Notes under the pieces: generated by a model | Database searches by the model: none | Seen by the model: only the letters and a program-made list of their open reading frames with translations | What the model was told of the DNA's origin: nothing | NCBI GenBank assembly: GCA_034660035.1 | Contig: JAYEIJ010000062.1 | Location: 11,522 to 75,521, forward strand | Direction of reading: 5' to 3' | Length of the DNA stretch: 64,000 nucleotides | Source of the DNA: Actinomycetota bacterium | Lineage (GTDB): Bacteria; Actinomycetota; Acidimicrobiia; Spongiisociales; UBA5794 | In this document: one piece after another, positions 1 through 64,000 of the stretch | Layout: every line of letters starts with the position of its first letter | Position numbering within the stretch: the first letter of the stretch is position 1 | Program-made: the position numbers and the translations under genes

Positions 1-138
1 TGTCAGAAGCCGCGGAAGTACGAAGTTGGCAGCGGCGAATGCGCCGACCTGGGCAACCGACACCGCGCCGACGGCGCCCTCAGAGACCCCGTAGCGTTCG
101 GCGATCACGGGGATGAGGAAAGGAGTCGCCGCATACAT
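1..138 (-). CDS. MFS-type transporter, N-terminal fragment (continues beyond window start)
   Basis: Reverse-complement of 1..138 reads MYAATPFLIPVIAERYGVSEGAVGAVSVAQVGAFAAANFVLPRLLT (hydrophobic TM1-like segment). ATG at 138..136. Too short for the ORF track. Divergent from the ADH gene. Confidence 0.3.
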   Translation of the reverse strand, partial: MYAATPFLIPVIAERYGVSEGAVGAVSVAQVGAFAAANFVLPRLLT

Positions 139-402
139 GAGAGCGACCGCAGCGGTAGCACCCACGAGGGCGACCGATGCATGCCGACCCGCGGCATAGG
201 CTATTCGAGTTGGGCCTTGCACACCCGGATTGTTGCAGGTGAGCGCGGGCACTCCTATTGCTCCGGTCGACCGGTGATCCGGTCTCGAATGGCCGAGGGG
301 CGATACGATGGCCCGAGCAGGCGAACAGAAAGGCCGACCGGGTATGAGCTTCGAGATCCAGGCCGGTCGCGTTGCGCTCACTGCACCGTGCGGGGCACAC
401 GG

Positions 403-1443
403 ATGAAAGCCGCCCTCTACTCGCGATTCCGGGGTCCGATCACCATCGAAGAAGTGCCGGATCCCGCACCGGAGTCCGACGGGGTGGTGGTGAGGGTCGA
501 AGCGACGGGACTGTGCAGGAGCGACTGGCACGGCTGGATGGGGCACGATCCGGACATCCTTCTGCCGCATGTTCCGGGTCATGAACTGACGGGAGCGATC
601 GTCGCCACTGGTTCAGACGTCAGTCGCTGGCGAGTCGGAGACCGCGTGACGGTTCCCTTCGTCGCCGGATGCGGCGAGTGCGAACCGTGCCGAGGCGGGG
701 ACCAGCAAGTCTGCGAGCGACAGTTCCAGCCGGGATTCACCGCATGGGGCTCCTTCGCCGAGTTGGTCGCGCTCCGATACGCAGATGGCAACCTGGTCGG
801 CGTTCCCGACGAGATCGATGCCGTCACTGCGGCGACCCTCGGCTGCCGCTTCGCAACGGCGTTCCGAGCAATCGTCGACCAGGGCAGGGTCGGCGCCGGT
901 GAGTGGGTTGCGGTGCACGGCTGTGGGGGCGTGGGACTTGCGGCAATCATGATCGCTAGGGCGTACGGCGCGGGTGTGGTGGCGATCGATCCGAACGTCG
1001 AAGCGAGAGAGCTCGCTCGGTCACTCGGCGCGACGACTCTGAGTAGCGATGTCGACGTAGACACGGTTCTCACGGCGCTGATGGATACGACCGGTGGCGG
1101 GCCCCATCTGTCCATCGATGCGATCGGCAACGCCGCCACGGTGGCGGTCTCGATCGATTCACTGCGGCCGCGAGGGCGCCACGTCCAGATCGGCCTTCTT
1201 CCCGAGAACAAGACCACCATCCCGATGGGGACCGTCATCGCAAAGGAGTTGGAGGTCCTCGGCAGCCACGGCATGCAAGCGCGTCGCTACCCCGCGATGA
1301 TGGAGATGATCCTCGACGGCCGTCTCGAGCCGGACCGGCTCGTAACGCGCACCATCCCTCTCTCGAATGTCACCGAGGCGCTTCCCGCAATGGGAACCGC
1401 CCAGAGACCGGGTGTGACCGTCATCGATCGCCTCGACGACTGA
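403..1443 (+). CDS. Zn-dependent alcohol dehydrogenase (MDR superfamily)
   Basis: ORF 181..1443, trimmed to ATG 403 (MKAALYSRF...). Has GHE motif, the Cys-rich structural Zn loop GCGECEPCRGG, and the Rossmann motif GCGGVGLAA. Confidence 0.85.
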   Translation: MKAALYSRFRGPITIEEVPDPAPESDGVVVRVEATGLCRSDWHGWMGHDPDILLPHVPGHELTGAIVATGSDVSRWRVGDRVTVPFVAGCGECEPCRGGDQQVCERQFQPGFTAWGSFAELVALRYADGNLVGVPDEIDAVTAATLGCRFATAFRAIVDQGRVGAGEWVAVHGCGGVGLAAIMIARAYGAGVVAIDPNVEARELARSLGATTLSSDVDVDTVLTALMDTTGGGPHLSIDAIGNAATVAVSIDSLRPRGRHVQIGLLPENKTTIPMGTVIAKELEVLGSHGMQARRYPAMMEMILDGRLEPDRLVTRTIPLSNVTEALPAMGTAQRPGVTVIDRLDD

Positions 1444-1459
1444 CTGGTAGGGTCCCTGC

Positions 1460-1789
1460 ATGACCAAAGAGCCATCCTTCACCGTACTGGAGAACCTCCT
1501 CGACGAAGTTGAGATCCCGGAGAACGGGACCCTCAGTCGTGTTGTGTTCAATGCCGACGGCCTGCGCGTTGTTCTCTTCGCGTTCGATACGGGCGAGCAG
1601 CTGACCGACCACGCCGCCACCGTGCCGGCCGTCGTCCAGGTGGTCAAGGGGCGTCTCGAGATGACGCTCGGTGATCAGAAGATGGAGATCGATCCCGGTT
1701 CCTGGGTCCACATGGATGCGCACCTCGTCCACGCTCTCGTCGCCCTCGAGCCCAGCGTCGTCATCCTCACTCTCCAACGGAACACCTGA
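1460..1789 (+). CDS. cupin domain protein
   Basis: 109 aa. Small beta-barrel-like sequence with His-containing motifs (HMDAHLVHAL). Confidence 0.5.
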   Translation: MTKEPSFTVLENLLDEVEIPENGTLSRVVFNADGLRVVLFAFDTGEQLTDHAATVPAVVQVVKGRLEMTLGDQKMEIDPGSWVHMDAHLVHALVALEPSVVILTLQRNT

Positions 1790-1795
1790 AACGAT

Positions 1796-2245
1796 TCAGC
1801 GAGAGCCTCGGGAGGCTTCGTACTGCTCGATGAACTCATCGAGTGGCATCGAGTTGATCGATTCGGCAATGACTTCCATCGCCAGATCGTCGGCCGTCTT
1901 GAAGCGGAGACATGACCGGCCCATGTCCAGTTTCTTCCCCGTTGCGAGGTACTTCGCCTTGAACGTCTCTTCGCCGTCCCGGACGAACGCCACGTTCATC
2001 AGGTAGAGGGCGATGTGTCGCTTCTGCGCCGCCAGGGCGGCGAACATGAGCGGCTTGCCGTTGTACGTGTCCGGGTACGTCTCGAGCGGCACCTCATATG
2101 TGATCATCCCCCACCGCATCACCTCCACATAGCCGGCGGGCAGGTTCTTGAGAATGAGATCCCGGACGGTTTCGACGTCGCTGCGCCGATCATCAGGAAT
2201 CTCGGCCAGGTATTGCTCAACCGTCGTCGCGTCGCTGGAGACCAT
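1796..2245 (-). CDS. DUF1801 (YdhG-like) domain protein
   Basis: 149 aa. N-terminal VEQYLAEIPDDRR and KRHIALYL motif typical of DUF1801. Confidence 0.5.
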   Translation of the reverse strand: MVSSDATTVEQYLAEIPDDRRSDVETVRDLILKNLPAGYVEVMRWGMITYEVPLETYPDTYNGKPLMFAALAAQKRHIALYLMNVAFVRDGEETFKAKYLATGKKLDMGRSCLRFKTADDLAMEVIAESINSMPLDEFIEQYEASRGSR

Positions 2246-2284
2246 GCGCCGGACCCTACCGGACCCATCCGTCCTTCGGAAGGT

Positions 2285-3376
2285 TCAATGCGGTGACTCG
2301 AAGACCTTCCCCGACCACATCGCGCGGATCGTTCTTGCAGCAACGGTTATCCACGCGCCGAAGAGGGCTACGAGCACAGCGATGTAGAACCAGTGGATGC
2401 TCTCGAAGTCGCTCACCTTCCACGCGACACCGGTGGCGACGGCGAGTGAACCGAGCGGGAACGTGTACGCCCACCACGACAGGGCGTAGGGCAGTTCCAG
2501 ATGGCGGACGTATGAGATGACGATGATGACCGCCATGATGAAGGACCAGGCGGCGAAGCCCCAGGCCGCGAGGATTCCGAGTGTGGAGATCGCTTCGATG
2601 GCGTGTGCATCGATGTCGATCGGTGTCCCCGCATCGAAGAGATGCATCATCTTGAACAAGGCCACGGTGATGATCGCCATCGGAGCGATCGCGATGAAGG
2701 ACGTCGCTGCGAACTTGTTGGCCGGGAGCGACTCGAGCACGTAGCGGTGGTAGACGAGTGAGCCGACGAAGAGGAACAGGAAGAATCCGATCCCGAAGCT
2801 GATGATCGAAAGACCGAACGTCAACTCGAAGCGGTCGGTGAAGACCATAGCGAGCTCGAAGCCGGCGACCGGGATGAGGAGCTTCGCTACCGGCGGGATG
2901 AACCATCCGAAGTTCGCATGGGACAGCTCGATGGCGTCGCTTCGGTAGATCTTCGGCAGCACGATGAACGCTGCCAGATAGATCCCGATCGAACCCACGA
3001 GCCACATCCAGAAGGCGATCTCGTGCGATGTGCCTTCTGAGAAGAACATGTCGGGGTACTTCAGAAGGTCGAGGGCGATGATGATGACAGCGATAGGCAT
3101 GGTGGGGAAGAAACTCGCCGCTATCGGATGGTGAAGATCATCCCGAACGACCTCGGGATACATGAAGAAGCGGAGCGTCCACGGGATCAAGATCGCGAAG
3201 AACATCAGCACCGAGATCACGACGAACGCTCCTGCGATGCCGCGTACCCACGAGCCGGTGAGGAACGAGATCGCGAGTGGCACGACCGCAGTCCCCATGA
3301 CGGCTGCGAACCATGCCGGGTTGAAGTGCTCGATGGTTTCGCTGAGGCTCGGGCGGTCGCCGCCTTTTCCCGTCAT
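2285..3376 (-). CDS. TDT-family transporter (TehA/Mae1/Ssu1-like, C4-dicarboxylate/tellurite/sulfite exporter family)
   Basis: ORF 2285..3427, trimmed to ATG at 3376 (MTGKGG...). About 10 predicted TM helices. Preceded by an AAGGA RBS. Confidence 0.55.
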   Translation of the reverse strand: MTGKGGDRPSLSETIEHFNPAWFAAVMGTAVVPLAISFLTGSWVRGIAGAFVVISVLMFFAILIPWTLRFFMYPEVVRDDLHHPIAASFFPTMPIAVIIIALDLLKYPDMFFSEGTSHEIAFWMWLVGSIGIYLAAFIVLPKIYRSDAIELSHANFGWFIPPVAKLLIPVAGFELAMVFTDRFELTFGLSIISFGIGFFLFLFVGSLVYHRYVLESLPANKFAATSFIAIAPMAIITVALFKMMHLFDAGTPIDIDAHAIEAISTLGILAAWGFAAWSFIMAVIIVISYVRHLELPYALSWWAYTFPLGSLAVATGVAWKVSDFESIHWFYIAVLVALFGAWITVAARTIRAMWSGKVFESPH

Positions 3377-3501
3377 TCGTGGTCCTTGATCGTCATCGAA
3401 TCCGTGGATCGTGAGGATACGGCGCAACGCGTGGGCCGAGTCCTCCGGGCACCGAAAGAGCCGGCCTCGGGAGGACAGCGCCGGCCCTTGGACGATTCCC
3501 C

Positions 3502-4128
3502 TCAGACGGTCGCTGGCTCCTCCTCCGGCGCATCCTCGATGTCTTCATAGCCCGTGACCATCGCCGTCACGTTGCTCAAGGGTGTCTCTCCCGTTGATGT
3601 CATGTAGACATGGACGATCAGGAAGATCACCAGGATGAACGCACCGAACGCATGAATGATCGCAACCCAGGCCAACCCACCGGGCCAGATCGACGACCAC
3701 GAGTTGTAGAACACGTACAGCAGACCGGTCGTCACCATCACGGGGACGATCAGTATCTTGAACGCAAGATACGTCGTCTTCTGGAGCGGGTTCAGCTTGC
3801 TCAGCTCGGTCTTCCGATACGGATGATCCTCACCTTTGAAGATCCCGAATGCGTAGTAACGCCCCTGGGTGACGAGCGAGCGTTCACCGGTCGGCTGGTA
3901 CTGGCGCCATGCACCGGTCGTGATATGCCAGAAGATGGCGAACACGATGAGGATGATGAACGACCAGGCGATGATGTTGTGGATTCGCACGGCCGTCTCG
4001 AACCCGAAGAGCGTGTAGGACCCGTGGATCTCGAAGCCCGTGATCATCAAGATGATGATGAACAGGGCCTGGAGCCAGTGCCAAAGTCGTTCGAACCCTG
4101 CGTAGATCTTGACCCGGTGTGCCGACAT
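3502..4128 (-). CDS. b-type cytochrome (Ni/Fe-hydrogenase b-type cytochrome / PF01292 family) membrane subunit
   Basis: ORF 3502..4212, trimmed to ATG 4128 (MSAHRVKIYAGFERLWHW...). Four TM helices with conserved His. GGAGGAG RBS. The ATG overlaps the TGA of the upstream octaheme cytochrome (ATGA coupling). Confidence 0.7.
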   Translation of the reverse strand: MSAHRVKIYAGFERLWHWLQALFIIILMITGFEIHGSYTLFGFETAVRIHNIIAWSFIILIVFAIFWHITTGAWRQYQPTGERSLVTQGRYYAFGIFKGEDHPYRKTELSKLNPLQKTTYLAFKILIVPVMVTTGLLYVFYNSWSSIWPGGLAWVAIIHAFGAFILVIFLIVHVYMTSTGETPLSNVTAMVTGYEDIEDAPEEEPATV

Positions 4129-5780
4129 CAGGAGCTCCTCCGCTTCGATCCCACAACTCTCATGACACCGTGGACGATGACCACCACCAGCGTGATGGCG
4201 ACCAGGCCCCACATCAACCAGTCGAGCGAGCCGCCATCACGTCCAGGGAGATAGAACCCGCCGAGAGAGGCAAGCACGCCGGCCCTACTGTGGCACGACT
4301 GGCATTCGACGGCATCACCACTCGGTGCAACCATGTGCGTCGCGGGCTCGTAGAAGACGGTCTCCATCCAGCCGACTTCACCGCTGTATGGAACGGCGGC
4401 ACCGGCGCTGTAAGGAGTACCGGCGACTTCCATCCCCGCAGCGATGGCGGTGTTCCAGTCGAACGACTTCCAGTACGCGGCGTCGTCTTTGCCGAAGAGA
4501 TGCGGCAAGGCGACCGTGTTGTTCCCGCCATCGATCGGCTGGATCCCCCTGAACGCCTTCACCGGATAGATCCGGGAATCCTCGTCATCATATGAACCCG
4601 CGTAGGCGTTGAGTTCCATCACTCCGTCTTCGTTGAGCACGACGGGGTCGCCTGCGATGGTGACATCCACGAGCCCGTTGAACCAGACATAGGCGGGAAC
4701 GAAGTCCCGGTCCCACTCGAAGTTGCCTTTGATCGTTGTGTATTCGACGTTCCCGTTCTCATCCTTCGTGGTGATCTTCGCACCGTCGGGGGCGAATTCA
4801 CCGGCCGTGGACCAATCCCACCAGGTCTTCGTGTACGTCTCCCCCCTGGCGAGTTTCGGGATGTGGCACGTCTGGCATGCAACCTTGTCGGTGTGCTCGT
4901 TGAGCTTGTCGCTGTCCATCGGCTGTGTGCCGTGGCACGACTGGCATGTTGCCTGATTCCCGTCGTCGAGCGGGAGATCGACACCGGATTCATCGGACGG
5001 ACTCATGTAGACCGATGACCCGTTGAGCTGGTGGTTGCGGCCCTCATGACAGTCGGAGCAGACCATGGCGGCACCGTCGGCCGACATGTGCACGTCGACG
5101 TCTTTCGATGCAGTCAACAGGTCGGGGTTGAGATCACCGTGCTTGACTCCGGCTCCGCCGCCACCGAAGAAGTGGCACGAGCCGCACGTCGCGTTGCTGG
5201 TCTTACCGACATTCTGAGCAATTGCCGACAGATCCGGCGGGTTCCACGTCTTGCCGCCGAAGTCCATCGGTTCGTAAGCGGGGTGGCCGGCTGCAGTCGG
5301 GAACTTCTTGTAGGTTCCGGTGGTGTCGTGGCACGACACGCAGTCCACGTTCTCCTCGATCGTGAAATCGAACGTGTGGTCCTTCCAGCCGTAGCCGGTG
5401 TGACAGCTCGTGCACCGCGGTTCGTTCGACTGAACGCCGATGCAGAAGTTGTTGATCTGGGTGGTCTTGCCGACGCCTTCGCCGAAGTGGTTGTCCCACG
5501 TCCAGTGCGTCGTCGCCTGGATCTGCTTAGCCGCTTCGGTATGGCACGACAGACACGCGGCAGTGAGGTCCGGTCCGGTGGCGAATGGCTGCTGGAGGAT
5601 CTCGAACTTGGAGTGGTCGGCGGTCGCATCGGAGCGTTCCACGGAGACCGGAACGGGCTCCTCCTCCTGTGCCACCGTCTCGGTCTGCCCGGTCGCTCCG
5701 GCTACGACGACGAAAAGTGCCGCGGCAACCAGCGCGAGCAGGATGAGGACCCGCTGCGTGAACCGACCTCGCGATGCCAT
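4128..5780 (-). CDS. octaheme c-type cytochrome (OTR/ONR/HAO-like multiheme family), N-terminal signal/anchor and C-terminal TM helix
   Basis: 550 aa. Eight CXXCH motifs: CLSCH, CTSCH, CVSCH, CGSCH, CSDCH, CQSCH, CQTCH, CQSCH. N-terminal hydrophobic signal peptide (RVLILLALVAAALFVVVAG). C-terminal hydrophobic helix (LMWGLVAITLVVVIVHGV). Confidence 0.8.
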   Translation of the reverse strand: MASRGRFTQRVLILLALVAAALFVVVAGATGQTETVAQEEEPVPVSVERSDATADHSKFEILQQPFATGPDLTAACLSCHTEAAKQIQATTHWTWDNHFGEGVGKTTQINNFCIGVQSNEPRCTSCHTGYGWKDHTFDFTIEENVDCVSCHDTTGTYKKFPTAAGHPAYEPMDFGGKTWNPPDLSAIAQNVGKTSNATCGSCHFFGGGGAGVKHGDLNPDLLTASKDVDVHMSADGAAMVCSDCHEGRNHQLNGSSVYMSPSDESGVDLPLDDGNQATCQSCHGTQPMDSDKLNEHTDKVACQTCHIPKLARGETYTKTWWDWSTAGEFAPDGAKITTKDENGNVEYTTIKGNFEWDRDFVPAYVWFNGLVDVTIAGDPVVLNEDGVMELNAYAGSYDDEDSRIYPVKAFRGIQPIDGGNNTVALPHLFGKDDAAYWKSFDWNTAIAAGMEVAGTPYSAGAAVPYSGEVGWMETVFYEPATHMVAPSGDAVECQSCHSRAGVLASLGGFYLPGRDGGSLDWLMWGLVAITLVVVIVHGVMRVVGSKRRSS

Positions 5781-5977
5781 CGTCGAACCTCCTCAAGCCA
5801 ATGTCATTCGCTCAAGCACATTCAACCGAACACCGGTCGTGCTGACCTCCAGTTCGTAGGGTCGAAAGTCCCCATCTGGAGACGCGCCCCACCGATACAA
5901 CGCCACATCAGAGGCGAACGGCCATAGACGTGTCCCGTTTTGGGCCGTTCTCTCGATGTGGGAGTTCTGTCCCTCCG

Positions 5978-7060
5978 CTAGAAGCCGAGCGCTTTTCGGG
6001 TGTTGCTTCCGACCAGTCCGTCGACGCGAAGGCCGTGGTCGTCCTGGAAGGCGAGGATCGCCAGTTCGGTCTTGGGACCGAAGATGCCGTCGATGGGTCC
6101 CGGTGCATACCCGGCAGCAACGAGGAGGTCCTGGGTCCGGAGGACGTCGGCACCGCGACTGCCCTTTCTGAGGATCCCGGACGAGTTCGTCGTTGGGACC
6201 GGCGTGTCATCGCCTGCGGGGGCGATGGTGCTCGCGACGGTGCCATTCTCGTGGCGGGTCACGAGTGCGGCTCGTGTGGCACGTCCCGCAAGTCCGTCGG
6301 CCGTCAAGCCCGCGTCGGTCTGGAACGCTGTCACTGCTTCGATCGTCCGCGTTCCGCTGATCCCGTCGATCGGTCCCGGTTGGTAGCCGAGTCCGGTCAG
6401 GACATCCTGAAGACGTCGGACGTCGGCGCCCCTGGTACCTTCTTCGAGCAAGCGGTAACCGTCGAACAGCGGATCGGCGGGACCCGCACCGAGCCAGTTC
6501 GCGCCGGCATTGGCGAGCGATCGGAACGGGTTGACGATCACTCCCGAGGGGTCGCGTAGTTCGAAGTGGAGATGAGGGTTGGTGAGTTCAGCGGTACCGG
6601 AGTCGCCAACCCAACCGAGGAGCTGTCCGGCCTTCACGGGTGTTCCGGGAACGATGCCGTCTGCGATCCCCCACGCGAGCCCGTCGTCCGTCCCGGGGGT
6701 GTCATTGTTGAGATGGATGTACCACGATTCCCATCCGTCATTGTGTCGGAGCGCGATCGTGCAGCATCGCTCCGGATTCATGTGTTCCGCGCTCGTCCAG
6801 TTGACGAGGCGCACCGTTCCATCGGCCGCTGCGACCACAGGTGTCAGCTTCGGCGACATGAGATCTTGGGCGTGGTGGATGCCATGAGAGCGCGCGGCCC
6901 AGAACCAATCCCAGAAATGGTGTTCACCGTCGACGGGAGCGGTCAGCGGGTAGTCGACCAACTCCCCCAGTTCGTGTGCCGATGCCGAAGCGGCAGGCAC
7001 AACGGTGAATGCGAGCAGGACCGTGACGGTGGCGGCGATAGACCGCAGGGTGTTCTTCAT
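5978..7060 (-). CDS. M23 family metallopeptidase with two peptidoglycan-binding (PG_binding_1) domains
   Basis: ORF 5978..7228, trimmed to ATG 7060 (MKNTLRSIAATVTVLLAF, signal peptide). HxxxD and HLHFE M23 motifs. Two C-terminal LxxGxxGxDVxxLQ repeats. Confidence 0.8.
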   Translation of the reverse strand: MKNTLRSIAATVTVLLAFTVVPAASASAHELGELVDYPLTAPVDGEHHFWDWFWAARSHGIHHAQDLMSPKLTPVVAAADGTVRLVNWTSAEHMNPERCCTIALRHNDGWESWYIHLNNDTPGTDDGLAWGIADGIVPGTPVKAGQLLGWVGDSGTAELTNPHLHFELRDPSGVIVNPFRSLANAGANWLGAGPADPLFDGYRLLEEGTRGADVRRLQDVLTGLGYQPGPIDGISGTRTIEAVTAFQTDAGLTADGLAGRATRAALVTRHENGTVASTIAPAGDDTPVPTTNSSGILRKGSRGADVLRTQDLLVAAGYAPGPIDGIFGPKTELAILAFQDDHGLRVDGLVGSNTRKALGF

Positions 7061-7146
7061 TGTGTACTCCAGTGACGTGTCTTCCTCCCTTTGTATCGGT
7101 CGCGCCGAGCACGACCTGAGGGATTCCACCGGGGAACGAGTGTCGT

Positions 7147-7638
7147 TCAGATGAGAGGTAGATCGATCTCGACTGTGACGATCGGGTCGACCCGCAGCAT
7201 GAGCAGGCGCGGAGGTTCGAGGCCCCACCAGCGAACGTCGAACTCGCCGGTGCCGCTGAGGCGGGGACCGGGGAGGAGGTTGAGTTCCCCCTCCACCAGA
7301 ACCTCCGCATCGAGAAAGCGGACCGTGCCGGTGATCTTGGCTGTGTTCCCGCCGGTGTCTTCGGTTGTTTCGATCTCGGCAACGATTCTCGGGTGTGTCG
7401 TCGTATCGACACGGCGATTCATCTCCCGGTCGATGAGGCGATTGCCTGATGAGAGGTCGTCGAGGGGAACGTCGAGCCGTCCATGCAGGGGATGGGTCGG
7501 CACGAACCCGTCATCGTCGAACGCCGCCTCGAACCACCCTGAGGCCTTGCCGTTCGTACGGATGGGATGAACCGAAGACGTGGCGACGAATGTGATGGAT
7601 CCGGCCGGAGCGTCGATCGACCAACGTCGCAGTTTCAT
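7147..7638 (-). CDS. YceI-like domain protein
   Basis: ORF 7147..7788, trimmed to ATG 7638 (MKLRRWSIDAPAGSITF...). YceI-like beta-barrel pattern. Confidence 0.45.
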   Translation of the reverse strand: MKLRRWSIDAPAGSITFVATSSVHPIRTNGKASGWFEAAFDDDGFVPTHPLHGRLDVPLDDLSSGNRLIDREMNRRVDTTTHPRIVAEIETTEDTGGNTAKITGTVRFLDAEVLVEGELNLLPGPRLSGTGEFDVRWWGLEPPRLLMLRVDPIVTVEIDLPLI

Positions 7639-7757
7639 GCTCTCGCGCCTCCCGTGCTCGTGCTGTGTCCACAGCGTCGACGACGCACGCGAATCTAGCG
7701 CCCTGCTTGCCGGATACACTCTGCGAATGCGATCCGCGACCAGAAAGGGAATCGCGC

Positions 7758-8408
7758 ATGGACACCGATACCCCGACCCAGCCATCACTCCCCCGACTCA
7801 ACGAACCGGCTCCGGCATTCAGAGCCCCAACGACCCACGGCGTCAAGGAACTGTCGGACTACGCCGGCAAGTGGTTGGTTCTGTTCTCCCATCCGGCCGA
7901 CTTCACCCCGGTCTGCACGACCGAGTTCATGGCATTCGCGAACGCCTACGAGGACTTCCAGGCGATGAACACGGATCTCCTCGGCCTGTCCATCGACTCG
8001 CACTTCTCCCACATCGCGTGGACACGCACGATCGAAGAGAAGTTCGGCGTGAACATCCCGTTCCCGATCATCGCGGACCTCTCCATGGAAGTCGCGAACG
8101 CATACGGCATGATCCAACCCGGAGAGAGCGACACATCGGCGGTTCGATGCACCTTCATCATCGATGACAAGGGCGTTGTCCGGGCGATGGTCTACTACCC
8201 CCTCGCAAACGGGCGCTCGATCGCCGAATTCGTGCGTCTCGTCAAGGCACTGCAGACATCCGACGAGCACGGAGTTGCCACGCCCGAAGCATGGCAGCCC
8301 GGCGATCGGGTCATCGTCCCACCGCCGGCAACAGCAGCCGGAGCGAAAGCGCGACTCGAAGAGGGATATGACTGCATCGACTGGTGGTTCTGCACCAGGG
8401 AACTCTGA
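7758..8408 (+). CDS. peroxiredoxin (1-Cys Prx6-like, AhpC/TSA family)
   Basis: ORF 7665..8408, trimmed to ATG 7758 (MDTDTPTQPSLPRLNEPAPAF...). Has the FTPVCTTE peroxidatic Cys motif. AAAGGGA RBS. Confidence 0.85.
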   Translation: MDTDTPTQPSLPRLNEPAPAFRAPTTHGVKELSDYAGKWLVLFSHPADFTPVCTTEFMAFANAYEDFQAMNTDLLGLSIDSHFSHIAWTRTIEEKFGVNIPFPIIADLSMEVANAYGMIQPGESDTSAVRCTFIIDDKGVVRAMVYYPLANGRSIAEFVRLVKALQTSDEHGVATPEAWQPGDRVIVPPPATAAGAKARLEEGYDCIDWWFCTREL

Positions 8409-8480
8409 GCCATACGCGCTCTTCGGATTTGACTGGCGTGTGGGAAGAGTTGGTGGTGGGTCGGGTGATGGTTGGGAGAG

Positions 8481-8660
8481 CCCGTAGTAGGTAGTGGCGA
8501 AGTAGGTATGACGTAGTACGACTCGGAGGTCTTGTGTCGGTTGGTTGCGTGGTGTATCTGTGTACTGATGCACGACTATCGACAGCGAGGATGTCTCCCC
8601 CCCCCTGATCGGGGGTCGTACTACGTCATACGTCGTACGTACTACTCCCCGGTTCTCGCC
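8481..8660 (+). repeat. structured intergenic repeat element, copy A (MITE/REP-like)
   Basis: Terminal inverted repeats GTATGACGTAGTACGAC (8506-8522) and GTCGTACTACGTCATAC (8617-8633). An 18-nt block ACGTAGTACGACTCGGAG is identical to copy B (27574-27591, reverse). Near-palindrome GTCGTACGTACTAC. Poly-C tract. Confidence 0.6.
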
Positions 8661-8706
8661 GACCCCGCTCATTCCCGAAGGCTTCGCTATACGCGACATG
8701 CCCCAA

Positions 8707-8728
8707 GGGACCCGCTTCGACGGGTCCC
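8707..8728 (-). terminator. stem-loop terminator downstream of trkH
   Basis: GGGACCCG-CTTCGA-CGGGTCCC, an 8-bp GC-rich stem just 3' of the trkH stop (8737). Confidence 0.5.
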
Positions 8729-8736
8729 CGTCGCGT

Positions 8737-10215
8737 TTACCGCCTCCAGAACGATGCCGTGAAGAGCAGGATCACCGGGTAGATCTCGAGGCGTCCGAGG
8801 ATCATCAACATCCCGAGAACCCACTTCCCCGGCGCAGCGACCTCGGCGTAGGTCGATGCGGGACCAACCGTTCCGAGTGCGGGGCCGACGTTGCTGATAG
8901 CAGACGCTGCTGCCGACAGACCGGTCACGAGATCCATGTTGGCACCCCAGGCGCTCTCGAAATAGAGCAGCAGCACCGTCCCTATGCCGAACGCGAGCAT
9001 GTACACGACGACGTAGCTGTGGACGGCGGAGACGATCTCCGCCGGAACGGGAGCGCGGCCGAACCGGGTGATCGACACCGATCGGGGCCGTGTGAGACGC
9101 CGTACCTCGGCGGCGGCCGACTTGAGAACGATCGCGACGCGGTACGTCTTGAGGGCGCCGGTCGTGGACCCCCCCATGCCACCGATGAACATCATCATGA
9201 GGATGACGCCTCCCATGGCCGCCGGCCAGACCCCGTAGTTGGTAACCGTGTATCCGGTTCCCGTGATCGTGGCGATCGCCGTGAAGATCGACTCACGAAC
9301 AGGGACGCCAACGTTGTCGAGAGCCACGCCGCCCATCAACAGAGCAACGCCGGTCAGCAGACTCATGAGGTAGTAGCGGAACTCCGGCTTCCTGAGGTAC
9401 TCGCTCGGATCGCGAAGCGCTCTGATGTGCAGAGTGAACGAGGCCCCCGCCACGATCATCAGTGCGATGATGACCCACTGGGAGTATGCAGAGAACGCTC
9501 CGAGGGATCCAGATTCGGTGCTGAATCCCCCGGTAGAGACAGAAGTCAGAGCATGGGCTATCCCCTCGAACACCGTCATGTCACCGAAGGCCAGAAGTAC
9601 TGCTGCGGCAACGGTGAGTGCGACGTACAGGCCCCACAGGCGCAGTGCCGTTCCCCGGAATCGCGGTGTGAGCCGGTCTGGCTCCGGACCGGCTGTTTCC
9701 GCTCGTACGAGGTGGAGGCCACCTGCGCCCACAAGGGGCAGTACGGCGATCGACAGAACGATGATCCCCATGCCGCCCAGCCACTGCGTCGTTGCCCGCC
9801 ACATGAGAAGACCCTTTGCGACGCCCGACAGATCCACGATCACGGTTGCCCCGGTCGTGGTGAATCCGGCGGTGCTCTCGAACAGAGCGTCGGTGGCGCT
9901 GAAAGAACCCGTCAACAGGTAGGGAACGGAACCGAAAGCGATCACCGCGACCCATGCGATGGCGACACCCGCAAACGCATCTTTCGGACGGAGGCGCTCG
10001 GGGCGACCGACGACCACGATCGTCAGCCCGCCGATCCCGACCGCCAATACCAGAGTGAGACCGAGATGAAGAGCGGTCTCCCACTCCCGATAGATCGCTG
10101 CTACCACGATCGCCGGCGTCACCGCCAGTCCACCCGCGACGAGAACGATGCCGACGATATAGGCGATGCGGCGCGGTGTAGGTGTGGCCGCCCAGCCTCG
10201 GGTGCGGAGAGGCAC
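8737..10215 (-). CDS. trkH: Trk/Ktr potassium uptake system, membrane subunit TrkH
   Basis: 492 aa. Multi-pass membrane protein with repeated TGG/TGF selectivity-filter-like motifs (TAGFTTTG, STGGFST, TGTGYT, GGMGGSTTG). Confidence 0.85.
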   Translation of the reverse strand: MPLRTRGWAATPTPRRIAYIVGIVLVAGGLAVTPAIVVAAIYREWETALHLGLTLVLAVGIGGLTIVVVGRPERLRPKDAFAGVAIAWVAVIAFGSVPYLLTGSFSATDALFESTAGFTTTGATVIVDLSGVAKGLLMWRATTQWLGGMGIIVLSIAVLPLVGAGGLHLVRAETAGPEPDRLTPRFRGTALRLWGLYVALTVAAAVLLAFGDMTVFEGIAHALTSVSTGGFSTESGSLGAFSAYSQWVIIALMIVAGASFTLHIRALRDPSEYLRKPEFRYYLMSLLTGVALLMGGVALDNVGVPVRESIFTAIATITGTGYTVTNYGVWPAAMGGVILMMMFIGGMGGSTTGALKTYRVAIVLKSAAAEVRRLTRPRSVSITRFGRAPVPAEIVSAVHSYVVVYMLAFGIGTVLLLYFESAWGANMDLVTGLSAAASAISNVGPALGTVGPASTYAEVAAPGKWVLGMLMILGRLEIYPVILLFTASFWRR

Positions 10216-10218
10216 GGT

Positions 10219-11550
10219 CTACGCCCCGAAGAGGCGCTCTACGGCACCGATGATGTCCGGGGTAGAGAGCACAACGACCCGGTCACCCTTCCTGAAACGA
10301 GATGAACCTCGAGGCACGATCGCCTCGCCGGATCGGAGTATCGCTCCGATGACCGCTCCGTCGGGCAAACGCAGGTCACCGATCGAGATCCCGATTGCAG
10401 GTGCATGTTCCATGATCTCGATCTCCAGGGCTTCGATGCCACCCGTCATGAAGTCTGCCGCCGACACGATGGCGCCCCGGCGCACGAAGCGAAGAACGGC
10501 ATTCGCTGCAGCGACCTTCGCCGAGACCCCGGCGCTGATCCCAACGGCGGGCATGAAGTCGAAGAGCGCGACTCTGTTGAACCGCGAGACCGTTGTGGAT
10601 GCTCCGAGACGATCGGTGATCAGGCACGCGAGCATGTTGACAGCGTCGCTTCTGGTCAGGGCCAGCACACCGTCGCCCTGTCCTATCTCAAGGTTCTGGA
10701 AGACCATCGGGTCGGTAGGATCCGCCACGATGACGTCGATCTTCGGGTTGCGGGCCGCGATGGCGTGAGCCCGGTCGGGATTGTTGTGAATGACAAGCAC
10801 GCGGCGACCTTCACTCCGAATGGCGGCGGCGCTGAGTTCGGCGACTCGTCCCCCACCGATGATGATGACGCGATCGATTTCCTCCGAGGTCGCACCGATG
10901 AGTTCGCTCGCCCTGGTCACATCTTCGGCTTTGGCCACGAGGAGTATCTTGTCGAAAGCCTCGATGACCGTCGCGCCTCTTCCGACGAGCGCTCGGTCGT
11001 TCCTGATGATCGAGGCGATCACGCAATCCCATCCCTTGAGGGATTGTCGCATCTCCGCCAGGGACTGCCCGACGAGATCTGAGCTCGAACTGACGATCCC
11101 GCCGAGGATCACGATGGAACCGTCGCAGAACATGAAGTAGTCCGACAACCCTGGATGGGCAATGAGGCCGACGAGCTTCTCCGCAACCGAGGCTCGTGGG
11201 TCGATGACGGCTTCGACACCCGACTGAAGGACGATGTCCTGGAGTTCGCGGTGCTCGATCCGCGCAACGGTTCGCTCAAGACCGAGCGCACGCGCCGTCT
11301 GACAGGCGAGAACGTTCGTTCCATCGTCATCCGACACGGCGAACAGGATGTCGGCGCGTTCCACACCGGCTCGACGAAGAACGCTCGGACTCGCCCCATT
11401 GCCCTCGATGACCTGTGCATCCAGACGCTCCCGAAGATGGGCCGCCCGGTGAGCATCGGCCTCCACGATCGCGACGTCGTCACCCTCAGCAACGAGACGC
11501 TCAGCAAGGTGCGATCCGTCGGCTCCTCCTCCAACGATCACGATCCTCAT
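10219..11550 (-). CDS. trkA: Trk potassium uptake system NAD-binding subunit TrkA (two RCK domains)
   Basis: 443 aa. Two Rossmann motifs: VIVGGGADGSHLA and IIIGGGRVAE. Adjacent to trkH. Confidence 0.85.
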   Translation of the reverse strand: MRIVIVGGGADGSHLAERLVAEGDDVAIVEADAHRAAHLRERLDAQVIEGNGASPSVLRRAGVERADILFAVSDDDGTNVLACQTARALGLERTVARIEHRELQDIVLQSGVEAVIDPRASVAEKLVGLIAHPGLSDYFMFCDGSIVILGGIVSSSSDLVGQSLAEMRQSLKGWDCVIASIIRNDRALVGRGATVIEAFDKILLVAKAEDVTRASELIGATSEEIDRVIIIGGGRVAELSAAAIRSEGRRVLVIHNNPDRAHAIAARNPKIDVIVADPTDPMVFQNLEIGQGDGVLALTRSDAVNMLACLITDRLGASTTVSRFNRVALFDFMPAVGISAGVSAKVAAANAVLRFVRRGAIVSAADFMTGGIEALEIEIMEHAPAIGISIGDLRLPDGAVIGAILRSGEAIVPRGSSRFRKGDRVVVLSTPDIIGAVERLFGA

Positions 11551-11665
11551 GCCTGCTCCCGGATGTCTCTCGATACGAGGCTAGTCCGCCGACCCGTGCG
11601 AACCTCGCACATGCCGCTCGACAGATCATTGTCCGGCGTGACCTGCGCTCCCCTACTCTGTTCGT

Positions 11666-12286
11666 GTGACCGAAGACAACGTACCGAGGGAGATCGGGGT
11701 CGGCCCCTATCCGGAGCCGTGGCCCGACGATCCGAGGATGGATCACGAACTTCTGGCGGAGGGCGACCGTCGCAACGTCATCGATCGGTACCGCTACTGG
11801 TCGCAGGAAGCCATCATCGCCGACCTCGACCTGCGACGGCACCCGTTCCACGTGGCGATCGAGAACTGGCAGCACGATTTCAACATCGGATCCATCGTCC
11901 GCAATGCGAATGCCTTCCTCGCTGCCGGTGTCCACATCGTCGGGAAGCGTCGATGGAACCGTCGGGGCGCCATGGTCACGGACCGTTACCTCCGCGTGGA
12001 GCATCACTCCACGATCGCGCATCTCATCGATTGGGCTGCCGATGAGGGGCTGCCGATCATCGGAATCGACATCCTGCCCGGTGCAGTTCCGATCGAGACA
12101 ACCCATCTACCGAAGCGCTGCATCCTGCTGTTCGGACAGGAAGGTCCAGGCCTTTCCATCGAAGCACGGGACGCGTGCGACATGGTCTGCTCGATCGCCC
12201 AGTTCGGATCGACCCGGTCCATCAACGCAGGCGTGGCCTCAGGAATTGCCATGCACATCTGGATCCAGCAGCACGTGGAGTTCTGA
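11666..12286 (+). CDS. TrmH/SpoU-family RNA 2'-O-methyltransferase
   Basis: 206 aa, GTG start. NIGSIVRNANAF and LLFGQEGPGLS motifs of the SPOUT family. Confidence 0.7.
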   Translation: MTEDNVPREIGVGPYPEPWPDDPRMDHELLAEGDRRNVIDRYRYWSQEAIIADLDLRRHPFHVAIENWQHDFNIGSIVRNANAFLAAGVHIVGKRRWNRRGAMVTDRYLRVEHHSTIAHLIDWAADEGLPIIGIDILPGAVPIETTHLPKRCILLFGQEGPGLSIEARDACDMVCSIAQFGSTRSINAGVASGIAMHIWIQQHVEF

Positions 12287-12343
12287 CCGATGAGCTGTGG
12301 GCGAGAGGGGTGAGATCTCTTCCTGTGTGTTCTTGCTCATGGC

Positions 12344-13591
12344 TCAAGGCTCATAGCTCAGGGCTTCCGGCTCAAGGCTCCCTCCGGCCGACACTTCCAC
12401 GGCTCCATACCCATGGATCACGAACGCGGGGTTCCGCGTCGGAGGCTCCACGAGGTGTAATCCGGGCATCAGTGCCGCCATACGTTCTACCGCTACCGAG
12501 AGTTCGAGCCGCGCGAGCGGGGCTCCGATGCATGTGTGGATCCCGCCTCCGAACGTGATGTGCGAGGCATCCCCGCGACCGACGACGAACTCGTCCGGAT
12601 CGTTGAAATGCCGGGGGTCGCGGTTCGCCGAGCCGAAGAGCATCGCGACCTTCTCGCCGCGGATGAATTCGCGCCCTGCATAGGAGACTCCGTCGGCGAG
12701 CACCCATCGTTCGAAGAGTTGCAGCGGCGGATCGAAGCGGATCATCTCCTCGACGGCCGTTCTCGGGGCCACTCGTTGCGAACGGATCGACTCCCACGCA
12801 CCCGGAGTCGAGAGCACCGAAACCATCCCGTTTCCGAGCGAGTTGACGGTGGCCTCATGGCCGGCGTTGAGGAGAAGCACGATCGTCGAGATGATCTCGC
12901 TGTCGCTCAGCCGGCCGTCCGACGTCTCGACCGTACAGAGACCCGAGATGAGATCGTCCGCAGGGTGCGCCCGCCGTTGGGCGATGAGGTCCCGACACCA
13001 CGAAGAGAAGTCCGCTGACGCCCGAACCGCGGCGGCAGCCTGGTCGTCGCTCGTGTCGAGTTCGTACATCTTCACGATGCGATGCGACCAATCGAGGTAC
13101 CGAGGCCAGTCCTCGAGTGGTGCTCCCAGCAGTTCGGCGATCACATGTATGGAGAAGGGCTGTGCGAAATCGGAGAGAAGATCGAAACGCGGGTTGTTCG
13201 ATGCTTTCTGTAGAAGCCGGTCGGCGTGACCGACGATCGCCGATCGGAGTCCCTCGATGCGCTTCGGTGTGAACTCCCGATACACCAGTTGCCGCAGGCG
13301 GCGATGCTCCGGCGGTTCGAGCATCAGGAGAGACCACTGCTCGATGTCGTTGTATGGACCCCACTCAGGCCTCAGCGGTGGAAGGCCGACTTCGGCTCTG
13401 GTCATAATCGGCTCCGGTACCCGCCCGAGGCGTCGGTCTCGCAGCACGCGGAAGACGTCCTCGTATCGGGTCAGGAACCAACGCCGTGTTCCGTCATCGC
13501 CTACCTGATCGAAGATCGGAGTGGCTTCGCGAGCGGCATTGAGGATGGGATACGGGTCCTGGAGGAAGTCGGGATCGGAGAAGTCGATCAT
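12344..13591 (-). CDS. cytochrome P450
   Basis: 415 aa. Heme-binding FGGGIHTCIGAPLARLE. ExxR motif (EEMIRFDPP). I-helix AGHEAT. Confidence 0.9.
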   Translation of the reverse strand: MIDFSDPDFLQDPYPILNAAREATPIFDQVGDDGTRRWFLTRYEDVFRVLRDRRLGRVPEPIMTRAEVGLPPLRPEWGPYNDIEQWSLLMLEPPEHRRLRQLVYREFTPKRIEGLRSAIVGHADRLLQKASNNPRFDLLSDFAQPFSIHVIAELLGAPLEDWPRYLDWSHRIVKMYELDTSDDQAAAAVRASADFSSWCRDLIAQRRAHPADDLISGLCTVETSDGRLSDSEIISTIVLLLNAGHEATVNSLGNGMVSVLSTPGAWESIRSQRVAPRTAVEEMIRFDPPLQLFERWVLADGVSYAGREFIRGEKVAMLFGSANRDPRHFNDPDEFVVGRGDASHITFGGGIHTCIGAPLARLELSVAVERMAALMPGLHLVEPPTRNPAFVIHGYGAVEVSAGGSLEPEALSYEP

Positions 13592-13654
13592 GGTGACGAA
13601 GCTACACGCGAACGAACCGCCGCGTCGTGCGGCGGTTCGTCGGTGATCGGTGTT

Positions 13655-13837
13655 CTACTTTTCGGGTTCGATGATCGGTCCGTCGTACGTGCCCTTGAGG
13701 AGTTTCTCAAGCGTCGACCGCGCCGATGCGCGCTTGGAGTAACCCTGGCTTTGGGCAACGATCTGCCCATTGGAGGCCTTCACTCGGAAAGCCCACTTCC
13801 CATTCCGCTGCTGATAGAGCTCGCCTTTACCCGCCAT
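13655..13837 (-). CDS. DUF1508 (YegP-like) small protein
   Basis: 60 aa. GKWAFRVKASNGQIVAQSQGYSSRASA pattern typical of YegP repeats. Confidence 0.55.
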   Translation of the reverse strand: MAGKGELYQQRNGKWAFRVKASNGQIVAQSQGYSKRASARSTLEKLLKGTYDGPIIEPEK

Positions 13838-13918
13838 GCCGTGTTTTCCTCCTTAGGAATTTCTTGCACCATAGTCCGCGAAATCCGTCGGTAGCGATTC
13901 ACGACGTCCAAGAGCCCG

Positions 13919-14314
13919 TTAGAGATGCGTCTCTCGTTCCAGATCGAGGGCCGCAGAATTGATGCAGTACCTCAGGCCGGTGGGATTCGGCCCATCGTCG
14001 AAGACGTGGCCGAGGTGGGCGCCGCACTCCGCACAAGTGACCTCGGTCCGCAAACGAAGAAGGCTGCGATCATCCCGGGTGTCGATAACACCTTCTGCGG
14101 ATGGCTGCCAGAAACTTGGCCATCCGCTCTCCGAATCGAACTTGGTTTCACTCGAGAACAACCCGGCGCCGCACACCACGCAGCGATACTCTCCTACTTC
14201 CTTCGTGTCCCAGTATTCGCCGGTGAATGCCTGCTCAGTTCCCGCTTCCTGGGTGACGTGGATCTGCATCGGGGACAGGTCCGATAGATCACGTTCGTTG
14301 GTGCCGCTCATCAC
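13919..14314 (-). CDS. msrB: peptide-methionine (R)-S-oxide reductase MsrB
   Basis: 131 aa. Two CxxC pairs (CVVCGAGLF, CAECGAHLGHVF), SGWPSF, and the RYCINSAAL catalytic Cys motif. Confidence 0.9.
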   Translation of the reverse strand: MMSGTNERDLSDLSPMQIHVTQEAGTEQAFTGEYWDTKEVGEYRCVVCGAGLFSSETKFDSESGWPSFWQPSAEGVIDTRDDRSLLRLRTEVTCAECGAHLGHVFDDGPNPTGLRYCINSAALDLERETHL

Positions 14315-14328
14315 GCGAGGCTACCGTC

Positions 14329-16041
14329 ATGGCTATGGATACGAACACGATCGACATCGCGATTGCGTCCCTCAACGCCAACAAGACCCGGTGGGCCCGT
14401 CTGCCCATTGCGACGAAGATCTATCTCCTCGACGACATGCGCAGGCGCGTGGGGACCGTGGCCCATGAATGGGTCGAAGCGGCCGCGGTTGCGAAACAGA
14501 TTCCGACCGGTTCGCAGCTTGTGGGCGAGGAATGGACGAGCGGCCCGTATGCCCTTGCAGCCGGTGCCGCTGCCATCGCCGACACGCTCCGACGTATCGA
14601 AGACGGCACACCCATCCTCGAGGGTTTCTCCAGCAAGAAGATGGCCGACGGGCAACTCGCGGTGCAGGTGTTTCCTGCGAACTTCGAGGACCGTCTCTTC
14701 CTCAGCGGTCACACCGCAGAGGTCTGGATGAGGCCCGGCGTCGAGGAGGAAGACCTCGAACGAGGGGCAGCATCGTTCTACCGCACACACGACCCAGAAG
14801 GTTCCGTCACGCTGGTGCTCGGCGCCGGCAACATCGCATCCATCGCGCCACTCGACGTTCTCACCGAACTCTTCAACTACGGCTCCGTGACAGCGGTGAA
14901 ACTCAATCCGGTCAACGCCTACCTCGGCCCCTTCCTCGAAGAGATCTTCGGCTCATTCGTCGATGGCGGATTCGTACGCTTCGTCCACGGAGGCACCGAG
15001 GAAGGCGTCTATCTCACCCGACACGACCTCATCGAACACATTCATGTCACCGGGGCCGCCACAACGCACGACGCGATCGTGTACGGCGTCGGTGAGGAGG
15101 GCGCTCGTCGGAAGATCGCTGACGAACCGGTCAACTCCACGCCTGTGACGAGTGAACTGGGCGGGGTTGGACCGACGATCGTCGCGGGCGGTGAGTGGTC
15201 CGACGCCGATCTGCGCTATCAGGCCGCGCACATCATGAGTCAGAAGCTGCACAACCACGGGTTCAACTGCATCGCATGCCAGGTTCTGGTTCTTCCCGAG
15301 GAGTGGGACCAGGCCGACGCGCTTCTAGATGCCATGCGGGCCGTGGTGGTCGACCTCGGCCAGCGAGGCGCCTACTACCCGGGTGCCAGAGAGCGCCACA
15401 GCGCTGCCGTCGCCGCTCACGAAGATGCAGAGATCCTGACCGATGGTGAGGGACCGGTGACGTTCATCACCGACCTCGACCCGGCCGCGAGCGATGACAT
15501 CTGCTTCACCACCGAGTTCTTCGGTGCCGTGCTGGGCGTGGTTCGCCTGCCGGGGTCCACCACGGAAGAGTTCCTTGAGAACGCCGTGAAGTTCGCGAAC
15601 GAAACGCTGGACGGCAACCTGGGAGCGAATCTGATCATCCACCCGGCTACCGCCAAGCGAGATCCAGAGGCGTTGGAAGCCGCGATCCACGACCTCCGTT
15701 ACGGAACGATCGCGGTGAACTCCTGGGTTGGTATCGCCTTCGCTATGAACCGGGCGACCTGGGGAGCGTTTCCCGGCAACCCTCGCAACGATATCGCATC
15801 GGGAACCGGTGTGGTCCACAACTCCCTCATGCTCGAAGACACCGAGCGCACGGTGGTCCGCGGCGCGTTCGCACCGTTCCCGCGAACGCTGCGGCAGGGC
15901 GTGGTTCACACTGAGCCCACTCCACCGTTCTTCGTCACCAACCGTCGGGCAGCGCACCTCGGCGAGCTACTGACCGAAGCCGTCGTGAGCGGATCACGGA
16001 AGAACCTCCCTGCGATCGTTGCGACGGCGATGCGCGGTTAG
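14329..16041 (+). CDS. aldehyde dehydrogenase family protein (long, divergent form)
   Basis: 570 aa. ELGG(V) general-base motif and a GFNCIAC catalytic Cys region. C-terminal extension relative to canonical ~480-aa ALDHs. Confidence 0.7.
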   Translation: MAMDTNTIDIAIASLNANKTRWARLPIATKIYLLDDMRRRVGTVAHEWVEAAAVAKQIPTGSQLVGEEWTSGPYALAAGAAAIADTLRRIEDGTPILEGFSSKKMADGQLAVQVFPANFEDRLFLSGHTAEVWMRPGVEEEDLERGAASFYRTHDPEGSVTLVLGAGNIASIAPLDVLTELFNYGSVTAVKLNPVNAYLGPFLEEIFGSFVDGGFVRFVHGGTEEGVYLTRHDLIEHIHVTGAATTHDAIVYGVGEEGARRKIADEPVNSTPVTSELGGVGPTIVAGGEWSDADLRYQAAHIMSQKLHNHGFNCIACQVLVLPEEWDQADALLDAMRAVVVDLGQRGAYYPGARERHSAAVAAHEDAEILTDGEGPVTFITDLDPAASDDICFTTEFFGAVLGVVRLPGSTTEEFLENAVKFANETLDGNLGANLIIHPATAKRDPEALEAAIHDLRYGTIAVNSWVGIAFAMNRATWGAFPGNPRNDIASGTGVVHNSLMLEDTERTVVRGAFAPFPRTLRQGVVHTEPTPPFFVTNRRAAHLGELLTEAVVSGSRKNLPAIVATAMRG

Positions 16042-16610
16042 CGGGTAGGCTCGATCCCCGCCCTGCGAAGCGCCGCGACGATCGGCTTCAGCGGCAGTCC
16101 GATCACGTTGCTTCTCGAGCCCGCAACACCGCTCACGAAACGCGCTCCCTCGCCCTGAAGCGCGTACGCACCCGCCTTGTCGAGCGGCTCGCCCGATTCC
16201 GCGTAGGCGTCGGCCTCCTCCCGCGTCACGGAACGCATCGACACCAGCGACGTGTCGAAACCGTCCTCGATGACGGTCCCGTCGGCGGCGATCGCCCAAC
16301 CCGTGAGCACGAGATGTGTTCGGCCCGCAATGGAGAGGAGCATGTCCGCTGCGCCGGCGTTGTCCGTCGGCTTCCCGAGAATCAGGCCATCGAGAACCAC
16401 CGTCGTATCGGCACCAAGAGCGACCAGTCCATCCCTTGCTTCGGCTGCGATCGCCTTCTCCCCGGCAAGGCGTACGACCATGCGATCCGGCTCTTCATCC
16501 CTCAGGATCTGCTCGTCGACATCGGGTGATCGGATGGAGAACTCGAAGCCGGCCGCCGACAGCAGCAACCTTCGGCGGGGTGATGAACTTGCGAGGATCA
16601 GGCGGGTCAC
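16038..16610 (-). CDS. maf: Maf-like nucleoside triphosphate pyrophosphatase
   Basis: ORF 16038..16685, trimmed to GTG 16610 (VTRLILASSSPRRRLLL...). Conserved LILASxSPRR N-terminus. Confidence 0.75.
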   Translation of the reverse strand: MTRLILASSSPRRRLLLSAAGFEFSIRSPDVDEQILRDEEPDRMVVRLAGEKAIAAEARDGLVALGADTTVVLDGLILGKPTDNAGAADMLLSIAGRTHLVLTGWAIAADGTVIEDGFDTSLVSMRSVTREEADAYAESGEPLDKAGAYALQGEGARFVSGVAGSRSNVIGLPLKPIVAALRRAGIEPTR

Positions 16611-16674
16611 GTACCCATGTTCGCAGGGTCCCGTGTAGATGAGGTACGGTTGCTTCCATCCGCCCGGAGGATCC

Positions 16675-17820
16675 ATGCGTCGCACCGTCTTCGAAACCGA
16701 TCACGACATCTTCCGGCAGAGCGTCGAGCACTTCGTCGAAACCGAGATCGTTCCTTTCCATGAGCACTGGAGCGCCGAGGGGAAGATCGACAAGTCGATG
16801 TTCCGGGCAGCCGGCGGTCGGGGTTTGCTCGGGATGGCGGTTCCCGAGCGCTACGGAGGCGGTGGCGTCGACGACTTCCGCTACAACGCCGTCATCGACG
16901 AGGTCGTGACCGCTTCCGGCGCGGCAGCCTCCGGCGTGTGCATAACGCTCCACAACGATGTCTGCATCCCCTATTTCATCTCATACGCGAACGAAGAGCA
17001 ACAGGAACGATGGTTCCCGGGGCTCGTATCGGGCGACCTCATGACGGCGATCGCCATGACCGAACCCGGTACCGGTTCGGATCTGGCAGCGATCGCCACA
17101 ACCGCCACCGTCGACGGCGATGACTACGTCGTCAACGGTTCGAAGACCTTCATCACGAGTGGCATCAACGCGGACCTCGTGATCATCGTGGCGCGAACCG
17201 GGCCGGACCCTCACGGAGGCCTCACGCTCCTCGTCATCGAAGAAGGCATGGACGGTTTCGAGAGGGGTCGGAACCTCGACAAGATCGGGATGCACGCTCA
17301 GGACACGGCGGAGATGTTCTTCTCTGATGTCCGGGTCCCCATCGCGAATCGTCTCGGTTCGGAGGGGATGGGCTTTGTGCAACTCATCGGCAACCTCCCC
17401 CAGGAACGCCTCAGCATCGCGATCGGGGCGGTAGCCGCCGCCGAGGCCGCGCTGTCACTGACGATCGAGTACGCGAGGGAACGAACGGCGTTCGGCCGTC
17501 CCATCGGTCGCTTCCAGCACAACCGGTTCGTGCTCGCCGAGTTGAAGACCGAGGTCGACATCGGGCGCGTGTTCGTTGATCGACTGCTGGCGGAACACGT
17601 GGCCGGCATGCTGACGATCGAACAAGCGGCAGAGGCGAAGTGGTGGACGACGGAGATGCTCCGCCGGGTGGTCGATGCTGGCGTGCAGATGCATGGCGGG
17701 TACGGTTACATGGCGGAGTACCCGATCGCACAGGCCTACCTGGATGCCAGGGTCCAGACGATCTACGGTGGAACCACCGAGATCATGAAGGAGATCATCG
17801 GACGGGGATTGGGTCTCTGA
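16675..17820 (+). CDS. acyl-CoA dehydrogenase
   Basis: ORF 16639.., ATG 16675 (MRRTVFETDHDIF...). ACAD motifs (TEPGTGSD, YGGTTEI), FAD/CoA binding. Confidence 0.85.
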   Translation: MRRTVFETDHDIFRQSVEHFVETEIVPFHEHWSAEGKIDKSMFRAAGGRGLLGMAVPERYGGGGVDDFRYNAVIDEVVTASGAAASGVCITLHNDVCIPYFISYANEEQQERWFPGLVSGDLMTAIAMTEPGTGSDLAAIATTATVDGDDYVVNGSKTFITSGINADLVIIVARTGPDPHGGLTLLVIEEGMDGFERGRNLDKIGMHAQDTAEMFFSDVRVPIANRLGSEGMGFVQLIGNLPQERLSIAIGAVAAAEAALSLTIEYARERTAFGRPIGRFQHNRFVLAELKTEVDIGRVFVDRLLAEHVAGMLTIEQAAEAKWWTTEMLRRVVDAGVQMHGGYGYMAEYPIAQAYLDARVQTIYGGTTEIMKEIIGRGLGL

Positions 17821-17940
17821 ATTCGTGTATCTGAGTAGCCGAGGCAGACGGGCAAGCGATGAACTGCGACCAAAGGGCAAGATTGGGGAGTCTTCACCCG
17901 TCACCAGATACAAAGCCGGGCCGCGAATTGTTGTGTCGTG

Positions 17941-17967
17941 ATACGGACTACGGATTACGGACTACGG
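17941..17967 (+). repeat. tandem heptad repeat TACGGAN x4 (ATACGGACTACGGATTACGGACTACGG)
   Basis: Direct read of the sequence. Lies 30 nt upstream of a small ORF. The same 13-mer ATACGGACTACGG occurs in reverse orientation at 30945-30957, upstream of garA. Confidence 0.5.
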
Positions 17968-17995
17968 CGCCGCAGGCGCCAGACAGGGAGATGGA

Positions 17996-18154
17996 ATGGA
18001 TCGGATCAACGGCACTGTCGTGGCCCTCGTTGCCACTATCGTCATCGTTCTCGCCTGGATGTTCTTCTCGGTTGCAGCAGCCCTCGCCACCACATTTCTC
18101 GCCGGTGGTGCAGTCGCTCTAGCAGCAGTCCTGAAAGGAAAGTACGGCGGCTAG
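17996..18154 (+). CDS. small hydrophobic (membrane) peptide, 52 aa
   Basis: MDRINGTVVALVATIVIVLAWMFFSVAAALATTFLAGGAVALAAVLKGKYGG. GGGAG RBS 8 nt upstream. GC3-biased codons. The alternative-frame track ORF 17859..18122 is low-complexity. Confidence 0.3.
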   Translation: MDRINGTVVALVATIVIVLAWMFFSVAAALATTFLAGGAVALAAVLKGKYGG

Positions 18155-18213
18155 CGCCCGCCCGGTTTCGGGTACTGACTACCGAATACCGACGACATCG
18201 CCGAAGGCGATCC

Positions 18214-19398
18214 TCAGTTGAACGCAGGGATACCTGTGATGGCTTGGCCGAGCACGAGCGTGTGGACCTCGTTGGTCCCCTCGTAGGTGATCACCGATTC
18301 GAGATTGTTCATGTGCCGGATGACGGGGTATTCGAGCGTGATCCCGTTGGCGCCGAGGATGCTCCGGGCTTCACGAGCCACCTCGAGTCCGGATCGAACG
18401 TTCTCCATCTTCCCGAAGCTGATCTGTTCCGACGTGAGCGTTCCGTCGTCGTGCTTGCGTCCCAAATGGACCGAGAGGAGCATCGACTGATTCACCTTCA
18501 CCATCATCTCCGTGAGTTTGCGCTGCGTGAGTTGGAACGAGGCGATCGGGCGTCCGAACTGGATCCGGTCCTTCGCATAGGCCAACGCCGTTTCGTAGCT
18601 CGCACGGCCGGCGCCCACAGCACCGAAGAGGATCCCGAAGCGGGCCTCGTTGAGACATGCCAACGGCCCTTTGAGTCCGACGACGTCGGGGAGCACCGCG
18701 TCTTCGGGTAGTCGAACGCTGTCGAGGACGAGTTCCGACGTGATCGACGCACGAAGAGACAGCTTGTGGTGGATGTTGTTCGCCGAGAACCCCTGCGTGT
18801 CGGTGGGAACGATGAATCCACGAATGCCCTCATCTGTCTGGGCCCACACGACGGCCACGTCGGCGATACCCCCGTTCGTGATCCACATCTTCGTGCCATC
18901 GAGGATCCAGTCCGAACCGTCACGGCGGGCCCGGGTCTTCATCGAACTTGGGTCTGAGCCGGCATCGGCCTCGGTGAGTCCGAAACAGCCGACGATGTCC
19001 CCGGCGGCCATGCCGGGGAGCCATCGCTGTTTCTGTTCCTCTGAACCGAACGCCCAGATCGGGTACATCGCAAGCGATCCCTGTACGGACACGAAGCTGC
19101 GGATGCCCGAGTCTCCGGCCTCGAGTTCAGTGCAAGCCAGGCCGTAGCTGACGGCGTTCGTTCCGGCGCAGCCGTATCCATCGAGGTGCATGCCGAAGAG
19201 TCCGAGCGCACCCATCTCCTTGGCGAGTTCCTTGGGAAGCGTCCCTTCTTCGAACCAGTCGGCTACGTAAGGGAGGACCCGGTCGCCGACGAACTCCCGG
19301 ACGGTGTCACGAATGAGGCGCTCTTCGTCGTCGAGGAGTGCGTCGATCTGGAGGAAGTCGTGCGGGGTTTCGCCCCCGGGGCGGATCATGGAGCTCAT
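18214..19398 (-). CDS. acyl-CoA dehydrogenase (glutaryl-CoA dehydrogenase-like)
   Basis: ORF 18214..19554, trimmed to ATG 19398 (MSSMIRPGGETPHDF...). ACAD fold motifs. C-terminal YEGTNEVH. Confidence 0.8.
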   Translation of the reverse strand: MSSMIRPGGETPHDFLQIDALLDDEERLIRDTVREFVGDRVLPYVADWFEEGTLPKELAKEMGALGLFGMHLDGYGCAGTNAVSYGLACTELEAGDSGIRSFVSVQGSLAMYPIWAFGSEEQKQRWLPGMAAGDIVGCFGLTEADAGSDPSSMKTRARRDGSDWILDGTKMWITNGGIADVAVVWAQTDEGIRGFIVPTDTQGFSANNIHHKLSLRASITSELVLDSVRLPEDAVLPDVVGLKGPLACLNEARFGILFGAVGAGRASYETALAYAKDRIQFGRPIASFQLTQRKLTEMMVKVNQSMLLSVHLGRKHDDGTLTSEQISFGKMENVRSGLEVAREARSILGANGITLEYPVIRHMNNLESVITYEGTNEVHTLVLGQAITGIPAFN

Positions 19399-19408
19399 GA
19401 CCCTCAGC

Positions 19409-20281
19409 CTACAGGCCGGGGGCCTCCGGTCGGCTGTCTGGATCGCCCCACCAGAGCGTGCGCTGGGGGAAGGCGATGACGATGCCTTCTCGAGCGAAGG
19501 CCCGAGCCACGGTCCTTGCGACACCATCCACAGCCCGATACTGATCGAGCACAAGAGGATCGTGCCAGAACAGCAGTCGGAACTCTACGGCGTGATCCCC
19601 GAACTCCGCGACGAGCGCTTCCGGCGCAGGTTCGGCATGCGCCAGCTTGCAGGCTTCAGTAGCCTCTTCGAGGACCTGTTTCGCGTGATCCAGGTCGGTG
19701 CCGTATGCCACGCCGACATTGAGCGTCGATCGGCGACTGCCCAGGTCCGTCAGATTGACGACGGGGTTGTCGATCACCATCTTGTTGGGGATGTGGACGT
19801 TCTCGCCGTCGATCGTCTCGATGACGACGGTTCTTCCCGTGATCTCGAGGACGGTACCGGTTCCACTCTCGGTCACGATCTGGTCCCCTGCTGCGAACAT
19901 CGGTGCGCTCTGGAGGACGAGCCCGGAGGAGAAGTTGTCCATCAACCTGCGGCCGGCGAAGAACACCACCACGCCGATCACGAGGATGAGCAACAGAGCA
20001 GGTCCGATGTCGATGCCGAGAAGCACGATGGCGTAGATGATCCCGACGAGTATGACGACCCAACCGGAGGCTCTCGCTATCAGGGAGGCTACCTCCTCGG
20101 ACAGATGAGGGAAACGAAGGAGAGCCTTCCGCAGCACGTGCCGCAGCAGTCGGGCGAGGATGAGCGACACGACGACCACCAGGCCGGCCCAGACGAAGTC
20201 CCAGGCCGTCATCTGGTCGGCATTGACGAGATCCTCCAGTTGCTCGGTGCTCGGAATCGGTACCTGGGTCCAGATCCTCAT
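19409..20281 (-). CDS. mechanosensitive ion channel MscS family protein
   Basis: ORF 19409..20368, trimmed to ATG 20281 (MRIWTQ...). Three TM helices followed by an MscS beta-domain (VIDNPVVNLT...). Confidence 0.75.
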   Translation of the reverse strand: MRIWTQVPIPSTEQLEDLVNADQMTAWDFVWAGLVVVVSLILARLLRHVLRKALLRFPHLSEEVASLIARASGWVVILVGIIYAIVLLGIDIGPALLLILVIGVVVFFAGRRLMDNFSSGLVLQSAPMFAAGDQIVTESGTGTVLEITGRTVVIETIDGENVHIPNKMVIDNPVVNLTDLGSRRSTLNVGVAYGTDLDHAKQVLEEATEACKLAHAEPAPEALVAEFGDHAVEFRLLFWHDPLVLDQYRAVDGVARTVARAFAREGIVIAFPQRTLWWGDPDSRPEAPGL

Positions 20282-20928
20282 GTGCGAACCCCTGCGAACA
20301 ACCGCTCCTGGCCACCGGGCGCCGTCCGGCGAACTCCCGACCACGGCAGATCGTCGATGAACGACCAACTCGTCCGATGGATCACGGTCGGCCCGGATGC
20401 GGAGAGAGCAGCGCGGTGGCGGGGGCAGGGGTAGCCCTTGTTCCGATCGAAGTCGAACCCGGGGAAAGATGGCGCCATCGTTCGCATCAGCCGATCACGT
20501 GTCACCTTCGCCAGGATGGATGCTGCAGCGATCGTCAGCGATGTGGCATCTCCGCCCACGATCGTTCTCGTGTTGCCGGTGTCGACGAAGTCCCAGCGGC
20601 CATCGACGAGGACCCGGTCCGGTTCAACACCCAAGCCCCCGAGCGCTCGCCTGGCAGCGAGTCGCTGAGCAGCGGACATGCCGAGTCGATCGCATTCCTC
20701 GGGGGAAGCATGGCCGATGCTCCACGCCGCGCACCAGTTCGCGACGCGCGCGAAAAGGCCTTCGCGTTCGCGTTCGTTGAGCATCTTTGAATCGCGGATC
20801 TTGTAGATGCGCTTCCCGGTCGGAACGACCGCGGCTGCCACCGTGAGGGGTCCGGCCCATGATCCTCGCCCAACCTCATCCACCCCGGCGACGATGCGGT
20901 CTCCGTCGGCCCACAGTTCACGCTCCAC
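20278..20928 (-). CDS. rnhB: ribonuclease HII
   Basis: IVAGVDEVGRGSWAGPLTVAAAVV catalytic N-terminus. The track ORF extends to 21096 but would overlap yqgE by 78 nt, so GTG 20928 is proposed. Start is uncertain. Confidence 0.7.
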   Translation of the reverse strand: MERELWADGDRIVAGVDEVGRGSWAGPLTVAAAVVPTGKRIYKIRDSKMLNEREREGLFARVANWCAAWSIGHASPEECDRLGMSAAQRLAARRALGGLGVEPDRVLVDGRWDFVDTGNTRTIVGGDATSLTIAAASILAKVTRDRLMRTMAPSFPGFDFDRNKGYPCPRHRAALSASGPTVIHRTSWSFIDDLPWSGVRRTAPGGQERLFAGVRT

Positions 20929-21017
20929 GGCAAGGCCGGGTGCCTTTGAGCGAATCGATGGGCGCAGTCGGGTGGAACTCACGAGACGAGGATACCCCCT
21001 TCGGCCCCCAGGACCGC

Positions 21018-21569
21018 TCAGTTGTTCCTTGGGTCGATCGGGTAGTTGGCGTACCGGGCGATGTGCGCCTCCTGCCTCAGCAAAACCCGTCGCCACAAGG
21101 TCGTCGGAACCGGATCGAATACGTCATCGACCGATCCTTCAACCGGGAACCACGATCCGATGCCCAGTTCCATCTCCAGTTGGCCTGCGCCCCATCCCGC
21201 GTATCCCGAGAAGACTCGCATCTCCTCGAGACCGTCGACATCGTCCGGATCACGGGAGACGTCCACGAACCCTACGAAGTCGGGGGTCGGCTGCCAGATG
21301 TCGTCTGCAGCGATTCCCGGCCGATGCGCCACACCGATCGCCGTCTCCGGTTGGACGGGACCACCCTCGAAGACCCGGGCGGGAGGAGCCAGACGATCGC
21401 ACCAGGCGGGCAGATGGTCTCTGACCTCCAGGTCCAGCGGCCGGTCGAGCACGACGCCCACAGCCCCGTTCTGGTCGTAGTCGACGAGCAAGACGACCGA
21501 TCGGAAGAAGTTGGGATCAGCGAGAACGGGCGAAGCCACGAGAAGCATGCCGCGACGGAGTTCGGCCAT
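21018..21569 (-). CDS. YqgE/AlgH family protein (UPF0301)
   Basis: 183 aa. LLVASPVLADPNFFRSVVLLVDYDQNGAVGVVLDRP signature of the DUF179/YqgE family. Confidence 0.8.
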   Translation of the reverse strand: MAELRRGMLLVASPVLADPNFFRSVVLLVDYDQNGAVGVVLDRPLDLEVRDHLPAWCDRLAPPARVFEGGPVQPETAIGVAHRPGIAADDIWQPTPDFVGFVDVSRDPDDVDGLEEMRVFSGYAGWGAGQLEMELGIGSWFPVEGSVDDVFDPVPTTLWRRVLLRQEAHIARYANYPIDPRNN

Positions 21570-21623
21570 GTCCGTAGGTTGGCAGGTTCGAGCGACGATT
21601 GCCGCTCTGCCGTGGCCTGATCG

Positions 21624-21803
21624 TCAGTGCGGAGCAGGGTCCCTGTCGGGGATGAGCGCTCCACCGGACAGAATCGAGATATGGCCGTCGTTCCACCGAA
21701 CTTCGACGGTTCCGGCCTCCACCCGTTGGATGACCCCTCGCCGCGGCTCCCGCCCGACGACCTTGGTGAGGGTCTTGACTCGCTGGCCCTTGTGCAGACT
21801 CAT
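21624..21803 (-). CDS. DUF1918-family small protein (59 aa)
   Basis: Not in the ORF track (<60 aa). MSLHKGQRVKTLTKVVGREPRRGVIQRVEAGTVEVRWNDGHISILSGGALIPDRDPAPH. GGAGGA RBS 6 nt upstream. The VRWxDGHxSxxxPG motif is typical of DUF1918. Confidence 0.5.
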   Translation of the reverse strand: MSLHKGQRVKTLTKVVGREPRRGVIQRVEAGTVEVRWNDGHISILSGGALIPDRDPAPH

Positions 21804-21936
21804 CGCAATGATCCTCCGTCGACTCTTGTCTCGATCTTACGTGATATCGGCTTCCCACGGGAGGGCCATTCGCCTCTCCTGCGGACGATTCGAGACCACC
21901 GTTCCGGGCCGCTATCGTCGGAGCCAGGAGGTGCCC

Positions 21937-22560
21937 ATGGAACTCTGGAGCAACGACTTCTCTGAAGGTGAGCCGATCCCCGGTGAGTTCGCCTTCTGTC
22001 TGCCTCATGCAGAACAGCACGCGACCTTCGGGTTGAACCGCAATCCACATCTGGCGTGGTCCGGCCTGCCCGAGGGGACTCGCAGTCTTGCGGTCATCTG
22101 TCACGACCGGCACGCGCCGACGAAACCCGACGACGTCAACGTCGAGAGCAGGGAGATCCCTGAAGATCTGCCGCGGGCGGACTTCTTCCACTGGCTGCTC
22201 TTGGGTCTCTCACCCGAGATCACGGAGATCGGTACCGCAGCGTGTTCGGACGGTGTCACAGAACGCGGCAAGGGCAGCGAGTCTCCGTTCGGTTGCCGAC
22301 AGGGTATCAACGACTACACCGGCTGGTTCGCCGGAGATTCGGACATGGAGGGTGACTACTACGGGTACGACGGGCCCTGCCCACCCTGGAACGACAGCCT
22401 GGTGCATCACTACCTGTTCACCCTCTTCGCTCTCGATACAGAGTCATTCGAACTCCCCGATCGGTTCGGAGGCGCGGACGCCCGTGCAGCGATCGAGGGC
22501 CATGTCCTCGCATCTGCCGTCATCACCGGCACGTACACGCTGAATCCGCGGCTGTCCTGA
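21937..22560 (+). CDS. YbhB/YbcL-family phosphatidylethanolamine-binding (PEBP/Raf-kinase-inhibitor-like) protein
   Basis: ORF 21511.., ATG 21937 (MELWSNDFSEGEPIP...). AGGAGG RBS. PEBP motifs (HHYLFTLFALD, GYDGPCPP). Confidence 0.7.
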   Translation: MELWSNDFSEGEPIPGEFAFCLPHAEQHATFGLNRNPHLAWSGLPEGTRSLAVICHDRHAPTKPDDVNVESREIPEDLPRADFFHWLLLGLSPEITEIGTAACSDGVTERGKGSESPFGCRQGINDYTGWFAGDSDMEGDYYGYDGPCPPWNDSLVHHYLFTLFALDTESFELPDRFGGADARAAIEGHVLASAVITGTYTLNPRLS

Positions 22561-22608
22561 ACGCGAGTCGTCGCTCGGTTGTTCGATTCTTGGTGTAGGT
22601 TCGTTGGT

Positions 22609-23100
22609 ATGAACGTACGGCTCGCTCAGCATGATGATCTTGCGGCGATTGAGGAACTCACTCGCTGGGCTTGCTCGGAGGCGATCGGAGAGATGGTGCC
22701 CGAAACCGTCGTCGACACCGAGATCCGTCGCCGGTTCCGCAAGTCGATCCTCTCGGAACACCTCCTGGCCCGGCGGCTTCTCGTCGGTGCCGACTCCGCC
22801 GGACAACTCGAACTCGCCGTCATGATCAACGACAGGTCGGACCACCTTGAGCTCGTCGGGGTCGTCGTTCCGATTCACCCCGGCGGAGCCGTCGACGGAC
22901 GTTCCCTCGTGGATTCCCTCCGCTTGATGGGATGGGTCGGTCCGATCTCATCGAGCGTCGCTCTCGGTCACACCGTCCAGGAACGCTTCCACGAAGCAGC
23001 GGGGTTCACGCCGGGCGAGATCACCATGGATCGAGTCGCCGGGCACGAGGTATTCAGACGCGAGTGGTGGCTCGACCCTGTTCTCTCAGCCGCCGGGTAG
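22609..23100 (+). CDS. hypothetical protein (possible acyl-CoA N-acyltransferase fold)
   Basis: ORF 22579.., ATG 22609 (MNVRLAQHDDLAAIEEL...). No firm motif. Weak GNAT-like layout. Confidence 0.3.
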   Translation: MNVRLAQHDDLAAIEELTRWACSEAIGEMVPETVVDTEIRRRFRKSILSEHLLARRLLVGADSAGQLELAVMINDRSDHLELVGVVVPIHPGGAVDGRSLVDSLRLMGWVGPISSSVALGHTVQERFHEAAGFTPGEITMDRVAGHEVFRREWWLDPVLSAAG

Positions 23101-23110
23101 TCTGCGCGGC

Positions 23111-24187
23111 ATGGATTATCGAGCCCTTCCCAAAGCCCTCTTACATGATCATCTCGATGGCGGCGTACGCGTCGAGACCATCCTCGAGTTGGCAGAAGCT
23201 CAGGGATACACGGACCTACCGGCCAGCGACGTCGACGGCCTCGGTGAGTGGTTCGATCAGGGTCGATCCGGCTCCTTGGAGCGCTATCTCGAAGCGTTCA
23301 CACACACGGTCGCGGTGATGAGCAGTGAAGATTCCATTCAACGGATCGCGTATGAAACCGGTATCGACCTCGCGGGCGATGGAGTCGTATATGCCGAGAT
23401 TCGCTTTGGGCCCAGCCTGCACATGATCCACGGTTTGACCCGGGAAGCCGCTATCGAAGCCGTTCTCGACGGTTTCGCAGCTGCGAGCCGCGAGACCGGG
23501 ATCGTGATGTATGCCATCGCATCGGCGCTGCGCCACGAGACCGACTCCGAAGAGGTCGCCCGCGCAGCGATCCCTTATCTCGATCAGGGTCTCGTCGCTT
23601 TCGACCTCGCCGGTCCCGAAGCGGGGTTCCCCGCCGATGATCACCTGGCTGCTTGCAGGCTCGTCCGTGATGCCGGGCTCGGTCTCACGATCCACGCGGG
23701 AGAAGCCGACACGGCGTCTTCGATCTGGAAGGCGGTCGCGAGATGTGGGGCAACGAGAATCGGTCACGGTGTTCGTATCGCTGATGAGACCGACTTCGAC
23801 GGACGCACGATCACTTCCCTTGCTCCACTGGCACGCAGGATCCGCGACCATCGCATCCCGCTCGAAGTAGCGATCACATCCAACCTCGATACGTCGGCGT
23901 TCCCATCGGTCGCGACGCATCCGTTTGGAGCGCTCTACAGGGCCGGATTCACGGTCACGCTCAACACCGACAATCGCCTCATGAGCCGGGTCGACCTCTC
24001 GGACGAGTACGAACTCGCCGCGAACGCGTTCGGTCTCACGCCGGCAGACTTCGAGCAGATCACAGTCAACGCGCTCGAAGCGGGCTTCGGCGATTGGCCC
24101 GAGCGCCGACGCCTGATCGACGAGGTCGTTCGTCCCGCCTACGCCAGCGTCGCGTCGAGCCAGGTAGCGATCTCGGAGAGCACCTGA
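23111..24187 (+). CDS. add: adenosine deaminase
   Basis: 358 aa. LLHDHLDGG N-terminal metal motif, SLERYLEAF, HAGE, and TLNTDN C-terminal motif. Confidence 0.9.
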   Translation: MDYRALPKALLHDHLDGGVRVETILELAEAQGYTDLPASDVDGLGEWFDQGRSGSLERYLEAFTHTVAVMSSEDSIQRIAYETGIDLAGDGVVYAEIRFGPSLHMIHGLTREAAIEAVLDGFAAASRETGIVMYAIASALRHETDSEEVARAAIPYLDQGLVAFDLAGPEAGFPADDHLAACRLVRDAGLGLTIHAGEADTASSIWKAVARCGATRIGHGVRIADETDFDGRTITSLAPLARRIRDHRIPLEVAITSNLDTSAFPSVATHPFGALYRAGFTVTLNTDNRLMSRVDLSDEYELAANAFGLTPADFEQITVNALEAGFGDWPERRRLIDEVVRPAYASVASSQVAISEST

Positions 24188-24957
24188 ACTTGCTCGGGTT
24201 CGTTGTGCAACTCGTGTCGGAGCCCCGGGTAGACCTTGCGGTCAACCGAATCTGCCGCGGCGAGTGGAGCGGATGCCGAGGGTGGAACCAGCGTGTCCTC
24301 GCCGCCGTGGACCACCAACGTGGGCGTGTCGATATGACCGATCAACTCGGTTGACCGATCCTGTGCATTGAAGATCTCCAGACCGAGTCGCGTCGTCGTC
24401 TTCGTCTGCACGAGGGGGTCGGCGAAGTAAGCCTCCCCGACCGCTGCGTCGCGGGAGAGTTGATCACCATCGAATGGGTTACCCAACGCCATCTTCGGAG
24501 CGATCCTCCCGAGCACCTGGGCAGCCACTCGCAACGCACCGGGTACTTCCGCCTCGAGGGCCGGTGCCGATAGGACGGCCGCGTCCGGATGTGGACGATC
24601 CTCAGCCAGATAGAACGCCTCGATCAAACCGCCAAGCGAGTGCGAGTAGAGAACCCACGGAAGATCGGTACGCACGAGACCGGACTCCACAACGCCCTGA
24701 ACGTCATCGACGAATTCGTCGAAGGACCCGGCATACGCTCGAGTTCCCTCCGATTCCCCGTGCCCCCTGAGGTCGAACGCAGCGACCGCGTAACCTCGAT
24801 CGGCGAAGAACCGCGCGACGTGATCCCAGCGCCCGGAGTGCTCTCCGATACCGTGCACGATGAGCAGACCGCGTTGTGGCTCGTCGTCCGGCACCCATGT
24901 CCTTGTGAGCAAGGCAAGACCGTCCTGGGTCGTGTAGGTCCCGGTGGTCTCGCTCAT
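24139..24957 (-). CDS. alpha/beta hydrolase (lysophospholipase/monoacylglycerol-lipase-like)
   Basis: 272 aa. HGIGEHSGRW and GHSLGG nucleophile elbow. His near the C-terminus. Confidence 0.8.
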   Translation of the reverse strand: MSETTGTYTTQDGLALLTRTWVPDDEPQRGLLIVHGIGEHSGRWDHVARFFADRGYAVAAFDLRGHGESEGTRAYAGSFDEFVDDVQGVVESGLVRTDLPWVLYSHSLGGLIEAFYLAEDRPHPDAAVLSAPALEAEVPGALRVAAQVLGRIAPKMALGNPFDGDQLSRDAAVGEAYFADPLVQTKTTTRLGLEIFNAQDRSTELIGHIDTPTLVVHGGEDTLVPPSASAPLAAADSVDRKVYPGLRHELHNEPEQVQVLSEIATWLDATLA

Positions 24958-25697
24958 CTCTCACTCCTAATCGATGCTGCGAATGCAGCGCCCACGATAC
25001 CGGCTTGGTTTCTGAGAACGGCGGGCACGATGCGTGCCTGTGCTGTGAAGTGGTGCGAGTAGGTCTCGAACCGCTTCGAGATCCCACCGCCGAAGACGAA
25101 GAGATCAGGCCAGAAGAGCTCTTCAACGTACGCAAGGAACTCATCGACTCTGGATGCCCACCAGTTGATCTTGAGTTCGCCACGCTTGACAAGACGCCCC
25201 GCGGCATAGTTCTCCGCCTTCTGGCCGTGGAAGATCAGGTGCCCGAGTTCAGTGTTGGGGACGAGACGTCCATCGTGGAGATAGGCGCTACCGATTCCGG
25301 TACCGAACGTCAGGAGGATCACGACACCGTCGACGCCCGCAGCCGCTCCGTACTTCGCTTCAGCAAGCCCAGCGGCGTCGGCATCGTTGAGGACCGTGAC
25401 CGGCATTCCGAGACGATGACTGAGCATCGCGGCCGCATCGATTCCGATCCATCCATCGTCGATGTTCGCCGCCGTTTCGATGACTCCGGCACGCACGACT
25501 CCGGGGATCGTGATGCCGACCGGTCCGTTCCATTCACTGGTGTGGACGATCTCGACGATCGCGTTCGTGACGGCGTCCGGTGTGGAGGGCTGGGGAGTCG
25601 GGATCCTCAAGCGCTCCCCTGCAAGAGCTCCGGTCTCAAGATCCACCGGGGCGCCTTTGACTCCCGATCCACCGACGTCGACACCGAATACCCGCAC
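24954..25697 (-). CDS. ppgK: polyphosphate glucokinase (ROK family)
   Basis: 247 aa. FGVDVGGSGVKGA N-terminal ATPase motif and GTGIGSA. Typical ppgK size. Confidence 0.8.
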   Translation of the reverse strand: MRVFGVDVGGSGVKGAPVDLETGALAGERLRIPTPQPSTPDAVTNAIVEIVHTSEWNGPVGITIPGVVRAGVIETAANIDDGWIGIDAAAMLSHRLGMPVTVLNDADAAGLAEAKYGAAAGVDGVVILLTFGTGIGSAYLHDGRLVPNTELGHLIFHGQKAENYAAGRLVKRGELKINWWASRVDEFLAYVEELFWPDLFVFGGGISKRFETYSHHFTAQARIVPAVLRNQAGIVGAAFAASIRSER

Positions 25698-25699
25698 GC

Positions 25700-26287
25700 C
25701 TACGCCTCCTCCATGATGAACCGTTCCAGGTCGGCAGCATATCGGGCGAGGCCGGATCGAACCGCATCCAGCGGTGGCTCGATCCTGACTCCACCCGGAT
25801 ACTCTGGGAAGTCACTCCCCAGAGTCGTCACGCCGGCAAGCGCCAGGACACGATCTCCGGGTGAGTGAGGAAGGAGCACAACGATCACGGGGCTCTGGGA
25901 GCGGATCACCACCTCAACTCCCCGCACCTGCCGAAGGCGCTTGGAAAGGCGACGCGTCTGTCGCAGTGCCTCTTCAGCGACAGCCCGGGGCACGGATTCC
26001 TCGATAGCGATGACGGTTGCATTTGAGGGCACCGGACGAAGACTCGACCATGCACCCGTGAACACGATCGTTCGGTTGGCCCCGAGCCGATCGAAGACAC
26101 CGAGGTAGTTCGGGTACCCCACGACGACCGTCTCGACGCACGCGTCGGGCACGATCGTTCGGCCTCGCACACACGGCAGTTCTCGGGATCCTGGCTCCGC
26201 GAGAAGTCGCCTTCTCAGCTCCGGATCCAGAGCCCGCGAGATCGCCCTTCCATCCACGGAGGCCTCGATGACGCATTCGACGGTCAC
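25700..26287 (-). CDS. hypothetical protein
   Basis: 195 aa. Coding-like composition. 4-nt overlap with ppgK suggests co-transcription. No recognised motif. Confidence 0.4.
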   Translation of the reverse strand: MTVECVIEASVDGRAISRALDPELRRRLLAEPGSRELPCVRGRTIVPDACVETVVVGYPNYLGVFDRLGANRTIVFTGAWSSLRPVPSNATVIAIEESVPRAVAEEALRQTRRLSKRLRQVRGVEVVIRSQSPVIVVLLPHSPGDRVLALAGVTTLGSDFPEYPGGVRIEPPLDAVRSGLARYAADLERFIMEEA

Positions 26288-26363
26288 CGTTCCAGGCTAC
26301 TCCCAAGCGTCGTGCCTATAGACGGCACACCAGTGCGCTGCCGGCTCCCGGGTGGGATGGCGG

Positions 26364-26726
26364 CTAGACCGCGTCGGATGCAGAGGAGAGATTGGTCACG
26401 GCGGGTGGGCCGGGAATCCGGGTGGGTGCCTTTGGAAGTTCGACGTCCTCCGGCTCTTCCAGACCGTACTTCACCAGCAGGTGGTGGAAGTCCCGTTGAT
26501 AGAAGATCTTGCACTGGACGTCCGGATACAACTCCCTCAGGCGCCGGATCTTGCCGTTCTTCTTGGTGACGAGCTTCTGATTCATCGTCGTTATCTCGAT
26601 GAACAGATCATCGTCGGGCAGGTAGAAATCCGGACGGAACTGCTTGGTGGCCGATCCTGATTCATCCCACTCGATGACGAACGCCCTCGGCTCATACTCC
26701 CATGGGACGTCGTAGAAGTCGAGCAA
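26364..26726 (-). CDS. hypothetical small protein, possible PD-(D/E)xK / Vsr-DUF559-like nuclease fold
   Basis: 120 aa. FRPDFYLPDDDLFIEIT...K...IRRLRELYPDVQCKIFY resembles the DUF559/Vsr-like layout (FRVDF..P..LVVEVDG...R..L...GW.VLRF). Call is weak. Confidence 0.3.
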   Translation of the reverse strand: MLDFYDVPWEYEPRAFVIEWDESGSATKQFRPDFYLPDDDLFIEITTMNQKLVTKKNGKIRRLRELYPDVQCKIFYQRDFHHLLVKYGLEEPEDVELPKAPTRIPGPPAVTNLSSASDAV

Positions 26727-26797
26727 TCGCGCGAACTCCCCCTCGCTGGAGTGGGCGAACGCGACCCTGTCGGCCGGCCCCGCGAGAAGATCGTCGA

Positions 26798-27295
26798 TCA
26801 GTGAGCCGCTGCCGTCGATGCCTTCACCTCGCGCTCGCCCGGGGTCGCCCGGTCAGGGAACAGACGGTGGATCTCACCTACAAGCTCTTCTTGCACAGGT
26901 CCAACAGCGATCCCGAAGACACCCTGGCCACCGCGGAAAACGTCGACGACTTCGGACGGGCTGTGCGCCGCGTAGATCGTCTTACCATCGGAGAGCAGCG
27001 TGACATTGGACAGCGGACTCTCAGACTCCAGTTCCGCTCTCAGGATGTCCATCGCTCTGCGGATCTTCTTCAGCGACATGCCGGCATCGAGGAGGCGTTT
27101 CACCACCTTGAGCTGCACGATATCGGGGAAAGCGTAGAGCCGCTGGCTCCCCGACCCCGTCGCTTGCTGGAGCGACGGCGTGATGAGCCCGGTGCGGGCC
27201 CAGTAGTCGAGCTGACGATATGTGATGCCGACCAGATTGCACACCTGAGGGGCCCGATACCCATCGATGGCCTGATCGATCCTGCTATCCACCAT
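26798..27295 (-). CDS. MerR family transcriptional regulator
   Basis: ORF 26798..27319, trimmed to ATG 27295 (MVDSRIDQAIDGYRAPQVCNLVGITYRQLDYWARTGL). GGGAGG RBS. HTH of MerR type. Position matches the second MerR of the conserved actinobacterial garA locus. Confidence 0.75.
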   Translation of the reverse strand: MVDSRIDQAIDGYRAPQVCNLVGITYRQLDYWARTGLITPSLQQATGSGSQRLYAFPDIVQLKVVKRLLDAGMSLKKIRRAMDILRAELESESPLSNVTLLSDGKTIYAAHSPSEVVDVFRGGQGVFGIAVGPVQEELVGEIHRLFPDRATPGEREVKASTAAAH

Positions 27296-27435
27296 TTCCG
27301 TGTGCCTCCCAGTTCGCACAGCTTACATCAACGTAATTCCGCCAGCTGAACTACGGCGGTGAAACTAGGACAGGACGACACGCGTTGTCAACAACCTTTG
27401 TGGATAAGTCGCACTTCGGGAAAGCAGGGTCGGCT

Positions 27436-27596
27436 GGAACCGGGGAGACTACGGGCAGTAGTACGTCCTCCCAGTCGTAGTACGTATGACGTAGTACGTA
27501 CTACGAAGACGCGCGGACGGGGCAAAGCGGCGAGTGGTTCTGTTCCCCCCTCAGCCAGGGTCCACGGTTTCTCCGAGTCGTACTACGTTCACGCCG
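27436..27596 (-). repeat. structured intergenic repeat element, copy B (inverted relative to copy A)
   Basis: Contains the perfect 14-bp palindrome GTAGTACGTACTAC (27491-27504) and several GTAGTACG units. Its reverse complement shares ACGTAGTACGACTCGGAG and ...GTACTACTxCCCG...TCCCCGGTTC with copy A. Confidence 0.6.
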
Positions 27597-27612
27597 AATG
27601 CGCTCCGTTGTG

Positions 27613-28110
27613 TCAAGAAGTCGAGTCGCGCTCGAAGTCGTCCGGCGTCACATCATCAAGGAACTCTCGAAAGCGCTCGATCTCCTCTTCTTCTGTGTCG
27701 TCGTGGATCTCGATGCCCGCTTCGTCGAGCAGCTCTCTCGATGCGAACACGGGCGCTCCCGCTCTCGTGGCCAGGGCGATGGCGTCTGAGGGTCTGGACG
27801 AGATCGTCAACTCCTCCCCCTCCGACTCGATGACGAGTTCGGCGAAGAACGTCCCTTCATCCAGCGACGTCACGTCGACCCTTTCGATGTCAGCGCCGAG
27901 AGCGTCGAGAAGCGTCTTCATCAGATCGTGAGTGAGGGGCCGGGCAGTCTCGACTCCTTCGAGGGCCAGAGCGATCGCCGTCGCCTCCGGCGTGCCGATC
28001 CAGATCGGAAGGTATCGAGCGCCCTCCCGCTCTCTGAGCAGCAAGATCGGCGTGTTGGTGGGGAGCTCCACCCGAACGCCGACGACTTCCATGGCAACCC
28101 GATCGTTCAT
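27613..28110 (-). CDS. bifunctional nuclease family protein (BFN, DUF151)
   Basis: 165 aa. MEVVGVRVELPTNTPILLLRE...LPIWIG signature of the DNase-RNase domain, plus an acidic C-terminal tail. Confidence 0.8.
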   Translation of the reverse strand: MNDRVAMEVVGVRVELPTNTPILLLREREGARYLPIWIGTPEATAIALALEGVETARPLTHDLMKTLLDALGADIERVDVTSLDEGTFFAELVIESEGEELTISSRPSDAIALATRAGAPVFASRELLDEAGIEIHDDTEEEEIERFREFLDDVTPDDFERDSTS

Positions 28111-28156
28111 ACATTCAGCCTATCACCAGTGAGCAGGTCAGACCGAGACGCGTCGT

Positions 28157-28717
28157 TCAGTGGAGAGCGTGCCGGGCGAACGAATCCGGATCCGACGTGA
28201 GCACGGAGAGATCCATCACAGCCCAGATCGATGGAACGTTCCGGAAGCGTCCCCTCCAATCCATCCCGTACCCAAGGAGGAACTCGTCTCCGACCTCGAA
28301 TCCACGATGTTCAACGGGAACGTCCACGATCCTCCGCTTCACCTTGTCGAGGAGAGCGACCGTCGTCACGCTCTTGGCACCTCTGGCGGCCAACATCTTG
28401 CGCATGGTTGTGAGCGTCAATCCCGTGTCGACGATGTCCTCGACGATCAGCACCGAGCGCCCTTCGACCGGCACGGAGAGATCCATCGCGATCGAGACCC
28501 TCCCCTCACGCCCGAAACGCGTCAAACTCAGGAAATCGAGCTCGATCGTCAGCGGGAGATGCCGGGCGAGATCGGTCAGGAAAGGGACCGATCCCTTCAG
28601 AACTCCGATCACGACGGGATCGAGATCGGTCAAGCTCTCGGTGATCTCCTCGCCGAGCTCAGCGACCCGCTGCTGAAGCGCTCCCTCGTCGATGACCTCG
28701 ATGAACGGCTCGATCAT
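28157..28717 (-). CDS. hpt: hypoxanthine-guanine phosphoribosyltransferase
   Basis: ORF 28157..28810, trimmed to ATG 28717 (MIEPFIEVIDEGAL...). GGAGG RBS. PRPP-binding motif VLIVEDIVDTGLT. The ATG overlaps the stop of the upstream dacB (ATGA). Confidence 0.85.
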   Translation of the reverse strand: MIEPFIEVIDEGALQQRVAELGEEITESLTDLDPVVIGVLKGSVPFLTDLARHLPLTIELDFLSLTRFGREGRVSIAMDLSVPVEGRSVLIVEDIVDTGLTLTTMRKMLAARGAKSVTTVALLDKVKRRIVDVPVEHRGFEVGDEFLLGYGMDWRGRFRNVPSIWAVMDLSVLTSDPDSFARHALH

Positions 28718-29766
28718 CGGTCGCCTCCGGCCACGCTTGGCAAGGCTGCCTTCAACCACTCGCTGATCAACGACGCCTTCGGAAGGTCCGTCAATGCAGA
28801 CATTCGCCAACGTCCATCATCGATTCTCTGCATGGCTTGAAGCCGTCGCTCTTCGGATTCGGTCAGATCGAGGTTCGCGTTGACGGTCGCACCGCCGCCC
28901 TGCTCCGAGAAGAAGGGGCGCAACCATCGGTCATGCAGCCCATAGGTGCCGTATGCCCAGTCGATGAGTTCCCGCGTATCACTGAAGTGGTCGTCGGAAC
29001 CCATGACTACGGTCACGATTCTTCGCGGACCCCGTTCGGACACGCCGAGCAAGACCTTGTTCGCGAACGGCGTATCACCGGTCTTCAGCCCAACGACTCC
29101 TGGATACGTCCCGAGAAGCCGATTGGTGCTGTTGACGTGGCGCGTCTTGCCCGTTGGGTCTTCCGGCATCTTGATCGTCTTGATCCTGGCGATCTGCTGA
29201 ATATCCGGGTAGTCGAGCGAGGCAACCGTCATCGTGACCAGATCATTGGCGGTCGAGAAGTGGTCGGCATGATCGAGACCGTTCGGATTCACGAAGTGCG
29301 TGTCGCTCATGCTCAGTTCCGAGGCACGCGCGTTCATCTTCCCGACGAAGGTATCGATGTCTCCATCGCCGACGTGCCACGCCAGGGTCAGAGCTGCATC
29401 GTTCCCGGACCGGACGAGCATGGCAACCAGGAGGTCGTAGACCGTCCACTGCTCCCCCGCTACGAGACCGGCACTCGATCCCCGGCTCGCTGTTGCCTCC
29501 GACGGAATCGTCACGATCTCGTCGAGTTCGGCCTCATCGAGGACGATCATGGCGGTCATCACCTTGGTGACCGATGCCATCGGACGACGTTCGTCGGCGT
29601 TCCACGTCGTAAGCATCACATCGGCCGTCTCGTCGTACACGGCCCACTCGTACGCGGTCACGGTTGGAGGGAGTGGTGGCGCGATCGGTTCAATCGGCAT
29701 CGTGGCGGACGATCCGAGCGGTGCGAGGAGCGCGAGAACGAGCGTGGCGGTGGCAGTGGAGATCAT
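28714..29766 (-). CDS. D-alanyl-D-alanine carboxypeptidase (peptidase S11, PBP5-like)
   Basis: 350 aa. Signal peptide. SxxK motif (MASVTKVMTAMIVLD), SGN (SGNDAALTLA), and KTG (GLKTGDT). Confidence 0.8.
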   Translation of the reverse strand: MISTATATLVLALLAPLGSSATMPIEPIAPPLPPTVTAYEWAVYDETADVMLTTWNADERRPMASVTKVMTAMIVLDEAELDEIVTIPSEATASRGSSAGLVAGEQWTVYDLLVAMLVRSGNDAALTLAWHVGDGDIDTFVGKMNARASELSMSDTHFVNPNGLDHADHFSTANDLVTMTVASLDYPDIQQIARIKTIKMPEDPTGKTRHVNSTNRLLGTYPGVVGLKTGDTPFANKVLLGVSERGPRRIVTVVMGSDDHFSDTRELIDWAYGTYGLHDRWLRPFFSEQGGGATVNANLDLTESEERRLQAMQRIDDGRWRMSALTDLPKASLISEWLKAALPSVAGGDR

Positions 29767-30473
29767 CGTTCGAGGAGGCTTCGAAGCCTACCCCGCGCGA
29801 TGCTTTCTTGAAGCACTGCTGCCGCCTGGGCGCAGTCCGCCAGCGTTTCCGCGGCTCGGTGACGATTCTCAGGATTGCGGTGGCGCAGCAGCGGCGCAAC
29901 GAGTTGGCCCAGAAGGTCGGTCTGGCGGTCGGCAGCGAGGCGAATGGGCCGCAGGTGCCGCACCTCCAGACCGTGACTCAGCAAGCGATGTGTTGCCCGT
30001 GCGATCGAAAGATCATGATCCCGGAACACTTCGCTTCCATCCGGGAGTTTCATCGGCTCCAGGATCCCGGCATCGATCAGACTGGTGAGCTGGTGGGCGG
30101 ACAGCCCGGAAGATCGCATCAATTCGGCCGGTGTCAGCGAGACTCCCGACGTTGCGAAGTAGGCTTCCGGCGGCGGCCCGGCTTCAGGCGAGACGGGCGA
30201 CTCGTCCCCATGCTCCCAGGCTGCGAGCTTCGACTTGATCACCTTAAGCGGCAGATAGTGGTCCCGCTGCTCCTTCAACACGTACTCGATGCGACGTACA
30301 TCCTCTTCGGTGAAGATCCGATAGCCGGATGCGGATCGGCTCGGTTCGACCAGTCCCTGGCTCTCGAGGAACCGCAGCTTTGACACAGTGACGTCCGGGT
30401 ACTCCGGCTTGAGTAGGTTGATGACCTCGCCGATGCTCCGAGTCCGAGCGGCCCGTAGCGGCACCGTCGCCAT
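29763..30473 (-). CDS. MerR family transcriptional regulator (FtsR-like, garA-locus MerR)
   Basis: ORF 29763..30557, trimmed to the ATG at codon 29 (MATVPLRAARTRSIGEVINLLKPEYPDVTVSKLRFLESQGLV). MerR HTH. Sits immediately downstream of garA, as in other actinobacteria. Confidence 0.7.
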   Translation of the reverse strand: MATVPLRAARTRSIGEVINLLKPEYPDVTVSKLRFLESQGLVEPSRSASGYRIFTEEDVRRIEYVLKEQRDHYLPLKVIKSKLAAWEHGDESPVSPEAGPPPEAYFATSGVSLTPAELMRSSGLSAHQLTSLIDAGILEPMKLPDGSEVFRDHDLSIARATHRLLSHGLEVRHLRPIRLAADRQTDLLGQLVAPLLRHRNPENRHRAAETLADCAQAAAVLQESIARGRLRSLLER

Positions 30474-30895
30474 CAGATGCTCCCGCGAGCGACGATGAGG
30501 TGGAACTTCCCGATGATCACTTCGTCCCCTGCGGAGAGGGCGTACGCGTCGATCCACGTGCCGTTCACATAGGTCCCGTTCGTGGAACCGAGGTCCTGGA
30601 CCCGCAGCGCGTCCCCGTCGACGTTGAAAAGGGCGTGGTGGCGGGACACCGTTATGTCGCCGAGGAAGATGTCGCAGTCCGCACCTCGCCCTGCGATCGT
30701 GTCACCATCGGCGAGAACGTACGTCAACCCGGCCTGGGGACCCGTCTCAACGATGAGCGCCCATCCGAAGGCGCCGGCGACGGTACTCCCCGACGCCCCG
30801 ATGGCAGAGGCATCCCGCGCTGGGGTGAAGGTGATGGTCGGATCTCGTTCGACGTCCGGTATCTGCTGCTCTTCTTGGCGTGCCATGCACACCAT
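30473..30895 (-). CDS. garA: FHA-domain regulator GarA/OdhI
   Basis: 140 aa. N-terminal ETTS-like phospho-site region (DVERDPTITF). C-terminal FHA domain (GRGADCDIFLGDITVSRHHALF...GSTNGTYVNG). Confidence 0.85.
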   Translation of the reverse strand: MVCMARQEEQQIPDVERDPTITFTPARDASAIGASGSTVAGAFGWALIVETGPQAGLTYVLADGDTIAGRGADCDIFLGDITVSRHHALFNVDGDALRVQDLGSTNGTYVNGTWIDAYALSAGDEVIIGKFHLIVARGSI

Positions 30896-31067
30896 GCTAC
30901 ATCAACCCTCGACCATTCCTTGAAGGTTTCGGCTTCGCAGTACTCCGTAGTCCGTATTCCGCGATCCGTACCGGACCCCTTGGCCCGCTCTTGGTTCTCA
31001 GCTCTTGGCTCTGGCTGTCCGCTGTCCGCAGTCCGCTTCTGCCTGTTGCCTGTCCCCTGCCCCCTAC

Positions 31068-31451
31068 TCACTCCTCCGTGAACGCCGTATATGCAACAGC
31101 ATCCATCAGGTCGTCGAGGCTCGAACCTTCTGCCGGCGTGATCGTCACGATCCAACCGGCACCGAAGGGATCGGAGTTGATGAGTTCGGGTGCGTCCATC
31201 AACAACTCGTTGACGGTCGCCACAACGCCTGAGATCGGGGAGTAGACGTCGTTGACCGACTTCGTGGACTCAACCTCTGCGATGCCCTCCCCCGCTTCCA
31301 CGATTCGATCCACGTCGGGCAGGTCCACGTACACGACGTCATGGAGCGCCTTCTGTGCGTAATCGCTGATACCAAGGGTCACGGCGCCGTCGCTCTCCAC
31401 ACGGACCCACTCATGATTGTCTGTGTATCGAAGGTCTTGCGGGATCTGCAC
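31068..31451 (-). CDS. gcvH: glycine cleavage system H protein
   Basis: 127 aa. YTDNHEWV start and lipoyl-lysine motif (EVESTKSVNDVYSPISG). Confidence 0.9.
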   Translation of the reverse strand: MQIPQDLRYTDNHEWVRVESDGAVTLGISDYAQKALHDVVYVDLPDVDRIVEAGEGIAEVESTKSVNDVYSPISGVVATVNELLMDAPELINSDPFGAGWIVTITPAEGSSLDDLMDAVAYTAFTEE

Positions 31452-31484
31452 GTGTCGTCTCCTGTCCTCGCGGGTTCAACCACT

Positions 31485-32051
31485 CTACCGCTCTGAGCCG
31501 GGCCTCTCGCCCGCGGCTATCGCTGCTCGCATGTCTCCGAGATAGCTGAACCCGACGATGTAGTAGGTCACGAGACCGGGTACTCCGACGGCGAGAGCAG
31601 CCCACCACAACCATCTCGTGTCGAGACCGTGCGCCACGTAGAACATCGTGATCGAGAAGTAGAGCAGGAGCGTTGCGAGCTTGCCTAGCCAGCGCACGTC
31701 GAGCCGCCGGACGCCTTTCGTCCATCCGTAGGCGGCTCCGATCGCGATGACGATCTCCCTGATGATGATGGCCCATGCGAATACCCATGGGAGAACACCT
31801 GTGGTCAGTCCCAGGATCACGGCGACCGCCACAGCGAGCCGATCGGCGATCGGGTCGAGCATCTTCCCGACCTCTGTGACCTGATCGAGCCGTCGGGCCA
31901 GGTAGCCGTCGATCCAGTCGGTGGCCCCGATGACCCCGAGCAACGCTCCTGCCCAGGCGGTCTCACCGGTCAGAACGAGCCAGATGAAGACCGGGATGAG
32001 AAGCAATCGGAGGACCGACACCGCGTTCGGGATGTTCACTGCTCCCTGCAC
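31485..32051 (-). CDS. pgsA: CDP-alcohol phosphatidyltransferase (PgsA-like)
   Basis: 188 aa. DGxxAR...G...D motif (TDWIDGYLARRLDQVTEVGKMLDPIADRL). 4-5 TM helices. Confidence 0.85.
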   Translation of the reverse strand: MQGAVNIPNAVSVLRLLLIPVFIWLVLTGETAWAGALLGVIGATDWIDGYLARRLDQVTEVGKMLDPIADRLAVAVAVILGLTTGVLPWVFAWAIIIREIVIAIGAAYGWTKGVRRLDVRWLGKLATLLLYFSITMFYVAHGLDTRWLWWAALAVGVPGLVTYYIVGFSYLGDMRAAIAAGERPGSER

Positions 32052-32054
32052 GTT

Positions 32055-32462
32055 CTACGACACCTGAACGACCCGGAAACGCACTCGCGCGATCTCCTGA
32101 TCCTCGAACGAGACCACGAAGGCGTAGCCCTTGGCTTCGGCGAACTGGACGTTGTGGAAGGGGCTGACGATCGGCACGATGCTCGTCGCTCCCGGCGGGA
32201 GGTTCGGTGGCGCTCCCACCCTCAGTTTCCCTCTAGCCTCCACGTCGAGTCCGTGACCGTCCTCGTCGACAAGGGTGATCACGATCTCGAGCTCGCGGTG
32301 TCGCTCCTCCGGTTCGATCTCGGCAACCATCGCCAGTGTCAGATTCCGGTGCACCACCGGCAGCGATCGCGCGCTGATCGTGTCGAAACCCCCACCGAGG
32401 ACGAACAGTTTCCCTCCCTGGACCTGTGCCGCGTCGGCAAGCATCGCCGTGGTCAATCTCAC
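32055..32462 (-). CDS. hypothetical protein (135 aa)
   Basis: Coding-like composition. Tightly packed between the sulfatase-like gene and pgsA. No recognised motif. Confidence 0.4.
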   Translation of the reverse strand: MRLTTAMLADAAQVQGGKLFVLGGGFDTISARSLPVVHRNLTLAMVAEIEPEERHRELEIVITLVDEDGHGLDVEARGKLRVGAPPNLPPGATSIVPIVSPFHNVQFAEAKGYAFVVSFEDQEIARVRFRVVQVS

Positions 32463-32684
32463 GTCTGTTCCTTCATCTCGAGAGCGTTCGTTCGGCCGTT
32501 CGGATCACGCAGACAGATCGACCCCCTACAGAGGTGATTCGAGTCGCGGAGTGCCGTGATCATGTTCGCACGATACCGGCTTGCCGGACGTCAACGGACA
32601 CCACGCTGTCCCCTGTCCGACGTGATCACCATGAAGATGCGTCGCATCCACGAGGAGCGGGATGTGCCCGCTAATGAGGAATCA

Positions 32685-34802
32685 CTAGAAGCGGACCCGC
32701 CAGAACTGCCGATCGTCTCCGACTCCGCGTATCAGGACGAGGTCGACGTCGTTCTTGCCGTCTACGAAAGCGTCCGGCCGGATCATCGCCCCGAACTCCG
32801 TCTTCCCGTCCTCCGTCTCATCGGAGCGTGTAACGGCAGCGATACGACCGTTCACGACCACGGCGAGGACAAGGTCGTCATGGTCATCGCCGTCCTTGTT
32901 GATCGTGCCGCTGATCCACGCAGGCACCGACGGTCCATCCACGTCAACAGCACCGAACGCGGAGAGATCCCGGACCCTCGCCGTGATGCCGGCGCCGGAC
33001 TGCACCTCGAACTCCTCGATCCGACGGCCGAGGAGATCGGCGTGTCCGGGTGGAGCGAGCCCGAACGGTCCACCGGTCCCGAAATGATCGATCTTGCGAG
33101 CGGCAACCGCCCGAGCCTCGGAGCCGTCTGCACCGATAACGATCGTTCCTTCGGTGCCTTCGATCCGGCTTTCGGTTCGCTCCGGCCGGTCATCCCCGAA
33201 CAGCGAGATGCCGTCGGTCGTCCACGGCAGTTCGATCCCGAGCACGTCCGCCAGCGTGGGAAGAACGTCAACGGTCTCTGCCCGATAATCGTCGATCTCT
33301 CCCTGCCCGTGATAGGGACGCTTGATGAAGAGGGGAATGGCGGCGACGTCCCCGACGGTCTCCTCGGTGACGACGCGCCGGTGCCGGGTGTCCGGTCGTA
33401 CAGTGATCCCATGGTCGGCTAGGACGACGATCATCGTCTCGTCGTACAGTCCGGCCTCCTCCAGTTCTGCGATCAGATCTTCGATGACGCCGTCGACGTA
33501 CCCGACCTGAGCGAGGTGCATCTGGTAAGCCTGATCGACGAGCCACACGTCATCACCCCAGCCGGGACTCACGCTCCCTGGTGCAGCTCCCGGAGCCGAG
33601 TATGTCTGCCCCGATGGAAGATACTCCCACGGTACGTGCGGAACGAGAGCATGAAGGAAGAAGAGCCTCGGCTCCTCTCCGGATGTTCCGACGCTCTGTG
33701 TGAACTGGGCGATCGGTTGGCGGCGGTCCGCCGAGTACGTCAACTCCTGGAAACGAGCGGTGATGTCATAGTCATTTCCGGCATCTCCACCGGAGAAGTT
33801 GGACCACGTCGTGTCGACCGGCGGCAGGTCGTCGGCCATGTCGTTTGGCAGGAACAGGTGTCCGGAGATGATCCTCAGATCGTTCACGAGGGCACGCCAT
33901 CTCTCCCCCATCGGACGCACCGGGCGGCTGGCGTTCTCGCATGCGTACTCAGGGCAGAGGTCGGTCACGGCTTCCTGTACCTGGAGGTCGTATGTGTCGG
34001 CCAGGAGTGTGAACAGCGTGAACGGATGATCTCCTGCGGTCGGTAGTTTGTTGGGAGGCGGGTTCTTCCCGGAGAGAATGGCCGGAAGCGAGTTCTCCGT
34101 CTGTTGCTGTACGGTGACCGCGTTCCTGAACCACGTTCCGTCCTCTGCGAGTCGCGCGAAGCCGGGATAGACATCCTCCTGGATGTTCCCGTCGCCGTCC
34201 ATCAGAGACGCGATCGGGAACTCGTCGAAGATCACCATGACGATCGGGGCGGGATCCTCGATGGTGATGTGGGATGGCTGCGCGATCTCGTTGGATGCGA
34301 ACACGAGTTGCGAGACTGAGGAACCGAAGAGGAACAGACCGAGGACGACGATCGGCGCGATCGCCGAGAAGCGGCCCACCGACCGAAGCGATTCGTAGCG
34401 GTAGAAGGCGAACGCAGTGGCCAGGCCGGCGGCCCCGGCGAGTACCAGTTCGACCCAGGCCGGGAGACCGGCGAGCGGCGTGTGCGAGATGATCTGGAGA
34501 ACGAGCATTCCCCCAAAGATCGCCAAGACGATCCAGTGCAGCACTGTCCCCGTCGGATGATGGAGTTTCCGAACCCCGACGACCCCCAATCCGATGAGGA
34601 GCGGCATCACGATCGTCAGGAGGAGGCCCAGGAGAACGATGTCGATCGGCGGGGCCGCTCGCGCTAGGAAGAACTCCGCGTTTCGGCCGAGCAGATCGAG
34701 GAGCGGTTGTGCCACCGCGAGCACGAAGAGAACGACACATGACACGACTACGTCGAGCGGCCCGATCCCCTCCGCTCTCGTTCGGGAGGTCGTTCCGGTC
34801 AT
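32685..34802 (-). CDS. sulfatase/alkaline-phosphatase-superfamily membrane protein (LtaS/phosphoglycerol-transferase-like)
   Basis: 705 aa. Five N-terminal TM helices, then an extracytoplasmic sulfatase domain (VMVIFDEFP, ...LADHG...). Confidence 0.7.
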   Translation of the reverse strand: MTGTTSRTRAEGIGPLDVVVSCVVLFVLAVAQPLLDLLGRNAEFFLARAAPPIDIVLLGLLLTIVMPLLIGLGVVGVRKLHHPTGTVLHWIVLAIFGGMLVLQIISHTPLAGLPAWVELVLAGAAGLATAFAFYRYESLRSVGRFSAIAPIVVLGLFLFGSSVSQLVFASNEIAQPSHITIEDPAPIVMVIFDEFPIASLMDGDGNIQEDVYPGFARLAEDGTWFRNAVTVQQQTENSLPAILSGKNPPPNKLPTAGDHPFTLFTLLADTYDLQVQEAVTDLCPEYACENASRPVRPMGERWRALVNDLRIISGHLFLPNDMADDLPPVDTTWSNFSGGDAGNDYDITARFQELTYSADRRQPIAQFTQSVGTSGEEPRLFFLHALVPHVPWEYLPSGQTYSAPGAAPGSVSPGWGDDVWLVDQAYQMHLAQVGYVDGVIEDLIAELEEAGLYDETMIVVLADHGITVRPDTRHRRVVTEETVGDVAAIPLFIKRPYHGQGEIDDYRAETVDVLPTLADVLGIELPWTTDGISLFGDDRPERTESRIEGTEGTIVIGADGSEARAVAARKIDHFGTGGPFGLAPPGHADLLGRRIEEFEVQSGAGITARVRDLSAFGAVDVDGPSVPAWISGTINKDGDDHDDLVLAVVVNGRIAAVTRSDETEDGKTEFGAMIRPDAFVDGKNDVDLVLIRGVGDDRQFWRVRF

Positions 34803-34804
34803 CG

Positions 34805-36262
34805 TCAGGCGATCGGTCGGAGAGCGAACATGATTCGGGTGCCGCCCGGCAGTTCCTCTTCGCTCTCAATCACGAAGTGTTCCTTGAGATATGAGCGCAG
34901 ATCCGTCTGGTTGTAGTCCCGGTGGATCTCGTGAGGCTTTCTGTTCACCGTGAGTCCACGGACCATCGGATCGTCGGGTGAGACGAATTCGAAGATCACC
35001 CTTGCATCCAGGTCCGCCAGCCAGTCGACGAATGCCTTGAGCGGAACGTTCCGTCCGATGACAAGGTGATGGACCACCGCCAGGCAGAGGACGAGATCCG
35101 GCGACGACCGATCGACCACCGGTGGCCGTTCGAGTCCGCGCCACCCGATGCCGGGCGACGGATCGGCCAGATCCTGGACCATCGGAAGAACGTTGTCGGG
35201 GCCACTCGCGGACAGCGACCGGTAGAACTCATCGAGGATCACCTCGTCGGCGTCCAGGGCAAGCACATAGCCCGCGGTCCCGGCAGCCAGTCTCGAGAAG
35301 TATCCGTCGTTCGCTCCGACGTCCCAGACAATGGTCGGGGCGTCGGCAGCCAGAGAGCGCGTGATGAATGCCGCCTTGGCGCCCCGGTGCACTCGCACGT
35401 GGTCGCACTCTGTTGCGTATTCGTTCCAACGCGACGAGCCGGGATTCCATTCGAGTCCGCTCACGATCCGACGGAGACCGTTGACGTTGGACTCGATCAT
35501 CTCCTTGGTGAACCCGGCGTCCTTGAGTTCGGAGCGGACGTTTCGGCCCCCACCGTGGTCTCGGCGCTCGGCCCGCGCCGGGAGCACCACGTGGAGCAGT
35601 CCGCTCCTACGGAGCAGGTCGCGTGAGGACATGACCCGGCGAAGCTGCTCTGCTGTGAGACCATCGGGCTGGCCGCGCAGCCAGGGCTGGAACGGGATGC
35701 CAACGTGCGCGGTCAGCATCAAGGGGTAGAGGTACTGGCCGAGGAACTGGCGGTATCCGACCCATATGTCGCCCTCTTCGAGCGCTTCGAACGAGCCGAT
35801 ATCGATGAAGACGGGTTTCCGACCGAGCCACTGAACGTTGAACGGTGTCGAGTCCTTGAGGATCATGTCTTCAGCGAGCGCCGCCGAAAGAAGATCGAGT
35901 TGGAGCATGGCAGCGTCTCGCAGCATCGAGAAGGTCCATTCGTACGGGTACGAGACGATGGGGATCGGGTCGTGTCGCAGTACCCCGGCCCACTCGACTC
36001 CGTCGATCGGCTTCACGTCGACCGCCGGCGTCGTCCCAATGATTCGACCGTCTGCAACGCCTTCGGCGAAGAACCGTGTGCCTGCGAGTTTCCGCCAGTT
36101 CTCCATGGACCGCTGGTCGAGCGCTCGGTAGATCTCGCCGTTCTGATGGAATACCCGACTTCCGGGGTCCCGGAACGAACCGGGGTTCACATGGCGAGCA
36201 CTATCGATCCCGGCCCTTTCCGATTGATGTGCCGCGGCGTCGGGGATTGCGTCGTCCATCAT
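34805..36262 (-). CDS. SAM-dependent methyltransferase fusion protein (C-terminal FkbM-like methyltransferase domain, N-terminal uncharacterised domain)
   Basis: 485 aa. C-terminal VWDVGANDGYFSRLAA...VLALDADE motif (DVGANxG, FkbM type). The ~300-aa N-terminal domain is unrecognised. Confidence 0.5.
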   Translation of the reverse strand: MMDDAIPDAAAHQSERAGIDSARHVNPGSFRDPGSRVFHQNGEIYRALDQRSMENWRKLAGTRFFAEGVADGRIIGTTPAVDVKPIDGVEWAGVLRHDPIPIVSYPYEWTFSMLRDAAMLQLDLLSAALAEDMILKDSTPFNVQWLGRKPVFIDIGSFEALEEGDIWVGYRQFLGQYLYPLMLTAHVGIPFQPWLRGQPDGLTAEQLRRVMSSRDLLRRSGLLHVVLPARAERRDHGGGRNVRSELKDAGFTKEMIESNVNGLRRIVSGLEWNPGSSRWNEYATECDHVRVHRGAKAAFITRSLAADAPTIVWDVGANDGYFSRLAAGTAGYVLALDADEVILDEFYRSLSASGPDNVLPMVQDLADPSPGIGWRGLERPPVVDRSSPDLVLCLAVVHHLVIGRNVPLKAFVDWLADLDARVIFEFVSPDDPMVRGLTVNRKPHEIHRDYNQTDLRSYLKEHFVIESEEELPGGTRIMFALRPIA

Positions 36263-36276
36263 GATCGAACCGAACG

Positions 36277-36477
36277 TCAGTCCGACGACGGATTGGGTGC
36301 CGCGTTCTCGTCGGCCTTACTCGGATCAGTGTCCTGCCCCGCCTCGGCCGCCTTGTTCTTCCTGGCCAGCCGACTGCGCTTGGTCTTGAACAACACTGCG
36401 ACGCCCGCAGTGCCTCCCAGGAGGGCCTGCACGATAAGGGTGCCGGTTCCGGGATCGAGATATGCAAAGTGAGTCAT
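36277..36477 (-). CDS. small membrane-associated protein (66 aa)
   Basis: One hydrophobic helix (TLIVQALLGGTAGVAVLF), then a basic stretch and an acidic tail. First gene of the minus-strand string. Confidence 0.3.
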   Translation of the reverse strand: MTHFAYLDPGTGTLIVQALLGGTAGVAVLFKTKRSRLARKNKAAEAGQDTDPSKADENAAPNPSSD

Positions 36478-36639
36478 GGGAAAGTCCTGTACCGTCCACC
36501 CGGGACCGTGCTCGGGCCGACGCGTCGCACGCCGACCGGAGGAAGTCTAACCCTGGATCCTGTCTCGACGGATCGAATCCCCTGAAATCGTGGCTGATGG
36601 TGCTCATCGATTCACCGCCCGAGGCCCTCAACGGGTACC

Positions 36640-38202
36640 GTGGCCGCCATGAACGCACCCTCGCATGTACTCGCCATCGACCTTGGAACGTCCGGGCCGA
36701 AGGTCGCGCTCGTATCGAACCGGGGGGAAGTCCTGGCCAAGGCTTCCGAGTCCGTTGAACTCATCCTGCACGAGGGTGGTGGTGCAGAGCAGGATCCTCA
36801 CGCCTGGTGGAGGGCGATCACCACCGCAGTGCGGCGAACGGCCGCGGCCTCCCCATCGACCAGGATCGCAGCGGTCTCGGTCACGACGCAATGGTCGGGC
36901 ACGGTGACCATCGATGAGGGGGGAGAGCCGATCGGCAACGCGATCATCTGGATGGACTCCCGGGGGGCCCGCTATCTCAAGGATCTCACAGCCCCGGGGC
37001 GGTTCAACATCCAGGGATTCGATCCGCGAAGGGCACGCCGGTGGGTGGCATCCACAGGGGGTGCTCCTTCGGGAGCCGGGAAAGACCCGATCGCCCACAT
37101 CCTCTACCTGAGAAACGAACGGCCCGATGTCTATGACGCGGCAGCGAAGTTCCTGGAACCGAAGGACTACATCAACCTTCGGCTCACCGGTAGGACCGTC
37201 GCGTCCTATGACTCGATCGCCCTGCACTGGCTGACCGACAACCGTGATCCTGACTCCGTCGACTACGACGATGTTCTCCTCGACTATGCCGGACTGACGC
37301 GGGATCAACTCCCGACCCTGTGCCACGCGACCGAGGTGATCGGCGGACTGACCGCCTCCGCCGCCGAGGAACTGGGGATCCCCAAAGGAACTCCCGTCGT
37401 CGCCGGCACACCCGACGTTCACTCCGCTGGTATCGGCGCCGGTACCGTGCGGGATTACGCCGCACACCTCTACATCGGCACGTCGTCCTGGCTCAGCTGT
37501 CACGTGCCGTACAAGAAGACCGATCTGCTGCACTCGATCGCATCCCTGCCGGCCGCCGTTCCCGGGCGGTGGCTGGTGGCCAACGAGCAGGAAACCGCGG
37601 GGAAGGCGGTCGACTGGCTGGCTTCCATCCTGTACCCCGGACGTGACGTCGATGCATCGGTGTACGAGGAACTGAACGCGGCCGCGGCCTCCGTCTCTCC
37701 GGGGTCCGGTGGAGTGGTCTTCACACCGTGGCTCTACGGTGAGCGCACCCCCGTAGAGGACGCCAACCTGCGGGCCGGCTTCTTCAACCAATCCCTCGAC
37801 ACGGGCCGGGAGGAGATGATCAGATCGGTGTTCGAAGGCGTGGCCTACAACACCCGCTGGCTCCTCGAGACCGTCGAACGATTCACGAGGCGGCGTCTCG
37901 ACCCCATTGCCATGGTCGGCGGTGGCGCCCGATCTGCACTCTGGGCCCAGATCCACGCGGATGTACTCGACCGGACGATCGTCCGCCGCGACGAACCGAT
38001 CTGGGTGAACGTCCGCGGCGCCGGGATGCTGGGACATGCCGCCCTCGGACACATCGGATGGGACGAGATCGACGCGATGGCACCCACGGCAGCCACCCAT
38101 GAACCCAACCCGGCCAACCGGGTCGTCTACGACAACCTGTACGACACGTTCCGTCGTATCCACAAAGCCAACCGCGGCATCTATCGCCGCCTGAACGGTT
38201 GA
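36640..38202 (+). CDS. FGGY-family carbohydrate kinase (xylulokinase-like)
   Basis: 520 aa. LAIDLGTSGPKVALV N-terminal motif and FGGY C-terminal domain (GGGARSALWAQI). Confidence 0.85.
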   Translation: MAAMNAPSHVLAIDLGTSGPKVALVSNRGEVLAKASESVELILHEGGGAEQDPHAWWRAITTAVRRTAAASPSTRIAAVSVTTQWSGTVTIDEGGEPIGNAIIWMDSRGARYLKDLTAPGRFNIQGFDPRRARRWVASTGGAPSGAGKDPIAHILYLRNERPDVYDAAAKFLEPKDYINLRLTGRTVASYDSIALHWLTDNRDPDSVDYDDVLLDYAGLTRDQLPTLCHATEVIGGLTASAAEELGIPKGTPVVAGTPDVHSAGIGAGTVRDYAAHLYIGTSSWLSCHVPYKKTDLLHSIASLPAAVPGRWLVANEQETAGKAVDWLASILYPGRDVDASVYEELNAAAASVSPGSGGVVFTPWLYGERTPVEDANLRAGFFNQSLDTGREEMIRSVFEGVAYNTRWLLETVERFTRRRLDPIAMVGGGARSALWAQIHADVLDRTIVRRDEPIWVNVRGAGMLGHAALGHIGWDEIDAMAPTAATHEPNPANRVVYDNLYDTFRRIHKANRGIYRRLNG

Positions 38203-38208
38203 GGTCCC

Positions 38209-39732
38209 ATGAGCACTATCGACCGCGCGAAGAACCTTCTCGACAGGCTTCCACCTCGGGTCGCCTCGGCGCTCATCGGTGGAGCGGCGAAGATCCCCAA
38301 GATGCGGAGCGTCCTCGAAGCCGAGTACGAGACGATGCTGGATGCCGCCCCGGTCGTGCGGCCGGACGCCGACGTGCCTGTCTACTCGCGCCTCCCGGAG
38401 ACGGGTCGGGATCGCGACGAGATCATCGCGTTCGTTGCAGCACTCGCCGAGTCGGAGCAGGGCGAGTGGAGTGACGGTTATGCCTCGGGGGCCGTCTACC
38501 ACGGAAACGCCCAGCACATCGAGTTCCTCAACGAGGTCTACGCCTTGCAGTCACAGTCCAATCCCCTCCACCTCGACGTCTGGCCATCGGGCATGAAGTT
38601 CGAAGCCGAAGTCGTTGCCATGACCGCAGGGATGCTCGGATCGTCAGCAGCGGCAGAGCGAGGCGACGAGATCGTGGGGACCGTCACGTCGGGAGGCACG
38701 GAGTCGATCATCATGGCGATGAAGGCGTACCGGGATCGTGCCGGCATCGCCAAACCCGAGATGGTCATCCCCGACTCGGCTCACGTGGCATTCGACAAGG
38801 CGGCGGCCTACTTCGGCTACAAACAGATCCGGGTCCCCGTCGGAGCCGACTACCGGGCCGACGTCGATGCGATGGCTTCTGCCGTGACGAAACGAACGAT
38901 CGTCGTTGCCGGGTCTACGCCCGGCTTCCCCCACGGCGTCATCGATCCCATTCCGGAACTCTCCGACATGGCCCGCGAACGGGGAGTGGGCTTCCACACC
39001 GATGCGTGCCTCGGTGGCTTCGTACTCCCCTGGGCCGAACGTCTTGGATATCGCGTTCCCCTCTTCGACTTCCGGCTTCCCGGTGTGACGTCGATGTCGG
39101 CCGACACCCACAAGTACGGGTACTCCGCGAAAGGAACGTCGGTTGTTCTGTACCGCGGCAGAGACCTCCGCAGGTATCAGTTCCACGTGGCCACCGAGTG
39201 GCCGGGCGGCCTCTACTACTCCCCCACCCTCGCGGGCAGTCGTCCGGGAGCCCTCCTGGCAACCGCATGGGCCGCGCTCGTGGCCACGGGAGAAGACGGC
39301 TATCTCCGAGCGACGGAGTCGATCTTGGAGACAGGCACCCGGATCCGGGAGGGCATCGCTGAGATCGAAGGCCTGCATGTCCTCGGTGATCCCTTGTGGG
39401 TGATCGCGTTCGGCGCCGAGGACATCGACATCTACGAGGTCATGGCTCGAATGGCCGAGCGAGGATGGAGTCTCAACGGCCTGCACCACCCACCGGCCGT
39501 TCACATCGCCGTCACTCTCCGCCATACCCAACCGGGTGTTGCTGAACGCTTCCTCGATGACCTCTCAGCGTCCGTTGATGGAGCACGGGCCGCCGGAGGT
39601 GGAGCGACCACGGGCGCTGCACCCATGTACGGCATGGCAGCCACGTTCCCCTCACGTGGCGCCGTCAACGAGTTGATGACGCGCTACATCGACAGGATCT
39701 ACGAGGTCGAAGACGAAGACCCGGCCGGCTGA
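38209..39732 (+). CDS. PLP-dependent group II decarboxylase-fold enzyme (sphingosine-1-phosphate-lyase / glutamate-decarboxylase-like)
   Basis: 507 aa. SGGTESI motif and DTHKYG (PLP-lysine motif, as in SPL/Dpl1 and GadB). Confidence 0.8.
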
Positions 39733-39753
39733 GGTACGTGCGCTAACGCCTTG

Positions 39754-39808
39754 AGGTGTCTGGCGTAGAAAACGGCACGGATCCGTCGCTTTTCTACGCC
39801 AGACACCT
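39754..39808 (+). terminator. long perfect hairpin (19-bp stem, 17-nt loop with internal ACGGATCCGT palindrome)
   Basis: AGGTGTCTGGCGTAGAAAA-cggcacggatccgtcgc-TTTTCTACGCCAGACACCT, 22 nt after the stop of the PLP enzyme gene and 60 nt before a small ORF. Confidence 0.55.
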
Positions 39809-39869
39809 CCATGTCGCGTTTGTGTGGCACTATGGAACCGTCATCAAGGACCATTCGAGAGGAGACACC

Positions 39870-39986
39870 CATGGCGAACAAGGACAAGGGTGGGCGGAGC
39901 AGCAAGAAGGCCGCCTCGCGAAGCTTGAAGGAGAAGCGTCAGGCCAAGAAGGCCAAGAGGGCAGGCGATGAGCGAAAACCTCTCTA
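39870..39986 (+). CDS. lysine-rich small protein (38 aa)
   Basis: MANKDKGGRSSKKAASRSLKEKRQAKKAKRAGDERKPL. GAGAGGAG RBS 6 nt upstream. Not in the ORF track. Coordinates +-1. Confidence 0.35.
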
Positions 39987-40094
39987 GGAGTTGACTTCCG
40001 CAAGACCTCTTTCCAACGAATCCCTCCCTTCGATCGGCGCCGGCGCTCCCGGCGATAGGATGCCGGTGGCCGGATCCTCCATCTCGGGACAGGT

Positions 40095-41831
40095 ATGACC
40101 GTCGTTGAAACCTTTGAGAGCCTCCGCACCCGCCCCATCGAGGATTTCGACGACATAGGACTCGCTCTCGACGAACTGGAAGACCGGCCTCTGCCCCCGG
40201 TACCGGACGACGTCCCATTTCTCGCCACCGTCGCCCGAGGCGTTGCATTCGTGACCTTCGCGTACGACATCGACGGTGTCGCCATGGAGATCGCGAAGTA
40301 CGGGATGGCACTTGTGGCGTTGCTCCGTGAGGGGGGGTACGAGCCCAGAGTGCACTGCGTTGGCGGCAATTTCGCGGAGAAGGCCGATGTGGTGCTCCCG
40401 GCGGATTGTCCGCGCATCCTGCTCCACACCGCTGACGGATGGGACAAGTGGGAAGGCGGGAAGTGGTTCGCGCGGCTGTTCTTCAAGGACATGCCGGAGG
40501 GCAGCGCCGCATCGCGCAAGATGGCGACGAAGATGTGGTCCGAGGCGGTGCGCATGGCGGAGGAGCTGGCAACGCTCGTGGCGAACGACGAGATCGGTCT
40601 CCTGATCCCGGTCAACGTCAACTCGAACCCAGGCAACTTCGCACTGGCCCTCGCGATGGTGCTGGTGTCGGAGGTGACCGGATGCCCCGTGTTGAACAAC
40701 AATCACGACTTCTACTGGGAGGGTGGTCGCCCGACCGAGGAGCGGCCCTCGGGCGAACCGGCCGGACCTCGCGACCACTTCTTCCGCAATCACGAGAACA
40801 CGGCCTTCTTCGACGTCTTCCGGCGCATCCTGCCGTGGAACGGCCGGCGCTGGATGCAGGTCAACATCAATCCCGTTCAATCGGTACGACTCGTGGAGCA
40901 GGACGGATTCCCCGCCGATCGCGTCTTCCTCATCGGCACGGGCATCGACGAGGGATTCTCCCAACCCTGCTCCCCCGGGACGAAACGCGAGTACCGACGG
41001 CGAATGGCACACATCCTCTCCGACGGAGAGCCGACGGTCGCCGCAACGCCGATGGCGCAGTTCTTGCAGCACACGGCGGAGTGGATGAGCGATCAGCGCC
41101 CGATCGTGTGCGGGCTACGAGAGGGCACTACGCTCGACTTCGCCTCGCCGAAGACACTGGTTCTGCTGCAACCCACCCGCGTCGTGCCGCGCAAGCGTAT
41201 TCCAAGGGACTGGGCCCTGCTCGACGCATTGTTCCACTACCCCTCGTTCCGGAACGCGTTCGAACAGGACGAGGACATGGCACTCATCTTGCTCGTCACC
41301 GGTCCGGTGCCGATCGAACACAGGATCGACCTCGAGGACGTGCTGACCGCCTTCGGTGATGTCCTGAAATCCGTGCCCGAGTCGATCGGTGAGAGAGTCT
41401 TCCAGGCGTTCTCCGTGGGGAACCAGAACCATTCCTCCCTGTCCGAAGGCCTGGAGATCTTCGACATCTACCACACCGCCGACATGGTTCTGTTCCCGAG
41501 CGAAACCGAGGGGCGGGGTCTTCCCATACCGGAATCCGCGGCGGCCGGCATCCCGATCGTGTGCTCTCGATACGATCCCGTCCTCGTCTTCGACGATGTA
41601 GTAGGCGCGAACCGACCCGAATCCGAACGGTTGAAGTACCTCGAGTTCCCCGAAACCGGGTTCGACAACGAACTCCTCGAACAGATCACTGCCATGCTGC
41701 TCGATCCCACCTCCTTCGCCGACCGAACTCGCCACAATCGGGACGTCGTACAAGCGCGCTACTCGCTGGCGGATCTGCAGCGTTCCTTCTCTGAATACCT
41801 ATCACGCCTGGAATCCGTTCACGGGCGGTGA
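40095..41831 (+). CDS. GT4-family glycosyltransferase with long N-terminal extension
   Basis: 578 aa. C-terminal GT4 signature FPSETEGRGLPIPESAAAGIPIV (E-x7-E motif). The ~350-aa N-terminal region is atypical. Confidence 0.65.
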   Translation: MTVVETFESLRTRPIEDFDDIGLALDELEDRPLPPVPDDVPFLATVARGVAFVTFAYDIDGVAMEIAKYGMALVALLREGGYEPRVHCVGGNFAEKADVVLPADCPRILLHTADGWDKWEGGKWFARLFFKDMPEGSAASRKMATKMWSEAVRMAEELATLVANDEIGLLIPVNVNSNPGNFALALAMVLVSEVTGCPVLNNNHDFYWEGGRPTEERPSGEPAGPRDHFFRNHENTAFFDVFRRILPWNGRRWMQVNINPVQSVRLVEQDGFPADRVFLIGTGIDEGFSQPCSPGTKREYRRRMAHILSDGEPTVAATPMAQFLQHTAEWMSDQRPIVCGLREGTTLDFASPKTLVLLQPTRVVPRKRIPRDWALLDALFHYPSFRNAFEQDEDMALILLVTGPVPIEHRIDLEDVLTAFGDVLKSVPESIGERVFQAFSVGNQNHSSLSEGLEIFDIYHTADMVLFPSETEGRGLPIPESAAAGIPIVCSRYDPVLVFDDVVGANRPESERLKYLEFPETGFDNELLEQITAMLLDPTSFADRTRHNRDVVQARYSLADLQRSFSEYLSRLESVHGR

Positions 41832-41848
41832 ACCGGAGGGACACGGCC

Positions 41849-42973
41849 ATGCACATATGCTTCATCGAGGACACGTACCTGCACGGTGGAACCCAGATCT
41901 GGGTCGCTGAGGCCATGCGCGACTTCTTGGCCAAGGGCCACGACGTGACGCTCTTGACCGCCGCCGACGGCTTCAACGCCCGGGACGGCCTCTTGACCGA
42001 TGCACGGGTCGTGACGTACGACTTCAGCGACGTGGTCACTGAAGATGACCAGCACCGCGACATCTGGAAGGATGCGCTGGCCGGCACCGACGTGGCGGTG
42101 TGCACCGTCCACCCTCCGCGAGACGGCTTCCATTGTTCGGTTTTCGCCGCCCGCTGCATCGAAGAGGCGGGACTGGACACGGTTCTGGAGCCGAAGACCG
42201 GCACGATCGTCCCCGAGTACGAACGCGAGTTCTACCTGCCACCGCGGGACATCCGGAGCCATGTGATCTCCATCACGGACTTCACGCGTCGGTATCTGAT
42301 CGAGAACCTCGGAATCCCCGAGCACGGGGTTTCCCTGGTCTACCAGGGGACGGAGGTCTCGCGCTTCACGCCCGACGAGGACCGTCGGCGGGAAGCCCGG
42401 ACGCGATACCCGCTGCCCTCCGACGCAGCGCCGATCCTCGGAAGCGTGGGTTCGTTCGAACACCGCAAGGGCCAGGTCGTGTTGCTCGAGGCCGTCGTCG
42501 AGATGCGACGGACGCTTCCCAATGTGCACCTGATGCTGGTGGGAGACGGGCCCGACGAGGACTTGCTGAAGGCCAAGGTCGAGGAGTTGGGACTCGAAGC
42601 GAACGTCACGTTCTTCCCGTTCACGAAGGAACCAGTCCACGTCTTCGAGGTCATCGACATCCTCGTTCTCTCCAGCCTCTACAAGGAGGGGTTGCCCAAC
42701 GTGATCCTCGAGGCGATGTCGATGGGCCTTCCCGTCGTCGCGTCGCGCATGGCGGGTGTTCCCGAGGTGGTGATTGACGGCCGCACCGGTTGGATGACCG
42801 ACCCCGGCGACGCCCACGGCCTGGCCCGCGCCGTAGAACGGCTCTGGGAAGACCCGGTGGCCTGCCGGGAGATGGGGTATGAGGGTCGCCGGCTCATGGA
42901 AGAGAAGTTCGACAAGGTGCACCAGTTCGATGCCTTCCTCGAACACTTCGCGACTCAGATCGGTCAGTCGTGA
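41849..42973 (+). CDS. GT4-family glycosyltransferase (GT-B, retaining)
   Basis: ORF 41828.., ATG 41849 (MHICFIEDTYLHGGTQIW...). GGAGGGA RBS. LSSLYKEGLPNVILEAMSMGLPVVAS EX7E motif. GlgM/PimA/MshA-like size. Confidence 0.8.
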   Translation: MHICFIEDTYLHGGTQIWVAEAMRDFLAKGHDVTLLTAADGFNARDGLLTDARVVTYDFSDVVTEDDQHRDIWKDALAGTDVAVCTVHPPRDGFHCSVFAARCIEEAGLDTVLEPKTGTIVPEYEREFYLPPRDIRSHVISITDFTRRYLIENLGIPEHGVSLVYQGTEVSRFTPDEDRRREARTRYPLPSDAAPILGSVGSFEHRKGQVVLLEAVVEMRRTLPNVHLMLVGDGPDEDLLKAKVEELGLEANVTFFPFTKEPVHVFEVIDILVLSSLYKEGLPNVILEAMSMGLPVVASRMAGVPEVVIDGRTGWMTDPGDAHGLARAVERLWEDPVACREMGYEGRRLMEEKFDKVHQFDAFLEHFATQIGQS

Positions 42974-43025
42974 GGATCAAAGGCTCCGCGGTCTTGCCCC
43001 CATCTCAGCGACTGGTTCTCGCTCG

Positions 43026-43919
43026 TTGACCACGCCGACCGATACCGGGACCGACGACGACGCGATCCTCCGAGATGTTGCTGCTCGCGTGCCGGAGCTT
43101 GCTCAAGCCACACACCTGAGCGTCACGCACCTGGTCGGTGGCCTCACCAACAGGAACTACCTCGTCGGCACCGACGACGTCCAGTTCGTGATTCGGATTG
43201 CCGGCGAGAACGGACCGCTCCTCGGTGTCGATCGTGCGCGGGAGAAGGACGTGATCGATATCGTCGAAGCGGCGGGCATCACACCGCAGCTTGCAGCTTT
43301 CGTCCTACCCGATGGCCACGCTGCGACCCGCTTCCTCGCAGGAGCCCATGCGCTCAGCATCGACGAGTTCACCTCCCCGGCAATGGTCCCGCGCCTCGCT
43401 GCGAAGCTGCGCGAGGTGCACAACCTCGGACCTGTGCAAGGCGTGTTCGATCCACACGCCGACATCACCCGCTGGATGGACCTGCTGAGGTCGAAGGGCA
43501 CACCCTTGCCGTCCCGTCTCGACCCGCTCCTCGAACTCGTTGCCGCATCGCATGCCGTTCGACCCCGACCAGCGGAACACGAGATGGTGCTCTGCCACAA
43601 CGATCCCTATCACCTGAACTTCCTCGACGATGGGACCCTCTGGCTCATCGACTGGGAGTACGCGGGGATGAACGATCCGATGTACGACCTCGCGGGCATC
43701 GCATACACGCTCGACGACAAGGGCCGTGATCTGCTGCTCGAGGCCTACTTCGGCTCGGTTGCACCACAGACTCGCCGTGATCTCGAAGCACTCATGCCGG
43801 TGTATCTGTGCTGGAACGTGGTCTGGTCCCTCATCCAGATCGATGGCGGCCTCAGAGGTTTCGACTACTTCAGCTACTCCGAAGAGCTCCTCGACTGGAT
43901 GCCGGCGCTTCGGACCTGA
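43026..43919 (+). CDS. phosphotransferase-family kinase (APH/choline-kinase-like fold)
   Basis: ORF 42879..43919. LVGGLTNRNY Gly-rich loop, LCHNDPYHLNF (Brenner HxDxxxxN motif), and LIDWEYAG (DxE). Start uncertain (TTG 43026 proposed). Confidence 0.65.
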   Translation: MTTPTDTGTDDDAILRDVAARVPELAQATHLSVTHLVGGLTNRNYLVGTDDVQFVIRIAGENGPLLGVDRAREKDVIDIVEAAGITPQLAAFVLPDGHAATRFLAGAHALSIDEFTSPAMVPRLAAKLREVHNLGPVQGVFDPHADITRWMDLLRSKGTPLPSRLDPLLELVAASHAVRPRPAEHEMVLCHNDPYHLNFLDDGTLWLIDWEYAGMNDPMYDLAGIAYTLDDKGRDLLLEAYFGSVAPQTRRDLEALMPVYLCWNVVWSLIQIDGGLRGFDYFSYSEELLDWMPALRT

Positions 43920-44085
43920 ACCTGTAGTCGAAGCAGTCGGCCGCCCCGGTTGTGGCATTCCGATCTCGGTACCTCGCTCTTCCGTCCAACCGGAAGACGC
44001 CAAGCTCAGTCAGCTTGTCTGATTAGGGTGACCTTTCAAGACGTTCCCCACCATGGACCGGCGTCCATTACCGAAGGAGATACCT

Positions 44086-44472
44086 ATGGCGCAACAACCC
44101 GGAGGTTGGTACACCGACCCGACCAGGCAATACATGTACCGCTACTGGAACGGGACCCAGTGGACCAACCAGGTGAGCAGCAGCGGGATCACCAGCACCG
44201 ACCCGAACGCCATGGACCCGTCGGCTGCCATCACGCCCCCGGCTCCGGGTTCCGAGGTAGCGACTCCACCCCAGGCTGCACCGGCGCCGACGGTTCAGGT
44301 CTCGCAGAAGAGTGGAACGGGAATCGGCGTCATCATCGGTGTCCTCGTGGCCGTTGTGGCGGTCATCGTGTTGATCCTCGTGCTGATGAACAGCTCGGGG
44401 GGCGACTCACCGACGTCGACCACCGGCGCTCCGGCAACGACAGTAGCCCCGGCAACGACCGTCGCTCCGTAG
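44086..44472 (+). CDS. DUF2510 domain membrane protein
   Basis: ORF 44053.., ATG 44086 (MAQQPGGWYTDPTRQYMYRYWNGTQWT). AAGGAG RBS. C-terminal TM helix and Pro/Thr-rich tail. Confidence 0.7.
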   Translation: MAQQPGGWYTDPTRQYMYRYWNGTQWTNQVSSSGITSTDPNAMDPSAAITPPAPGSEVATPPQAAPAPTVQVSQKSGTGIGVIIGVLVAVVAVIVLILVLMNSSGGDSPTSTTGAPATTVAPATTVAP

Positions 44473-44520
44473 CGAGCAACCCATCTGGGAAGGGGTTGAA
44501 GCACTCCCCCCGCTTCATGA

Positions 44521-44555
44521 CAGAACCCTGTAACCGTTCCGGTTACAGGGTTCTG
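44521..44555 (+). terminator. perfect 16-bp hairpin (CAGAACCCTGTAACCG-ttc-CGGTTACAGGGTTCTG)
   Basis: Direct read of the sequence. 48 nt after the DUF2510 stop. Resembles the hairpin at 48522-48554. Confidence 0.55.
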
Positions 44556-44852
44556 CCGCATCGTTTCGCGCCTCTTCTCAGCACTGCTCGGTGTCATGTG
44601 GACGCGGTGTGGTCGCGAACCCAAACCTGCCGAACCCAGTGGATAGACAGACCGTCCATGATCGACACAGCGAACGGCTCGCAGAGCGGTGCATAACGAC
44701 CGCGCCTCCATCACCACCCTGATCATCACGAATCCAACACACCCAACCGGGTATGAGCGGCCGGGAGAACGATCTAACCCTTGACCGGGAGTAAGCGCTG
44801 GACTGAGATTGGGGTGTAGATATTCGTCGGGATTACCGGAAGGGAGGCTGGA

Positions 44853-45719
44853 GTGTTCGAGTTCAGCAAGCCGGACCTGACCCCTGAGACCAGACAGGAC
44901 TTGCCGGGGAGCTTCGTCGGATTGTCGGCAGGCGTCACGCACTACGAGTTGAGCGGGGACGCAGACGGCCGGCGTGTCGTTCTGATCCATGGCAATGCCG
45001 CACCCTACGTGCAATGGGACAACACGATTGGGGATCTGCGCGATGCCGGGTGCCGGGTGCTCAGGTATGACGTGATCGGGCACGGCTTCACGGATAGGCC
45101 GCGATTGCGCACCTACGACGCACAGCTGTACAACACGCAACTCGCCGAGTTGATTGACCGTCTCGACATTCCCTATCCGGTCTCTGTAGTGGGAACGTCC
45201 CAGGGTGGGAGCATCGGCGCCTGCTTTGCAGCGGCGTATCCGGGGAGGGTCGAGAGGCTCGCCCTGCTCGCGCCGTTCTTCGACACCCACGGAGGAGGCA
45301 TAGGCGCTGTGCTTCTCAAGACCCCCATCGTCGGGGAACTCCTTCTAGGACTGGCGCCCGACAGCAAGATCATCGATCGAACGAACTATTTCGTTCAGTC
45401 CGCCGACAAGAGAACGGCTCTTGAACACGAGATCGCAAAACAACTCCGTTTTCGGGGGAAACGGAGAGCAATGCTGGCCAACGCGAGAGGGGACGCACTG
45501 GTCGACGCAACATCCTGGTACGAAGGCGTCAAGGCTCAGGGCATTCCCACGCTGCTCACATGGGGAACCCAAGACAAGCTGCTACCCGAAGACTCCATGA
45601 GCAGATTGCGCGATCTGCTCCCCGACATCGAATACCACGAACTCGAAGGGGCTGCACATCTAGCGCACTATGAGTTCCCGGACCGCATCAACCCGATCCT
45701 GACTCGATTCTTGAGATAG
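44853..45719 (+). CDS. alpha/beta hydrolase
   Basis: 288 aa, GTG start with GGAAGGGAGG RBS. HGNAAP, the nucleophile elbow GTSQGG, and a C-terminal His. Confidence 0.8.
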   Translation: MFEFSKPDLTPETRQDLPGSFVGLSAGVTHYELSGDADGRRVVLIHGNAAPYVQWDNTIGDLRDAGCRVLRYDVIGHGFTDRPRLRTYDAQLYNTQLAELIDRLDIPYPVSVVGTSQGGSIGACFAAAYPGRVERLALLAPFFDTHGGGIGAVLLKTPIVGELLLGLAPDSKIIDRTNYFVQSADKRTALEHEIAKQLRFRGKRRAMLANARGDALVDATSWYEGVKAQGIPTLLTWGTQDKLLPEDSMSRLRDLLPDIEYHELEGAAHLAHYEFPDRINPILTRFLR

Positions 45720-45749
45720 ACCGCCCGTATGAGGCACGTTTGCGCTGCC

Positions 45750-45959
45750 TCAGCTGCTGGCTCCCGCAACGAGGGTAGCGACGATGTGGGTGGCGTGTCG
45801 GTCGAGGGAGCGGCGTGCACGGTCGTAGCGCGTCGTCGTTCTCGGGTCTGCATGCGATGCCGCCTCATGCACATCTCGCAGTGGGACTCCTGCATCGAGG
45901 GCCGCGGTGATGAACCAATGGCGCAGCGAATGCGGATTGATGCGCTTGTCGACCTGCAC
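45750..45959 (-). pseudogene. tyrosine recombinase (phage integrase) C-terminal fragment
   Basis: 69-aa ORF. NPHSLRHWFITAALDAGVPLRDVHEAASHADPRTTTRYDRA matches integrase catalytic box II/III (HxxRH...Y). No N-terminal or core-binding domains upstream. Confidence 0.6.
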
Positions 45960-46094
45960 GCCGCCAACTCAACCACCCAATCAGACAGCGCGGATGCGCC
46001 GGCATGGGCGGATCTCGGTCCTGAATTCCCTGTGCGTGCTGGCTGTCCGGTGGGTAGCCTTGGCATGGGATGGCAAGGAGAATCGGGGTGCGCG

Positions 46095-46604
46095 ATGCGC
46101 AGACTCGCCAAGATACTCGCCGTGGTGCTCGGTGTAGTCATAGTGGAACAGCTGGTCGAGACCGTACTGATGATGTGGGCGTTTCACTCCCGCAGCCCGC
46201 TGGCGATGGGGTTGCTCAAGCGCTACCACAAGTACGTGACCAATCCGGTGATGGTCCGGTTCATCTCGGGCCGGTCAGCGCACGCCGCGTTGCTCCATCA
46301 CGTCGGTAGGCGGTCGGGGAAAGCTTACGAGACGCCCCTGACGGCTCACCGGACGGAAGACACCATCATCGTGGGGCTGCCCTACGGCACGGGAGTCGAC
46401 TGGTTGCGCAACCTGCAAGCTGCCGGTCAGGGTGTTGTGGAACTCGATGGCCAGAGTGTCACTGTCGATGAACTGGAGGTGGTTCCAGTCGACCGCGTCA
46501 TGGCGCTCCTTCCCCCTTTCATGGTTCGAATCTTCCATCTGCACGACACCGAACACGCCCTCCGCCTACACGTCGCGGGACCCGGCGAGCGACTGTCCGC
46601 CTGA
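46095..46604 (+). CDS. deazaflavin (F420)-dependent nitroreductase-family protein (Ddn/DUF385-like)
   Basis: ORF 45729.., ATG 46095 (MRRLAKILAVVLG...). Small split-barrel-like protein with a conserved GVDWLRNLQAAGQGVVELDG region. Confidence 0.6.
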   Translation: MRRLAKILAVVLGVVIVEQLVETVLMMWAFHSRSPLAMGLLKRYHKYVTNPVMVRFISGRSAHAALLHHVGRRSGKAYETPLTAHRTEDTIIVGLPYGTGVDWLRNLQAAGQGVVELDGQSVTVDELEVVPVDRVMALLPPFMVRIFHLHDTEHALRLHVAGPGERLSA

Positions 46605-46661
46605 AGCCCGCTGTCTGCCTCGCTAGCGGCTTTCGCCGCGCTGCGGCAACGCGTCGACCGG

Positions 46662-47357
46662 CTAGGTCAGGGATTCTGCGAATCTTCGGAAGGCTCCTGA
46701 GGCCTGGGTGTGGATCGGTTTGGAATGGCAGAAGGCTGCGATCTCGAACTCGAATTCGGCGAGGTGGCGCAGACTGCCGTCGATTTCTGGTGTGGACCGG
46801 TTGTACCCGCGTTTCACCCTGCCATCTTTGGTAGCCCAGGCGGCGTCCCCCACAAGCAGGAGCCCGCCGTCTCGATCCAGAAGGTAGGAGGTATGTCCGG
46901 GAGTGTGTCCGGGCGTGTCGATGGCACGAAGATCTCCTGGAAGCAGTTCCTTGGCGTCTTCGGTGACGAAGTGGTCCACCTCTACGGGAGGTGCGTCCGG
47001 GAAGAAGACCGCCAACCAGAACAACGGCCGGAAATACCAGTGGGTAGGCGGTGTGGGTGGTTTCACGACTCCCTGAATCGCAGGCGTGTCTCCTTCGGAT
47101 GCATAGACGCTGGCCTTGGATGCCGCCTTGATTGCTGCAGCGCTCCCCGCGTGGTCGCCGTGGGAATGGGTGAGCAGGATCGCTCTGACATCGTCGAGAG
47201 TACGGCCGACCTCTTTCAGGTTCTGGGAGATTGCACCTTCTCTGCCACGGACCAGAGTGTCCACCAACGTCACGCCCTCATCACCATCGATGATGTACGA
47301 GTTCACTATCCCGGTGCCGAGCTGATACACGCCGTCGACAAGGAGTTCCATCCTCAT
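46662..47357 (-). CDS. MBL-fold metallo-hydrolase
   Basis: 231 aa. THSHGDHAG (HxHxDH) motif and a later GHTPGH. Confidence 0.8.
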   Translation of the reverse strand: MRMELLVDGVYQLGTGIVNSYIIDGDEGVTLVDTLVRGREGAISQNLKEVGRTLDDVRAILLTHSHGDHAGSAAAIKAASKASVYASEGDTPAIQGVVKPPTPPTHWYFRPLFWLAVFFPDAPPVEVDHFVTEDAKELLPGDLRAIDTPGHTPGHTSYLLDRDGGLLLVGDAAWATKDGRVKRGYNRSTPEIDGSLRHLAEFEFEIAAFCHSKPIHTQASGAFRRFAESLT

Positions 47358-47373
47358 TGCAGCTCCTCTTCGT

Positions 47374-48147
47374 TCACCTACCGGTTGCTTCGCTCGATGC
47401 TCCGGGTTGTGGTTGACCGCAGGTTCGCTCGACGAACTCGGGAGGCCAGGGAGCGGATGTCACCCCCTGCTTGGAGTACCGGAAGTCGCATCGGTCGCAG
47501 CCCCAGGCCAGGGTCTTGGTCCGTCGAAGTCCGGTTCCTATCCCCTCGTACTTCACATAGTCGAGGTCGCAGAGATACGGGCCGAGCTCGTCGGCCTCTT
47601 GGGCGTGGAAGAACTTGACGATGCCGCACTCGGTCGTGTCCATCCCGAAGTCGAAGGTTTCCCCGTCGCCGTCGATGCGCTCGAACACCCAGTCTCCCGG
47701 ATAGCGGCGGGCCTGCGACTTGCGAGCAGCCCTCTCCAATCGCCACCTCCTCAGCCTGGTGAAGTAGTATCTGCCGGCCCCGTGACGAACCACTCGGGGA
47801 AACCGCTCCGTCTCCGCTTGTGCCGTCCGGTGAAGCAACTCTCCGGTGTCCTCGAGACTCCCGCCGTGCCGGATGACCACCCGGTACAACGCCAGCGCCC
47901 GCGCCGCGAACGAGAGATGGCCGGATTTGCTGTTCCGCCATCCCCCGATGTACGGAACCTCGGGGATCAGACGCCGATACTCGTCCAGCATCTCCCCCCG
48001 CATCACCACCACCGTCTCCTCACCGAAACGGTCAACCAGGGCATCACCCCACCGCTCCGAGTACCGGTCGAATCTGCCTACCAGCTTCTCCATCTGCCGA
48101 CTCGAAGTCGGTGCCTTCGTCTCAGGCCGGTTCTTCTCGACCCTCAT
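47374..48147 (-). CDS. hypothetical protein, ATC-hydrolase-like (L-2-amino-thiazoline-4-carboxylate hydrolase family)
   Basis: 257 aa. Cys-rich C-terminal region (CGIVKFFHAQE...LCDLDYVKYEG...GCDRCDF). Family assignment tentative. Confidence 0.4.
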   Translation of the reverse strand: MRVEKNRPETKAPTSSRQMEKLVGRFDRYSERWGDALVDRFGEETVVVMRGEMLDEYRRLIPEVPYIGGWRNSKSGHLSFAARALALYRVVIRHGGSLEDTGELLHRTAQAETERFPRVVRHGAGRYYFTRLRRWRLERAARKSQARRYPGDWVFERIDGDGETFDFGMDTTECGIVKFFHAQEADELGPYLCDLDYVKYEGIGTGLRRTKTLAWGCDRCDFRYSKQGVTSAPWPPEFVERTCGQPQPGASSEATGR

Positions 48148-48521
48148 GGTGACCTCCTAGGATCGCCCCGCACAGACCACTCCACTCTTCAACCTCAGTC
48201 TCACTTTCCATCCCTGTCAAGGGTCACAATGGTTCTCCCGACCCTGGATCGTCGTTCCTGTGGGAATCGAGCACGCTGATGGCCGCCCGGAGCCCTCACC
48301 GCCCCACCGCTGTACCGAAGTGGATACGTCTATACCCGGTGATATGCGCAGGGAAGTGGCCCGATGGTCTGCGACGACTCCGGGAGCTGCGGTGACGCCG
48401 ATTGTCGAAGCCGGCGGGAATCTCGACCTCAGCACGAGCTCCGCGTAGCGGCATGCCTGGAGAGCCATTCGACCTTGTTGGCTCCCCTGGGCCTTCTTGG
48501 GCGTTCCGATCCGGATACTGA

Positions 48522-48554
48522 GAAACCCCGTAACCGCTATGGCTACGGGGTTTC
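48522..48554 (-). terminator. hairpin immediately 3' of tRNA-Pro
   Basis: GAAACCCCGTAACC-gctat-GGCTACGGGGTTTC. Stem of 13 with one mismatch. Shares the GTAACCG core with the 44521 hairpin. Confidence 0.45.
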
Positions 48555-48560
48555 TACTCG

Positions 48561-48634
48561 TCGGGCTGGCCGGATTTGAACCGGCGACCTCTTGACCCCC
48601 AGTCAAGCGCGCTGCCATGCTGCGCCACAGCCCG
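48561..48634 (-). tRNA. tRNA-Pro (anticodon GGG)
   Basis: Reverse-complement CGGGCTGTGGCGCAGCATGGCAGCGCGCTTGACTGGGGGTCAAGAGGTCGCCGGTTCAAATCCGGCCAGCCCGA. 7-bp acceptor stem, D arm GCGC/GCGC, anticodon stem CTTGA/TCAAG with loop CTGGGGG, T arm GCCGG-TTCAAAT-CCGGC. No encoded CCA. Ends +-1. Confidence 0.8.
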
Positions 48635-48685
48635 GACTACGGCATCCTACCGTCGGCTTCGAAGAAGCCTCCGGAGGAGTCTCGC

Positions 48686-49264
48686 CTACTCTTCGGTTTC
48701 GAACTCTTCAACGGCGATCGCAGCCGCATCGGGGATACCGTCACCGTCGAGATCCACTGCAACGGCCTCAGCCACCACGGCCTCGACGTGATCGAGGGAT
48801 CCGTCACCGTCGAGGTCGATACCGGCCGCTTCGACCACGACCGTCTCCGCAACGTCCGGGAGTCCGTCCCCCGTCGTGTCATAGGCAACCGTCGTTGTCT
48901 CGGTGATCTCGATCGAGTCGGGCGTCCCGTCACCGTCGAGGTCCATGACGACCTGCTCGGTCACGACTCGCGTGCCGACGTCCGGTACGCCGTCGCCATC
49001 CACGTCAACCACGGTCTCAACGATCGTGGTCGTCTCGACGATGTCGGGAACTCCGTCTCCGTCGACATCGATCTCACGCACCTCGGTGCTGGTTACCGCG
49101 ACTCCGTCGGCGATCCCGTCGCCGTCGACGTCGATCTCGGAGGCCACTACGTCTGACATGACGATGCCGTCATCGGTCACACCGATCGTGATCTCTTCCA
49201 CTACGTCTTCGACGGCGATTTCTTCTTCGATCGTCTCGGACGCGTCATCGAATGTGGACTCCAT
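48686..49264 (-). CDS. hyper-acidic repeat protein with seven DxDGDGxPD (EF-hand-loop / thrombospondin-type-3-like) calcium-binding repeats
   Basis: 192 aa. Seven repeats of ~21 aa: DVDGDGIAD, DVDGDGVPDIVE, DVDGDGVPD, DLDGDGTPDSIE, DTTGDGLPDVAE, DLDGDGSLDHVE, DLDGDGIPD. No signal peptide. Very high Asp/Glu/Val/Thr content. Confidence 0.6.
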   Translation of the reverse strand: MESTFDDASETIEEEIAVEDVVEEITIGVTDDGIVMSDVVASEIDVDGDGIADGVAVTSTEVREIDVDGDGVPDIVETTTIVETVVDVDGDGVPDVGTRVVTEQVVMDLDGDGTPDSIEITETTTVAYDTTGDGLPDVAETVVVEAAGIDLDGDGSLDHVEAVVAEAVAVDLDGDGIPDAAAIAVEEFETEE

Positions 49265-49412
49265 CGGGTTACCTCTGTGGTTGGGAAACCGCAGCGTACC
49301 CGTGTGGTGGCGCCCATGTCACCGATGACCCACGTTGCGGGCGCATGATTCGATAGGATTGCCCGATGCACGTTCGTCCACGGCAAGCCACCGCACCTCC
49401 GCGGACACTCCC

Positions 49413-51068
49413 ATGACCGAATCCCCCGACTGGTTCACCCTCGTCATGGGGCTGACCGGTGGCCTGGCGATCTTCCTGATCGGCATGGATCGAACGGTCA
49501 GCGGGCTGAAGGGCATCGCGGGCAATCGCCTCCGATGGATCTTGTCTCATCTCACCGGGAACCGATGGTTCGGCGCAGCGACCGGCGCCGGGATCACCGC
49601 AATCATCCAGTCATCCAGCATCACGACCGTCGTCGTCGTGGGCCTTGTCTCTGCCAAGGCGATGACACTGACTCAATCGGTCGGAGTGATCTTCGGGGCG
49701 AACGTCGGCACGACGATCACGGCGCAGATCATCGCATTCAAGGTGACCAAGTACGCTCTCGCCGCGGTCGCTATCGGTTTCGCCATCGAGTTCTTCTCTC
49801 GATCGGAACTCGCCGAGCGCATCGGAAGAACCGTCCTGGGTCTCGGGTTGGTCTTCTTCGGCATGGCCGTGATGGGCCTCGCCATGGAACCCCTCACCGA
49901 GTACCAGCCCTTCCTCGATGCGATGGCAGCGATCTCGAACGTCTGGATCGGCGTCCTCATCGGTGCGGTCTTCACGGCCCTCATCCAGTCTTCGTCGGCG
50001 ACGACCGCCATCGTCATCGCCATGGCCGCGACCAACTTGATCTCACTCGAACTCGCCATCGCCTTCGTGCTCGGTGCCAACGTGGGCACCTCGGTCACCG
50101 CCCAACTCGCAGCCATCGGAAAGCCGGTCGAGGCGAAGCGAGTCGCGATGGTTCACACGCTCTTCAATGTGATCGGCGTCGTGATCTGGATACCGTTCGT
50201 ACCGTTCCTCGCCTCGGTAGCGATCCGCCTCTCCCCCGCCGGCGACGTGGCCCGGCAGGTTGCGTGGGCACACACGACGTTCAACGTGGCCAACCTCTTC
50301 ATCTTCATCTGGTTCACGACATGGTTCGCCAAGGCGGCGACCTTCCTCGTGAAAGACCGGAAAGCGGCAGATACCCCCGTCATCGAAGCCCGGTATCTCA
50401 GCGTGGAGTTGCTCGCGACGCCCTCCATCGCCCTCGATCGTGCCCGCATGGAGATCGCTCGGATGGGTACCCGGGTCCGCGACATGGTGATCGCAGGCGT
50501 ACCGGCAGCGGTTTCCGGCACAGAAACCGATCTCGCTGCCGTGGAAGCTTCCGACGACGAAGTGGACGAGCTTCACGCTCAGGTCGTGGCCTACCTCGGT
50601 CGTATCTCCGAACGCGATATCACCCGGGAACAGACCAACGAGCTCCTCGGACTCCTCGAGGCGGCGGGAGACATGGAGGCCATCGGCGATGCCGTGGAGA
50701 TCAACCTCGTCTCCGACGGCAGGCGCCGCCTGGAAGCGGGTCTCATGATCTCTCCCTCAACGGCCGCTGTCATCAACGACATCGCCACCGAGGTCATTAC
50801 GGCTGTCGACATCGCCGTGGGGGCCGTCGGTCGCAGCAGTCCGGAGGCCGCGCGTCGGGCGATCGACATGAAGCCCGAGATCACCGCCCGAACGACCCAC
50901 GCGATCGAGTACCAGCTCGAACGGCTGACGGCCGACGAGCCCGATCGCGTCGAGGCGTACCGCATCGAGTCGGACATCATCGAGGACCTGAAGCGCATCT
51001 ACTACTACGCGAAGCGGGCCGCCCGAGTCGGTGTTCCCGATGAGCAACCAACAGAGTCCCCCGAGTAG
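49413..51068 (+). CDS. Na+/phosphate cotransporter family protein (NptA-like) with C-terminal PhoU-like domains
   Basis: ORF 49335.., ATG 49413 (MTESPDWFTLVMGLTGG...). Duplicated Na_Pi_cotrans motifs (QSSSITT, QSSSATT). Soluble helical C-terminal domain. Confidence 0.85.
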   Translation: MTESPDWFTLVMGLTGGLAIFLIGMDRTVSGLKGIAGNRLRWILSHLTGNRWFGAATGAGITAIIQSSSITTVVVVGLVSAKAMTLTQSVGVIFGANVGTTITAQIIAFKVTKYALAAVAIGFAIEFFSRSELAERIGRTVLGLGLVFFGMAVMGLAMEPLTEYQPFLDAMAAISNVWIGVLIGAVFTALIQSSSATTAIVIAMAATNLISLELAIAFVLGANVGTSVTAQLAAIGKPVEAKRVAMVHTLFNVIGVVIWIPFVPFLASVAIRLSPAGDVARQVAWAHTTFNVANLFIFIWFTTWFAKAATFLVKDRKAADTPVIEARYLSVELLATPSIALDRARMEIARMGTRVRDMVIAGVPAAVSGTETDLAAVEASDDEVDELHAQVVAYLGRISERDITREQTNELLGLLEAAGDMEAIGDAVEINLVSDGRRRLEAGLMISPSTAAVINDIATEVITAVDIAVGAVGRSSPEAARRAIDMKPEITARTTHAIEYQLERLTADEPDRVEAYRIESDIIEDLKRIYYYAKRAARVGVPDEQPTESPE

Positions 51069-51074
51069 GTCCTT

Positions 51075-51230
51075 CTACCCCGAGATCCACCCGATGAGCG
51101 CCCCGATCCCCTGGATGAGTCTCCAACCGAGGTAGAGGGCCGTGAGGCCGATGAGCAGCATGAATCCGATCGGCCAGCGCTGCTGCTCGGCGTCCCGGTC
51201 CGTGTCGTCCGCCGTTCGCTCTTCGGTCAT
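51075..51230 (-). CDS. small membrane peptide (51 aa) translationally coupled to the carboxyltransferase
   Basis: MTEERTADDTDRDAEQQRWPIGFMLLIGLTALYLGWRLIQGIGALIGWISG. The ATG overlaps the accD-like TGA (gtATGAcc). It is the C-terminal part of track ORF 51075..51740, in the same frame. Confidence 0.35.
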   Translation of the reverse strand: MTEERTADDTDRDAEQQRWPIGFMLLIGLTALYLGWRLIQGIGALIGWISG

Positions 51231-52759
51231 ACGGGCGGGATGCCGTGGCGCCGTTCCGAGAAGCTCCGGTCCTTTCGTGCGGCGTATCGGAGCCGGGCGA
51301 TGATCTCCCGACGCAGTTCCTCCGGCTGGATGACCGCATCGATGACGTTCTCCGAGGCGAGTCTCAGCAGATCGACGTCCGCGGAGTACTCCGCGCGGCG
51401 TTCCTCGACGAACGCCTCCCTCTCGTCTTCCGGTAGCGACTCGATCTTGTTGAAGTACACGGCGTTGATGGCCGCTTCCGGCCCCATGACGGCGATCTCC
51501 GCTGTCGGAAGTGCCAGGGTGGCGTCCGGACGGAATCCCGGTCCTGAGAACGCATAGAGGCCCGCCCCGTACGCCTTGCGCACGATGACCGAGATCCTGG
51601 GAACCGTCGCCTCGGCGATCGCAGTGAGCATCTTGGCGCCGGCACGAATGATGCCTTCTCGCTCGACCTTCGTGCCGATCATGAAGCCGGGAACATCCGC
51701 GAAGAAGAGCAGCGGGATGTTCATTGCGTCGCACAGCCACATGAAGCGGGCCGCCTTATCCGCTGAGTCCACGAACAGTACGCCACCGAGATGCTTCGGC
51801 TGCGACGCAACGATCCCGACGGGCTTTCCGTCGAGCAGCGCGAACGCGGTGATCACCTCCGGGGCGAACAGCTCCTTGACCTGGAAGAGCGACCTCGCAT
51901 CGACGATCCCCTTCAAGAAGTCAAGCATGTCGTAACCGGCCTTCGGATCCTCCGGAAGCGTCTCGGCCGGTCGGAATCCTTCCTCCGGGGACTCCGGGGC
52001 GTACACCGGAGGGAGAACCCGGGTGTGGTCGGCGACGTAGCTGAAGTAGTGCTGGGCCCAGGAGATCGCTTCTTCGTCGCTCGACACGAGGGCATCTCCG
52101 CAGCCGGAGGTCTCGCAGTGCATTCGTGCACCGCCCATCGCTTCGAGCGTCGTCTCCTCGCCGATGACCATCTGCGCCATGCGAGGCGAACCGAGGTACA
52201 TCGACGCGCGCCCCTCGACCATCACGACGACGTCGCAGAACGATGGGATGTACGCGCCGCCCGCAGCGGACGGTCCGAAGAGGCAACACACCTGGGGGAC
52301 GCGCCCGGAGAGACGGATCTGGTTGTAGAAGATCTTCCCTGCTCCCCGTCGTCCGGGGAAAAGATCGACCTGGTCGGTGATGCGTGCTCCTGCGGAGTCC
52401 ACGAGGAAGAAGACCGGCAGAAGCTCGTCATAGGCTGCCTCGAGGGCGCGGATGATCTTCTCGACGGTCAGACGCCCCCAACTCCCGGCTTTCACGGTTG
52501 GGTCGTTGGCGATGACCATGATGGGGCGTCCGTCGATCGTTCCACGACCGGTCACCACCGCATCGGCTCCATGGCCTTCAGTGGCGGCGTTGGCGAGCAG
52601 ACCATCCTCGACGAACGACCCCGGATCGCACAGCAGATCGACTCTGTCGCGGACGAAGAGCTTCCCACGCTCCTTCAGTATCTCGTGGTACTTCTCCGGG
52701 CCGCCTGTTGCAGCCCGATCGGTTTCTGCATGGAAGCGATCGCTCAAGGATCCGGTCAC
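51227..52759 (-). CDS. acyl-CoA carboxylase carboxyltransferase (beta) subunit (propionyl-CoA carboxylase beta-like)
   Basis: 510 aa. Duplicated crotonase-like carboxyl-transferase domains (VVTGRGTIDGRPIMVIANDPTVKAGSWG, FADVPGFMIGTKVEREGIIRAGAKM). Confidence 0.9.
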   Translation of the reverse strand: MTGSLSDRFHAETDRAATGGPEKYHEILKERGKLFVRDRVDLLCDPGSFVEDGLLANAATEGHGADAVVTGRGTIDGRPIMVIANDPTVKAGSWGRLTVEKIIRALEAAYDELLPVFFLVDSAGARITDQVDLFPGRRGAGKIFYNQIRLSGRVPQVCCLFGPSAAGGAYIPSFCDVVVMVEGRASMYLGSPRMAQMVIGEETTLEAMGGARMHCETSGCGDALVSSDEEAISWAQHYFSYVADHTRVLPPVYAPESPEEGFRPAETLPEDPKAGYDMLDFLKGIVDARSLFQVKELFAPEVITAFALLDGKPVGIVASQPKHLGGVLFVDSADKAARFMWLCDAMNIPLLFFADVPGFMIGTKVEREGIIRAGAKMLTAIAEATVPRISVIVRKAYGAGLYAFSGPGFRPDATLALPTAEIAVMGPEAAINAVYFNKIESLPEDEREAFVEERRAEYSADVDLLRLASENVIDAVIQPEELRREIIARLRYAARKDRSFSERRHGIPPV

Positions 52760-54075
52760 GACTCCCTCCTTTGACGCTTGCGGACCACGACCCGAACGGG
52801 TGTCCCGGTGAAGTCGTATGTCTCCCGCAATCGACGCTCGATGAACCGAAGATAGTCAGGTGCCAGATCGCCGCCGCGCACGAAAAGGATGAACGTTGGA
52901 GGATCGGTCTCGGCCTGAACGGCGTAGAGGATGTGAGGCCGTTTGTTCTTCCGAACGGGAGGCGGATGCGCCTCCTGCCATGTGCGGACGAGCCGATTCA
53001 GTTCCGGCGTGGGAACCCGGCGACGCCGGTTCTCGAGCACCGATCGCACAGCTGCGGGCAGGCGGACGAGCCGCGATCCGGTCTCCGCCGATACCCTGAG
53101 GATCGGCGCCCAGGCGACGAACGCGAGTCGATCCGCGACCGAGTCCTCCGTGTGGAGACGTTCGTCCTCATTGCGGATGTCCCACTTGTTCAACACGAGG
53201 ATCAGCCCCACACCGGCGCCGACGATCTCCTCAGCGAGGCGTTGCTCCTGGTGGGTTGCTCCTCGCGTCCCGTCGATCATCAAGAGAGCGACGTCGGCCT
53301 GGCTGAGCACGCTCCTGGCCCTCATCACCGCGTACTTCTCTACGTCGTCGGTGATCTTCGTCCTGCGCTTGATCCCTGCCGTGTCGATGACCTCGAACGG
53401 TTCGCCGTCGAGTTCCACCACGAAGTTGATCGGGTCACGTGTCGTGCCGGGCACGTCTGAGACCAGGACCCGATCTTCGCCGGCGAGACGATTCAAGAGC
53501 GTTGACTTGCCCACGTTGGGTCGTCCGATGATCGCAAGACTGGCGATCACCGTGTCTGCCACGGCGTCTCCAAGATCCGGCAGCGTTTCAACGAGACGGT
53601 CGAGAAACTCTCCCGTGTTGCGTCCGTGCAGGGCCGAGATCGGCATCGGTTCGCCGAGACCGAGTGACCAGAGGTGAGCGAGATCCAGTTCAACGGCGGG
53701 GCCGTCCACCTTGTTCGCAACGAACAGGTACGGGACGCCGCTGCGCTGCAGGATCCGGGCGACACCGATATCGTCGTCGGTCACCTCAGATGTGCCGTCG
53801 GTCACGAAAACGACGACGTCAGCACCACCGACCGCTATCTCCGCCTGTTCGCGGATGTCGGCGGTCAGTCGCTCGCCCGGCCTGGACTCCCAGCCACCTG
53901 TGTCGACAACGGTGAAATCCCGGCCGCTCCAGTCGGCGCTGAACTCCCTCCGATCGCGTGTTACACCGGCCTGCTCGTCCACGACCGCGGCCTTGTAGCG
54001 CACGATGCGGTTCACGAGCGTCGATTTGCCGACGTTCGGGCGCCCAAGGATGACCACGACGGGGAGTCGACTCAT
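52756..54075 (-). CDS. der: ribosome-biogenesis GTPase Der (EngA), tandem GTPase domains
   Basis: 439 aa. Two P-loops (GRPNVGKST x2) and DTGG/DTAG motifs. KH-like C-terminus. Confidence 0.9.
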   Translation of the reverse strand: MSRLPVVVILGRPNVGKSTLVNRIVRYKAAVVDEQAGVTRDRREFSADWSGRDFTVVDTGGWESRPGERLTADIREQAEIAVGGADVVVFVTDGTSEVTDDDIGVARILQRSGVPYLFVANKVDGPAVELDLAHLWSLGLGEPMPISALHGRNTGEFLDRLVETLPDLGDAVADTVIASLAIIGRPNVGKSTLLNRLAGEDRVLVSDVPGTTRDPINFVVELDGEPFEVIDTAGIKRRTKITDDVEKYAVMRARSVLSQADVALLMIDGTRGATHQEQRLAEEIVGAGVGLILVLNKWDIRNEDERLHTEDSVADRLAFVAWAPILRVSAETGSRLVRLPAAVRSVLENRRRRVPTPELNRLVRTWQEAHPPPVRKNKRPHILYAVQAETDPPTFILFVRGGDLAPDYLRFIERRLRETYDFTGTPVRVVVRKRQRRES

Positions 54076-55454
54076 GCCGCTGCTCCTTCGATGAGGCCCC
54101 GGCCTGTTGCCGGGGTGACGATGACCGGGACCGGACTTGCTTCCCTGAGATCCTCGAGCGATGTGTCGTCGAGGAAGACGTCCCCCGACAGCGCAACGTC
54201 GGGGAGAAGGTATCGGGCAACCGACTCATTATCGCTCTCGATGGCATGCTTCAGGTCGGAGCCGACCAGAAGTCCGGCGACCGCTGTGTTCCCCCCGAAG
54301 AAATGATTCTTGACCTCGACAAGCCGTAGCGAGCGTCCACTGAGACGTTCCAGTTGCGGCAGCAACGGTTCCAGTGCTGCCGCGCCGTAGGTTCCCGTGA
54401 GGATGCCGACGGGGCCTTCGTGCGCCGCAGGATCCGAACCGGTGTGGCGAGGCGCCCGGTACCCCTCGCCCGGGGCAGATGGGATCGTTCTCCATTCCCC
54501 CGTGACGATCGGAGAAGATGTCGCTCCCCCGGTCGAGAGGGTGACGATCTCATCGGTGAAGGTTCGAACCATGCCGATTCCGTTCTCGTGCTGCGGGAAG
54601 TCCTCGTAAGCGTTCCGGGGCGGGACCTCGCGTCCCGCAACCAGATAGAGCTCATCCGAGGCGAAGAACATGCGTCTCCCGAGTCTGCGCATCGCCTCAT
54701 CCTGCCAGAAGTGGATGGTGTCCAGATCGGCATCGGCTTCTTCGACCGAGTGCACGCGGAGGTTCCGCTCGGTGTTGTAGCGGGACAGGCCGAGAGGCAC
54801 GATCCCCACAGACGCGAGTTCCGGGTAGCGGGCCAGGATCTCTGCTGCGGTTCGTTCAAGTGTGGCGCCGTCGTTGATACCCGGACAGAGCACGATCTGC
54901 CCGTGCACGGTGACCCCGTGTTCCAGGAGCGCTCTCAACCATCGGAGAGACGTCGCTCCTCGTGGGTTGCGCAGCATCCCTGTTCTCACCTCGGGATCGG
55001 TGGCGTGGATCGAGACGTAGAGAGGGCCAAGGCGCTCTTCGACGACGCGCGCAAGGTCGAGTTCCGTGAATCGGGTCAGCGTCGTGAAGTTCCCGTAGAG
55101 AAAGGACAGCCGGTAGTCGTCGTCCTTGAGATACAGCGACTCACGCATCCCCGGGGGAAGCTGATAGATGAAACAGAACTCGCAATGGTTGTCGCACGTC
55201 TGAACCCGATCGAAGATCGATGACGAGAGACGGATGCCCAGAGGCTCACCCGCGATCTTGTCGAGGCGAACGGTACGATCACCCTTCTCTCCACGGATCG
55301 TGACTTCGGGGTCCGCGTCGTCGATGAGTTGTTGGTACTCGATCACGTCGGACGGGACGATCCCGTTCACCGCGATGAGTTCATCACCGATCGACAGCCC
55401 CGCCTCAGCGGCCGGGCTGTCTCCAACGATCTCGATCACAGTGGGATTGGACAT
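54072..55454 (-). CDS. DUF512 domain protein (PDZ + radical-SAM-like)
   Basis: ORF 54072..55574, trimmed to ATG 55454 (MSNPTVIEIVGDSPAAEAGL...). N-terminal PDZ, Cys cluster CDNHCEFCF. Often encoded next to der. Confidence 0.75.
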   Translation of the reverse strand: MSNPTVIEIVGDSPAAEAGLSIGDELIAVNGIVPSDVIEYQQLIDDADPEVTIRGEKGDRTVRLDKIAGEPLGIRLSSSIFDRVQTCDNHCEFCFIYQLPPGMRESLYLKDDDYRLSFLYGNFTTLTRFTELDLARVVEERLGPLYVSIHATDPEVRTGMLRNPRGATSLRWLRALLEHGVTVHGQIVLCPGINDGATLERTAAEILARYPELASVGIVPLGLSRYNTERNLRVHSVEEADADLDTIHFWQDEAMRRLGRRMFFASDELYLVAGREVPPRNAYEDFPQHENGIGMVRTFTDEIVTLSTGGATSSPIVTGEWRTIPSAPGEGYRAPRHTGSDPAAHEGPVGILTGTYGAAALEPLLPQLERLSGRSLRLVEVKNHFFGGNTAVAGLLVGSDLKHAIESDNESVARYLLPDVALSGDVFLDDTSLEDLREASPVPVIVTPATGRGLIEGAAA

Positions 55455-55497
55455 CGCCGCCGATGGTACCCGTCCGATCTGCAGACCCGACGCCCCT

Positions 55498-56556
55498 ATG
55501 CTCGCTCGCATGAGCCCCCAGGTACTGCTCGCCGAACCCCGCGGCTTCTGCGCCGGTGTTGAGATGGCGATCAAGGCGTTGACATGGATGGTCCAGACGT
55601 TCGAGCCTCCGGTCTACTGCTACCACGAGATCGTCCACAACGCTGCGGTCGTCGACGCGTTCGAGCGAGCCGGCGTCGTGTTCGTAGACGATGTTGCCGA
55701 CGTCCCGATCGGCCGACCGGTCATGTTGTCTGCGCACGGCTCTGCACCGGAAGTGGTTGCTTCTGCCGAGGATCGCGCTGCGGTCATGATCGACGCCGTG
55801 TGTCCCCTCGTCACGAAGGTCCATCACGAGATGCGCCGCATCTCTGATCGTGGCTACGACATCATCTACGTCGGCCATGAAGGTCACGACGAAGCGATCG
55901 GAGCGATCGCCGAAGCCCCGAACGCGGCCACGCTGATCGATCCCGTTGAGGGACTTGGTTCCTTCGACCCGATCGATCGCAAGAAGGTGGCGCTCCTTGC
56001 TCAGACCACGCTCGGACTGTACGAGTGGGAAGGCGTCCTGGCCGACGCCAACGCACGCTTCCCCGGACTCGAGACGGCGAGGAAGAGCGACCTCTGCTAC
56101 GCCACCACGAATCGACAGTCGGCGATCCTGCGACTCGCCGAATCGGCATCGGTCATACTCGTCGTTGGCTCCGAGAACTCGTCGAACACACAGGCTCTGG
56201 TCCGGGTCGCCCGGATGGCCGGTGTGCGTGCGCATCGGGTCGACGGTCCCGACGACGTCGACCCCTCGTGGTTCGCGGATGACGACGTCGTCGGAGTGAC
56301 GGCCGGCGCATCGGCCCCCGACCAGCGTGTTCGCGCCGTCATCGAGGCCGTCGCACCGGGTGGCACTGTCGAGATCGTTCGCGTAACCGACGAGGATGAG
56401 TACTTCCCGCTCCCCCCTCGCCTCCGGACGTTCGTCAAGACGATGCAGGCTCTCGTGGAGGGAGCGTTCGCCGCCCCGAACCCGGGAGCCCACGGCCCGA
56501 TAGAAGACGATCGCGGTTGGGATGCGAGCGAGGCCCTCGCGCTGCTTGGGGTCTGA
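55498..56556 (+). CDS. ispH: 4-hydroxy-3-methylbut-2-enyl diphosphate reductase
   Basis: ORF 55234.., ATG 55498 (MLARMSPQVLLAEPRGFCAGVEMAI...). Three conserved Cys (FCAGV, AVCPLV, DLCYATTNRQ) and HEGH. Confidence 0.9.
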   Translation: MLARMSPQVLLAEPRGFCAGVEMAIKALTWMVQTFEPPVYCYHEIVHNAAVVDAFERAGVVFVDDVADVPIGRPVMLSAHGSAPEVVASAEDRAAVMIDAVCPLVTKVHHEMRRISDRGYDIIYVGHEGHDEAIGAIAEAPNAATLIDPVEGLGSFDPIDRKKVALLAQTTLGLYEWEGVLADANARFPGLETARKSDLCYATTNRQSAILRLAESASVILVVGSENSSNTQALVRVARMAGVRAHRVDGPDDVDPSWFADDDVVGVTAGASAPDQRVRAVIEAVAPGGTVEIVRVTDEDEYFPLPPRLRTFVKTMQALVEGAFAAPNPGAHGPIEDDRGWDASEALALLGV

Positions 56557-56615
56557 GTAGCTGAGTAGATCAGTAGATCAGAGAGATTCTTGGCGGCTGC
56601 GGGCTGCGGGCGCCG

Positions 56616-57269
56616 CTACGGATTGCCTGCCTTCTCAACGAGCGCCAATACCCGTTCAACCACTTCGTCGATGCTCAGGTCACTTGTGTCGACGGTCACG
56701 GCGTCTTCCGCCGGTTTCATGGGGGACGCTTTGCGGCTTGAGTCTGTGTGATCTCTCGCTGCCAATTCAGCGGCGATCTGATCCCTGGACTTGTCTGCGG
56801 CTTCGGCGTCGCCGGATCGGCGTGCCGCCCGGATCTCGGGTCGTGCGGTCAGGTAGACCTTCACCGGCGCTTCAGGGAATACCACGGTTCCGATGTCGCG
56901 CCCTTCGACGACGGCCGAGCCGCCACGGTCCTCAACCCACGAGCGCTGCAGGGCAACGATTCGGGAACGGACTTCCGGATGGGTAGCGACAACGCTTGAA
57001 GCTTTCGTCACCTCGTCGGTCCGGAGAGCCTTGGTCACATCGATACCGTCGATGCTGACGACTCCCTCGACGATCCGTATGTCAACAGCGTCGAGCGCTG
57101 CGACTATCCCGTCGCTGTCGTCGAGCGCTGCGCCGCTGCGTAGCGCTGCGAGACCGGCCGCCCGGTAGGTTGATCCGGTGTCGAGGTGAGGTAACCCGAC
57201 GGATAGGGCAACACGGCCGGCGACCGTCGACTTCCCGACACCTCCGGGTCCGTCTACTGCGATGACCAC
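56616..57269 (-). CDS. cmk: cytidylate kinase
   Basis: 217 aa. P-loop IAVDGPGGVGKST and LDTGSTYRA. Confidence 0.9.
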   Translation of the reverse strand: MVIAVDGPGGVGKSTVAGRVALSVGLPHLDTGSTYRAAGLAALRSGAALDDSDGIVAALDAVDIRIVEGVVSIDGIDVTKALRTDEVTKASSVVATHPEVRSRIVALQRSWVEDRGGSAVVEGRDIGTVVFPEAPVKVYLTARPEIRAARRSGDAEAADKSRDQIAAELAARDHTDSSRKASPMKPAEDAVTVDTSDLSIDEVVERVLALVEKAGNP

Positions 57270-58528
57270 ACTGCCTCCAGAGTCTCGTAGAACGTGGGCC
57301 AGGATACGTTCGCTGCGGATGCCCCGAGGATCGTGACCGGACCGTCTGATGCCGTGGCGGCCACGGCGGCCGACATGGCGATCCGGTGATCACCGGCCGC
57401 GTCGACCGTACCCCCGTCGAGGAACCCCGTGCCGATGACCGCGAATCCGTCTTCGGTCGCTTCGGCGCCCCCACCGAGAGCGCGGATCATCCCGGTCGTG
57501 CTTGCGATACGGTCGCTCTCCTTCGCGCGCAGTTCGGTTGCTTCGCGAACGATCGTGATGCCCTCGGCGTACGCCGCGAGAACGGCAACGAGCGGGAGTT
57601 CATCGATCGCTGCAGCCACCGTGTCTCCGAAGACCTCGACGGCCTGCAGTTCCCTTCCCGTGACCGCCACGCTCCCGATCGGATCGCCGTGTATCGATCC
57701 CGTTACGTCACCTTCTACGACGGCACCCATCCGCTCGAGGATGGTCAGGAAGCCGAGCCGGCCGGGATTGAGCGAGATCCCCGGGGTCACGACGTGGGCG
57801 CCTTCTACCAACGCGGCGCTCGCCCACAGGTATGCGGCGCTCGACGGGTCACCCGGGATGTCGTATCTGGCACCGGGAATCCGCCCGGGGACGATCTGCG
57901 TCTTCGTTCCGTCGCCGGCCGTGCCAAGGCCGAACGTCTCCAGCCACCGTTCCGTGTGATCCCGGTATCCGGCCGGACTGTTGATCGACGATGGCCCTTC
58001 CGCCTGGATCGCGGCGAGTTCGAACGCCGTACGAACCTGGGCAGATGCGACGTCGATGCTCACGTCGGCGCCGCGGAGTGAGGCGCCACCCGTCGTGATC
58101 GGCGCCGTGCCATCAGACTGTGTAACGAGTTCAACGCCGAGCGCACCGAGCGGCCCCACGAGTCGGCCCATCGGACGCGACCGCAGTGAGGCGTCGCCGG
58201 TGAGCGTGATCCTGAACGGCGCAGCAGCGAGGCTGCCCGAGAGCAGTCGCATCGTTGTCCCGGAGTTGGCGCAATCGACAGGTCCGAAGGGTTCCGAGAT
58301 GCGTTCTGCCGGCGAGAATCGGTCGCCGGCGCGCTGCAACCCGAGTTGCTCCAGTGCCGCCGCGGTCGTAGCCACATCCCGCCCGGGGGCGAGACCCGTG
58401 ATCTCGCTCTCGTCTTCTGCAAGCGACGCGAACACCAACGCACGGTGCGATAGCGACTTGTCTCCCGGGATCTGAACACCGGTGCGGAACACTCCTCCGG
58501 CCGGCTCAACCTTCCTGGCGTCCTCCAT
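57254..58528 (-). CDS. aroA: 3-phosphoshikimate 1-carboxyvinyltransferase (EPSP synthase)
   Basis: 424 aa. VQIPGDKSLSHRAL, NSGTTMRLL, and a C-terminal RIAMS-type motif. Confidence 0.9.
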   Translation of the reverse strand: MEDARKVEPAGGVFRTGVQIPGDKSLSHRALVFASLAEDESEITGLAPGRDVATTAAALEQLGLQRAGDRFSPAERISEPFGPVDCANSGTTMRLLSGSLAAAPFRITLTGDASLRSRPMGRLVGPLGALGVELVTQSDGTAPITTGGASLRGADVSIDVASAQVRTAFELAAIQAEGPSSINSPAGYRDHTERWLETFGLGTAGDGTKTQIVPGRIPGARYDIPGDPSSAAYLWASAALVEGAHVVTPGISLNPGRLGFLTILERMGAVVEGDVTGSIHGDPIGSVAVTGRELQAVEVFGDTVAAAIDELPLVAVLAAYAEGITIVREATELRAKESDRIASTTGMIRALGGGAEATEDGFAVIGTGFLDGGTVDAAGDHRIAMSAAVAATASDGPVTILGASAANVSWPTFYETLEAVWSSQ

Positions 58529-59186
58529 CGGGCACCTCCTCCCCCGCCTGGTACAAGGCCCGAACCTCTTCGATCGTGAGCGGGCGACACTGGCCCGGAG
58601 ACAGGGATCCGTCCCTCAGCGGACCGATCGACGTGCGGACCAGTCGTTGGACCGGGTGGTCGACGGCGTCGAACAACCGTCGAACGATCCGCTTCCGCCC
58701 TTCGCCCATGGTCATCTCGACCAACGAGGTGCCGGCGGATCGATCGATGACGCGGGCCGACACCGCCGCGGCCGGGCCGTCGTCAAGTTCCACGCCGCTC
58801 GTGAGCCGGCGGATCGTCGCCGGTTCCACGACACCGCTAACCAGAACCACATAGGTCTTGTGCACACCGAATCGCGGATGGGTCACCCTGAGGGTGAGGT
58901 CTCCGTCGTTGGTGAGGAGCATGAGTCCCTCAGAGTCGGCATCGAGGCGCCCCGCCGGGTAGACCCGGGGCCCGTCGGGTGCCAGATCGACGACCGTCGG
59001 TCTTCCCTGCGGATCGTTTGCGGTGCTGACCGTCCCCACCGGTTTGTAGACGGCGTAGTAGGCCAGATCCGGAGCGATCGGAAGCGGTACGCCGTCGATC
59101 TCAACCCGGGCGATCGTCGGATCGACCTTCTGCCCGAGATGCGCCGGTTCACCGTCGACCGTGACTCGGCCTTTTCCGATCAGCAC
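58506..59186 (-). CDS. rluB: 23S rRNA pseudouridine synthase RluB-like (RsuA/RluB family); true N-terminus extends upstream
   Basis: Track ORF starts at a GTG. Motifs YVVLYKP-like (YAVYKPVGTVST), GRLDADSEGLMLLTNDG, and KTYV. The same frame stays open to ~59276 and encodes the S4 motif ERLQKLIGRSGFVSRRHAEVLIGKGRV, with no ATG/GTG/TTG. Confidence 0.8.
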   Translation of the reverse strand: MLIGKGRVTVDGEPAHLGQKVDPTIARVEIDGVPLPIAPDLAYYAVYKPVGTVSTANDPQGRPTVVDLAPDGPRVYPAGRLDADSEGLMLLTNDGDLTLRVTHPRFGVHKTYVVLVSGVVEPATIRRLTSGVELDDGPAAAVSARVIDRSAGTSLVEMTMGEGRKRIVRRLFDAVDHPVQRLVRTSIGPLRDGSLSPGQCRPLTIEEVRALYQAGEEVPDGGRQEG

Positions 59187-59224
59187 TTCGGCGTGACGGC
59201 GTGAGACGAAGCCGGATCGGCCTA

Positions 59225-59803
59225 TCAGCTTCTGGAGTCGTTCGATGATCCCTCCGGTCGGAAGGGCCGTTCGAGTGTTTCAACGATCTCGGCGGGCGGC
59301 ACGTGGTCGGCCAGCGGCGGCAGGTCCCCTGGGCTGTTGACCCCGAGTTTTTCGAGGAACAGTTCGGTTGTCCCGTACAGGAGCGCCTGTCCCGGCCCCG
59401 GAGCGGTGCCGATCTCCCGAACGAGCCCCCTCCGTTCGAGGGTATGAAGTGCACGTTCGGAGTCGACGCCCCGAACCTCGGCGATCTGACCACGTGACAC
59501 GGGCTGCTTATAGGCAACGACAGCGAGTGTCTCGAGCGCCGCGTTCGAGAGCCGCGTTGCTCGCTCCGATGCGGCGAAGCGCTCAACATACGGCAGCATC
59601 TCCGGTGCGGTGTAGAGACGCCATCCACCCGCAAGGCGGCGCAGGACGAAGCCGCCCTGCCGGTCGGTCAACTCCTGCTCGATATCTTCGAGCATCGAAT
59701 CGACGTCCGTGAGCGGAGCTTCGACCACTTCGGCGAGTTCCTGTGAAGTGATCGGTGTCTCCGCCACGAACAGGATCGCCTCGAGGGCACTGCGGATCTC
59801 CAT
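59225..59803 (-). CDS. scpB: segregation and condensation protein B
   Basis: 192 aa. LEAILFVAETPIT N-terminus and two winged-helix repeats. Confidence 0.85.
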   Translation of the reverse strand: MEIRSALEAILFVAETPITSQELAEVVEAPLTDVDSMLEDIEQELTDRQGGFVLRRLAGGWRLYTAPEMLPYVERFAASERATRLSNAALETLAVVAYKQPVSRGQIAEVRGVDSERALHTLERRGLVREIGTAPGPGQALLYGTTELFLEKLGVNSPGDLPPLADHVPPAEIVETLERPFRPEGSSNDSRS

Positions 59804-60576
59804 CAGAGGGGTTCCTCTCCATTGAGCAGCGCCTCGAGCCGTTCGGCCGCCACCGCTTCGCTGTATCCGATCATGATCGGCGACTGCCGATCATCTTGTG
59901 AGACTCTCAGGATCCCCCAGCGGGCGAGCTCAAGTAGCCCGAGGAAGTACGCAACGACCTCGACCGAACGCGAGCAGTGAGCGACCACGGATTCGAAATC
60001 GGTCTCGACCGCAGCCGCCATACGATCCTGGAGATCGAGCATCGCTTCTTGCACGGACGGCAGTTCCAGGTCCAGGTGGTCCACGTCCACCGTGTCATCT
60101 TCATCGGCGAAGACCCGTTCGGCGATCGCGGCCAACCCTGCGGCGTCGACTGGAAGCACGAACGAGGGAGGCGGAGGTGTCACGTCCTCCAGACCGACCG
60201 ATCTGGCGACGTACCGCTCGTTCGCTGCGATCCGGTGGGCGAACACGGCGGCCACGTCCTTGAACGTCAGATTCATGAGAAGGCGTGACAGCAGGCGATC
60301 GCGCTCTTCAGCGAGCGCCAGTTCCTCATCGAGGTCGATCTCCCGATCGTCGGGGAGCAGGTGTCGGGCTTTCAGTTGGATGAGCGTCGATGCGATCAGC
60401 AGGAACTCGCTCGTGACGGTGAGGTCCATCTCGCTCATCACATCGAGGTACCCGACGTACTCGGTGACGAGGTCGGAAAGGCTCAGTTCGGTGATCTGCA
60501 CCTGATGGGATGTGATCAGTTGGAGCAGCAGATCCAACGGTCCTTCGAAGACCCGGGTCTTGACCTCATACGTCAT
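59803..60576 (-). CDS. scpA: segregation and condensation protein A
   Basis: ORF 59803..60654, trimmed to ATG 60576 (MTYEVKTRVFEGPLDLLLQLI...). Kleisin N-terminal motif. Confidence 0.85.
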   Translation of the reverse strand: MTYEVKTRVFEGPLDLLLQLITSHQVQITELSLSDLVTEYVGYLDVMSEMDLTVTSEFLLIASTLIQLKARHLLPDDREIDLDEELALAEERDRLLSRLLMNLTFKDVAAVFAHRIAANERYVARSVGLEDVTPPPPSFVLPVDAAGLAAIAERVFADEDDTVDVDHLDLELPSVQEAMLDLQDRMAAAVETDFESVVAHCSRSVEVVAYFLGLLELARWGILRVSQDDRQSPIMIGYSEAVAAERLEALLNGEEPL

Positions 60577-60623
60577 GGCTGATGATGGTATCGCCGGAAT
60601 GCTCGGAGCACGAGGAACGGCGG

Positions 60624-61127
60624 TCATCCGTCCGCATCGGCCAGCACTTTCCATCGCTCTCTGTCCACACCGGGTGGCACCGGACCCGGGTGACTTCGTG
60701 CGAACGAGACGGCCAGGTCGCCGCAGCCTGCCTCTTCGATGTCGATCGCACCGCGCCGTCCGTGATCGCGGTAGATGCGCATGCGGGTGGTCATCGGCAT
60801 CCGGATGGCATCGAGAACCGTCGCGATCGATCGGGAGATGGCGCCGATGTCCGTTCGCCGCTTGCCGACGTCATGTAGAAGGGCTGCCTCTACCGCTCCC
60901 GTGTCATCGGGAAGGACGGCGTGAACACGGCGAGCAACGTCGACGGCGTGCCTCTGATCGGGGAAGCTCTGGGACCAGAACAGCTGGGCACACGGAGCGT
61001 CGAGGTGGTCGTGCACGAAGCGCTGGTCTTCGGGACCCGGGGGCTCTGCGTGCAGATGTCCGAAGAAGCGCCCAACGAGGTGACCGGCCTTGTCAAAGCG
61101 GGTCGTCACGAGGCTGCTTTTTTGCAC
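60624..61127 (-). CDS. HD-domain protein
   Basis: 167 aa. H...HD motif (LLHDVGK). Small metal-dependent phosphohydrolase fold. Confidence 0.55.
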   Translation of the reverse strand: MQKSSLVTTRFDKAGHLVGRFFGHLHAEPPGPEDQRFVHDHLDAPCAQLFWSQSFPDQRHAVDVARRVHAVLPDDTGAVEAALLHDVGKRRTDIGAISRSIATVLDAIRMPMTTRMRIYRDHGRRGAIDIEEAGCGDLAVSFARSHPGPVPPGVDRERWKVLADADG

Positions 61128-61471
61128 CTCACGCAGCGCCTCACGGCGGGAAGGTACTGGATGCGATCCGTGCCGATCTGTTCGCCGCAGGTTTCGCAGA
61201 TCCCGTACCTGCCGTCGGCGATCTTGCCCAGCGCAACGTTGGCACGGTCGAGCCGAATCTTGAGCGTTTCGGCAAGGCGGAGGACTTCGGTTCGCTCTGC
61301 GGTGACCGCTCCGGCGTCGGCGAAAGCATCGCCGTAGTCGACGGTGCCGTTGAGCTGTCCGGATTCATCCGCTCCGATTTCGTCGAGTTGACGCAAGACC
61401 TTGGTGCGTTCCTCGATGAGGAGCACTTCGGCAGCTGCGGTGTCGATCGTCTCGGTCATTGGGGAACTCAT
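61106..61471 (-). CDS. TraR/DksA-family C4-type zinc-finger protein
   Basis: 121 aa. Coiled-coil N-terminus and a C-terminal CETCGEQI...CVRCK (CxxC-x17-CxxC) motif. Confidence 0.7.
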   Translation of the reverse strand: MSSPMTETIDTAAAEVLLIEERTKVLRQLDEIGADESGQLNGTVDYGDAFADAGAVTAERTEVLRLAETLKIRLDRANVALGKIADGRYGICETCGEQIGTDRIQYLPAVRRCVRCKKAAS

Positions 61472-61485
61472 CCTCCTCTGCGTCC

Positions 61486-62367
61486 CTACCGGGCGCGTGG
61501 GTGCGCCGTAACGTACACCTCGTAGAGGTGCTCGGGGGACACAAGCGTGTAAACCTGTGTGGTGCTGATACTAGCGTGACCGAGCATTTCTTGGACGGTT
61601 CTTAGGTCCGCTCCCCCTTCGACCATGTGGGTTGCCGCTGAATGACGGAGAACGTGCGGGGAAAGAGCAGCGTCTTCGATACCGGCGCGTCGACCGTTTC
61701 GCTTCACGATGTCCCACATCCCCTGGCGCGTCAGCGACGTTCCCCTGGCGTTGACGAACAGGACATCACTCCGTTCCCTCTCACTGAGAAGCTCCAGTCG
61801 GACGGGGAGGTACGTCTCGATCGCGGCCCTCGCGTGGCGCCCGAGGGGTACGAGGCGTTGCCTGTCCCCCTTGCCCGTCACGATCACGGTCCCGGATTCG
61901 AGATCCAGATCCGTGAGACCCACCGTGACCGCCTCTGTGACGCGCGCCCCGGTCGCGTAGAGGAACTCGAGGATCGCCACATCGCGAAGACCGAGCGGTG
62001 TCGATCGATCGGGCGCATCGAGCAGATCCTCTATCAGGTCGATCGTGAGGGCCTTCGGAAGGTTGCGCGACCTCCGGGGTGCTTCGATCAGGACCGTCGG
62101 ATCCTCGGTCACGCGACCTTCGACGACGAGGAACCGGTGATAGCCACGCACTGCCGCGAGTTTCCGCGCGCGTGTCGATCGCGCCAGGCCGCGGTGCGCC
62201 AGATCCGCTACGAATCCCCCGACGTCACCGGATGAACCCTCATCATCGAGGAATCCGAAGTAGTCGCGAAGGTCGCGCCGGTATGCGGCCACCGTGTTCG
62301 ATGAGAGGCCACGCTCGGACCGCAGCGCACCCAGGAATTCCTCTGCGTCGGCCGGTAGCGGACTCAT
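61486..62367 (-). CDS. xerD: site-specific tyrosine recombinase XerD
   Basis: ORF 61486..62544, trimmed to ATG 62367 (MSPLPADAEEFLGALRSERGLS...). Catalytic R...HxLRHSxATH...LGHASISTTQVY. Position downstream of pyrG-nudix as in other actinobacteria. Confidence 0.85.
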   Translation of the reverse strand: MSPLPADAEEFLGALRSERGLSSNTVAAYRRDLRDYFGFLDDEGSSGDVGGFVADLAHRGLARSTRARKLAAVRGYHRFLVVEGRVTEDPTVLIEAPRRSRNLPKALTIDLIEDLLDAPDRSTPLGLRDVAILEFLYATGARVTEAVTVGLTDLDLESGTVIVTGKGDRQRLVPLGRHARAAIETYLPVRLELLSERERSDVLFVNARGTSLTRQGMWDIVKRNGRRAGIEDAALSPHVLRHSAATHMVEGGADLRTVQEMLGHASISTTQVYTLVSPEHLYEVYVTAHPRAR

Positions 62368-62894
62368 CGCCCCGCGACGAGGAGAAGCCCTGCCACGGTC
62401 TTGGCATCGGTGATCACACCGGAACGGACTTGCTCGACGGCTTCGTCGAGGGGTATCCGGACGACGCGAGCGTGATGCTCCTCCGCCCCCATAGGCCGCA
62501 TCGCTACCGCTATGAGGTCGGTCGCGAGGTAGATCGTGATGCATTCATCGCTGAATCCCGGAGTTGTGAGGAGATCGATCAGATGCTCCAGGTTCCCCGG
62601 AGTGAAACCGATCTCTTCCTCGAGTTCGCGCTCGGCCGTATGCCGTCGATCCTCGCCGGGGATGTCCAGTTTTCCGGCCGGGATCTCCAGGAGCGGTCGA
62701 CCGACGGCAGCACGGTGCTGCTCGATCATGATCACGTCGTCACCGACGATCGGTACAACGGCTACGGCCCCGGGATGAACGACAACGACCCTCTTGATCG
62801 GATTGCCGTCCGGTGTCGTAACGGTGGCCCGGTCGAGTCTCAGGAACGCCTCTTCGGCGATCGTCCTCGACCCCAGGGTCCGGAAGCCGCTCAT
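62364..62894 (-). CDS. NUDIX hydrolase (ADP-ribose pyrophosphatase-like)
   Basis: 176 aa. Nudix box GKLDIPGEDRRHTAERELEEEIG. Confidence 0.85.
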   Translation of the reverse strand: MSGFRTLGSRTIAEEAFLRLDRATVTTPDGNPIKRVVVVHPGAVAVVPIVGDDVIMIEQHRAAVGRPLLEIPAGKLDIPGEDRRHTAERELEEEIGFTPGNLEHLIDLLTTPGFSDECITIYLATDLIAVAMRPMGAEEHHARVVRIPLDEAVEQVRSGVITDAKTVAGLLLVAGR

Positions 62895-62895
62895 A

Positions 62896-64000
62896 TCAAC
62901 GATTCGTGACGATCGGGGCCCCGGAGACCGCCGACTCGGAGGCCATATGGGTCCGGCGGCGCTCGAGGGCCGCAGCGACGAAGCCCATGAACAGGGGATG
63001 CGGATCGTCGGGTCGCGACTTGAACTCCGGGTGGAACTGCGACGCGATGAAGAACGGATGCGACGGCAGTTCGATGATCTCGACCAAACGATCGTCGGGA
63101 GACAGACCTGAGAAGACGAGTCCGTTGGCCTCTAGATCGGCCCGATAGCGGTTGTTGACCTCCCACCGGTGTCGATGTCGCTCGTAGATCACCGGCTCCC
63201 CGTAGAGATCTTCCGTCAGCGTGCCGGCCGTCAGCTTCGCCGGGTAGATGCCGAGGCGCATCGTCCCGCCGAGATCCTCGACGTCCGCCTGGTCCTCCAT
63301 CAGATCGATCACAGGATGCCGCGTCGTTGGGTCGAACTCCGAGCTGTGCGCGCCTGCGAGGCCCAGCACGTTCCGCGAGTACTCGACGACCGCGCATTGC
63401 AGGCCGAGGCAGAGTCCCAGGAACGGCACGCCGTTCTCGCGGGCATGACGGATCGCTTCGATCTTGCCCTCGATACCGCGGATGCCGAATCCCCCCGGCA
63501 CGAGGATCCCGTCGAGACCGTCCAGATGTGTCGACGCTAGGAGACCCTCGATCTCCTCTGCCGGAATCCACCGGATCTCGACATCAGCACCGTTCGCCGC
63601 GGCCGAGTGGCGAAGAGACTCAACGACCGACAGATACGCATCGGGAAGCTCAACGTACTTGCCGACGAGACCGATGGTTACCGGTTCGGTCGCGCTCTGC
63701 ATGCGGTCCACCATCGCGCGCCACGCTTCGAGGTCCGGTGCTTCCGTCTCGAGCCCGAGTTCGCGACAGACCACCGAGTCGAGGCCGGCCTCGTTGAGGG
63801 CCAACGGAACGCCGTAGATATTCGGGACATCGACCACGCTGATCACCGCATCGGGTTCAACATCGCAGAAGAGACTGATCTTGCGCCGGGCCGAGTCATC
63901 GATCGACCGATCCGATCGAACGACGATCACCTCAGGGAGGATGCCGTGTGAACGCAGTTCGGCAACGCTGTGCTGCGTCGGCTTGGTCTTCAGTTCGTCA
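62896..64000 (-). CDS. pyrG: CTP synthase (C-terminal glutamine amidotransferase domain; 5' end beyond window)
   Basis: GATase catalytic triad region (GLCLGLQ, HRHRWEVN, HPEF). The frame stays open to the window edge and encodes LKTKPTQHSVAELRSHGILPEVIVVRSD of the synthetase domain. Confidence 0.9.
   Translation of the reverse strand, partial: DELKTKPTQHSVAELRSHGILPEVIVVRSDRSIDDSARRKISLFCDVEPDAVISVVDVPNIYGVPLALNEAGLDSVVCRELGLETEAPDLEAWRAMVDRMQSATEPVTIGLVGKYVELPDAYLSVVESLRHSAAANGADVEIRWIPAEEIEGLLASTHLDGLDGILVPGGFGIRGIEGKIEAIRHARENGVPFLGLCLGLQCAVVEYSRNVLGLAGAHSSEFDPTTRHPVIDLMEDQADVEDLGGTMRLGIYPAKLTAGTLTEDLYGEPVIYERHRHRWEVNNRYRADLEANGLVFSGLSPDDRLVEIIELPSHPFFIASQFHPEFKSRPDDPHPLFMGFVAAALERRRTHMASESAVSGAPIVTNR

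Follow-up and report, generated by a model that had tools for sequence, protein, structure and literature searches.

Three genes lying side by side on the minus strand raise the question of whether an octaheme cytochrome c, a b-type cytochrome and a TDT-family transporter constitute one dedicated oxyanion-respiration module in an actinobacterium, as the first-pass annotation had proposed. The window (the whole stretch of 64,000 nucleotides that was analysed) belongs to an Acidimicrobiia genome, in keeping with the actinobacterial host that had been put forward, and all the three genes claimed are real (Table 1). The earlier interpretation is partly supported. We consider it probable that the first two genes form a bicistronic operon encoding a two-subunit, membrane-bound oxyanion reductase of the OTR (tetrathionate reductase) family, of which the TDT transporter is not an obligatory part.

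Table 1. Features of the OTR-cytochrome b-TDT locus, with positions counted from the first letter of the window.
Feature	Position	Strand	Basis
Octaheme c-type cytochrome, OTR (tetrathionate reductase) family, 550 aa	4128..5780	-	TIGR04315, CXXCH x8, 1SP3
b-type cytochrome, four-TM, FdnI/HyaC/PhsC-like, 208 aa	3502..4128	-	PF01292, AlphaFold2 fold
TDT/SLAC1-family anion transporter, 364 aa	2285..3379	-	PF03595
Predicted signal peptide covering aa 1-29 (R4/R6/R10 in the n-region, h-region 11-27, cleavage between A-G-A and T)	5694..5780	-	Translation and predicted helix 4-27
K105 codon, counterpart of Lys56 in Shewanella OTR	5466..5468	-	Aligned with K56 of 1SP3
C-terminal TM tail, aa 518-549, W524...H537-G-x-x-R541	4134..4229	-	AlphaFold2 helix and conservation
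TGATG junction, OTR stop and cytochrome b start overlapping by 1 nt	4126..4130	-	Sequence
GC-rich hairpin then UCUUUC, directly after the cytochrome b stop (probable terminator)	3455..3489	-	Stem conservation
GTATCCTCA box upstream of the TDT gene, 33-41 nt from its ATG, with TANNNT -10-like hexamer	3412..3420	-	Conservation
Conserved upstream region	5781..5930	-	Alignment of seven Acidimicrobiia loci
SD GAGGAGG	5788-5794	-	Conserved upstream region of OTR
TTGAAT -35-like box	5819-5825	-	Conserved upstream region of OTR
GGGGACTTTCGACCCTAC box	5856-5873	-	Conserved upstream region of OTR

The motif count bore out exactly eight CXXCH motifs in the cytochrome c, at residues 76, 123, 147, 199, 241, 279, 302 and 493, and a search of the same protein for CXXCK and CX15CH variants returned none. 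These motifs contain 16 of its 17 cysteines, the remaining one being C113. The protein matched TIGR04315 octaheme_Shew over the full profile (positions 1-440 of 440) with 558.3 bits against a curated cutoff of 375 (E = 1e-167) and the sequence of the Shewanella OTR, PDB 1SP3, with about 50% identity over 440 residues (E = 4e-107), E-values which place the match far beyond chance. Its AlphaFold2 model (pLDDT 77.5) had 1sp3 as the sole significant PDB fold match (E = 1.5e-41, TM 0.84 normalised to the target). All eight Cys pairs with their His align with 1SP3 and are invariant in 60 homologues, and so are K105 and C113. K105 corresponds to Lys56, which Mowat et al. 2004 (via PMC5317091) reportedly found to ligate the catalytic heme 2 in the Shewanella OTR, and judging from this alignment the ligand residue of the catalytic heme is conserved in the window protein. 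The OTR-clade membership suggested earlier is confirmed by the TIGR04315 match and the retained Lys. Simple electron carriers of the NapC/NrfH or DmsE type, named beforehand as the case that would overturn this reading, gave local matches far under the cutoffs (NrfH, 27.4 bits against 134.2; DmsE, 23.6 bits against 192.2) and were rejected. An MccA/SirA identity was also rejected, as the protein has neither a CX15CH motif nor a spare Cys pair for the Cu site, and in the HMM library search no MccA/SirA or HAO/ONR model matched it at E <= 0.01. Of the two membrane anchors proposed for the cytochrome c, the C-terminal TM helix was recovered in the AlphaFold2 model. For the N-terminal segment, a Sec signal peptide that is cleaved off is more likely than an anchor, as the hydrophobic stretch runs straight into a site that would be cleaved under the AXA rule.

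The adjoining gene encodes the b-type cytochrome, matched by PF01292 (91.5 bits, gathering threshold 30.1) and modelled by AlphaFold2 with the four TM helices that had been predicted (pLDDT 86.5). The folds closest to this model were 1kqf_C (FdnI), 4gd3_A (HyaC) and 5oc0 (CybB). The protein was examined for the PF01292 ligand pattern of one His in TM1, one in TM2 and two in TM4, and H17, H50, H159 and H173 align with the heme-ligand His of HyaC and are invariant in the homologues; H35 and H68 are further invariant His in the subfamily to which the window cytochrome b belongs. Database entries for many of the homologues carry the name thiosulfate reductase cytochrome b. The PhsC equivalog NF011582 was the top-scoring NCBIfam model but could not be assigned, as it scored 116.3 bits where its curated cutoff demands 204, and covered only positions 53-245 of its 248.

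The stop and start codons of the two cytochrome genes overlap as annotated, although the junction reads TGATG with one shared nucleotide and not ATGA, and the overlap is, on its sequence, interpreted as translational coupling. In nearly all the relatives the two genes likewise overlap (-1, -4 or -8 nt) or are separated by a gap of <= 5 nt, and a metagenome scan placed the OTR gene immediately upstream of the cytochrome b gene in ~50 of 53 loci. In the OTR protein the tail helix is preceded by GFYxPGRD (aa 508-515), and H537, R541, W524, Y510, P512 and G513 are each conserved in at least 90% of the 60 homologues. The tail was seen in every one of the 105 OTR-cytochrome b pairs examined, the tail motif and a downstream coupled cytochrome b of the FdnI/HyaC type co-occurred in all 33 genome loci, and OTRs devoid of the tail were also devoid of the cytochrome b (4/4 informative loci). 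Through this co-occurrence in genome and metagenome loci we identified the OTR and cytochrome b as a widespread two-gene unit, present in Gammaproteobacteria, Alphaproteobacteria, Anaerolineae, Bacteroidota and others. The tail-anchored OTR + cytochrome b subfamily (BOGUAY_2386 type) was defined in the present analysis by two features, and the window OTR shows both of them, a GFYxPGRD...W...H-x3-R tail (residues 508-541) and a PF01292 gene that comes directly downstream, with an overlap or at a distance of <= 5 nt. By these features the window pair is an ordinary, actinobacterial member of the two-gene unit. The dedicated b-type partner expected for the octaheme protein was found in the translationally coupled cytochrome b. 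The arrangement itself is not unusual: tail-anchored OTRs with a cytochrome b occur across the groups just named, and one has been noted and assayed in Beggiatoaceae (PMC6449678).

The region upstream of the OTR gene is conserved in the seven aligned Acidimicrobiia loci despite their differing upstream genes, and its boxes (Table 1) are putative promoter and operator elements. The AT-richness ascribed to positions 5781-5977 is only mild (58.4% GC against 63% for the window).

The TDT-family gene lies downstream on the same strand as had been described, and its product matched PF03595 SLAC1/TDT with 195 bits against 27.9. TIGR00816 stayed under its cutoff (186.9 bits, cutoff 237.25), the TehA equivalog scored 22 bits against 342, and a PDB sequence search with the protein gave no match. 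From these profile scores the protein is placed in the SLAC1 superfamily as a member of an uncharacterised subfamily. An alternative start at TTG 3427 gives a form of 380 aa, against 364 aa from the ATG. In the 122-nt spacer between the cytochrome b and TDT genes, the stem of the hairpin is maintained by compensatory and wobble changes in four relatives (L001, L003, L004 and L036), and the folding z-score ranges from -2.3 to -4.5 in relatives against -0.3 in the window, where a simple terminator scan did not call the hairpin. The hairpin is a probable intrinsic terminator of the OTR-cytochrome b operon, but as in the window it is no more stable than shuffled sequence, read-through into the TDT gene is possible. 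The GTATCCTCA box is conserved in the OTR-positive relatives, and GTATGCTTC occurs upstream of the TDT gene in the OTR-less locus L040; a separate TDT promoter is probable at this box.

We consider it unlikely that the OTR, cytochrome b and TDT form one dedicated three-gene module in which the transporter moves a substrate or product (e.g. thiosulfate, sulfite or nitrite) and replaces the YeeE/YedE of other lineages. The TDT gene does follow the cytochrome b gene on the same strand in 8/8 OTR-positive Acidimicrobiia loci despite their rearranged flanks. An anion transporter also holds this position in 45 of the 58 other loci, where two Sulf_transp (YeeE/YedE) genes, one of them fused to rhodanese, continue the operon. 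Besides, an unrelated lineage (L123) carries the order OTR-cytochrome b-DUF6858-SLAC1 as an independent association, its TDT being 24% identical to that of the window. The OTR-positive Acidimicrobiia loci are, however, close kin (74-91% identity), so that their common gene order needs only one ancestral insertion. TDT orthologues of 68-69% identity occupy the identical position of the backbone (M23...TDT-DUF1801-cupin-ADH) in L040, L041 and L044, from which the OTR-cytochrome b pair is absent, more distant TDT relatives are likewise without OTR, and in the TDT tree the OTR-less copies form the sister group and the outgroups. TDT was found at 0 of ~27 proteobacterial OTR-cytochrome b loci. The first-pass annotation had itself allowed that its module would fall if the neighbours belonged to unrelated transcription units, and the OTR-less orthologues, the conserved terminator-like hairpin and the -10-like box all argue in that direction. 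The TDT gene is probably an older resident neighbour with its own transcription unit, outside the OTR-cytochrome b unit, and the pair would have entered, or stayed in, a variable slot of the Acidimicrobiia backbone directly upstream of it. The TDT may still have a functional link to the pair, as YeeE/YedE stand at that position in most other lineages and a distant SLAC1-family gene in one.

For the two-gene unit, we propose that the cytochrome c would be exported by Sec, fitted with eight c-hemes and anchored by its C-terminal helix on the outside of the cytoplasmic membrane. This helix would dock on the four-helix cytochrome b as the tails of FdnH and HyaA do on FdnI and HyaC, and we infer that the two proteins form a physical complex. 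Menaquinol, the quinone type assumed for the host, would be oxidised at the cytochrome b, from where the b-hemes and then the chain of eight c-hemes would relay electrons to the catalytic heme with its Lys ligand (K105), and a small oxyanion would be reduced there, outside the cell. Most likely this oxyanion is tetrathionate, with thiosulfate as the product; nitrite and hydroxylamine would be alternative or additional substrates, and sulfite possibly another. Reductase activity with tetrathionate, nitrite or hydroxylamine is on record for homologues (PMC6449678; Mowat 2004 and Atkinson 2007 via the same paper). The YeeE/YedE and rhodanese genes downstream of so many of the related pairs indicate tetrathionate/thiosulfate chemistry; other related operons run on into double rhodanese or SoxY, and the Acidimicrobiia OTR loci are without YeeE/rhodanese genes. 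YeeE imports thiosulfate (PMC7449682, PMC11073785). Deletion of otr in Shewanella gave no tetrathionate phenotype, and sulfite reduction was suggested instead (PMC12949373).

The enzyme could instead be primarily a nitrite/hydroxylamine reductase serving detoxification or ammonification, the sulfur neighbours seen elsewhere being incidental here, which we regard as possible though doubtful. The purified Shewanella OTR and its Beggiatoaceae homologue are reported to reduce both compounds in vitro as well (PMC6449678; Atkinson 2007 via PMC10949509 and PMC12949373), but the tetrathionate reductase activity of BOGUAY_2386 exceeds its nitrite reductase activity (PMC6449678). The pair lies amid nitrogen-cycle-type multiheme cytochromes (PF13447 and NapC/NirT) in a Solemya symbiont and a related gammaproteobacterium, and at L037-L039 it is flanked by C554-like, PF13447 and NapC/NirT cytochromes. 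The catalytic heme of NrfA is Lys-ligated, as that of the window OTR would be. Against this, thiosulfate-handling genes were present in 47 of the 58 related operons and nitrogen-cycle genes in none of them, and the scanned parts of the window held no nitrate/nitrite genes near the cluster.

The potentials are about +198 mV for the tetrathionate/thiosulfate couple and about -74 mV for menaquinone, the typical quinone of Actinomycetota, so in an actinobacterium with menaquinone the enzyme should work reductively. Running oxidatively, it would be a thiosulfate (or hydroxylamine/sulfite):quinone oxidoreductase feeding the quinone pool in analogy to DoxDA, which would suit the FdnI/HyaC-type cytochromes b, whose normal role is to reduce quinone. 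Many carriers are also sulfur oxidisers (Thiodiazotropha, the Solemya symbiont, Chromatiales) with SoxY neighbours, and in Thiodiazotropha otr adjoins soxYZ (PMC11237559). Yet thiosulfate oxidation would be strongly uphill with menaquinone, the thiosulfate oxidase activity of characterised OTRs is very low (PMC12949373), and YeeE with rhodanese suits the import of thiosulfate as a product, which together make this direction improbable. It is more improbable still that the protein, like OcwA of the Gram-positive Thermincola, serves extracellular electron transfer onto metals, be it as a non-catalytic conduit or as the terminal reductase. Such a role would fit a surface-exposed multiheme cytochrome of a presumably monoderm cell, and OcwA is described in PMC10376724, citing Soares 2022, as structurally related to NrfA, OTR and MccA. 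However, the protein is a full-length TIGR04315 member with invariant catalytic Lys and C113, the window encodes no further multiheme cytochrome, and many carriers of the OTR-cytochrome b unit are not known to respire metals.

On the membrane side, the unit favoured here most likely works like the modules of FdnH/FdnI (1KQF) and HyaA/HyaC (4GD3), in which the C-terminal TM helix of the electron-transfer subunit adjoins a four-helix, di-heme cytochrome b; the analogy builds on the fold of the cytochrome b model, which matches FdnI and HyaC best, and on the four His ligands held in common. The window cytochrome b differs from them in having a multiheme cytochrome c as its partner in place of an Fe-S subunit, its sequence identity to them is only 14-22%, and its subfamily adds the invariant H35 and H68 together with H537 of the partner's tail. 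In the window unit the electrons probably travel the other way, from quinol outwards. Compared with the five-helix PhsC (NF011582), the first helix is missing, the match starting at profile position 53 of 248, and no PhsAB molybdoenzyme was found near the window cytochrome b; the OTR tail helix may topologically replace the helix that is missing.

On the heme side, the Shewanella oneidensis OTR (SO_4144, 1SP3) is of the same family, with the identity and fold similarity given above and a matching order of the eight CXXCH motifs, and both proteins keep the heme 2 Lys ligand and the nearby Cys. It is, in contrast, a soluble periplasmic protein without a C-terminal helix or a dedicated cytochrome b, for which CymA is the suggested electron donor (PMC12949373), whereas the window OTR has an extra tail of ~53 residues forming a conserved, His-containing TM helix, a coupled cytochrome b gene, and short insertions relative to 1SP3 near residues 168-178 and 254-272. 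MccA/SirA and HAO/ONR are octaheme, extracytoplasmic and oxyanion-converting like the window OTR, and the hemes of MccA superimpose on those of OTR (PMC12949373), but unlike MccA/SirA the window protein is without CX15CH and has C113 as its single spare Cys. BOGUAY_2386 of the orange Guaymas Beggiatoaceae is an octaheme cytochrome which as a recombinant protein reduces tetrathionate (<= 93 umol/min/mg) and nitrite (PMC6449678). It is gammaproteobacterial (diderm), 582 aa long and followed by phs/psr-like genes, unlike the window OTR, but by its described architecture it resembles the window OTR in having predicted N- and C-terminal TM helices and, next in line, a gene annotated as the cytochrome b subunit of thiosulfate reductase (PMC6449678).

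The octaheme cytochrome c of the window is a full-length member of the octaheme tetrathionate reductase (OTR) family. It scored 558 bits over its full length against TIGR04315 (curated cutoff 375), aligned with the Shewanella OTR (PDB 1SP3) across 440 residues (E = 4e-107), and its AlphaFold2 model retrieved 1sp3 as the sole structure match (TM 0.84). Residue K105 aligns with Lys56 of 1SP3, which according to Mowat 2004 (as cited in PMC5317091) is an unusual axial ligand to the catalytic heme, and both K105 and C113 were invariant in 60 homologues. The placement of the protein in the OTR clade by the first-pass annotation was thus borne out by profile, alignment, model fold and the aligned lysine. 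The profile search also covered the case named in that annotation as telling against it, a non-catalytic NapC- or DmsE-like carrier, which does not apply, as the NrfH and DmsE models gave weak local matches and nothing more; the MccA, HAO and ONR models did not match, and no CX15CH motif was found in the protein. On inspection of the sequence, the N-terminus carries three arginines and a 17-residue hydrophobic core followed by A-G-A|T, a pattern in keeping with a cleavable Sec signal peptide, while AlphaFold2 predicts a C-terminal helix at residues 518-549 (hereafter the tail), followed by KRRSS.

The earlier description of three minus-strand ORFs, encoding the protein with eight CXXCH motifs, a b-type partner and a TDT transporter, was correct save for small details, one being the junction of the first two genes, which was taken for an ATGA coupling and is in fact a one-base overlap (TGATG). 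Both the OTR and cytochrome b would receive correct names from standard annotation pipelines, and for the window itself the result is mostly an ordinary one.

Features of the OTR-cytochrome b locus and its surroundings (window coordinates)
Feature	Position	Strand	Remarks
Variable slot	5978-7228 to 2285		between M23/PG-binding peptidase gene and TDT gene
OTR-family cytochrome c, 550 aa	4128-5780	-	eight CXXCH and one further Cys, C113
Tail H537, inside helix	4170-4172	-	at least 90% conserved
OTR stop/cytochrome b ATG overlap, one base	4126-4130	-	TGATG
Cytochrome b, 208 aa, four-helix	3502-4128	-	PF01292
Transporter gene, counted from ATG	2285-3379	-	PF03595 (SLAC1/TDT); 122-nt spacer after cytochrome b

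The tail and cytochrome b were found to go together. The 53 residues past the last CXXCH hold a conserved motif, GFYxPGRD...(D)..GW...L.GV..H-G-x-x-R, and among the genome loci a cytochrome b homologue lay directly downstream of all tail-bearing OTRs (33/33), with a gap of -8 to +5 nt except for two outliers (L005 and L032). None followed the tail-less OTRs in the four loci judged (L025, L027, L028 and L031), L029 having been left out of this count since its downstream sequence was too short. Reciprocally, in a metagenome scan seeded with the cytochrome b profile, an OTR lay directly upstream in 50 of the 53 loci with room upstream, and the H-x3-R pattern was present in 65 of 70 tails, the inspected misses being longer C-termini. 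In the proteobacterial loci no conserved third gene was found after cytochrome b, where variable and often opposite-strand genes occur. The co-occurrence and the reciprocal metagenome result together argue that the constant unit is of two genes, and the dedicated b-type partner proposed for the octaheme protein is upheld by the coupled PF01292 gene and its strict co-occurrence with the tail. In searchable papers we found no description of this strict coupling or of the surplus invariant membrane histidines. One copy of the cluster, in an Actinomycetes MAG (L005:8001-11010), appears decayed or misassembled: OTR is frameshifted near aa 425-471, cytochrome b has an in-frame TGA at the G72 position and is joined at residue ~194, through an in-frame deletion, to residue ~100 of TDT, and the 3' end of TDT is frameshifted as well. 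The apparent cytochrome b-TDT fusion in this copy was considered as a Rosetta-stone link and rejected on account of the in-frame stop, frameshift and deletion.

Through a locus search over one-genome-per-species GTDB contigs, the closest loci were recovered from six contigs (five Acidimicrobiia/Actinomycetota MAGs) at 74-90% identity, and the next relatives, at 44-53%, from many Gammaproteobacteria (Thiodiazotropha, Chromatiales and a sponge symbiont), an alphaproteobacterium, Anaerolineae and others. The protein database held at least 6,882 homologues, the best 120 being nearly all of 525-585 aa. In a neighbour-joining tree the Acidimicrobiia sequences grouped together, with the tail-bearing sequences of Proteobacteria as their sister clade. 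The GC3 of OTR and cytochrome b (0.80-0.82) is equal to or above that of the backbone genes, and that of all three minus-strand ORFs (2285-5780; 0.80-0.83) is similar to the neighbouring genes; codon composition thus gives no sign of recent transfer, and recent horizontal acquisition of the pair was ruled out on this ground. [quoted passage not shown] The rarity earlier attributed to the arrangement was overstated, tail-anchored OTRs with cytochrome b being widespread, and the locus is a new actinobacterial representative of a known, widespread and partly characterised kind of enzyme. It adds the Acidimicrobiia, a class absent from the discussion of OTR in the searchable literature, to the OTR carriers. 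Most of the OTR relatives retrieved are membrane-anchored with a dedicated cytochrome b, which suggests that the family may be poorly typified by the soluble enzyme of Shewanella.

The transporter had been counted in the module by the first-pass annotation, and the order OTR-cytochrome b-TDT was indeed present in all eight OTR-positive Acidimicrobiia loci. TDT orthologues of 68-69% identity also occur without OTR or cytochrome b (L040/L041 and L044), on the same backbone as in the window (TrkA-TrkH-YceI-like-M23 peptidase ... TDT-DUF1801-cupin-ADH). The slot between M23 and TDT varies in content among the Acidimicrobiia relatives: it holds only a 93-aa ORF in L040, a FecCD/Peripla_BP_2/ABC cluster of iron-siderophore type in L036 and L044, some 3.5 kb of additional DNA in L005 and L026, a relocated DUF1801 gene in L002 and other inserts elsewhere. 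In the TDT tree the OTR-linked copies group together, OTR-less copies being sister to them and further OTR-less sequences lying outside as outgroups, which argues that the transporter predates the OTR-cytochrome b pair at this site. The spacer between cytochrome b and TDT opens with a GC-rich hairpin and then UCUUUC, the hairpin's stem being kept in relatives by compensatory and wobble changes (folding z-score -2.3 to -4.5; -0.3 for the window's own hairpin), and beyond it lies a GTATCCTCA box, a TANNNT -10-like hexamer that is also found upstream of TDT in the OTR-less L040. A scan of 1700-6300 for intrinsic terminators and promoters gave nothing above shuffle expectation, the hairpin being missed since its loop exceeds 8 nt. 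Besides, the 150 nt upstream of OTR, comprising a TTGAAT box, a GGGGACYTTSGNCCCTAC box and GAGGAGG, are conserved irrespective of the upstream gene, so that the pair appears to carry its own control region. From the backbone, the spacer signals and this upstream region, the transporter probably belongs to a transcription unit of its own, which the first-pass annotation had itself named as telling against it, and its inclusion in the module is likely to have been wrong. A functional link between TDT and the pair would be in keeping with the anion transporter found at this position in most other lineages and with L123, an unrelated contig carrying OTR-cytochrome b-DUF6858-SLAC1 (cytochrome b 55% and OTR 46% identical, TDT only 24%), and we give it a low probability. 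The L123 locus (4322-8091 of a 293-kb contig, 63% GC) is an independent juxtaposition of OTR-cytochrome b with the SLAC1/TDT family.

Upstream of the putative TTGAAT box we also noted a conserved box GGGGACTTTCGACCCTAC (5856-5873, minus strand) and a small hairpin, TAGGGCC-loop-GGCCCT (about 5900-5925, minus strand), in which compensatory changes among relatives preserve the stem; both are possible operator sites. In an Rfam scan of 1-12000 there were two sub-threshold chance matches only and none for this hairpin. The Pfam scan covered about 25 of the roughly 56 likely ORFs in the window; those scanned were housekeeping or miscellaneous (e.g. Der GTPase, carboxyltransferase, glycosyltransferases, sulfatase and Na/Pi transporter) and included no cytochrome c maturation genes. 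Neither a further multiheme cytochrome nor a YeeE gene turned up when the whole window was searched by tblastn and a six-frame CXXCH scan. The 5' ends of a YceI-like ORF (7147-7788, minus strand) and a 1-Cys peroxiredoxin gene (7665-8408, plus strand; AhpC-TSA and 1-cysPrx_C) overlap as called; the long ORF calls started at GTG/TTG probably overextend both genes.

No physiological role has been established for OTR enzymes since 2004, that of Shewanella included: in vitro it can reduce tetrathionate, nitrite and hydroxylamine, but otr deletion gave no tetrathionate phenotype, a role in sulfite reduction being suggested (PMC12949373). Recombinant BOGUAY_2386 reduced tetrathionate at up to 93 umol/min/mg as well as nitrite (PMC6449678). 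In 45 of the 58 metagenome loci with room downstream, two Sulf_transp (YeeE/YedE) genes lie within ~50-300 nt after cytochrome b, and the second of them carries a rhodanese fusion; at this position other loci have a double rhodanese, SoxY, an MFS transporter or a porin. The four-gene OTR-cytochrome b-Sulf_transp(YeeE/YedE)-Sulf_transp/rhodanese cluster is the commonest context of anchored OTRs (metagenome and genome loci L045, L046 and L052-L127), and the papers that could be searched do not appear to describe it. YeeE is a thiosulfate importer (PMC7449682, PMC11073785), YeeE-like SoxT proteins take up sulfur compounds (PMC11582611) and in Thiodiazotropha otr adjoins soxYZ (PMC11237559). This recurrent link to thiosulfate-handling genes favours tetrathionate/thiosulfate as the physiological couple. 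The pair may have a nitrogen-oxide role in some lineages, as in a Solemya symbiont and a related gammaproteobacterium it lies among C554-like, PF13447 and NapC/NirT cytochromes. These loci (L037:4036-7815; L038:6639-7925 and 10227-12369), where the neighbours are a C554-like cytochrome and a pair made up of a PF13447 multiheme cytochrome and NapC/NirT, suggest that those sulfur oxidisers have a more extensive multiheme redox island. For tetrathionate/thiosulfate as the couple, the likely quinone of an actinobacterium is menaquinone, with which electron flow from quinol to tetrathionate would be favourable. The gene context thus yields a testable hypothesis in which quinol-dependent tetrathionate reduction would be followed by thiosulfate import; YeeE or rhodanese genes were absent from the Acidimicrobiia loci.

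We looked specifically at the membrane domain of the pair. The cytochrome b model (pLDDT 86.5) most resembles FdnI (1kqf_C), HyaC (4gd3_A) and CybB (5oc0), and profile alignment to HyaC gives H17, H50, H159 and H173 as the canonical heme ligands. A PDB search with the single cytochrome b sequence returned only chance LH1-beta matches, and one for TDT returned none. In the former, TM2 (residues 42-68, window 3925-4005; H50-x17-H68) matched LH1 beta chains at E about 0.04, a likeness that is probably by chance between two-His tetrapyrrole-binding helices. Seven membrane-domain histidines (H17, H35, H50, H68, H159, H173 and tail H537) were invariant in 104 of 105 OTR-cytochrome b pairs (loci L001-L127); of these histidines, H35 and H68 have no counterpart in HyaC. 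Since just four of the seven are the canonical FdnI/HyaC ligands, there may be a third heme or a specialised quinone site, and H68 and H537, both near the cytoplasmic face as judged by depth in their helices, could ligate that heme or line that site. Taken further, the pair would be an uncharacterised respiratory membrane module with more than the two canonical b-hemes, tail H537 acting as a heme ligand paired with H68 of cytochrome b (H35 being also invariant), and in Acidimicrobiia the SLAC1/TDT channel would have been co-opted in place of YeeE/rhodanese for uptake of the thiosulfate product; we regard this joint reading as quite unlikely. If true, it would mean that a monoderm actinobacterium has a system for respiring tetrathionate and salvaging thiosulfate.

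The electron-transfer subunits of FdnGHI and hydrogenase-1 each finish with one TM helix that adjoins cytochrome b, and by likeness to these the OTR tail would be arranged next to its own cytochrome b. The best NCBIfam model for the latter was PhsC, with a score under the cutoff and a match that starts at profile position 53, so that the window protein lacks the first helix of PhsC. As the tail would run from outside to inside and ends where cytochrome b starts, it may fill the topological place which in PhsC is held by that first helix.

Follow-up and report, generated by a model that had tools for sequence, protein, structure and literature searches.

The two structured intergenic repeats described here, copies A and B, are very probably decayed, non-autonomous copies of a small mobile cassette of uncultured Acidimicrobiia, whose intact form carries a gene of the PF05635 family. 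Both lie in the window, i.e. the whole 64-kb stretch of DNA that was analysed: copy A at 8419-8687 on the plus strand and copy B at about 27410-27603 on the minus strand. This confidence applies to the identity and origin of the window copies only and does not extend to the ISL3 step in the proposed mode of movement (see below).

The sequence GTAGTACG occurs 8 times in the window, every time inside one of the two loci, against an expectation of 0.27 (none of 100 shuffles reaches 8), and the shared tail CTCCCCGGTTCnnGCCGACCC is found exactly twice, against 0.12 expected. Since alignment of copy A (plus) with copy B (minus) reveals further shared blocks, namely a common 17-mer, CGTACTACGTCATACGT, and a tail some 40 nt long, CTCCCCGGTTCnnGCCGACCCnGCT..TTCCCGAAG, the feature is a genuine repeat family, oriented and longer than first described. 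Its arms are built of tandem heptamers, in which the palindrome TACGTA is followed by one additional base, G in the left arm and C in the right arm. The G+C content of the window is 63%, and 7 is the most frequent tandem-repeat period in it.

The first-pass annotation had given copy A the limits 8481-8660, which capture a real repeat but are too short. Its placement between the convergent prx (7665-8408, plus) and trkH (8737-10215, minus) genes is correct, as are the near-palindrome GTCGTACGTACTAC at 8632-8645 and the identity of the 18-mer ACGTAGTACGACTCGGAG (8511-8528) to the reverse complement of 27574-27591. The inverted repeats GTATGACGTAGTACGAC (8506-8522) and GTCGTACTACGTCATAC (8615-8631) are also present, as 17-nt sequences with 100% complementarity, but their spacing is 92 nt and not 95 nt. 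Similarly, the tract of eight C residues exists but is nine long (8597-8605), and the end motif is common to both copies but is split by 13 extra bases in copy B.

Other heptamer arrays are found in the window with no inverted partner within 1.5 kb, at 12335-12380 (GCTCAAG x6.6), 17942-17967 (TACGGAC x3.7) and 30940-31070, the last consisting of about 18 consecutive heptamers of drifting sequence (CGTAGTC.. GCTCTTG.. GCTGTCC.. CTGTCCC). In one related locus (L050, 1-100, minus orientation), heptamers of the GCTCAAG type, the unit of window 12335-12380, directly adjoin a TACG-type arm, so different heptamer types can lie next to each other.

The insertion of copy A is evident from comparison with a close relative. 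In the neighbourhood of this copy, prx encodes an AhpC/1-Cys Prx and trkA lies beyond trkH. Homologues of the window's TrkH at 98%, 85-88% and 70-75% identity are found in MAGs labelled Actinomycetota or Acidimicrobiia. In L034 (GCA_030618675.1), whose TrkH is 98% identical, the trkH-prx spacer is only 51 bp; in alignment with it, the window has 277 extra bases, and the coding flanks are about 97% identical. The octamer CATACGCG is single at this empty site and stands on both sides of the insert in the window, on the left at 8411-8418 and on the right, as TATACGCG with 7/8 positions identical, at 8688-8695. Copy A, which is absent from the L034 spacer, entered the prx-trkH spacer after the split from this 98%-identical relative, duplicating 8 bp. 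In relatives at 85% identity, GTAGTACG is not found in the syntenic 21 kb. An ancestral terminator-like hairpin, GGGACCCG..CGGGTCCC (8707-8728), is kept in both the window and L034. Between the right duplication and this old hairpin (8696-8706), 8 of 11 bases differ from L034 within surroundings that are about 97% identical, which may be a repair or excision footprint. The prx gene beside trkH is itself variable: its product is 216 aa in L034, it is a 150-aa stub overlapping trkH in L036-L038, and L039 and L040 lack it and have a YceI gene after trkH.

Copy A measures 269 bp and matches the full-length copy L053 from end to end apart from some 340 nt missing within the open reading frame (ORF). 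Its left outer terminal inverted repeat (CTCTTCGGATTTGAC..., 8419-8482, plus) is degenerate and G/T-rich, with 5 mismatches to the family terminus GGCnCTTCGGAnATGnGCGGGGT, and pairs with the right outer repeat in the predicted fold. The inner left arm is a heptamer array (CGTAGTA GGTAGTG .. ACGTAGT ACGAC; 8483-8522, plus), followed by the conserved cassette leader (TCGGAGGTCTTGTGTCGGTTGGTTGCGTGGTGTATCTGTGTACTG; 8523-8567, plus), which is near-identical in full-length copies. At 8568-8585 (plus) lie the first six codons of the four-helix-bundle ORF, ATGCACGACTATCGACAG, encoding MHDYRQ and seen in the alignment as ATGCACGACTATCGAC(AG), and then the deletion junction. The remnant of the last codons of the ORF, with the C9 run and the TGA stop (8586-8608, plus), aligns with ...GCGGATCTCTCTTCCCTGA of L053 and amounts to about 7 codons. 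It is followed by the right heptamer array (GTCGTAC TACGTCA TACGTCG TACGTAC TACT; 8615-8646, plus) and the right outer terminal inverted repeat (CCCCGGTTCTCGCCGACCCCGCTCATTCCCGAAGGCTTCGC; 8647-8687, plus), whose tail is conserved between the two window copies and across dozens of loci. As copy A retains the leader and both the first six and the last few codons, it is an internal-deletion, MITE-like derivative that has lost about 340 nt of the ORF. Its outermost ends are degenerate (CTCTTCGG.. and ..CCGAAGGCTTCGC).

Copy B is older and more decayed, and its centre is unrelated to that of copy A; the parts that can be aligned with copy A and the family are the left anchor, the right arm and the right outer repeat. 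All of its parts read on the minus strand: the right outer terminal repeat, the reverse complement of CTCCCCGGTTCCAGCCGACCCTGCTTTCCCGAAGTGCG, at 27410-27447; an expanded right heptamer array at 27448-27506; and the left anchor (ACGTAGTACGACTCGGAG) with a stub of the left terminus (GCGCATTCGG) at 27571-27603. The left outer repeat is nearly gone, and no recognisable target duplication is found at the ends of this copy. Copy B lies downstream of a bifunctional-nuclease (BFN) gene (27613-28110) and upstream of a MerR-type gene (26798-27319); the two are not convergent, both being on the minus strand, a reading that for the left neighbour is based on codon-position GC. At the orthologous site of the relative L090, in the 3′ flank of the BFN gene, the right-arm unit of 44 nt is present in three tandem copies (L090 7764-7900 and 8683-8728). 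There, the gene-proximal arm is the opposite of that in window copy B, and a further copy ends the contig.

The intact form of the element was recognised among related loci. The one-genome-per-species scan with the pattern ACGTAGTACG-N72-102-CGTACTACGT finds the same architecture in Acidimicrobiia and Actinomycetota MAGs, with several occurrences per genome; a Terrimonas MAG and single contigs from other phyla have AT-rich versions, whereas matches in Atlantibacter and a few others look like chance or unrelated sequences. A metagenome scan with TCGTACTACGTCATACGT yields 74 related loci, and the arms, the conserved leader (GACTCGGAGGTCTTGTATCGGTTGGTTGCGTGGTGTATCTGTGTACTG) and the tail are common to the metagenome loci and several Acidimicrobiia MAG loci. 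Copy numbers are 2 in the 64-kb window and 2-4 matches per related MAG. In full copies the left anchor lies 419 nt from the right 18-mer; this distance is reduced to 65-240 nt in deletion derivatives, and in copy A it is 103 nt. In the Terrimonas MAG (L001, L002, L012, L016, L024, L025, L028-L030), hairpins of AT-rich TACGTAA-type heptamers occur several per 8 kb with no ORF; some of their centres are GGGTTTA / TTTAAACC heptamers, which resemble plant telomere repeats.

The intact cassette is about 560-640 bp long and consists of terminal inverted repeats of about 100 bp, the conserved leader and a 118-codon gene. The outer part of each repeat starts GGC(T/A)CTTCGGA, and the heptamers form only the inner part, with about five tandem units, which read (T)ACGTAG in the left repeat and, complementary to it, (T)ACGTAC in the right one. 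In the 419-nt copies, the 118-codon ORF, starting MHDYRQLRVYDMAIE..., lies between the arms. Its product matches PF05635 (23S rRNA-intervening sequence protein, E=4.9e-33) and TIGR02436 (four helix bundle protein, E=8e-32), a family first seen in the intervening sequences of 23S rRNA. Among five copies of the ORF, dN/dS is 0.06-0.22, which indicates that the protein is under purifying selection. A homologous ORF lies between perfect (TACGTAG)n and (TACGTAC)n arrays in another MAG, from a second Acidimicrobiia lineage. Window copies A and B encode no PF05635 protein; as they keep the ends of the ORF only, they are derivatives and not strict members of the PF05635 cassette class.

The outer ends of the family have the consensus GGC(T/A)CTTCGGA(n)ATG(A/G)GCGGGGT (family termini GGCTCTTCGGA...), and in many copies 8-bp direct repeats stand exactly at these ends, e.g. 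GTTGACCG, GCTAGCGC, GCATAGAC, GGTATTGT and CCATATCC. Pairing of termini within 180-750 bp gives 21 candidate end pairs, of which two or three (L013, L015) look like chance motif matches. The 8-bp flanks are at least 7/8 identical in 8 of the 21 pairs and 6/8 identical in 3 more; in the control, in which flanks from different elements were paired, 7/8 is never reached. The family thus combines the marks of a MITE, namely terminal inverted repeats, a target duplication fixed at 8 bp, and presence or absence at an orthologous site. The first-pass annotation had spoken of a MITE/REP-like mobile element, and had named further copies and target-site duplications as checks. Both are present, the copies as family loci in Acidimicrobiia/Actinomycetota MAGs and metagenomes and the 8-bp duplications at copy A as well as other family members, and together with the empty site, the long terminal inverted repeats and the many size variants in related metagenomes they support the MITE part of that reading.

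ISL3 ends are expected to begin GGCTCTT(CG) and to be flanked by an 8-bp direct repeat, and the consensus of the family and its duplications agree with this. Inverted repeats starting GGCTCTTCGCGG with an 8-bp direct repeat are reported for ISArsp7 (PMC6305408), and a Microcystis MITE with GGCTCTTCG ends and 8-nt repeats was assigned to ISL3 by its authors (PMC11448079). Because both the terminal bases and the length of the duplication match these published ISL3 ends, mobilisation in trans by an ISL3-type transposase is plausible, with roughly even chances of being right; the element would then move by cut-or-copy transposition catalysed by a DDE transposase of the ISL3 family. Such an enzyme is represented by PF01610, with GGCTCTTCGGAAATGAGCGGGGT as the expected flanking end motif. 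No transposase-bearing copy with these termini is found in plasmids, in viral contigs or in about 0.7 Mb of related loci, and the candidates obtained from termini paired 1-4 kb apart are all chance matches. The full element has no BLAST match in plasmids. The family terminus is not found in the viral contigs, and (TACGTAG)3 has four matches there, none of which adjoins a PF05635 gene. As no target duplications are seen in six PF05635 cassettes from outside the Acidimicrobiia, the ISL3-like shell may be a local, lineage-specific add-on rather than the general way in which such cassettes move.

PF05635 genes of other lineages are also bracketed by inverted heptamer arrays, although the heptamer sequence differs by lineage. 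The Porticoccus gene lies between (GTCGCAC)n and (GTGCGAC)n arrays, and the same layout is seen in Catalinimonas, Runella, Chitinophaga, Roseivirga and another Actinomycetota lineage. Five such genes from Porticoccus and Bacteroidota (including L116, L117 and L125-L127) are located inside operons, in the same direction as both neighbours. With X for the PF05635 gene, these sites are metK-X-ahcY, nrdB-X-nrdA, fadB-X-thiolase, thiolase-X-acyl-CoA dehydrogenase and, in Runella, AhpC-X-transketolase.

For an unbiased sample, 28 distinct PF05635 genes were picked from viral contigs by protein motifs only. Lag 7 is the strict maximum of self-similarity in 24 of the 28 upstream flanks and 21 of the 28 downstream flanks, with means of 18.1 and 17.3 matches per 28 nt, respectively, against a baseline of about 10-11 at the other lags from 4 to 10 and in DNA 300-400 nt away. 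Two viral loci (L152, L153) have octamers in place of heptamers. The flanks are mutually inverted at z > 3 in 20 of the 28 cases (median z 8.9). The association of PF05635 genes with inverted heptamer arrays is statistically clear in this sample. Across 23 cassettes, of which 18 are viral and 5 come from named genomes, the median array length is 4.3 units on the upstream side and 4.0 on the downstream side. The downstream arrays start 0-10 nt past the stop codon in most of them, and on the upstream side Shine-Dalgarno-like arrays that stop 8-9 nt short of the start codon are frequent. Shine-Dalgarno-like upstream heptamers (GGAGTCT, TAGGCTG) are seen in the viral loci L134, L142, L146, L155 and others. 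This arrangement suggests that the downstream array could sequester the complementary upstream array, resulting in translational self-control.

A general link between PF05635 genes and inverted heptamer arrays was not found stated in the literature, of which our coverage is incomplete; the sole prior mention found concerns the 23S intervening sequence of Coxiella. In that case, tandem GACAGAT heptamers of varying number precede an S23p ORF, and there is a terminal stem that is cleaved by RNase III; the cut made by this enzyme falls at the first heptamer repeat, and the function of S23p proteins is stated as not known (PMC4990558). Searches of the literature with the raw repeat sequence returned primers only.

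The folded RNA bears on what the window copies might do for their host. On the plus strand, copy A is predicted to form one long hairpin of -132 kcal/mol (z = -3.3), with the arms pairing over about 100 nt; the minus strand gives -105 kcal/mol. The plus strand, in the sense of the ORF, is the more stable one in 15 of 21 elements (p=0.04; an asymmetry of G-U versus A-C pairs), a weak excess that does not hold for full-length copies. RNAalifold applied to the arms recovers 22 inner pairs, 97% paired, and no compensatory changes, so that the covariation sought by the first-pass annotation did not appear and the result is uninformative. No Rfam family reaches its gathering score in the window, and with the threshold relaxed to E = 1 the two loci and a full-length copy still have no match. 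Read-through from prx or the BFN gene would allow the arms to fold into a long double-stranded hairpin, of the kind that RNase III removes from rRNA intervening sequences, and it is reasonable to predict that such a transcript hairpin would be cleavable by this enzyme. The element may have an RNA-structural role, as first proposed.

It is conceivable but unlikely that the host has adopted the element as a structured 3′ element for prx/trkH and the BFN gene, where it would terminate transcription in both directions, stabilise the mRNA as a hairpin or be processed by RNase III; a mobile origin would not conflict with this reading. In its favour, the predicted hairpin has a very stable fold, the stems of intervening sequences are RNase III substrates, and of the 10 family members whose two neighbours are both close, 7 are flanked by convergent genes and none by divergent ones. 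However, this bias may equally well mark sites at which insertions are tolerated, and would also fit a preferred target. Furthermore, no U-tract terminator is found at 8300-8800, nor is a sigma-70-like promoter or U-tract terminator found in or beside either copy; the arms do not covary; and the old hairpin at 8707-8728, the only such hairpin in the 51-bp spacer of L034, still stands beside the insertion. We infer that neither window copy has a function of its own, except perhaps that of adding a 3′ hairpin, and that copy A itself is probably inert.

The REP part of the MITE/REP-like label does not hold, as REPs are 20-40 nt long and leave no target duplication. Spread as a REP/BIME-type repeat by a REP-associated tyrosine transposase (RAYT) is very improbable: the element is indeed intergenic and palindromic, and every heptamer includes GTAG, the tag of many REPs (PMC3733652), but it is 270-640 bp long, its terminal repeats measure about 100 bp and have ISL3-like ends, and it shows 8-bp duplications and carries a passenger gene.

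There is similarly little to recommend a clustered operator, as put forward in the first-pass annotation, or a centromere-like array bound by a dimeric protein specific for TACGTA palindromes at a 7-bp spacing. The units do consist of this palindrome plus one base, in direct and inverted arrays, and ribbon-helix-helix proteins such as omega bind heptad arrays. Against such a role, the sites lie at gene 3′ ends, have no promoter-like site and were brought in by insertion, and each lineage has a heptamer sequence of its own but shares the architecture and the adjacent PF05635 gene with the others. The idea that the repeat belongs to no family and is a local palindrome formed by chance or a product of simple slippage can be dismissed, since despite the commonness of period-7 repeats in the window, copies A and B share 17-mers, 18-mers and the 40-nt tail and have dozens of homologous copies elsewhere. 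Two further ideas were dropped: a haloarchaeal or replication-origin element, in view of a D-Ala-D-Ala carboxypeptidase gene and the Acidimicrobiia homologues, and a HutP-like (UAG-N4)n RNA-binding site, as the heptamers have only ACG(T) in common and are replaced by unrelated ones in other lineages.

Under the preferred reading, that of a decayed copy of a mobile PF05635 cassette, the window feature alone is an ordinary dead transposon remnant of little consequence for the host. The wider lead connects PF05635 four-helix-bundle / S23p proteins, rRNA intervening sequences and the unexplained abundance of tandem heptanucleotide repeats in bacteria. PF05635 homologues number in the thousands in database searches and are often found inside essential operons, and the Acidimicrobiia cassette, with its target duplications and IS-like ends, is the first concrete evidence found that such cassettes transpose. 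We tentatively propose, as a possibility that we regard as considerably less than even, that the approximately 4-5 heptamers per arm might be bound, one per subunit, by a pentameric four-helix-bundle cassette protein, either as DNA or as a transcript stem. The heptamers would then be the defining cis-element of a widespread self-contained module, and the ORF-less hairpins, i.e. the window pair and those of Terrimonas and the Acidimicrobiia MAGs, would be its orphan derivatives. If true, this would offer a first mechanistic handle on PF05635/S23p proteins and rRNA intervening sequences, and would account for some of the surplus of heptanucleotide repeats that has long been noted in prokaryotic genomes.

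Several known systems resemble the element in part. The cassette protein has a weak likeness to Avd, the accessory protein of diversity-generating retroelements (DGR): it matches NF033474 at E=0.008, far below the cutoff of the Avd model, PF22296 (bAvd) is listed on many of its Bacteroidota homologues, and both are small four-helix-bundle proteins. Unlike in Avd systems, no reverse transcriptase, template repeat or variable repeat adjoins the PF05635 genes in the examined loci. ISL3-derived MITEs and mobile insertion cassettes are alike in their GGCTCTTCG terminal bases, 8-bp duplication and lack of a transposase of their own, as well as in size variants that arise by internal deletion and in presence or absence between close relatives. 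They differ in that the present family has terminal repeats of about 100 bp with subterminal heptamer arrays and carries, in its full form, a PF05635 passenger gene; moreover, no matching ISL3 transposase was seen here, and the ends of copy A are degenerate.

The S23p-ORF intervening sequences in the 23S rRNA of Leptospira and Coxiella burnetii share with the cassette the protein family, an ORF bracketed by long-stem inverted repeats, tandem heptamers of variable number beside it and a tendency of the ORF to decay or be deleted, and are regarded as selfish (PMC4990558). In contrast to them, the window element is intergenic, at gene 3′ ends and not in rRNA, and has target-site duplications and ISL3-like termini, which are unreported for intervening sequences. 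Finally, the heptanucleotide repeats described as cyanobacterial STRR, Beggiatoaceae TAACTGA and Geobacter elements (PMC4679880, PMC2700814) are likewise short intergenic arrays of 2-6 heptamers, sporadic across phyla and of unknown function. The published ones are direct arrays located mostly upstream of start codons, whereas those described here are inverted pairs around a PF05635 gene or its remnant.

Follow-up and report, generated by a model that had tools for sequence, protein, structure and literature searches.

The closest described counterparts of the repeat reported here are the MITEs and MICs of the ISL3 family (IS31831/IS1096/IS204-type) of Actinobacteria. These elements are small and free of a transposase gene, occur in multiple copies with internal deletions, are flanked by 8-bp target-site duplications (TSDs) and have terminal inverted repeats (TIRs) in common with autonomous ISL3 elements; the MICs have, in addition, a passenger gene. 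A second system with points of likeness is that of the rRNA intervening sequences, which sit in helix 9, 25 or 45 of the 23S rRNA gene. Their distribution is sporadic, and the ORF-bearing examples, found in Leptospira, Coxiella, Xanthomonas and Brucella, contain a gene of the intervening-sequence protein (IVP) family PF05635 inside long terminal inverted repeats that are able to form a stem. This layout, a long stem around the IVP ORF, is excised by RNase III, and the intervening sequences are regarded as selfish, with an unresolved origin for which both transposon-remnant and mobile-element hypotheses have been proposed (PMC4990558). The analyses described here indicate that the repeat between the bfn and merR genes of an Acidimicrobiia genome, copy B, is very probably a dead, 5'-truncated copy of a family of non-autonomous, ISL3-mobilised elements in a clade of uncultured Acidimicrobiia.

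The window, by which we mean the whole 64-kb stretch of DNA that was analysed, contained eight exact matches to the motif GTAGTACG against 0.27 expected, a count that was reached in 0/100 shuffles. All eight matches fell in two clusters, one at 8513-8645 (copy A) and the other at 27458-27586 (copy B), and the five matches of copy B were on the plus strand at 27458, 27477 and 27491 and on the minus strand at 27497 and 27579. The initial annotation had described copy B as a repeat with a perfect 14-bp palindrome, further GTAGTACG units and a G6/C6 tract in a 317-bp gap between bfn and merR, and all of these were present, the gap extending from the bfn stop at 27613 to the MerR ATG at 27295. The box that it had drawn for the repeat (27436-27596) did enclose a genuine copy; its extent required correction to that given in Table 1, as the TIR at 27410-27435 lay outside the box. 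The reverse complement of copy B had also been said to align with copy A from end to end, which it does not, as only an 18-mer that is identical in copies A and B and a 3' module of ~90 nt align. The cores of the two copies (~60-90 nt) are unrelated, and copy A reaches ~95 nt further 5' than copy B. Their C/G runs are non-homologous, being C9 in copy A, where the run is made up of proline codons and the stop codon of an ORF remnant, and G6 in copy B (each on the sense strand of the element).

Table 1. Features of the two element copies in the window, and target-site duplications at other loci.
Feature	Position	Strand	Sequence or description
Copy A	8417-8674	+	complete 258-bp miniature copy with both TIRs, both arms and the leader
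Left TSD of copy A	8409-8416	+	GCCATACG
Right TSD of copy A	8675-8682	+	GCTATACG
Copy B	27410-27595	-	186 nt; very probably a 5'-truncated, ORF-less copy of the ISL3-type MITE/MIC family
3' TIR of copy B	27410-27434 (27435)	-	GCCGACCCTGCTTTCCCGAAGTGCG on the minus strand
3' arm of copy B	27448-27508	-	7-nt-periodic CGTACTAC/GTAGTAC units; palindrome GTAGTACGTACTAC inside, at 27491-27504
Unique core of copy B	27509-27570	-	62 nt; G6/C6 run inside (C6 at 27545-27550)
Conserved 18-mer	27571-27588	-	ACGTAGTACGACTCGGAG; last 5' arm unit and start of the internal leader
Probable right copy of the 8-bp target site	27402-27409	-	ACTTATCC; abuts the 3' TIR
Conserved merR upstream block	27296-27409	-	GACTTATCCACAAAGGTTGTTGACAACGCG...GGAAATG; outside the element
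TSD of L015			GGTTTACG, perfect
TSD of L046			ATCAATGC, perfect
TSD of L176			GCTAGCGC, perfect
TSD of L180			AGATTATG, perfect
TSD of L143			ACCAATGG, perfect
TSD of L070			GCATAGAC, perfect
TSD of L042			AGTT[C/T]GAC, 7/8
TSD of L044			CTT[C/T]TCTG, 7/8

The genes around copy B are, in order on the minus strand, pgsA, gcvH, garA, an ftsR-type MerR gene, peptidase S11, phosphoribosyltransferase, bfn (27613-28110), the gap and merR. The locus had been annotated as a contiguous garA-ftsR-bfn-merR block, which was incorrect in that the peptidase S11 and phosphoribosyltransferase genes stand between ftsR and bfn. These two genes (28157-29766, minus strand), the first of which encodes a D-Ala-D-Ala carboxypeptidase, have the same placement in all relatives. 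The start of merR is the ATG at 27295, giving a 165-aa protein that matches all relatives.

Homologues of bfn that were 89-97% identical identified 12 orthologous loci in related Acidimicrobiia metagenome bins (L001-L011 and L175). Gene order was kept in 12/12 of these loci and the bfn-merR gap was 136-144 bp, as against 317 bp in the window, and none of the 12 contained the element or a cluster of GTAGTACG units. The locus is therefore polymorphic for the insertion. It had been reasoned beforehand that the same sequence at the same place in relatives, with no repeat copies elsewhere, would indicate a conserved regulatory region; the relatives showed the reverse, with the element absent from every orthologous locus and its copies dispersed. 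The proposal that copy B is an inserted repeat element was supported both by this absence and by the TIRs and TSDs of its family, described below.

What the relatives did retain was a block of ~115 nt upstream of merR (Table 1), which is nearly invariant in those with bfn 89-97% identical, while the first 20-30 nt past the bfn stop could not be aligned among them. Since the relatives lack the element and keep the block, the element is placed precisely between the stop of bfn and the upstream boundary of the merR block. We interpret the conserved block as the true merR regulatory region. Read on the minus strand, a perfect DnaA-box-like TTATCCACA is followed there by TTGTTGACA; an imperfect dyad, GACAACGCGTGTCGTC, and what may be a hairpin, CCGCCgtagttcagctGGCGG, are also present, and the block has the look of a promoter and leader under strong constraint.

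These comparisons bear directly on the suggestion that the MerR-family regulator encoded downstream uses the palindromic GTAGTACG units as its operator. In favour of this, the units precede merR on the strand of that gene, and the perfect 14-bp dyad is among them. However, the orthologous merR genes have the near-invariant upstream block and no GTAGTACG units, and the dyad is ~195 nt upstream of the merR start codon, outside the conserved block and missing from 12/12 orthologous loci. In addition, copy A lies between two convergent genes, so there is nothing at that site to regulate, and GTAGTACG units are present in dozens of unrelated intergenic sites. The palindrome itself was found in just one other of the 181 loci examined and is not a feature of the family. 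We give the operator suggestion almost no credence; the GTAGTACG units and palindrome of copy B are the internal inverted arrays of the element, and the MerR operator is to be sought in the conserved upstream block.

Copy B carries the conserved 18-mer of the family, which had 40 exact matches in a collection of one genome per species, with ~37 of these in ~13 Acidimicrobiia/Actinomycetota bins. There were up to 8 copies per bin, and one such bin holds the closest orthologous locus, L008. The copy-number search that had been suggested for the repeat thus returned a family with dozens of copies in related genomes. Many of the matches were <100 nt from contig ends, which fits a repeat at which assemblies break. 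Three matches (L031, L038 and probably L037) look like chance occurrences in ordinary sequence without other parts of the element; the match in a bin labelled Kiloniellales (L029) is a real copy. An origin from a phage or plasmid was also considered and was rejected, based on there being no match to the 18-mer in viral contigs and no match to the 160-nt 5' module in plasmids.

Members of the family are 131 to 579 nt long, and tblastn identified no transposase in them. The full element, of ~560-580 bp, consists of a TIR of ~30 bp (GGCTCTTCGGATTTGGGCGGGGTGTGGCG), a spacer of ~50 nt, a 5' array, a leader of ~60 nt, a 118-aa gene, a 3' array and the second TIR. Complete copies start GGCTCTTCGGATTTGGGCGGGGTGTGGCGAAGAG and finish ...CCGACCCCGCTCATTTCCGAAGTGCC, and these ends are imperfect TIRs of ~30 bp (GGCTCTTCGGATTTGGGCGGGGTG...). 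Both TIRs were identified in copy A, L015, L042, L044, L046, L176 and L180. The complete copies are flanked by 8-bp TSDs (Table 1), with agreement at 8/8 positions at L015, L176, L180, L120 and L143. A TSD of 9 bp, which could be read from five copies, was rejected because the ninth base differs in L070, L090, L143 and L180.

The 5' array has a 7-nt period (ACGTAGT ACGTAGT ACGAATG ACGTAGT ACGAC...) and the 3' array is its inverted form. The GTAGTACG units that had first drawn attention to the repeat are units of these arrays, and their number differs among copies and also between both arms of one copy. Arm units of 7 or 14 nt vary in a microsatellite-like manner, with four ACGTAGTACGAATG in L039 (2274-2345) and four CGTCGTACGTCATA in the 3' arm of L017, and such variation was also seen in the 5' arm of L113 and L028. 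In most of the other copies, part of the ORF is deleted internally or the core is a different one. At L012, L019, L047, L062, L020, L027 and L036, unrelated G+C-rich cores (for example, ...GGCACCTCCCCCACTTCGTGAGGGAGGAG...GGGGGAGATGGGCCGAGG...) replace the IVP gene between the same arms and TIRs, and the frame of the element seems to accept different cargoes.

A second motif in the window, TACGGAC TACGGAT TACGGAC TACGG, has the same 7-nt period as the ACGTAGT arrays of the element and was found at 17942-17967 (plus strand) and 30945-30972 (minus strand). With one mismatch or fewer, TACGGACTACGG had 4 matches in the window against 0.19 expected. One of the TACGGAC arrays is upstream of a small ORF and the other is in the gcvH-garA spacer, where it is kept in the closest relative (L008) and not in more distant relatives.

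A degenerate pattern of the family TIRs was identified at more than 120 metagenome loci. Among the matches listed, most were elements of ~1.4 kb with GGCTCTTCGGATTTCAGCGGGGTGTGA... at both ends and an ORF of 424-470 aa, and an ISL3 transposase was identified by tblastn in 92 of 120. The ORF of the model copy, L060, matched PF01610 (DDE_Tnp_ISL3) with an E-value of 3e-51, and also has the ISL3 zinc ribbon and HTH domains (PF14690 and PF13542). Perfect 8-bp TSDs were found at nine of the ~1.4-kb insertion sequence copies and at least five MIC/MITE copies, and the TIRs of the MITEs differ from the commonest insertion sequence TIR at ~3 of 27 positions. The G+C content was 56-68% in the host flanks of the insertion sequence copies and 63% in the window. 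The ~1.4-kb ISL3 insertion sequences have no GTAGTACG units; it follows that the arrays are part of the cargo rather than of the ends to which the transposase binds.

Within the window, the orthologous loci and 40 Acidimicrobiia loci (~200 kb), we identified no gene for an ISL3 transposase. Because the TIRs and the length of the TSD are common to ISL3 elements, we infer that an ISL3 DDE transposase probably acts in trans to move the family. On the same grounds, the long, gene-bearing forms would be MICs and the short, gene-less forms, such as copy A, would be MITEs. Several other internally deleted ISL3 derivatives were observed (L120, 732 bp; L088, 939 bp; L168, 677 bp; L146, 315 bp; L097, 1240 bp); these have no GTAGTACG arrays, several have perfect 8-bp TSDs, and this ISL3 clade evidently spawns MITEs repeatedly.

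The family resembles the described MITEs and MICs of ISL3 type in being equally small and transposase-free, with 8-bp TSDs, in having TIRs that begin GGCTCTTC and are common to autonomous ISL3 elements, in being multicopy with internal deletions, and in that its long forms have a passenger gene, as in MICs. It differs in the nature of the passenger, which is an IVP gene flanked by inverted 7-nt arrays that ISL3 elements do not have, and in its hosts, which are uncultured Acidimicrobiia in which mobilisation is read from sequence. Every MITE or MIC trait that was tested at the level of the family is in place: the copies are small and have no transposase gene (copy B, 186 nt; copy A, 258 nt), they are dispersed (two in the 64-kb window), and there are TSDs and empty sites, with TSDs of 8/8 in the family, a TSD of 7/8 together with an empty site (L052) for copy A, and the absence of copy B from 12 loci.

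The same ends decide against a REP/REPIN-type repeat, that is, a doublet of GTAG-headed palindromes spread by a RAYT (Y1) transposase. Such a repeat would account for the GTAG contained in the units and for the two 17-nt inverted repeats of copy A, which give a REPIN-like hairpin with a loop of ~90 nt. To our knowledge, REP/REPIN elements have neither TIRs nor TSDs, whereas the complete copies of the family have ~30-bp TIRs in common with ISL3 insertion sequences, with 8-bp TSDs alongside. An unsystematic look also revealed no Y1 transposase. These TIRs and TSDs led us to discard the REP/REPIN assignment, whose chance of being correct we consider to be minimal.

Copy A was the better preserved of the copies in the window, matching our HMM of the 5' module with an E-value of 8.6e-35 and that of the 3' module with 5.6e-24. 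It retains a remnant of the IVP gene, consisting of the first ~7 and last few codons, with the ATG at 8568, and the two copies of its TSD agree at 7/8 positions. Copy A is placed between the convergent peroxiredoxin and trkH genes. A relative with shared synteny at this locus (L052; M23 peptidase, YceI, peroxiredoxin and TrkH) has a peroxiredoxin-TrkH spacer of 52 nt. The corresponding spacer in the window is 328 nt, and subtraction of the element and one copy of the TSD is reported to give the 52 nt of L052, which on this count represents a length-exact empty site for copy A.

The 1-Cys peroxiredoxin gene beside copy A (7665-8408, plus strand) had best matches of 77-79% that bear Gammaproteobacteria or Hyphomicrobiales names, three short contigs at 88-91% identity having been set aside from that list. 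This Acidimicrobiia lineage may have gained the gene by horizontal transfer, and its product is probably a protein of 216 aa rather than the 247-aa ORF. The contig of its closest homologue (L054, 91%; L054:1155-1170) stops 15 nt past the stop codon, at the point where copy A starts in the window, which is consistent with, but not proof of, assembly failure at an element copy.

Copy B matched positions 43-124 of the 3'-module HMM (E-value of 1.7e-14) and had no match to the 5' TIR. Its 3' TIR departs from the 3' end of the family, CCGACCCCGCTCATTTCCGAAGTG(CC), at 4 positions and is 88% complementary to the equivalent end in copy A. When the core of copy B was searched with blastn-short against all collected loci, it resembled the core of none of the other copies. 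Only the 3' TIR is present in copy B, whereas copy A and the complete members have both, so copy B is assigned as a truncated member of the family. As its left TSD is missing, the duplication of its target site is deduced and not observed, and its transposition is likewise deduced, from the family and from the absence of copy B in relatives.

The right junction of copy B reads ...CCCGAAGTGCG|ACTTATCC, and the octamer ACTTATCC, which occurs once in every relative, is where the conserved merR upstream block begins. The left junction reads ...GCGTGAAC|GTAGTACGAC. Canonical copies read ...GGAAC|GTAGTACG at the first 5' arm unit, and the flank in the relatives ends in GAAC. Based on these junctions, we propose that an element of the family would have inserted at the octamer, 3' of the bfn stop and directly 5' of the merR promoter block. 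A deletion at the GAAC microhomology would then have taken away the left TSD together with the 5' TIR and the greater part of the 5' arm, leaving a copy that would no longer be able to transpose. It is the 4 nt of homology at the left junction that points to this deletion history. Copy B is most likely functionless and neutral.

The closest relatives may hold a further trace of these events. L008 and L010 read CGAAGTGCC|ACTTATCC, and CGAAGTGCC is identical to the last 9 nt of the TIR. In L009, whose bfn protein is the same as that of L008 and L010, the site reads CGAACACCG|ACTTATCC, and the 4 differences in 5 bases between L008/L010 and L009 recreate exactly the last 5 bases of the TIR. Since CGAAGTGCC equals the end of the TIR, the site in L008 and L010 is possibly the remnant of a deletion rather than a site that was never occupied. 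This short motif suggests that the insertion may be older than the split, and that the L008 lineage may have lost nearly all of the element by deletion at CGAA. The more distant relatives (L001-L007 and L175) have no trace of the element at the site. The remnant reading alters the timing of the insertion and not the nature of copy B.

With its inverted arrays, the element may form a stem if it is transcribed, and cleavage of this stem by RNase III is plausible. We therefore considered whether it could be primarily a structured RNA (a small RNA, a terminator or stabiliser of bfn, or a stem processed by RNase III) in which the repeats are kept for pairing. Both copies in the window folded more strongly than shuffled sequence (z = -4.4 for copy A and -4.0 for copy B), as any element that has inverted arrays should. 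Copy B follows bfn closely on its 3' side and shares its strand, and the long stem around the IVP ORF in the family is the layout of the rRNA intervening sequences that are excised by RNase III (PMC4990558). However, selection for RNA structure was not seen in the pairing or covariation of the arms of 28 distinct copies: 80.7% of the 24-bp arm helix was paired versus 80.6% in column shuffles, and the covariation score was equalled or passed by 115/500 shuffles. One mismatch column, in which 5' GAATG faces 3' CATAC, is itself conserved, and the numbers of units are unequal between the two arms of one copy. Rfam gave no match for the window at gathering thresholds, for copies A and B at E ≤ 1 or for L035 at E ≤ 0.1. 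A simple scan found no terminator-like site, and consensus promoter and terminator scans around copies A and B found nothing. The TIRs, TSDs and empty sites also show that the copies spread at the level of DNA, and we regard a primary role as a structured RNA as quite improbable.

The transposable element reading leaves the IVP gene of intact relatives as the sole unusual trait of the family of copy B. In the long copies, a 118-aa ORF starting at ATGCACGACTATCGACAGC lies between the inverted ACGTAGT arrays. The product of this ORF in L035 matched PF05635, the 23S rRNA intervening-sequence protein, with an E-value of 1.9e-30, and the Xanthomonas protein XCC0516 (PDB 2gsc) with an E-value of 7e-23; the cargo is thus a gene of the four-helix-bundle family PF05635. 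A search for IVP homologues identified dozens of intact relatives of 107-118 aa that are 80-97% identical. In L176 and L180 the cassette is intact: the ORF and the two TIRs are in place and the TSD is perfect. L178 has an intact ORF and a recognisable 3' TIR, with no 5' TIR found at the threshold used. The IVP ORF is enclosed by inverted repeats in L035, L176, L178 and L180, whereas copy B has none of the ORF and copy A has its terminal codons only. We know of no function for the IVP/S23p gene family.

The cargo of the element belongs to the same protein family, PF05635, as the ORF of the 23S rRNA intervening sequences, and in both systems the ORF is inside long, stem-capable terminal inverted repeats and the distribution is sporadic. 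In contrast to the intervening sequences, members of the family are between protein-coding genes and their ends are ISL3 TIRs with TSDs, and the ORF has been lost in copies A and B. Copies A and B are both outside rRNA genes (between peroxiredoxin and trkH, and between bfn and merR, respectively), and the window had no rRNA match. As elements of the family are located outside rRNA, they are not intervening sequences themselves. It is tempting to speculate that the inverted 7-nt arrays and the IVP gene are nonetheless the same kind of module as the ORF-bearing 23S rRNA intervening sequences, moving here as cargo of an ISL3 cassette, although we consider this unlikely on present evidence. A further possibility is that a pentamer of IVP binds the 7-nt arrays of its own element.

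Another system related through this protein is that of the diversity-generating retroelements, whose accessory protein Avd is of the same four-helix-bundle superfamily as IVP. PF05635 and "intervening sequence protein" are reportedly mentioned in a review of these retroelements (PMC10053308). The family differs from Avd and the diversity-generating retroelements in that no reverse transcriptase and no template or variable repeats were beside the element at the loci examined. Moreover, the signature of movement in the family (TIR and TSD) is that of a DDE transposase, whereas diversity-generating retroelements move by retrohoming. A full-text literature search, of incomplete coverage, found no IVP/PF05635 gene linked with MITEs, MICs or ISL3 cassettes, a negative that is weak evidence of novelty and hints that the family has been undescribed so far.

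For the locus, these findings mean that the long bfn-merR gap would be a junk insertion and that the control region of merR would be the conserved block downstream of it, and annotation and regulon work should disregard the palindrome. At the level of the family, they point to a previously undescribed MITE/MIC family of uncultured Acidimicrobiia, as far as we could check, which breaks metagenome assemblies, with many of its copies at contig ends, and whose copies can, by their presence or absence, serve to tell close lineages apart. Wider interest is confined to the IVP gene that the element has as cargo. A family that moves with TIRs and TSDs and has an IVP gene inside inverted repeats makes the origin of the rRNA intervening sequences testable. 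If the two modules were indeed of the same kind, the TIRs, TSDs and empty sites of the family would be the first concrete support for rRNA intervening sequences having begun as transposable elements.

Follow-up and report, generated by a model that had tools for sequence, protein, structure and literature searches.

The question raised by this locus is whether the block of about 4 kb that adjoins the 3′ side of tRNA-Pro(GGG), in an uncultured Acidimicrobiia genome, is what remains of an integrated element or whether its genes came to lie there by another route. The window, which is the whole stretch of 64,000 nucleotides that was analysed, had been described from its letters as containing a probable decayed integrative island at this tRNA gene. 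The breakpoints found in relatives and a truncated integrase gene support this original prediction. We propose, with a probability of roughly 0.6, that positions 44557–48520 form an accessory islet, specific to the strain, which occupies a hypervariable slot adjoining tRNA-Pro(GGG) on its 3′ side and is most likely the remnant of at least one phage- or ICE-type tyrosine-integrase insertion. The block stops at the hairpin H2, 4 nt short of the tRNA-Pro 3′ end, and the features of the locus are, from left to right:

44086–44472, plus strand: DUF2510 membrane-protein gene (PF10708), left flank and not cargo; the first possible start in the list of open reading frames is 44053
44521–44555, no strand assigned: hairpin H1, a perfect 16-bp palindrome, predicted DUF2510 terminator and left border of the variable block
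44557–44852, no strand assigned: left non-coding gap, GC 0.59, with two weak stretches resembling the tRNA 3′ half inside it
44853–45719, plus strand: alpha/beta hydrolase gene, cargo (Pfam Abhydrolase_1, 92 bits)
45750–45959, minus strand: 5′-truncated tyrosine integrase pseudogene, a 69-codon open reading frame (PF00589) with the last 64 residues only
46095–46604, plus strand: gene for a deazaflavin (F420)-dependent nitroreductase-family oxidoreductase, cargo (PF04075, F420H2_quin_red; TIGR00026)
46662–47357, minus strand: MBL-fold hydrolase gene, cargo (PF00753, Lactamase_B, 96 bits)
47374–48147, minus strand: gene for an ATC_hydrolase-family protein, cargo (PF14196, 69.5 bits)
48148–48520, no strand assigned: right non-coding gap, upstream of the ATC-hydrolase gene, GC 0.617
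48521–48555, minus strand: hairpin H2, predicted tRNA-Pro terminator and right border of the block
48560–48634, minus strand: tRNA-Pro(GGG), the anchor of the variable locus, called as predicted by ARAGORN and by Rfam (64.3 bits)

The alignment with related genomes revealed where the block begins and ends. Window positions 43113–44556 correspond to positions 1–1468 of locus L143 at 85% identity, collinear over APH, DUF2510 and H1, and the homology ends exactly at 44556, the right edge of H1; past this breakpoint L143 carries TMEM175, AI-2E transporter, DUF1269 and DUF2252 genes. L143 comes from the same MAG as L001, the closest relative, whose Na/Pi transporter is 92% identical to that of the window and whose DUF2510 homolog (P0241, also 92% identical) stands in the same APH-DUF2510-H1 order. 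Locus L002 (90% identity) aligns to 40048–43912 and 48557–51202 with 16 bp between the two aligned blocks, and its APH gene is joined to tRNA-Pro. Because the otherwise conserved tRNA terminator is missing there, L002 looks like a deletion derivative and not like a clean empty site, which counts against the islet. Five more distant relatives (L004, L007, L008, L010 and L052) contain unrelated content between a conserved gene, D, and the tRNA. The block is thus present or absent between conserved flanks, L143 diverging at 44556 and L002 joining 43912 to 48557, and the gene order next to tRNA-Pro differs even in the closest relatives. Since the flanks are conserved while the content between them changes from relative to relative, 44557–48520 is a slot next to the tRNA whose genes turn over fast.

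Two more distant genomes of the clade present partial copies of tRNA-Pro. In L052 a 58-nt copy lies some 820 bp away from the complete gene, and in L060 a 51-nt copy occurs at a locus with no full tRNA; such 3′-half copies are the typical scars of integration. The contexts of the ATC-hydrolase and DUF2510 homologs were variable and included neither an intact element nor an empty site with the order DUF2510, hairpin, tRNA. Metagenome contigs with APH homologs (74–81% identity) showed other contexts and were uninformative on the junction, and exact-protein look-ups with the ATC hydrolase, the Na/Pi transporter and the integrase stub of the window returned no contig on record.

The integrase stub is the clearest trace of mobility in the block. 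As predicted, it is the C-terminal fragment, in 69 codons, of a tyrosine integrase: it matches PF00589 at positions 124–168 of 172 with 34.8 bits (cut-off 27.1), keeps the HxLRH and RY motifs, and aligns with 67% identity to residues 243–306 of the integrase (306 aa) encoded by Arthrobacter phage Judy (gp35). The family of the stub is genuinely integrative, with identities of 65–67% to the integrases of temperate Arthrobacter and Gordonia phages and of 72–73% to full-length integrases of about 300 aa on IMG/VR contigs. The similarity to small temperate actinobacteriophage integrases such as Judy gp35 is confined to the C-terminal 64 residues with their catalytic motifs; here only the C-terminus survives, in a block without any other phage gene. 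Stop codons lie immediately upstream of the stub, and tblastn with a full-length integrase found no upstream or frameshifted piece in the block, so that the stub is not the end of an intact gene in another frame. Only the last 21% or so of the integrase gene is left, and therefore the block can no longer move. The distance of 2.6 kb to the tRNA given in the original prediction agrees with the measurement from the 5′ end of the stub; this lack of adjacency counts against the islet. Next to the full-length viral relatives of the integrase, neither a tRNA-Pro-like nor a hairpin-like attP was found, and the missing tRNA-Pro-like site also counts against the islet.

The hairpins at the two borders are real. 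The arms of H1 are 16 nt long and 100% complementary, with a loop of 3 nt, and H2 has a stem of 15 bp; the folding energies are −31 and −34.7 kcal/mol for H1 and −29.3 kcal/mol for H2 (tRNA strand), with z-scores from −4.8 to −6.9, and they are the two strongest hairpins within the 64 kb. Both contain the 13-mer AACCCYGTAACCG, which is exclusive to them (0.00 copies expected). A dispersed family of REP-like repeats was rejected as their source, since the arms have no further copies in the 64 kb and, among 148 loci, recur only in the H1 homologs of L143 and L144, where H1 is conserved. A hairpin related to H2 lies 2–4 nt past the tRNA in six relatives (L003, L004, L007, L008, L010 and L052), which suggests that H2 is a terminator that belongs to the tRNA itself and is conserved in position. 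The predicted pair of hairpins with a shared core thus stood, and it matches the comparative breakpoints, but H2 is probably not the end of an element as such. H1 is best taken as the terminator of DUF2510, and by its sequence it looks like a duplicated copy of H2. Neither hairpin is followed by a U-tract, as a canonical intrinsic terminator would be, and a scan for the terminator consensus detects neither of them. Hairpin-only (‘I-shaped’) intrinsic terminators exist in high-GC Actinobacteria. H1 and H2 resemble these as strong GC-rich stem-loops directly after a protein-coding gene and a tRNA gene, respectively, the position after the tRNA being conserved across relatives; they differ in being related in sequence, which is not required of independent terminators. 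The doubled terminator hairpin neatly marks the borders of the island, but by itself it is no sign of a new mechanism.

A search for a direct repeat of the tRNA 3′ end, which the original prediction had placed weakly in the left gap, did not go in favor of the islet. The weak match exists, 44821–44840 agreeing with the tRNA 3′ end (48555–48574) at 16 of 20 positions, but it resembles many chance repeat families, is not significant alone and lies outside the best tRNA-like matches of the region. Over 39733–48479, on both strands, no repeat of the tRNA 3′ end rose above the shuffle background, and no direct copy of it was clearly above chance; a permissive Rfam scan of the block matched the tRNA alone and no pseudo-tRNA. 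Both results count against the islet. The two stretches of the left gap that resemble the tRNA 3′ half (about 44758–44798 and 44820–44840) are in direct orientation, with scores of 13 and 12, and are not collinear; summed over the two best local alignments, the score has P = 0.0065 against dinucleotide shuffles but ranks only within the top 2.4% when real 297-nt windows are the reference. These stretches may be a decayed attR.

Composition gave a divided picture. The GC content of the block (0.619, against 0.630 ± 0.010 in 4-kb windows, 13th percentile) is normal and counts against the islet. Lower GC had been predicted for both long gaps; this holds for the left one (0.589, 5th percentile of 380-bp windows) but not for the right one, which is not unusual (27th percentile). 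Codon usage is mildly atypical, with negative z-scores (−0.85 to −2.2) in all five genes from DUF2510 to the ATC hydrolase and positive ones in the flanking genes.

All four predicted cargo identities were recovered by Pfam, but the alpha/beta hydrolase is not located between the stub and the tRNA, as had been stated; it lies on the far side of the stub. The F420 protein scores 48.7 bits on TIGR00026 (cut-off 46.35), and the MBL hydrolase stays under all specific NCBIfam cut-offs. Scans with Pfam, NCBIfam and PHROG found enzymes and the integrase stub and nothing else among the block proteins; the lack of excisionase, replication and transfer genes in these scans counts against the islet, and a role of the cargo in defence or in a phage was rejected because no protein gave such a match. 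The cargo appears to consist of generic hydrolases and one oxidoreductase, with no mobility or defence function and no specific phenotype suggested. L060 and L061 have homologs of the alpha/beta hydrolase gene (79–83% nucleotide identity), and in both loci the ATC-hydrolase gene follows immediately downstream; ATC-hydrolase homologs (72–83% identity) occur elsewhere in varied contexts. Of the right gap, just 37 nt recur ahead of the ATC-hydrolase gene in L060 and L061. An inversion was rejected as the cause of the split pair: no inverted or direct repeats lie at the presumed breakpoints, and 45930–46100 is no more similar to the right gap than background.

Taken as an islet, the locus would have formed as follows. 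An element would have entered at the tRNA 3′ end or just past it, with the tRNA on one side and, on the other, a terminator that the tRNA and the convergent DUF2510 gene then had in common. If the att region of the element carried a copy of this shared terminator, a related hairpin would now be expected at each end, H1 serving DUF2510 and H2 the tRNA. Later deletion and rearrangement may account for the loss of most of the integrase, the decay of the tRNA-derived repeat and the altered order of the cargo; the hydrolase and ATC-hydrolase genes, adjacent in other genomes, would thereby have been split and inverted around the integrase stub and the F420 and MBL genes. Integrative elements of actinomycetes are known to use a tyrosine integrase and an attB overlapping the 3′ end of a tRNA gene, as pSAM2 does at Pro-tRNA, and in S. 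coelicolor a 43-bp repeat located at the 3′ end of Pro-tRNA flanks an island (PMC2440964). The present block shares with these the Pro-tRNA 3′ side, a tyrosine-integrase homolog and strain-specific accessory cargo, and secondary decay and accretion are expected in such islands. It differs in its size of only 4 kb, in an integrase cut to 64 residues, in the lack of replication and transfer genes, in a tRNA-derived direct repeat that is not demonstrable, and in its host, an uncultured Acidimicrobiia lineage. An AICE would have replication and FtsK-like transfer genes beside int/xis; the block has none and is not an AICE.

The alternative that survives best, although we regard it as rather improbable, is that the slot was refilled without site-specific integration. 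The cargo between APH-DUF2510-H1 and H2-tRNA-Na/Pi transporter would have been swapped by homologous recombination with related strains or by local rearrangement; the stub would be a passenger of an older, unrelated event, and the hairpins terminators with shared ancestry. The missing att repeat, a GC content that matches the rest of the genome and breakpoints at conserved sequence blocks all agree with this, as do cargo homologs that are 79–87% identical in nucleotides on other contigs, in varied contexts, with the alpha/beta hydrolase and ATC-hydrolase genes adjacent. It leaves aside, however, that the integrase stub lies within the block, that L052 and L060 bear scars of the tRNA-Pro 3′ half, and that a duplicated terminator-like hairpin is the expected product of att duplication.

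We consider it unlikely that the block is ancestral chromosomal content, deleted in L002 and replaced in L143, with no insertion in the lineage of the window. The L002 junction fits this reading: the conserved tRNA terminator is missing too, and a GTCATC motif kept after the APH stop matches the first letters of the spacer between APH and DUF2510 in L143, which a deletion of 4.6 kb would explain. Against it, three close genomes present three states, the cargo occurs at this locus in none of the outgroups, an integrase pseudogene lies inside the block, and codon usage is mildly atypical. Very improbable is the proposal that the hairpins are themselves recombination sites, a tyrosine recombinase recognising the palindromic tRNA-Pro terminator (inverted arms and a short spacer, like lox or dif) and inserting cassettes with duplication of the hairpin: the breakpoint exactly at the H1 edge, the direct-repeat-like relation of H1 and H2, whose loops agree better when compared in direct orientation (H1 of L143, GCTCG; H2, GCTAT), and the undetectable tRNA-body repeat agree with it, but there are two copies only, the scars in L052 and L060 are classical ones of the tRNA body and have no hairpins, the terminator role explains the hairpins fully, and no intact recombinase lies in the block. 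If true, it would make the locus a hairpin-bounded cassette slot refilled with different cargo by different strains.

The block is, then, most likely a decayed and immobile integrative islet associated with a tRNA, an ordinary worn-out insertion save for the related hairpins at its two ends. It adds one documented case of an integration and turnover hot spot at tRNA-Pro(GGG), in uncultured marine or sediment Acidimicrobiia, and is of use for annotating flexible regions in MAGs, where a short ‘tyrosine recombinase’ open reading frame can be a dead stub.

The segment at 44557-48520, on the 3' side of tRNA-Pro(GGG), is best read as a decayed integrative islet adjoining this tRNA gene. The original prediction of such an islet was essentially right, and the feature is real, with a variable slot, an integrase stub and apparent integration scars in the clade. 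The window comes from an uncultured Acidimicrobiia/Actinomycetota MAG and has a GC content of 0.63; its nearest loci are found in Acidimicrobiia MAGs. The features of the block and its borders are:

44521-44555: hairpin H1, with perfectly complementary 16-nt arms and a 3-nt loop
44853-45719, + strand: alpha/beta hydrolase (family profile match)
45750-45959, - strand: tyrosine integrase stub, a 69-codon ORF (PF00589 positions 124-168 of 172, 34.8 bits)
46095-46604, + strand: deazaflavin-dependent nitroreductase-family protein (family profile match)
46662-47357, - strand: MBL-fold hydrolase (family profile match)
47374-48147, - strand: ATC_hydrolase-family protein (family profile match)
48521-48555, - strand: hairpin H2, with a 15-bp stem
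48560-48634, - strand: tRNA-Pro(GGG), 3' side toward lower coordinates

The four cargo enzymes matched the families first assigned to them, and profile scans of the block's proteins gave none of them a mobility, phage or specific resistance assignment. The block has a GC content of 0.619 (13th percentile of 4-kb windows). Codon usage lends mild support to the genes being accessory or acquired, and is compatible with donors of similar GC: the fit to the window was below average for all five genes from the DUF2510 gene to the ATC hydrolase gene (z = -0.85 to -2.2) and above average for the flanking glycosyltransferase, transporter and carboxylase genes. A lower GC had been claimed for both intergenic gaps; it holds for the left one (44557-44852; 0.589, 5th percentile), and the right one (48148-48520) is ordinary.

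The integrase stub covers the final quarter of the Pfam tyrosine-recombinase domain and, as predicted, is truncated. It aligned to residues 243-306 of the 306-aa integrase of Arthrobacter phage Judy (67% identity, HxLRH and RY motifs included), two stop codons lie directly upstream, and the full-length Judy protein as query found no further integrase piece in the block. The one other match of this query in the window was an apparently intact Xer-like tyrosine recombinase gene (61486-62544, - strand; 27% identity over 260 residues), presumably a chromosomal XerC/D with no relation to the island. No tRNA-Pro-like attP was found within 3 kb of full-length integrase relatives on viral contigs. The best 120 database matches to the stub were all short C-terminal fragments (67-120 aa, 76-88% identity), some on long contigs and adjoining IS elements, and dead stubs of this integrase family seem common; short metagenome contigs and length-dependent scoring may account for part of this shortness.

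Other metagenome contigs carry homologs of the genes for the alpha/beta and ATC hydrolases (79-87% nucleotide identity) in differing surroundings, with DUF222, DUF4262 and SnoaL-like genes among the neighbours and, in L059, HicAB. The two genes are adjacent and on the same strand in two of these loci (L060 and L061), whereas in the window they face each other, with the integrase stub, the F420-type oxidoreductase and the MBL hydrolase between them; the block has therefore been rearranged. No repeats were found at the presumed breakpoints.

Relatives of the locus were gathered by a scan with the Na/Pi transporter (49413-51068), with protein identities of 71-92%. The relative L002 (90%) aligned to window positions 40048-43912 and 48557-51202, with 16 bp between the two blocks. 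The stop codon of its choline-kinase-like gene (APH) falls 13 nt short of the tRNA-Pro end, and L002 has neither hairpin, nor the DUF2510 gene, nor any of the cargo. It lacks the tRNA terminator that other relatives keep, retains GTCATC after the APH stop codon, a motif also present where the L143 spacer starts, and is best read as a deletion derivative, not a pristine empty site. At this junction (9127-9147), no obvious terminator follows the tRNA, which directly faces a convergent coding gene. L143 and L001 (92%) are contigs of one MAG. Over window 43113-44556, L143 is collinear at 85% identity through APH, spacer, DUF2510 and H1, so that H1 is conserved together with its flank. The homology ends at the right edge of H1, and beyond it lie TMEM175, AI-2E-type transporter, DUF1269 and DUF2252 genes, all absent from the window. 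In the more distant relatives L007, L008 and L052, only 0.9-2.6 kb, with an inositol-monophosphatase-like gene, separates the tRNA from the conserved gene D (window 38209-39732); in L004 and L010 a BrkB-family gene takes that place. Since all these relatives differ in content, the interval downstream of tRNA-Pro is hypervariable across the clade. Turnover of this slot by homologous recombination, with the integrase stub as a passenger, is one rival explanation of the differences. Another is that the block is ancestral content lost in the relatives, by deletion in L002 and by replacement in L143.

The youngest layer of the interval in the window is 44557-48520, with H1 and H2 as its bounds, in agreement with the predicted borders. 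The glycosyltransferase-glycosyltransferase-APH/choline-kinase cluster (40095-43919) occupies the space between gene D and tRNA-Pro in the window and L002 alone, with APH shared also by L143, and represents an older stage of variation at this tRNA locus; APH homologs (74-81% identity) on metagenome contigs have quite different contexts. The gene immediately upstream of the tRNA (48686-49264, - strand), also conserved in relatives, encodes an acidic FG-GAP/DxDGD-repeat protein with internal repetition. Contig L001 starts inside this gene (corresponding to window 49206), a hint that assemblies break at its repeats.

H1 and H2 are the two strongest hairpins in the 64-kb window, with folding energies of about -31 to -35 and about -29 kcal/mol, respectively (z-scores -4.8 to -6.9). 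Their proposed kinship was borne out by an exact 13-mer, AACCCYGTAACCG, which is common to both and found nowhere else in the window (expected 0.00). Membership in a dispersed repeat family was rejected, because, apart from the H1 homologs in L143 and L144, the arms did not recur elsewhere in the window or in 148 fetched loci. Six relatives (L003, L004, L007, L008, L010 and L052) present a hairpin 2-4 nt past the tRNA-Pro 3' end, GAGAACCCTTGC-loop-GCAAGGGTTCTTCTC on the tRNA strand, and the H2 stem is longer by a central TAACCG/CGGTTA. This shared position indicates that H2 is the tRNA's own terminator-like hairpin, conserved in place. Recombination targeted to the hairpins, to which their kinship and border positions could be ascribed, is the least likely explanation of the block.

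Insertion of tyrosine-integrase elements at attB sites in tRNA 3' ends is well documented in actinomycetes, Pro-tRNA targets included (PMC2440964). In L052, a 58-nt partial tRNA-Pro copy (8261-8317; 83% identity to the window's tRNA), which spans the anticodon stem through the 3' end and a further 7 nt, is separated from the full tRNA (9136-9210) by about 820 bp. The two bracket a small ORF, DUF2200-like by reading of its translation, in an arrangement that resembles a mini-island or an integration scar; the 7 nt past the copy (GAGTAGA) equal the tRNA flank of the window, not that of L052 itself. The L060 locus has no full tRNA, but a 51-nt tRNA-Pro-like 3' half (15461-15512, 88% identity) flanked by sigma-70 and amine-oxidase genes, 7 kb from the hydrolase pair on that contig. 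Both copies are scars of the kind left by such elements at an attB overlapping the tRNA 3' end.

In the window, a degenerate att remnant had been suggested in the left gap. The best tRNA-like alignments across 39733-48479 were at shuffle background, and no tRNA-derived repeat stood out. The left gap has two weak, non-collinear tRNA-like stretches in direct orientation (about 44758-44798 and 44820-44840, the second being the suggested remnant). Their joint score gave P = 0.0065 against shuffles, but set against real windows it ranked no higher than the top 2.4%. A neighbouring stretch of about 65 nt (44697-44762) matches L072 (5375-5439, opposite strand, 78% identity, E = 2e-5) in non-coding sequence near a contig end, and could be a small conserved element or chance.

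For the decayed islet, the data show the variable slot, the integrase stub, the conserved position of H2, the conservation of H1 with its flank, the kinship of the two hairpins and the integration scars elsewhere in the clade. That an insertion took place, in which direction, and how the hairpin came to be duplicated, we infer as follows. An element with a phage-type tyrosine integrase would have inserted between tRNA-Pro and a terminator shared with the convergent DUF2510 gene (44086-44472, + strand), which would have left a copy of the terminator-like palindrome at each end of the block. Later, about 79% of the integrase gene would have been lost, the tRNA-derived repeat eroded and the cargo shuffled. 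A prophage identity was rejected, as was that of an AICE, which carries replication and transfer genes, whereas the block has neither. The block can no longer move; its simplest classification is a degraded tRNA-associated genomic islet of the tyrosine-integrase type, which is an ordinary feature.
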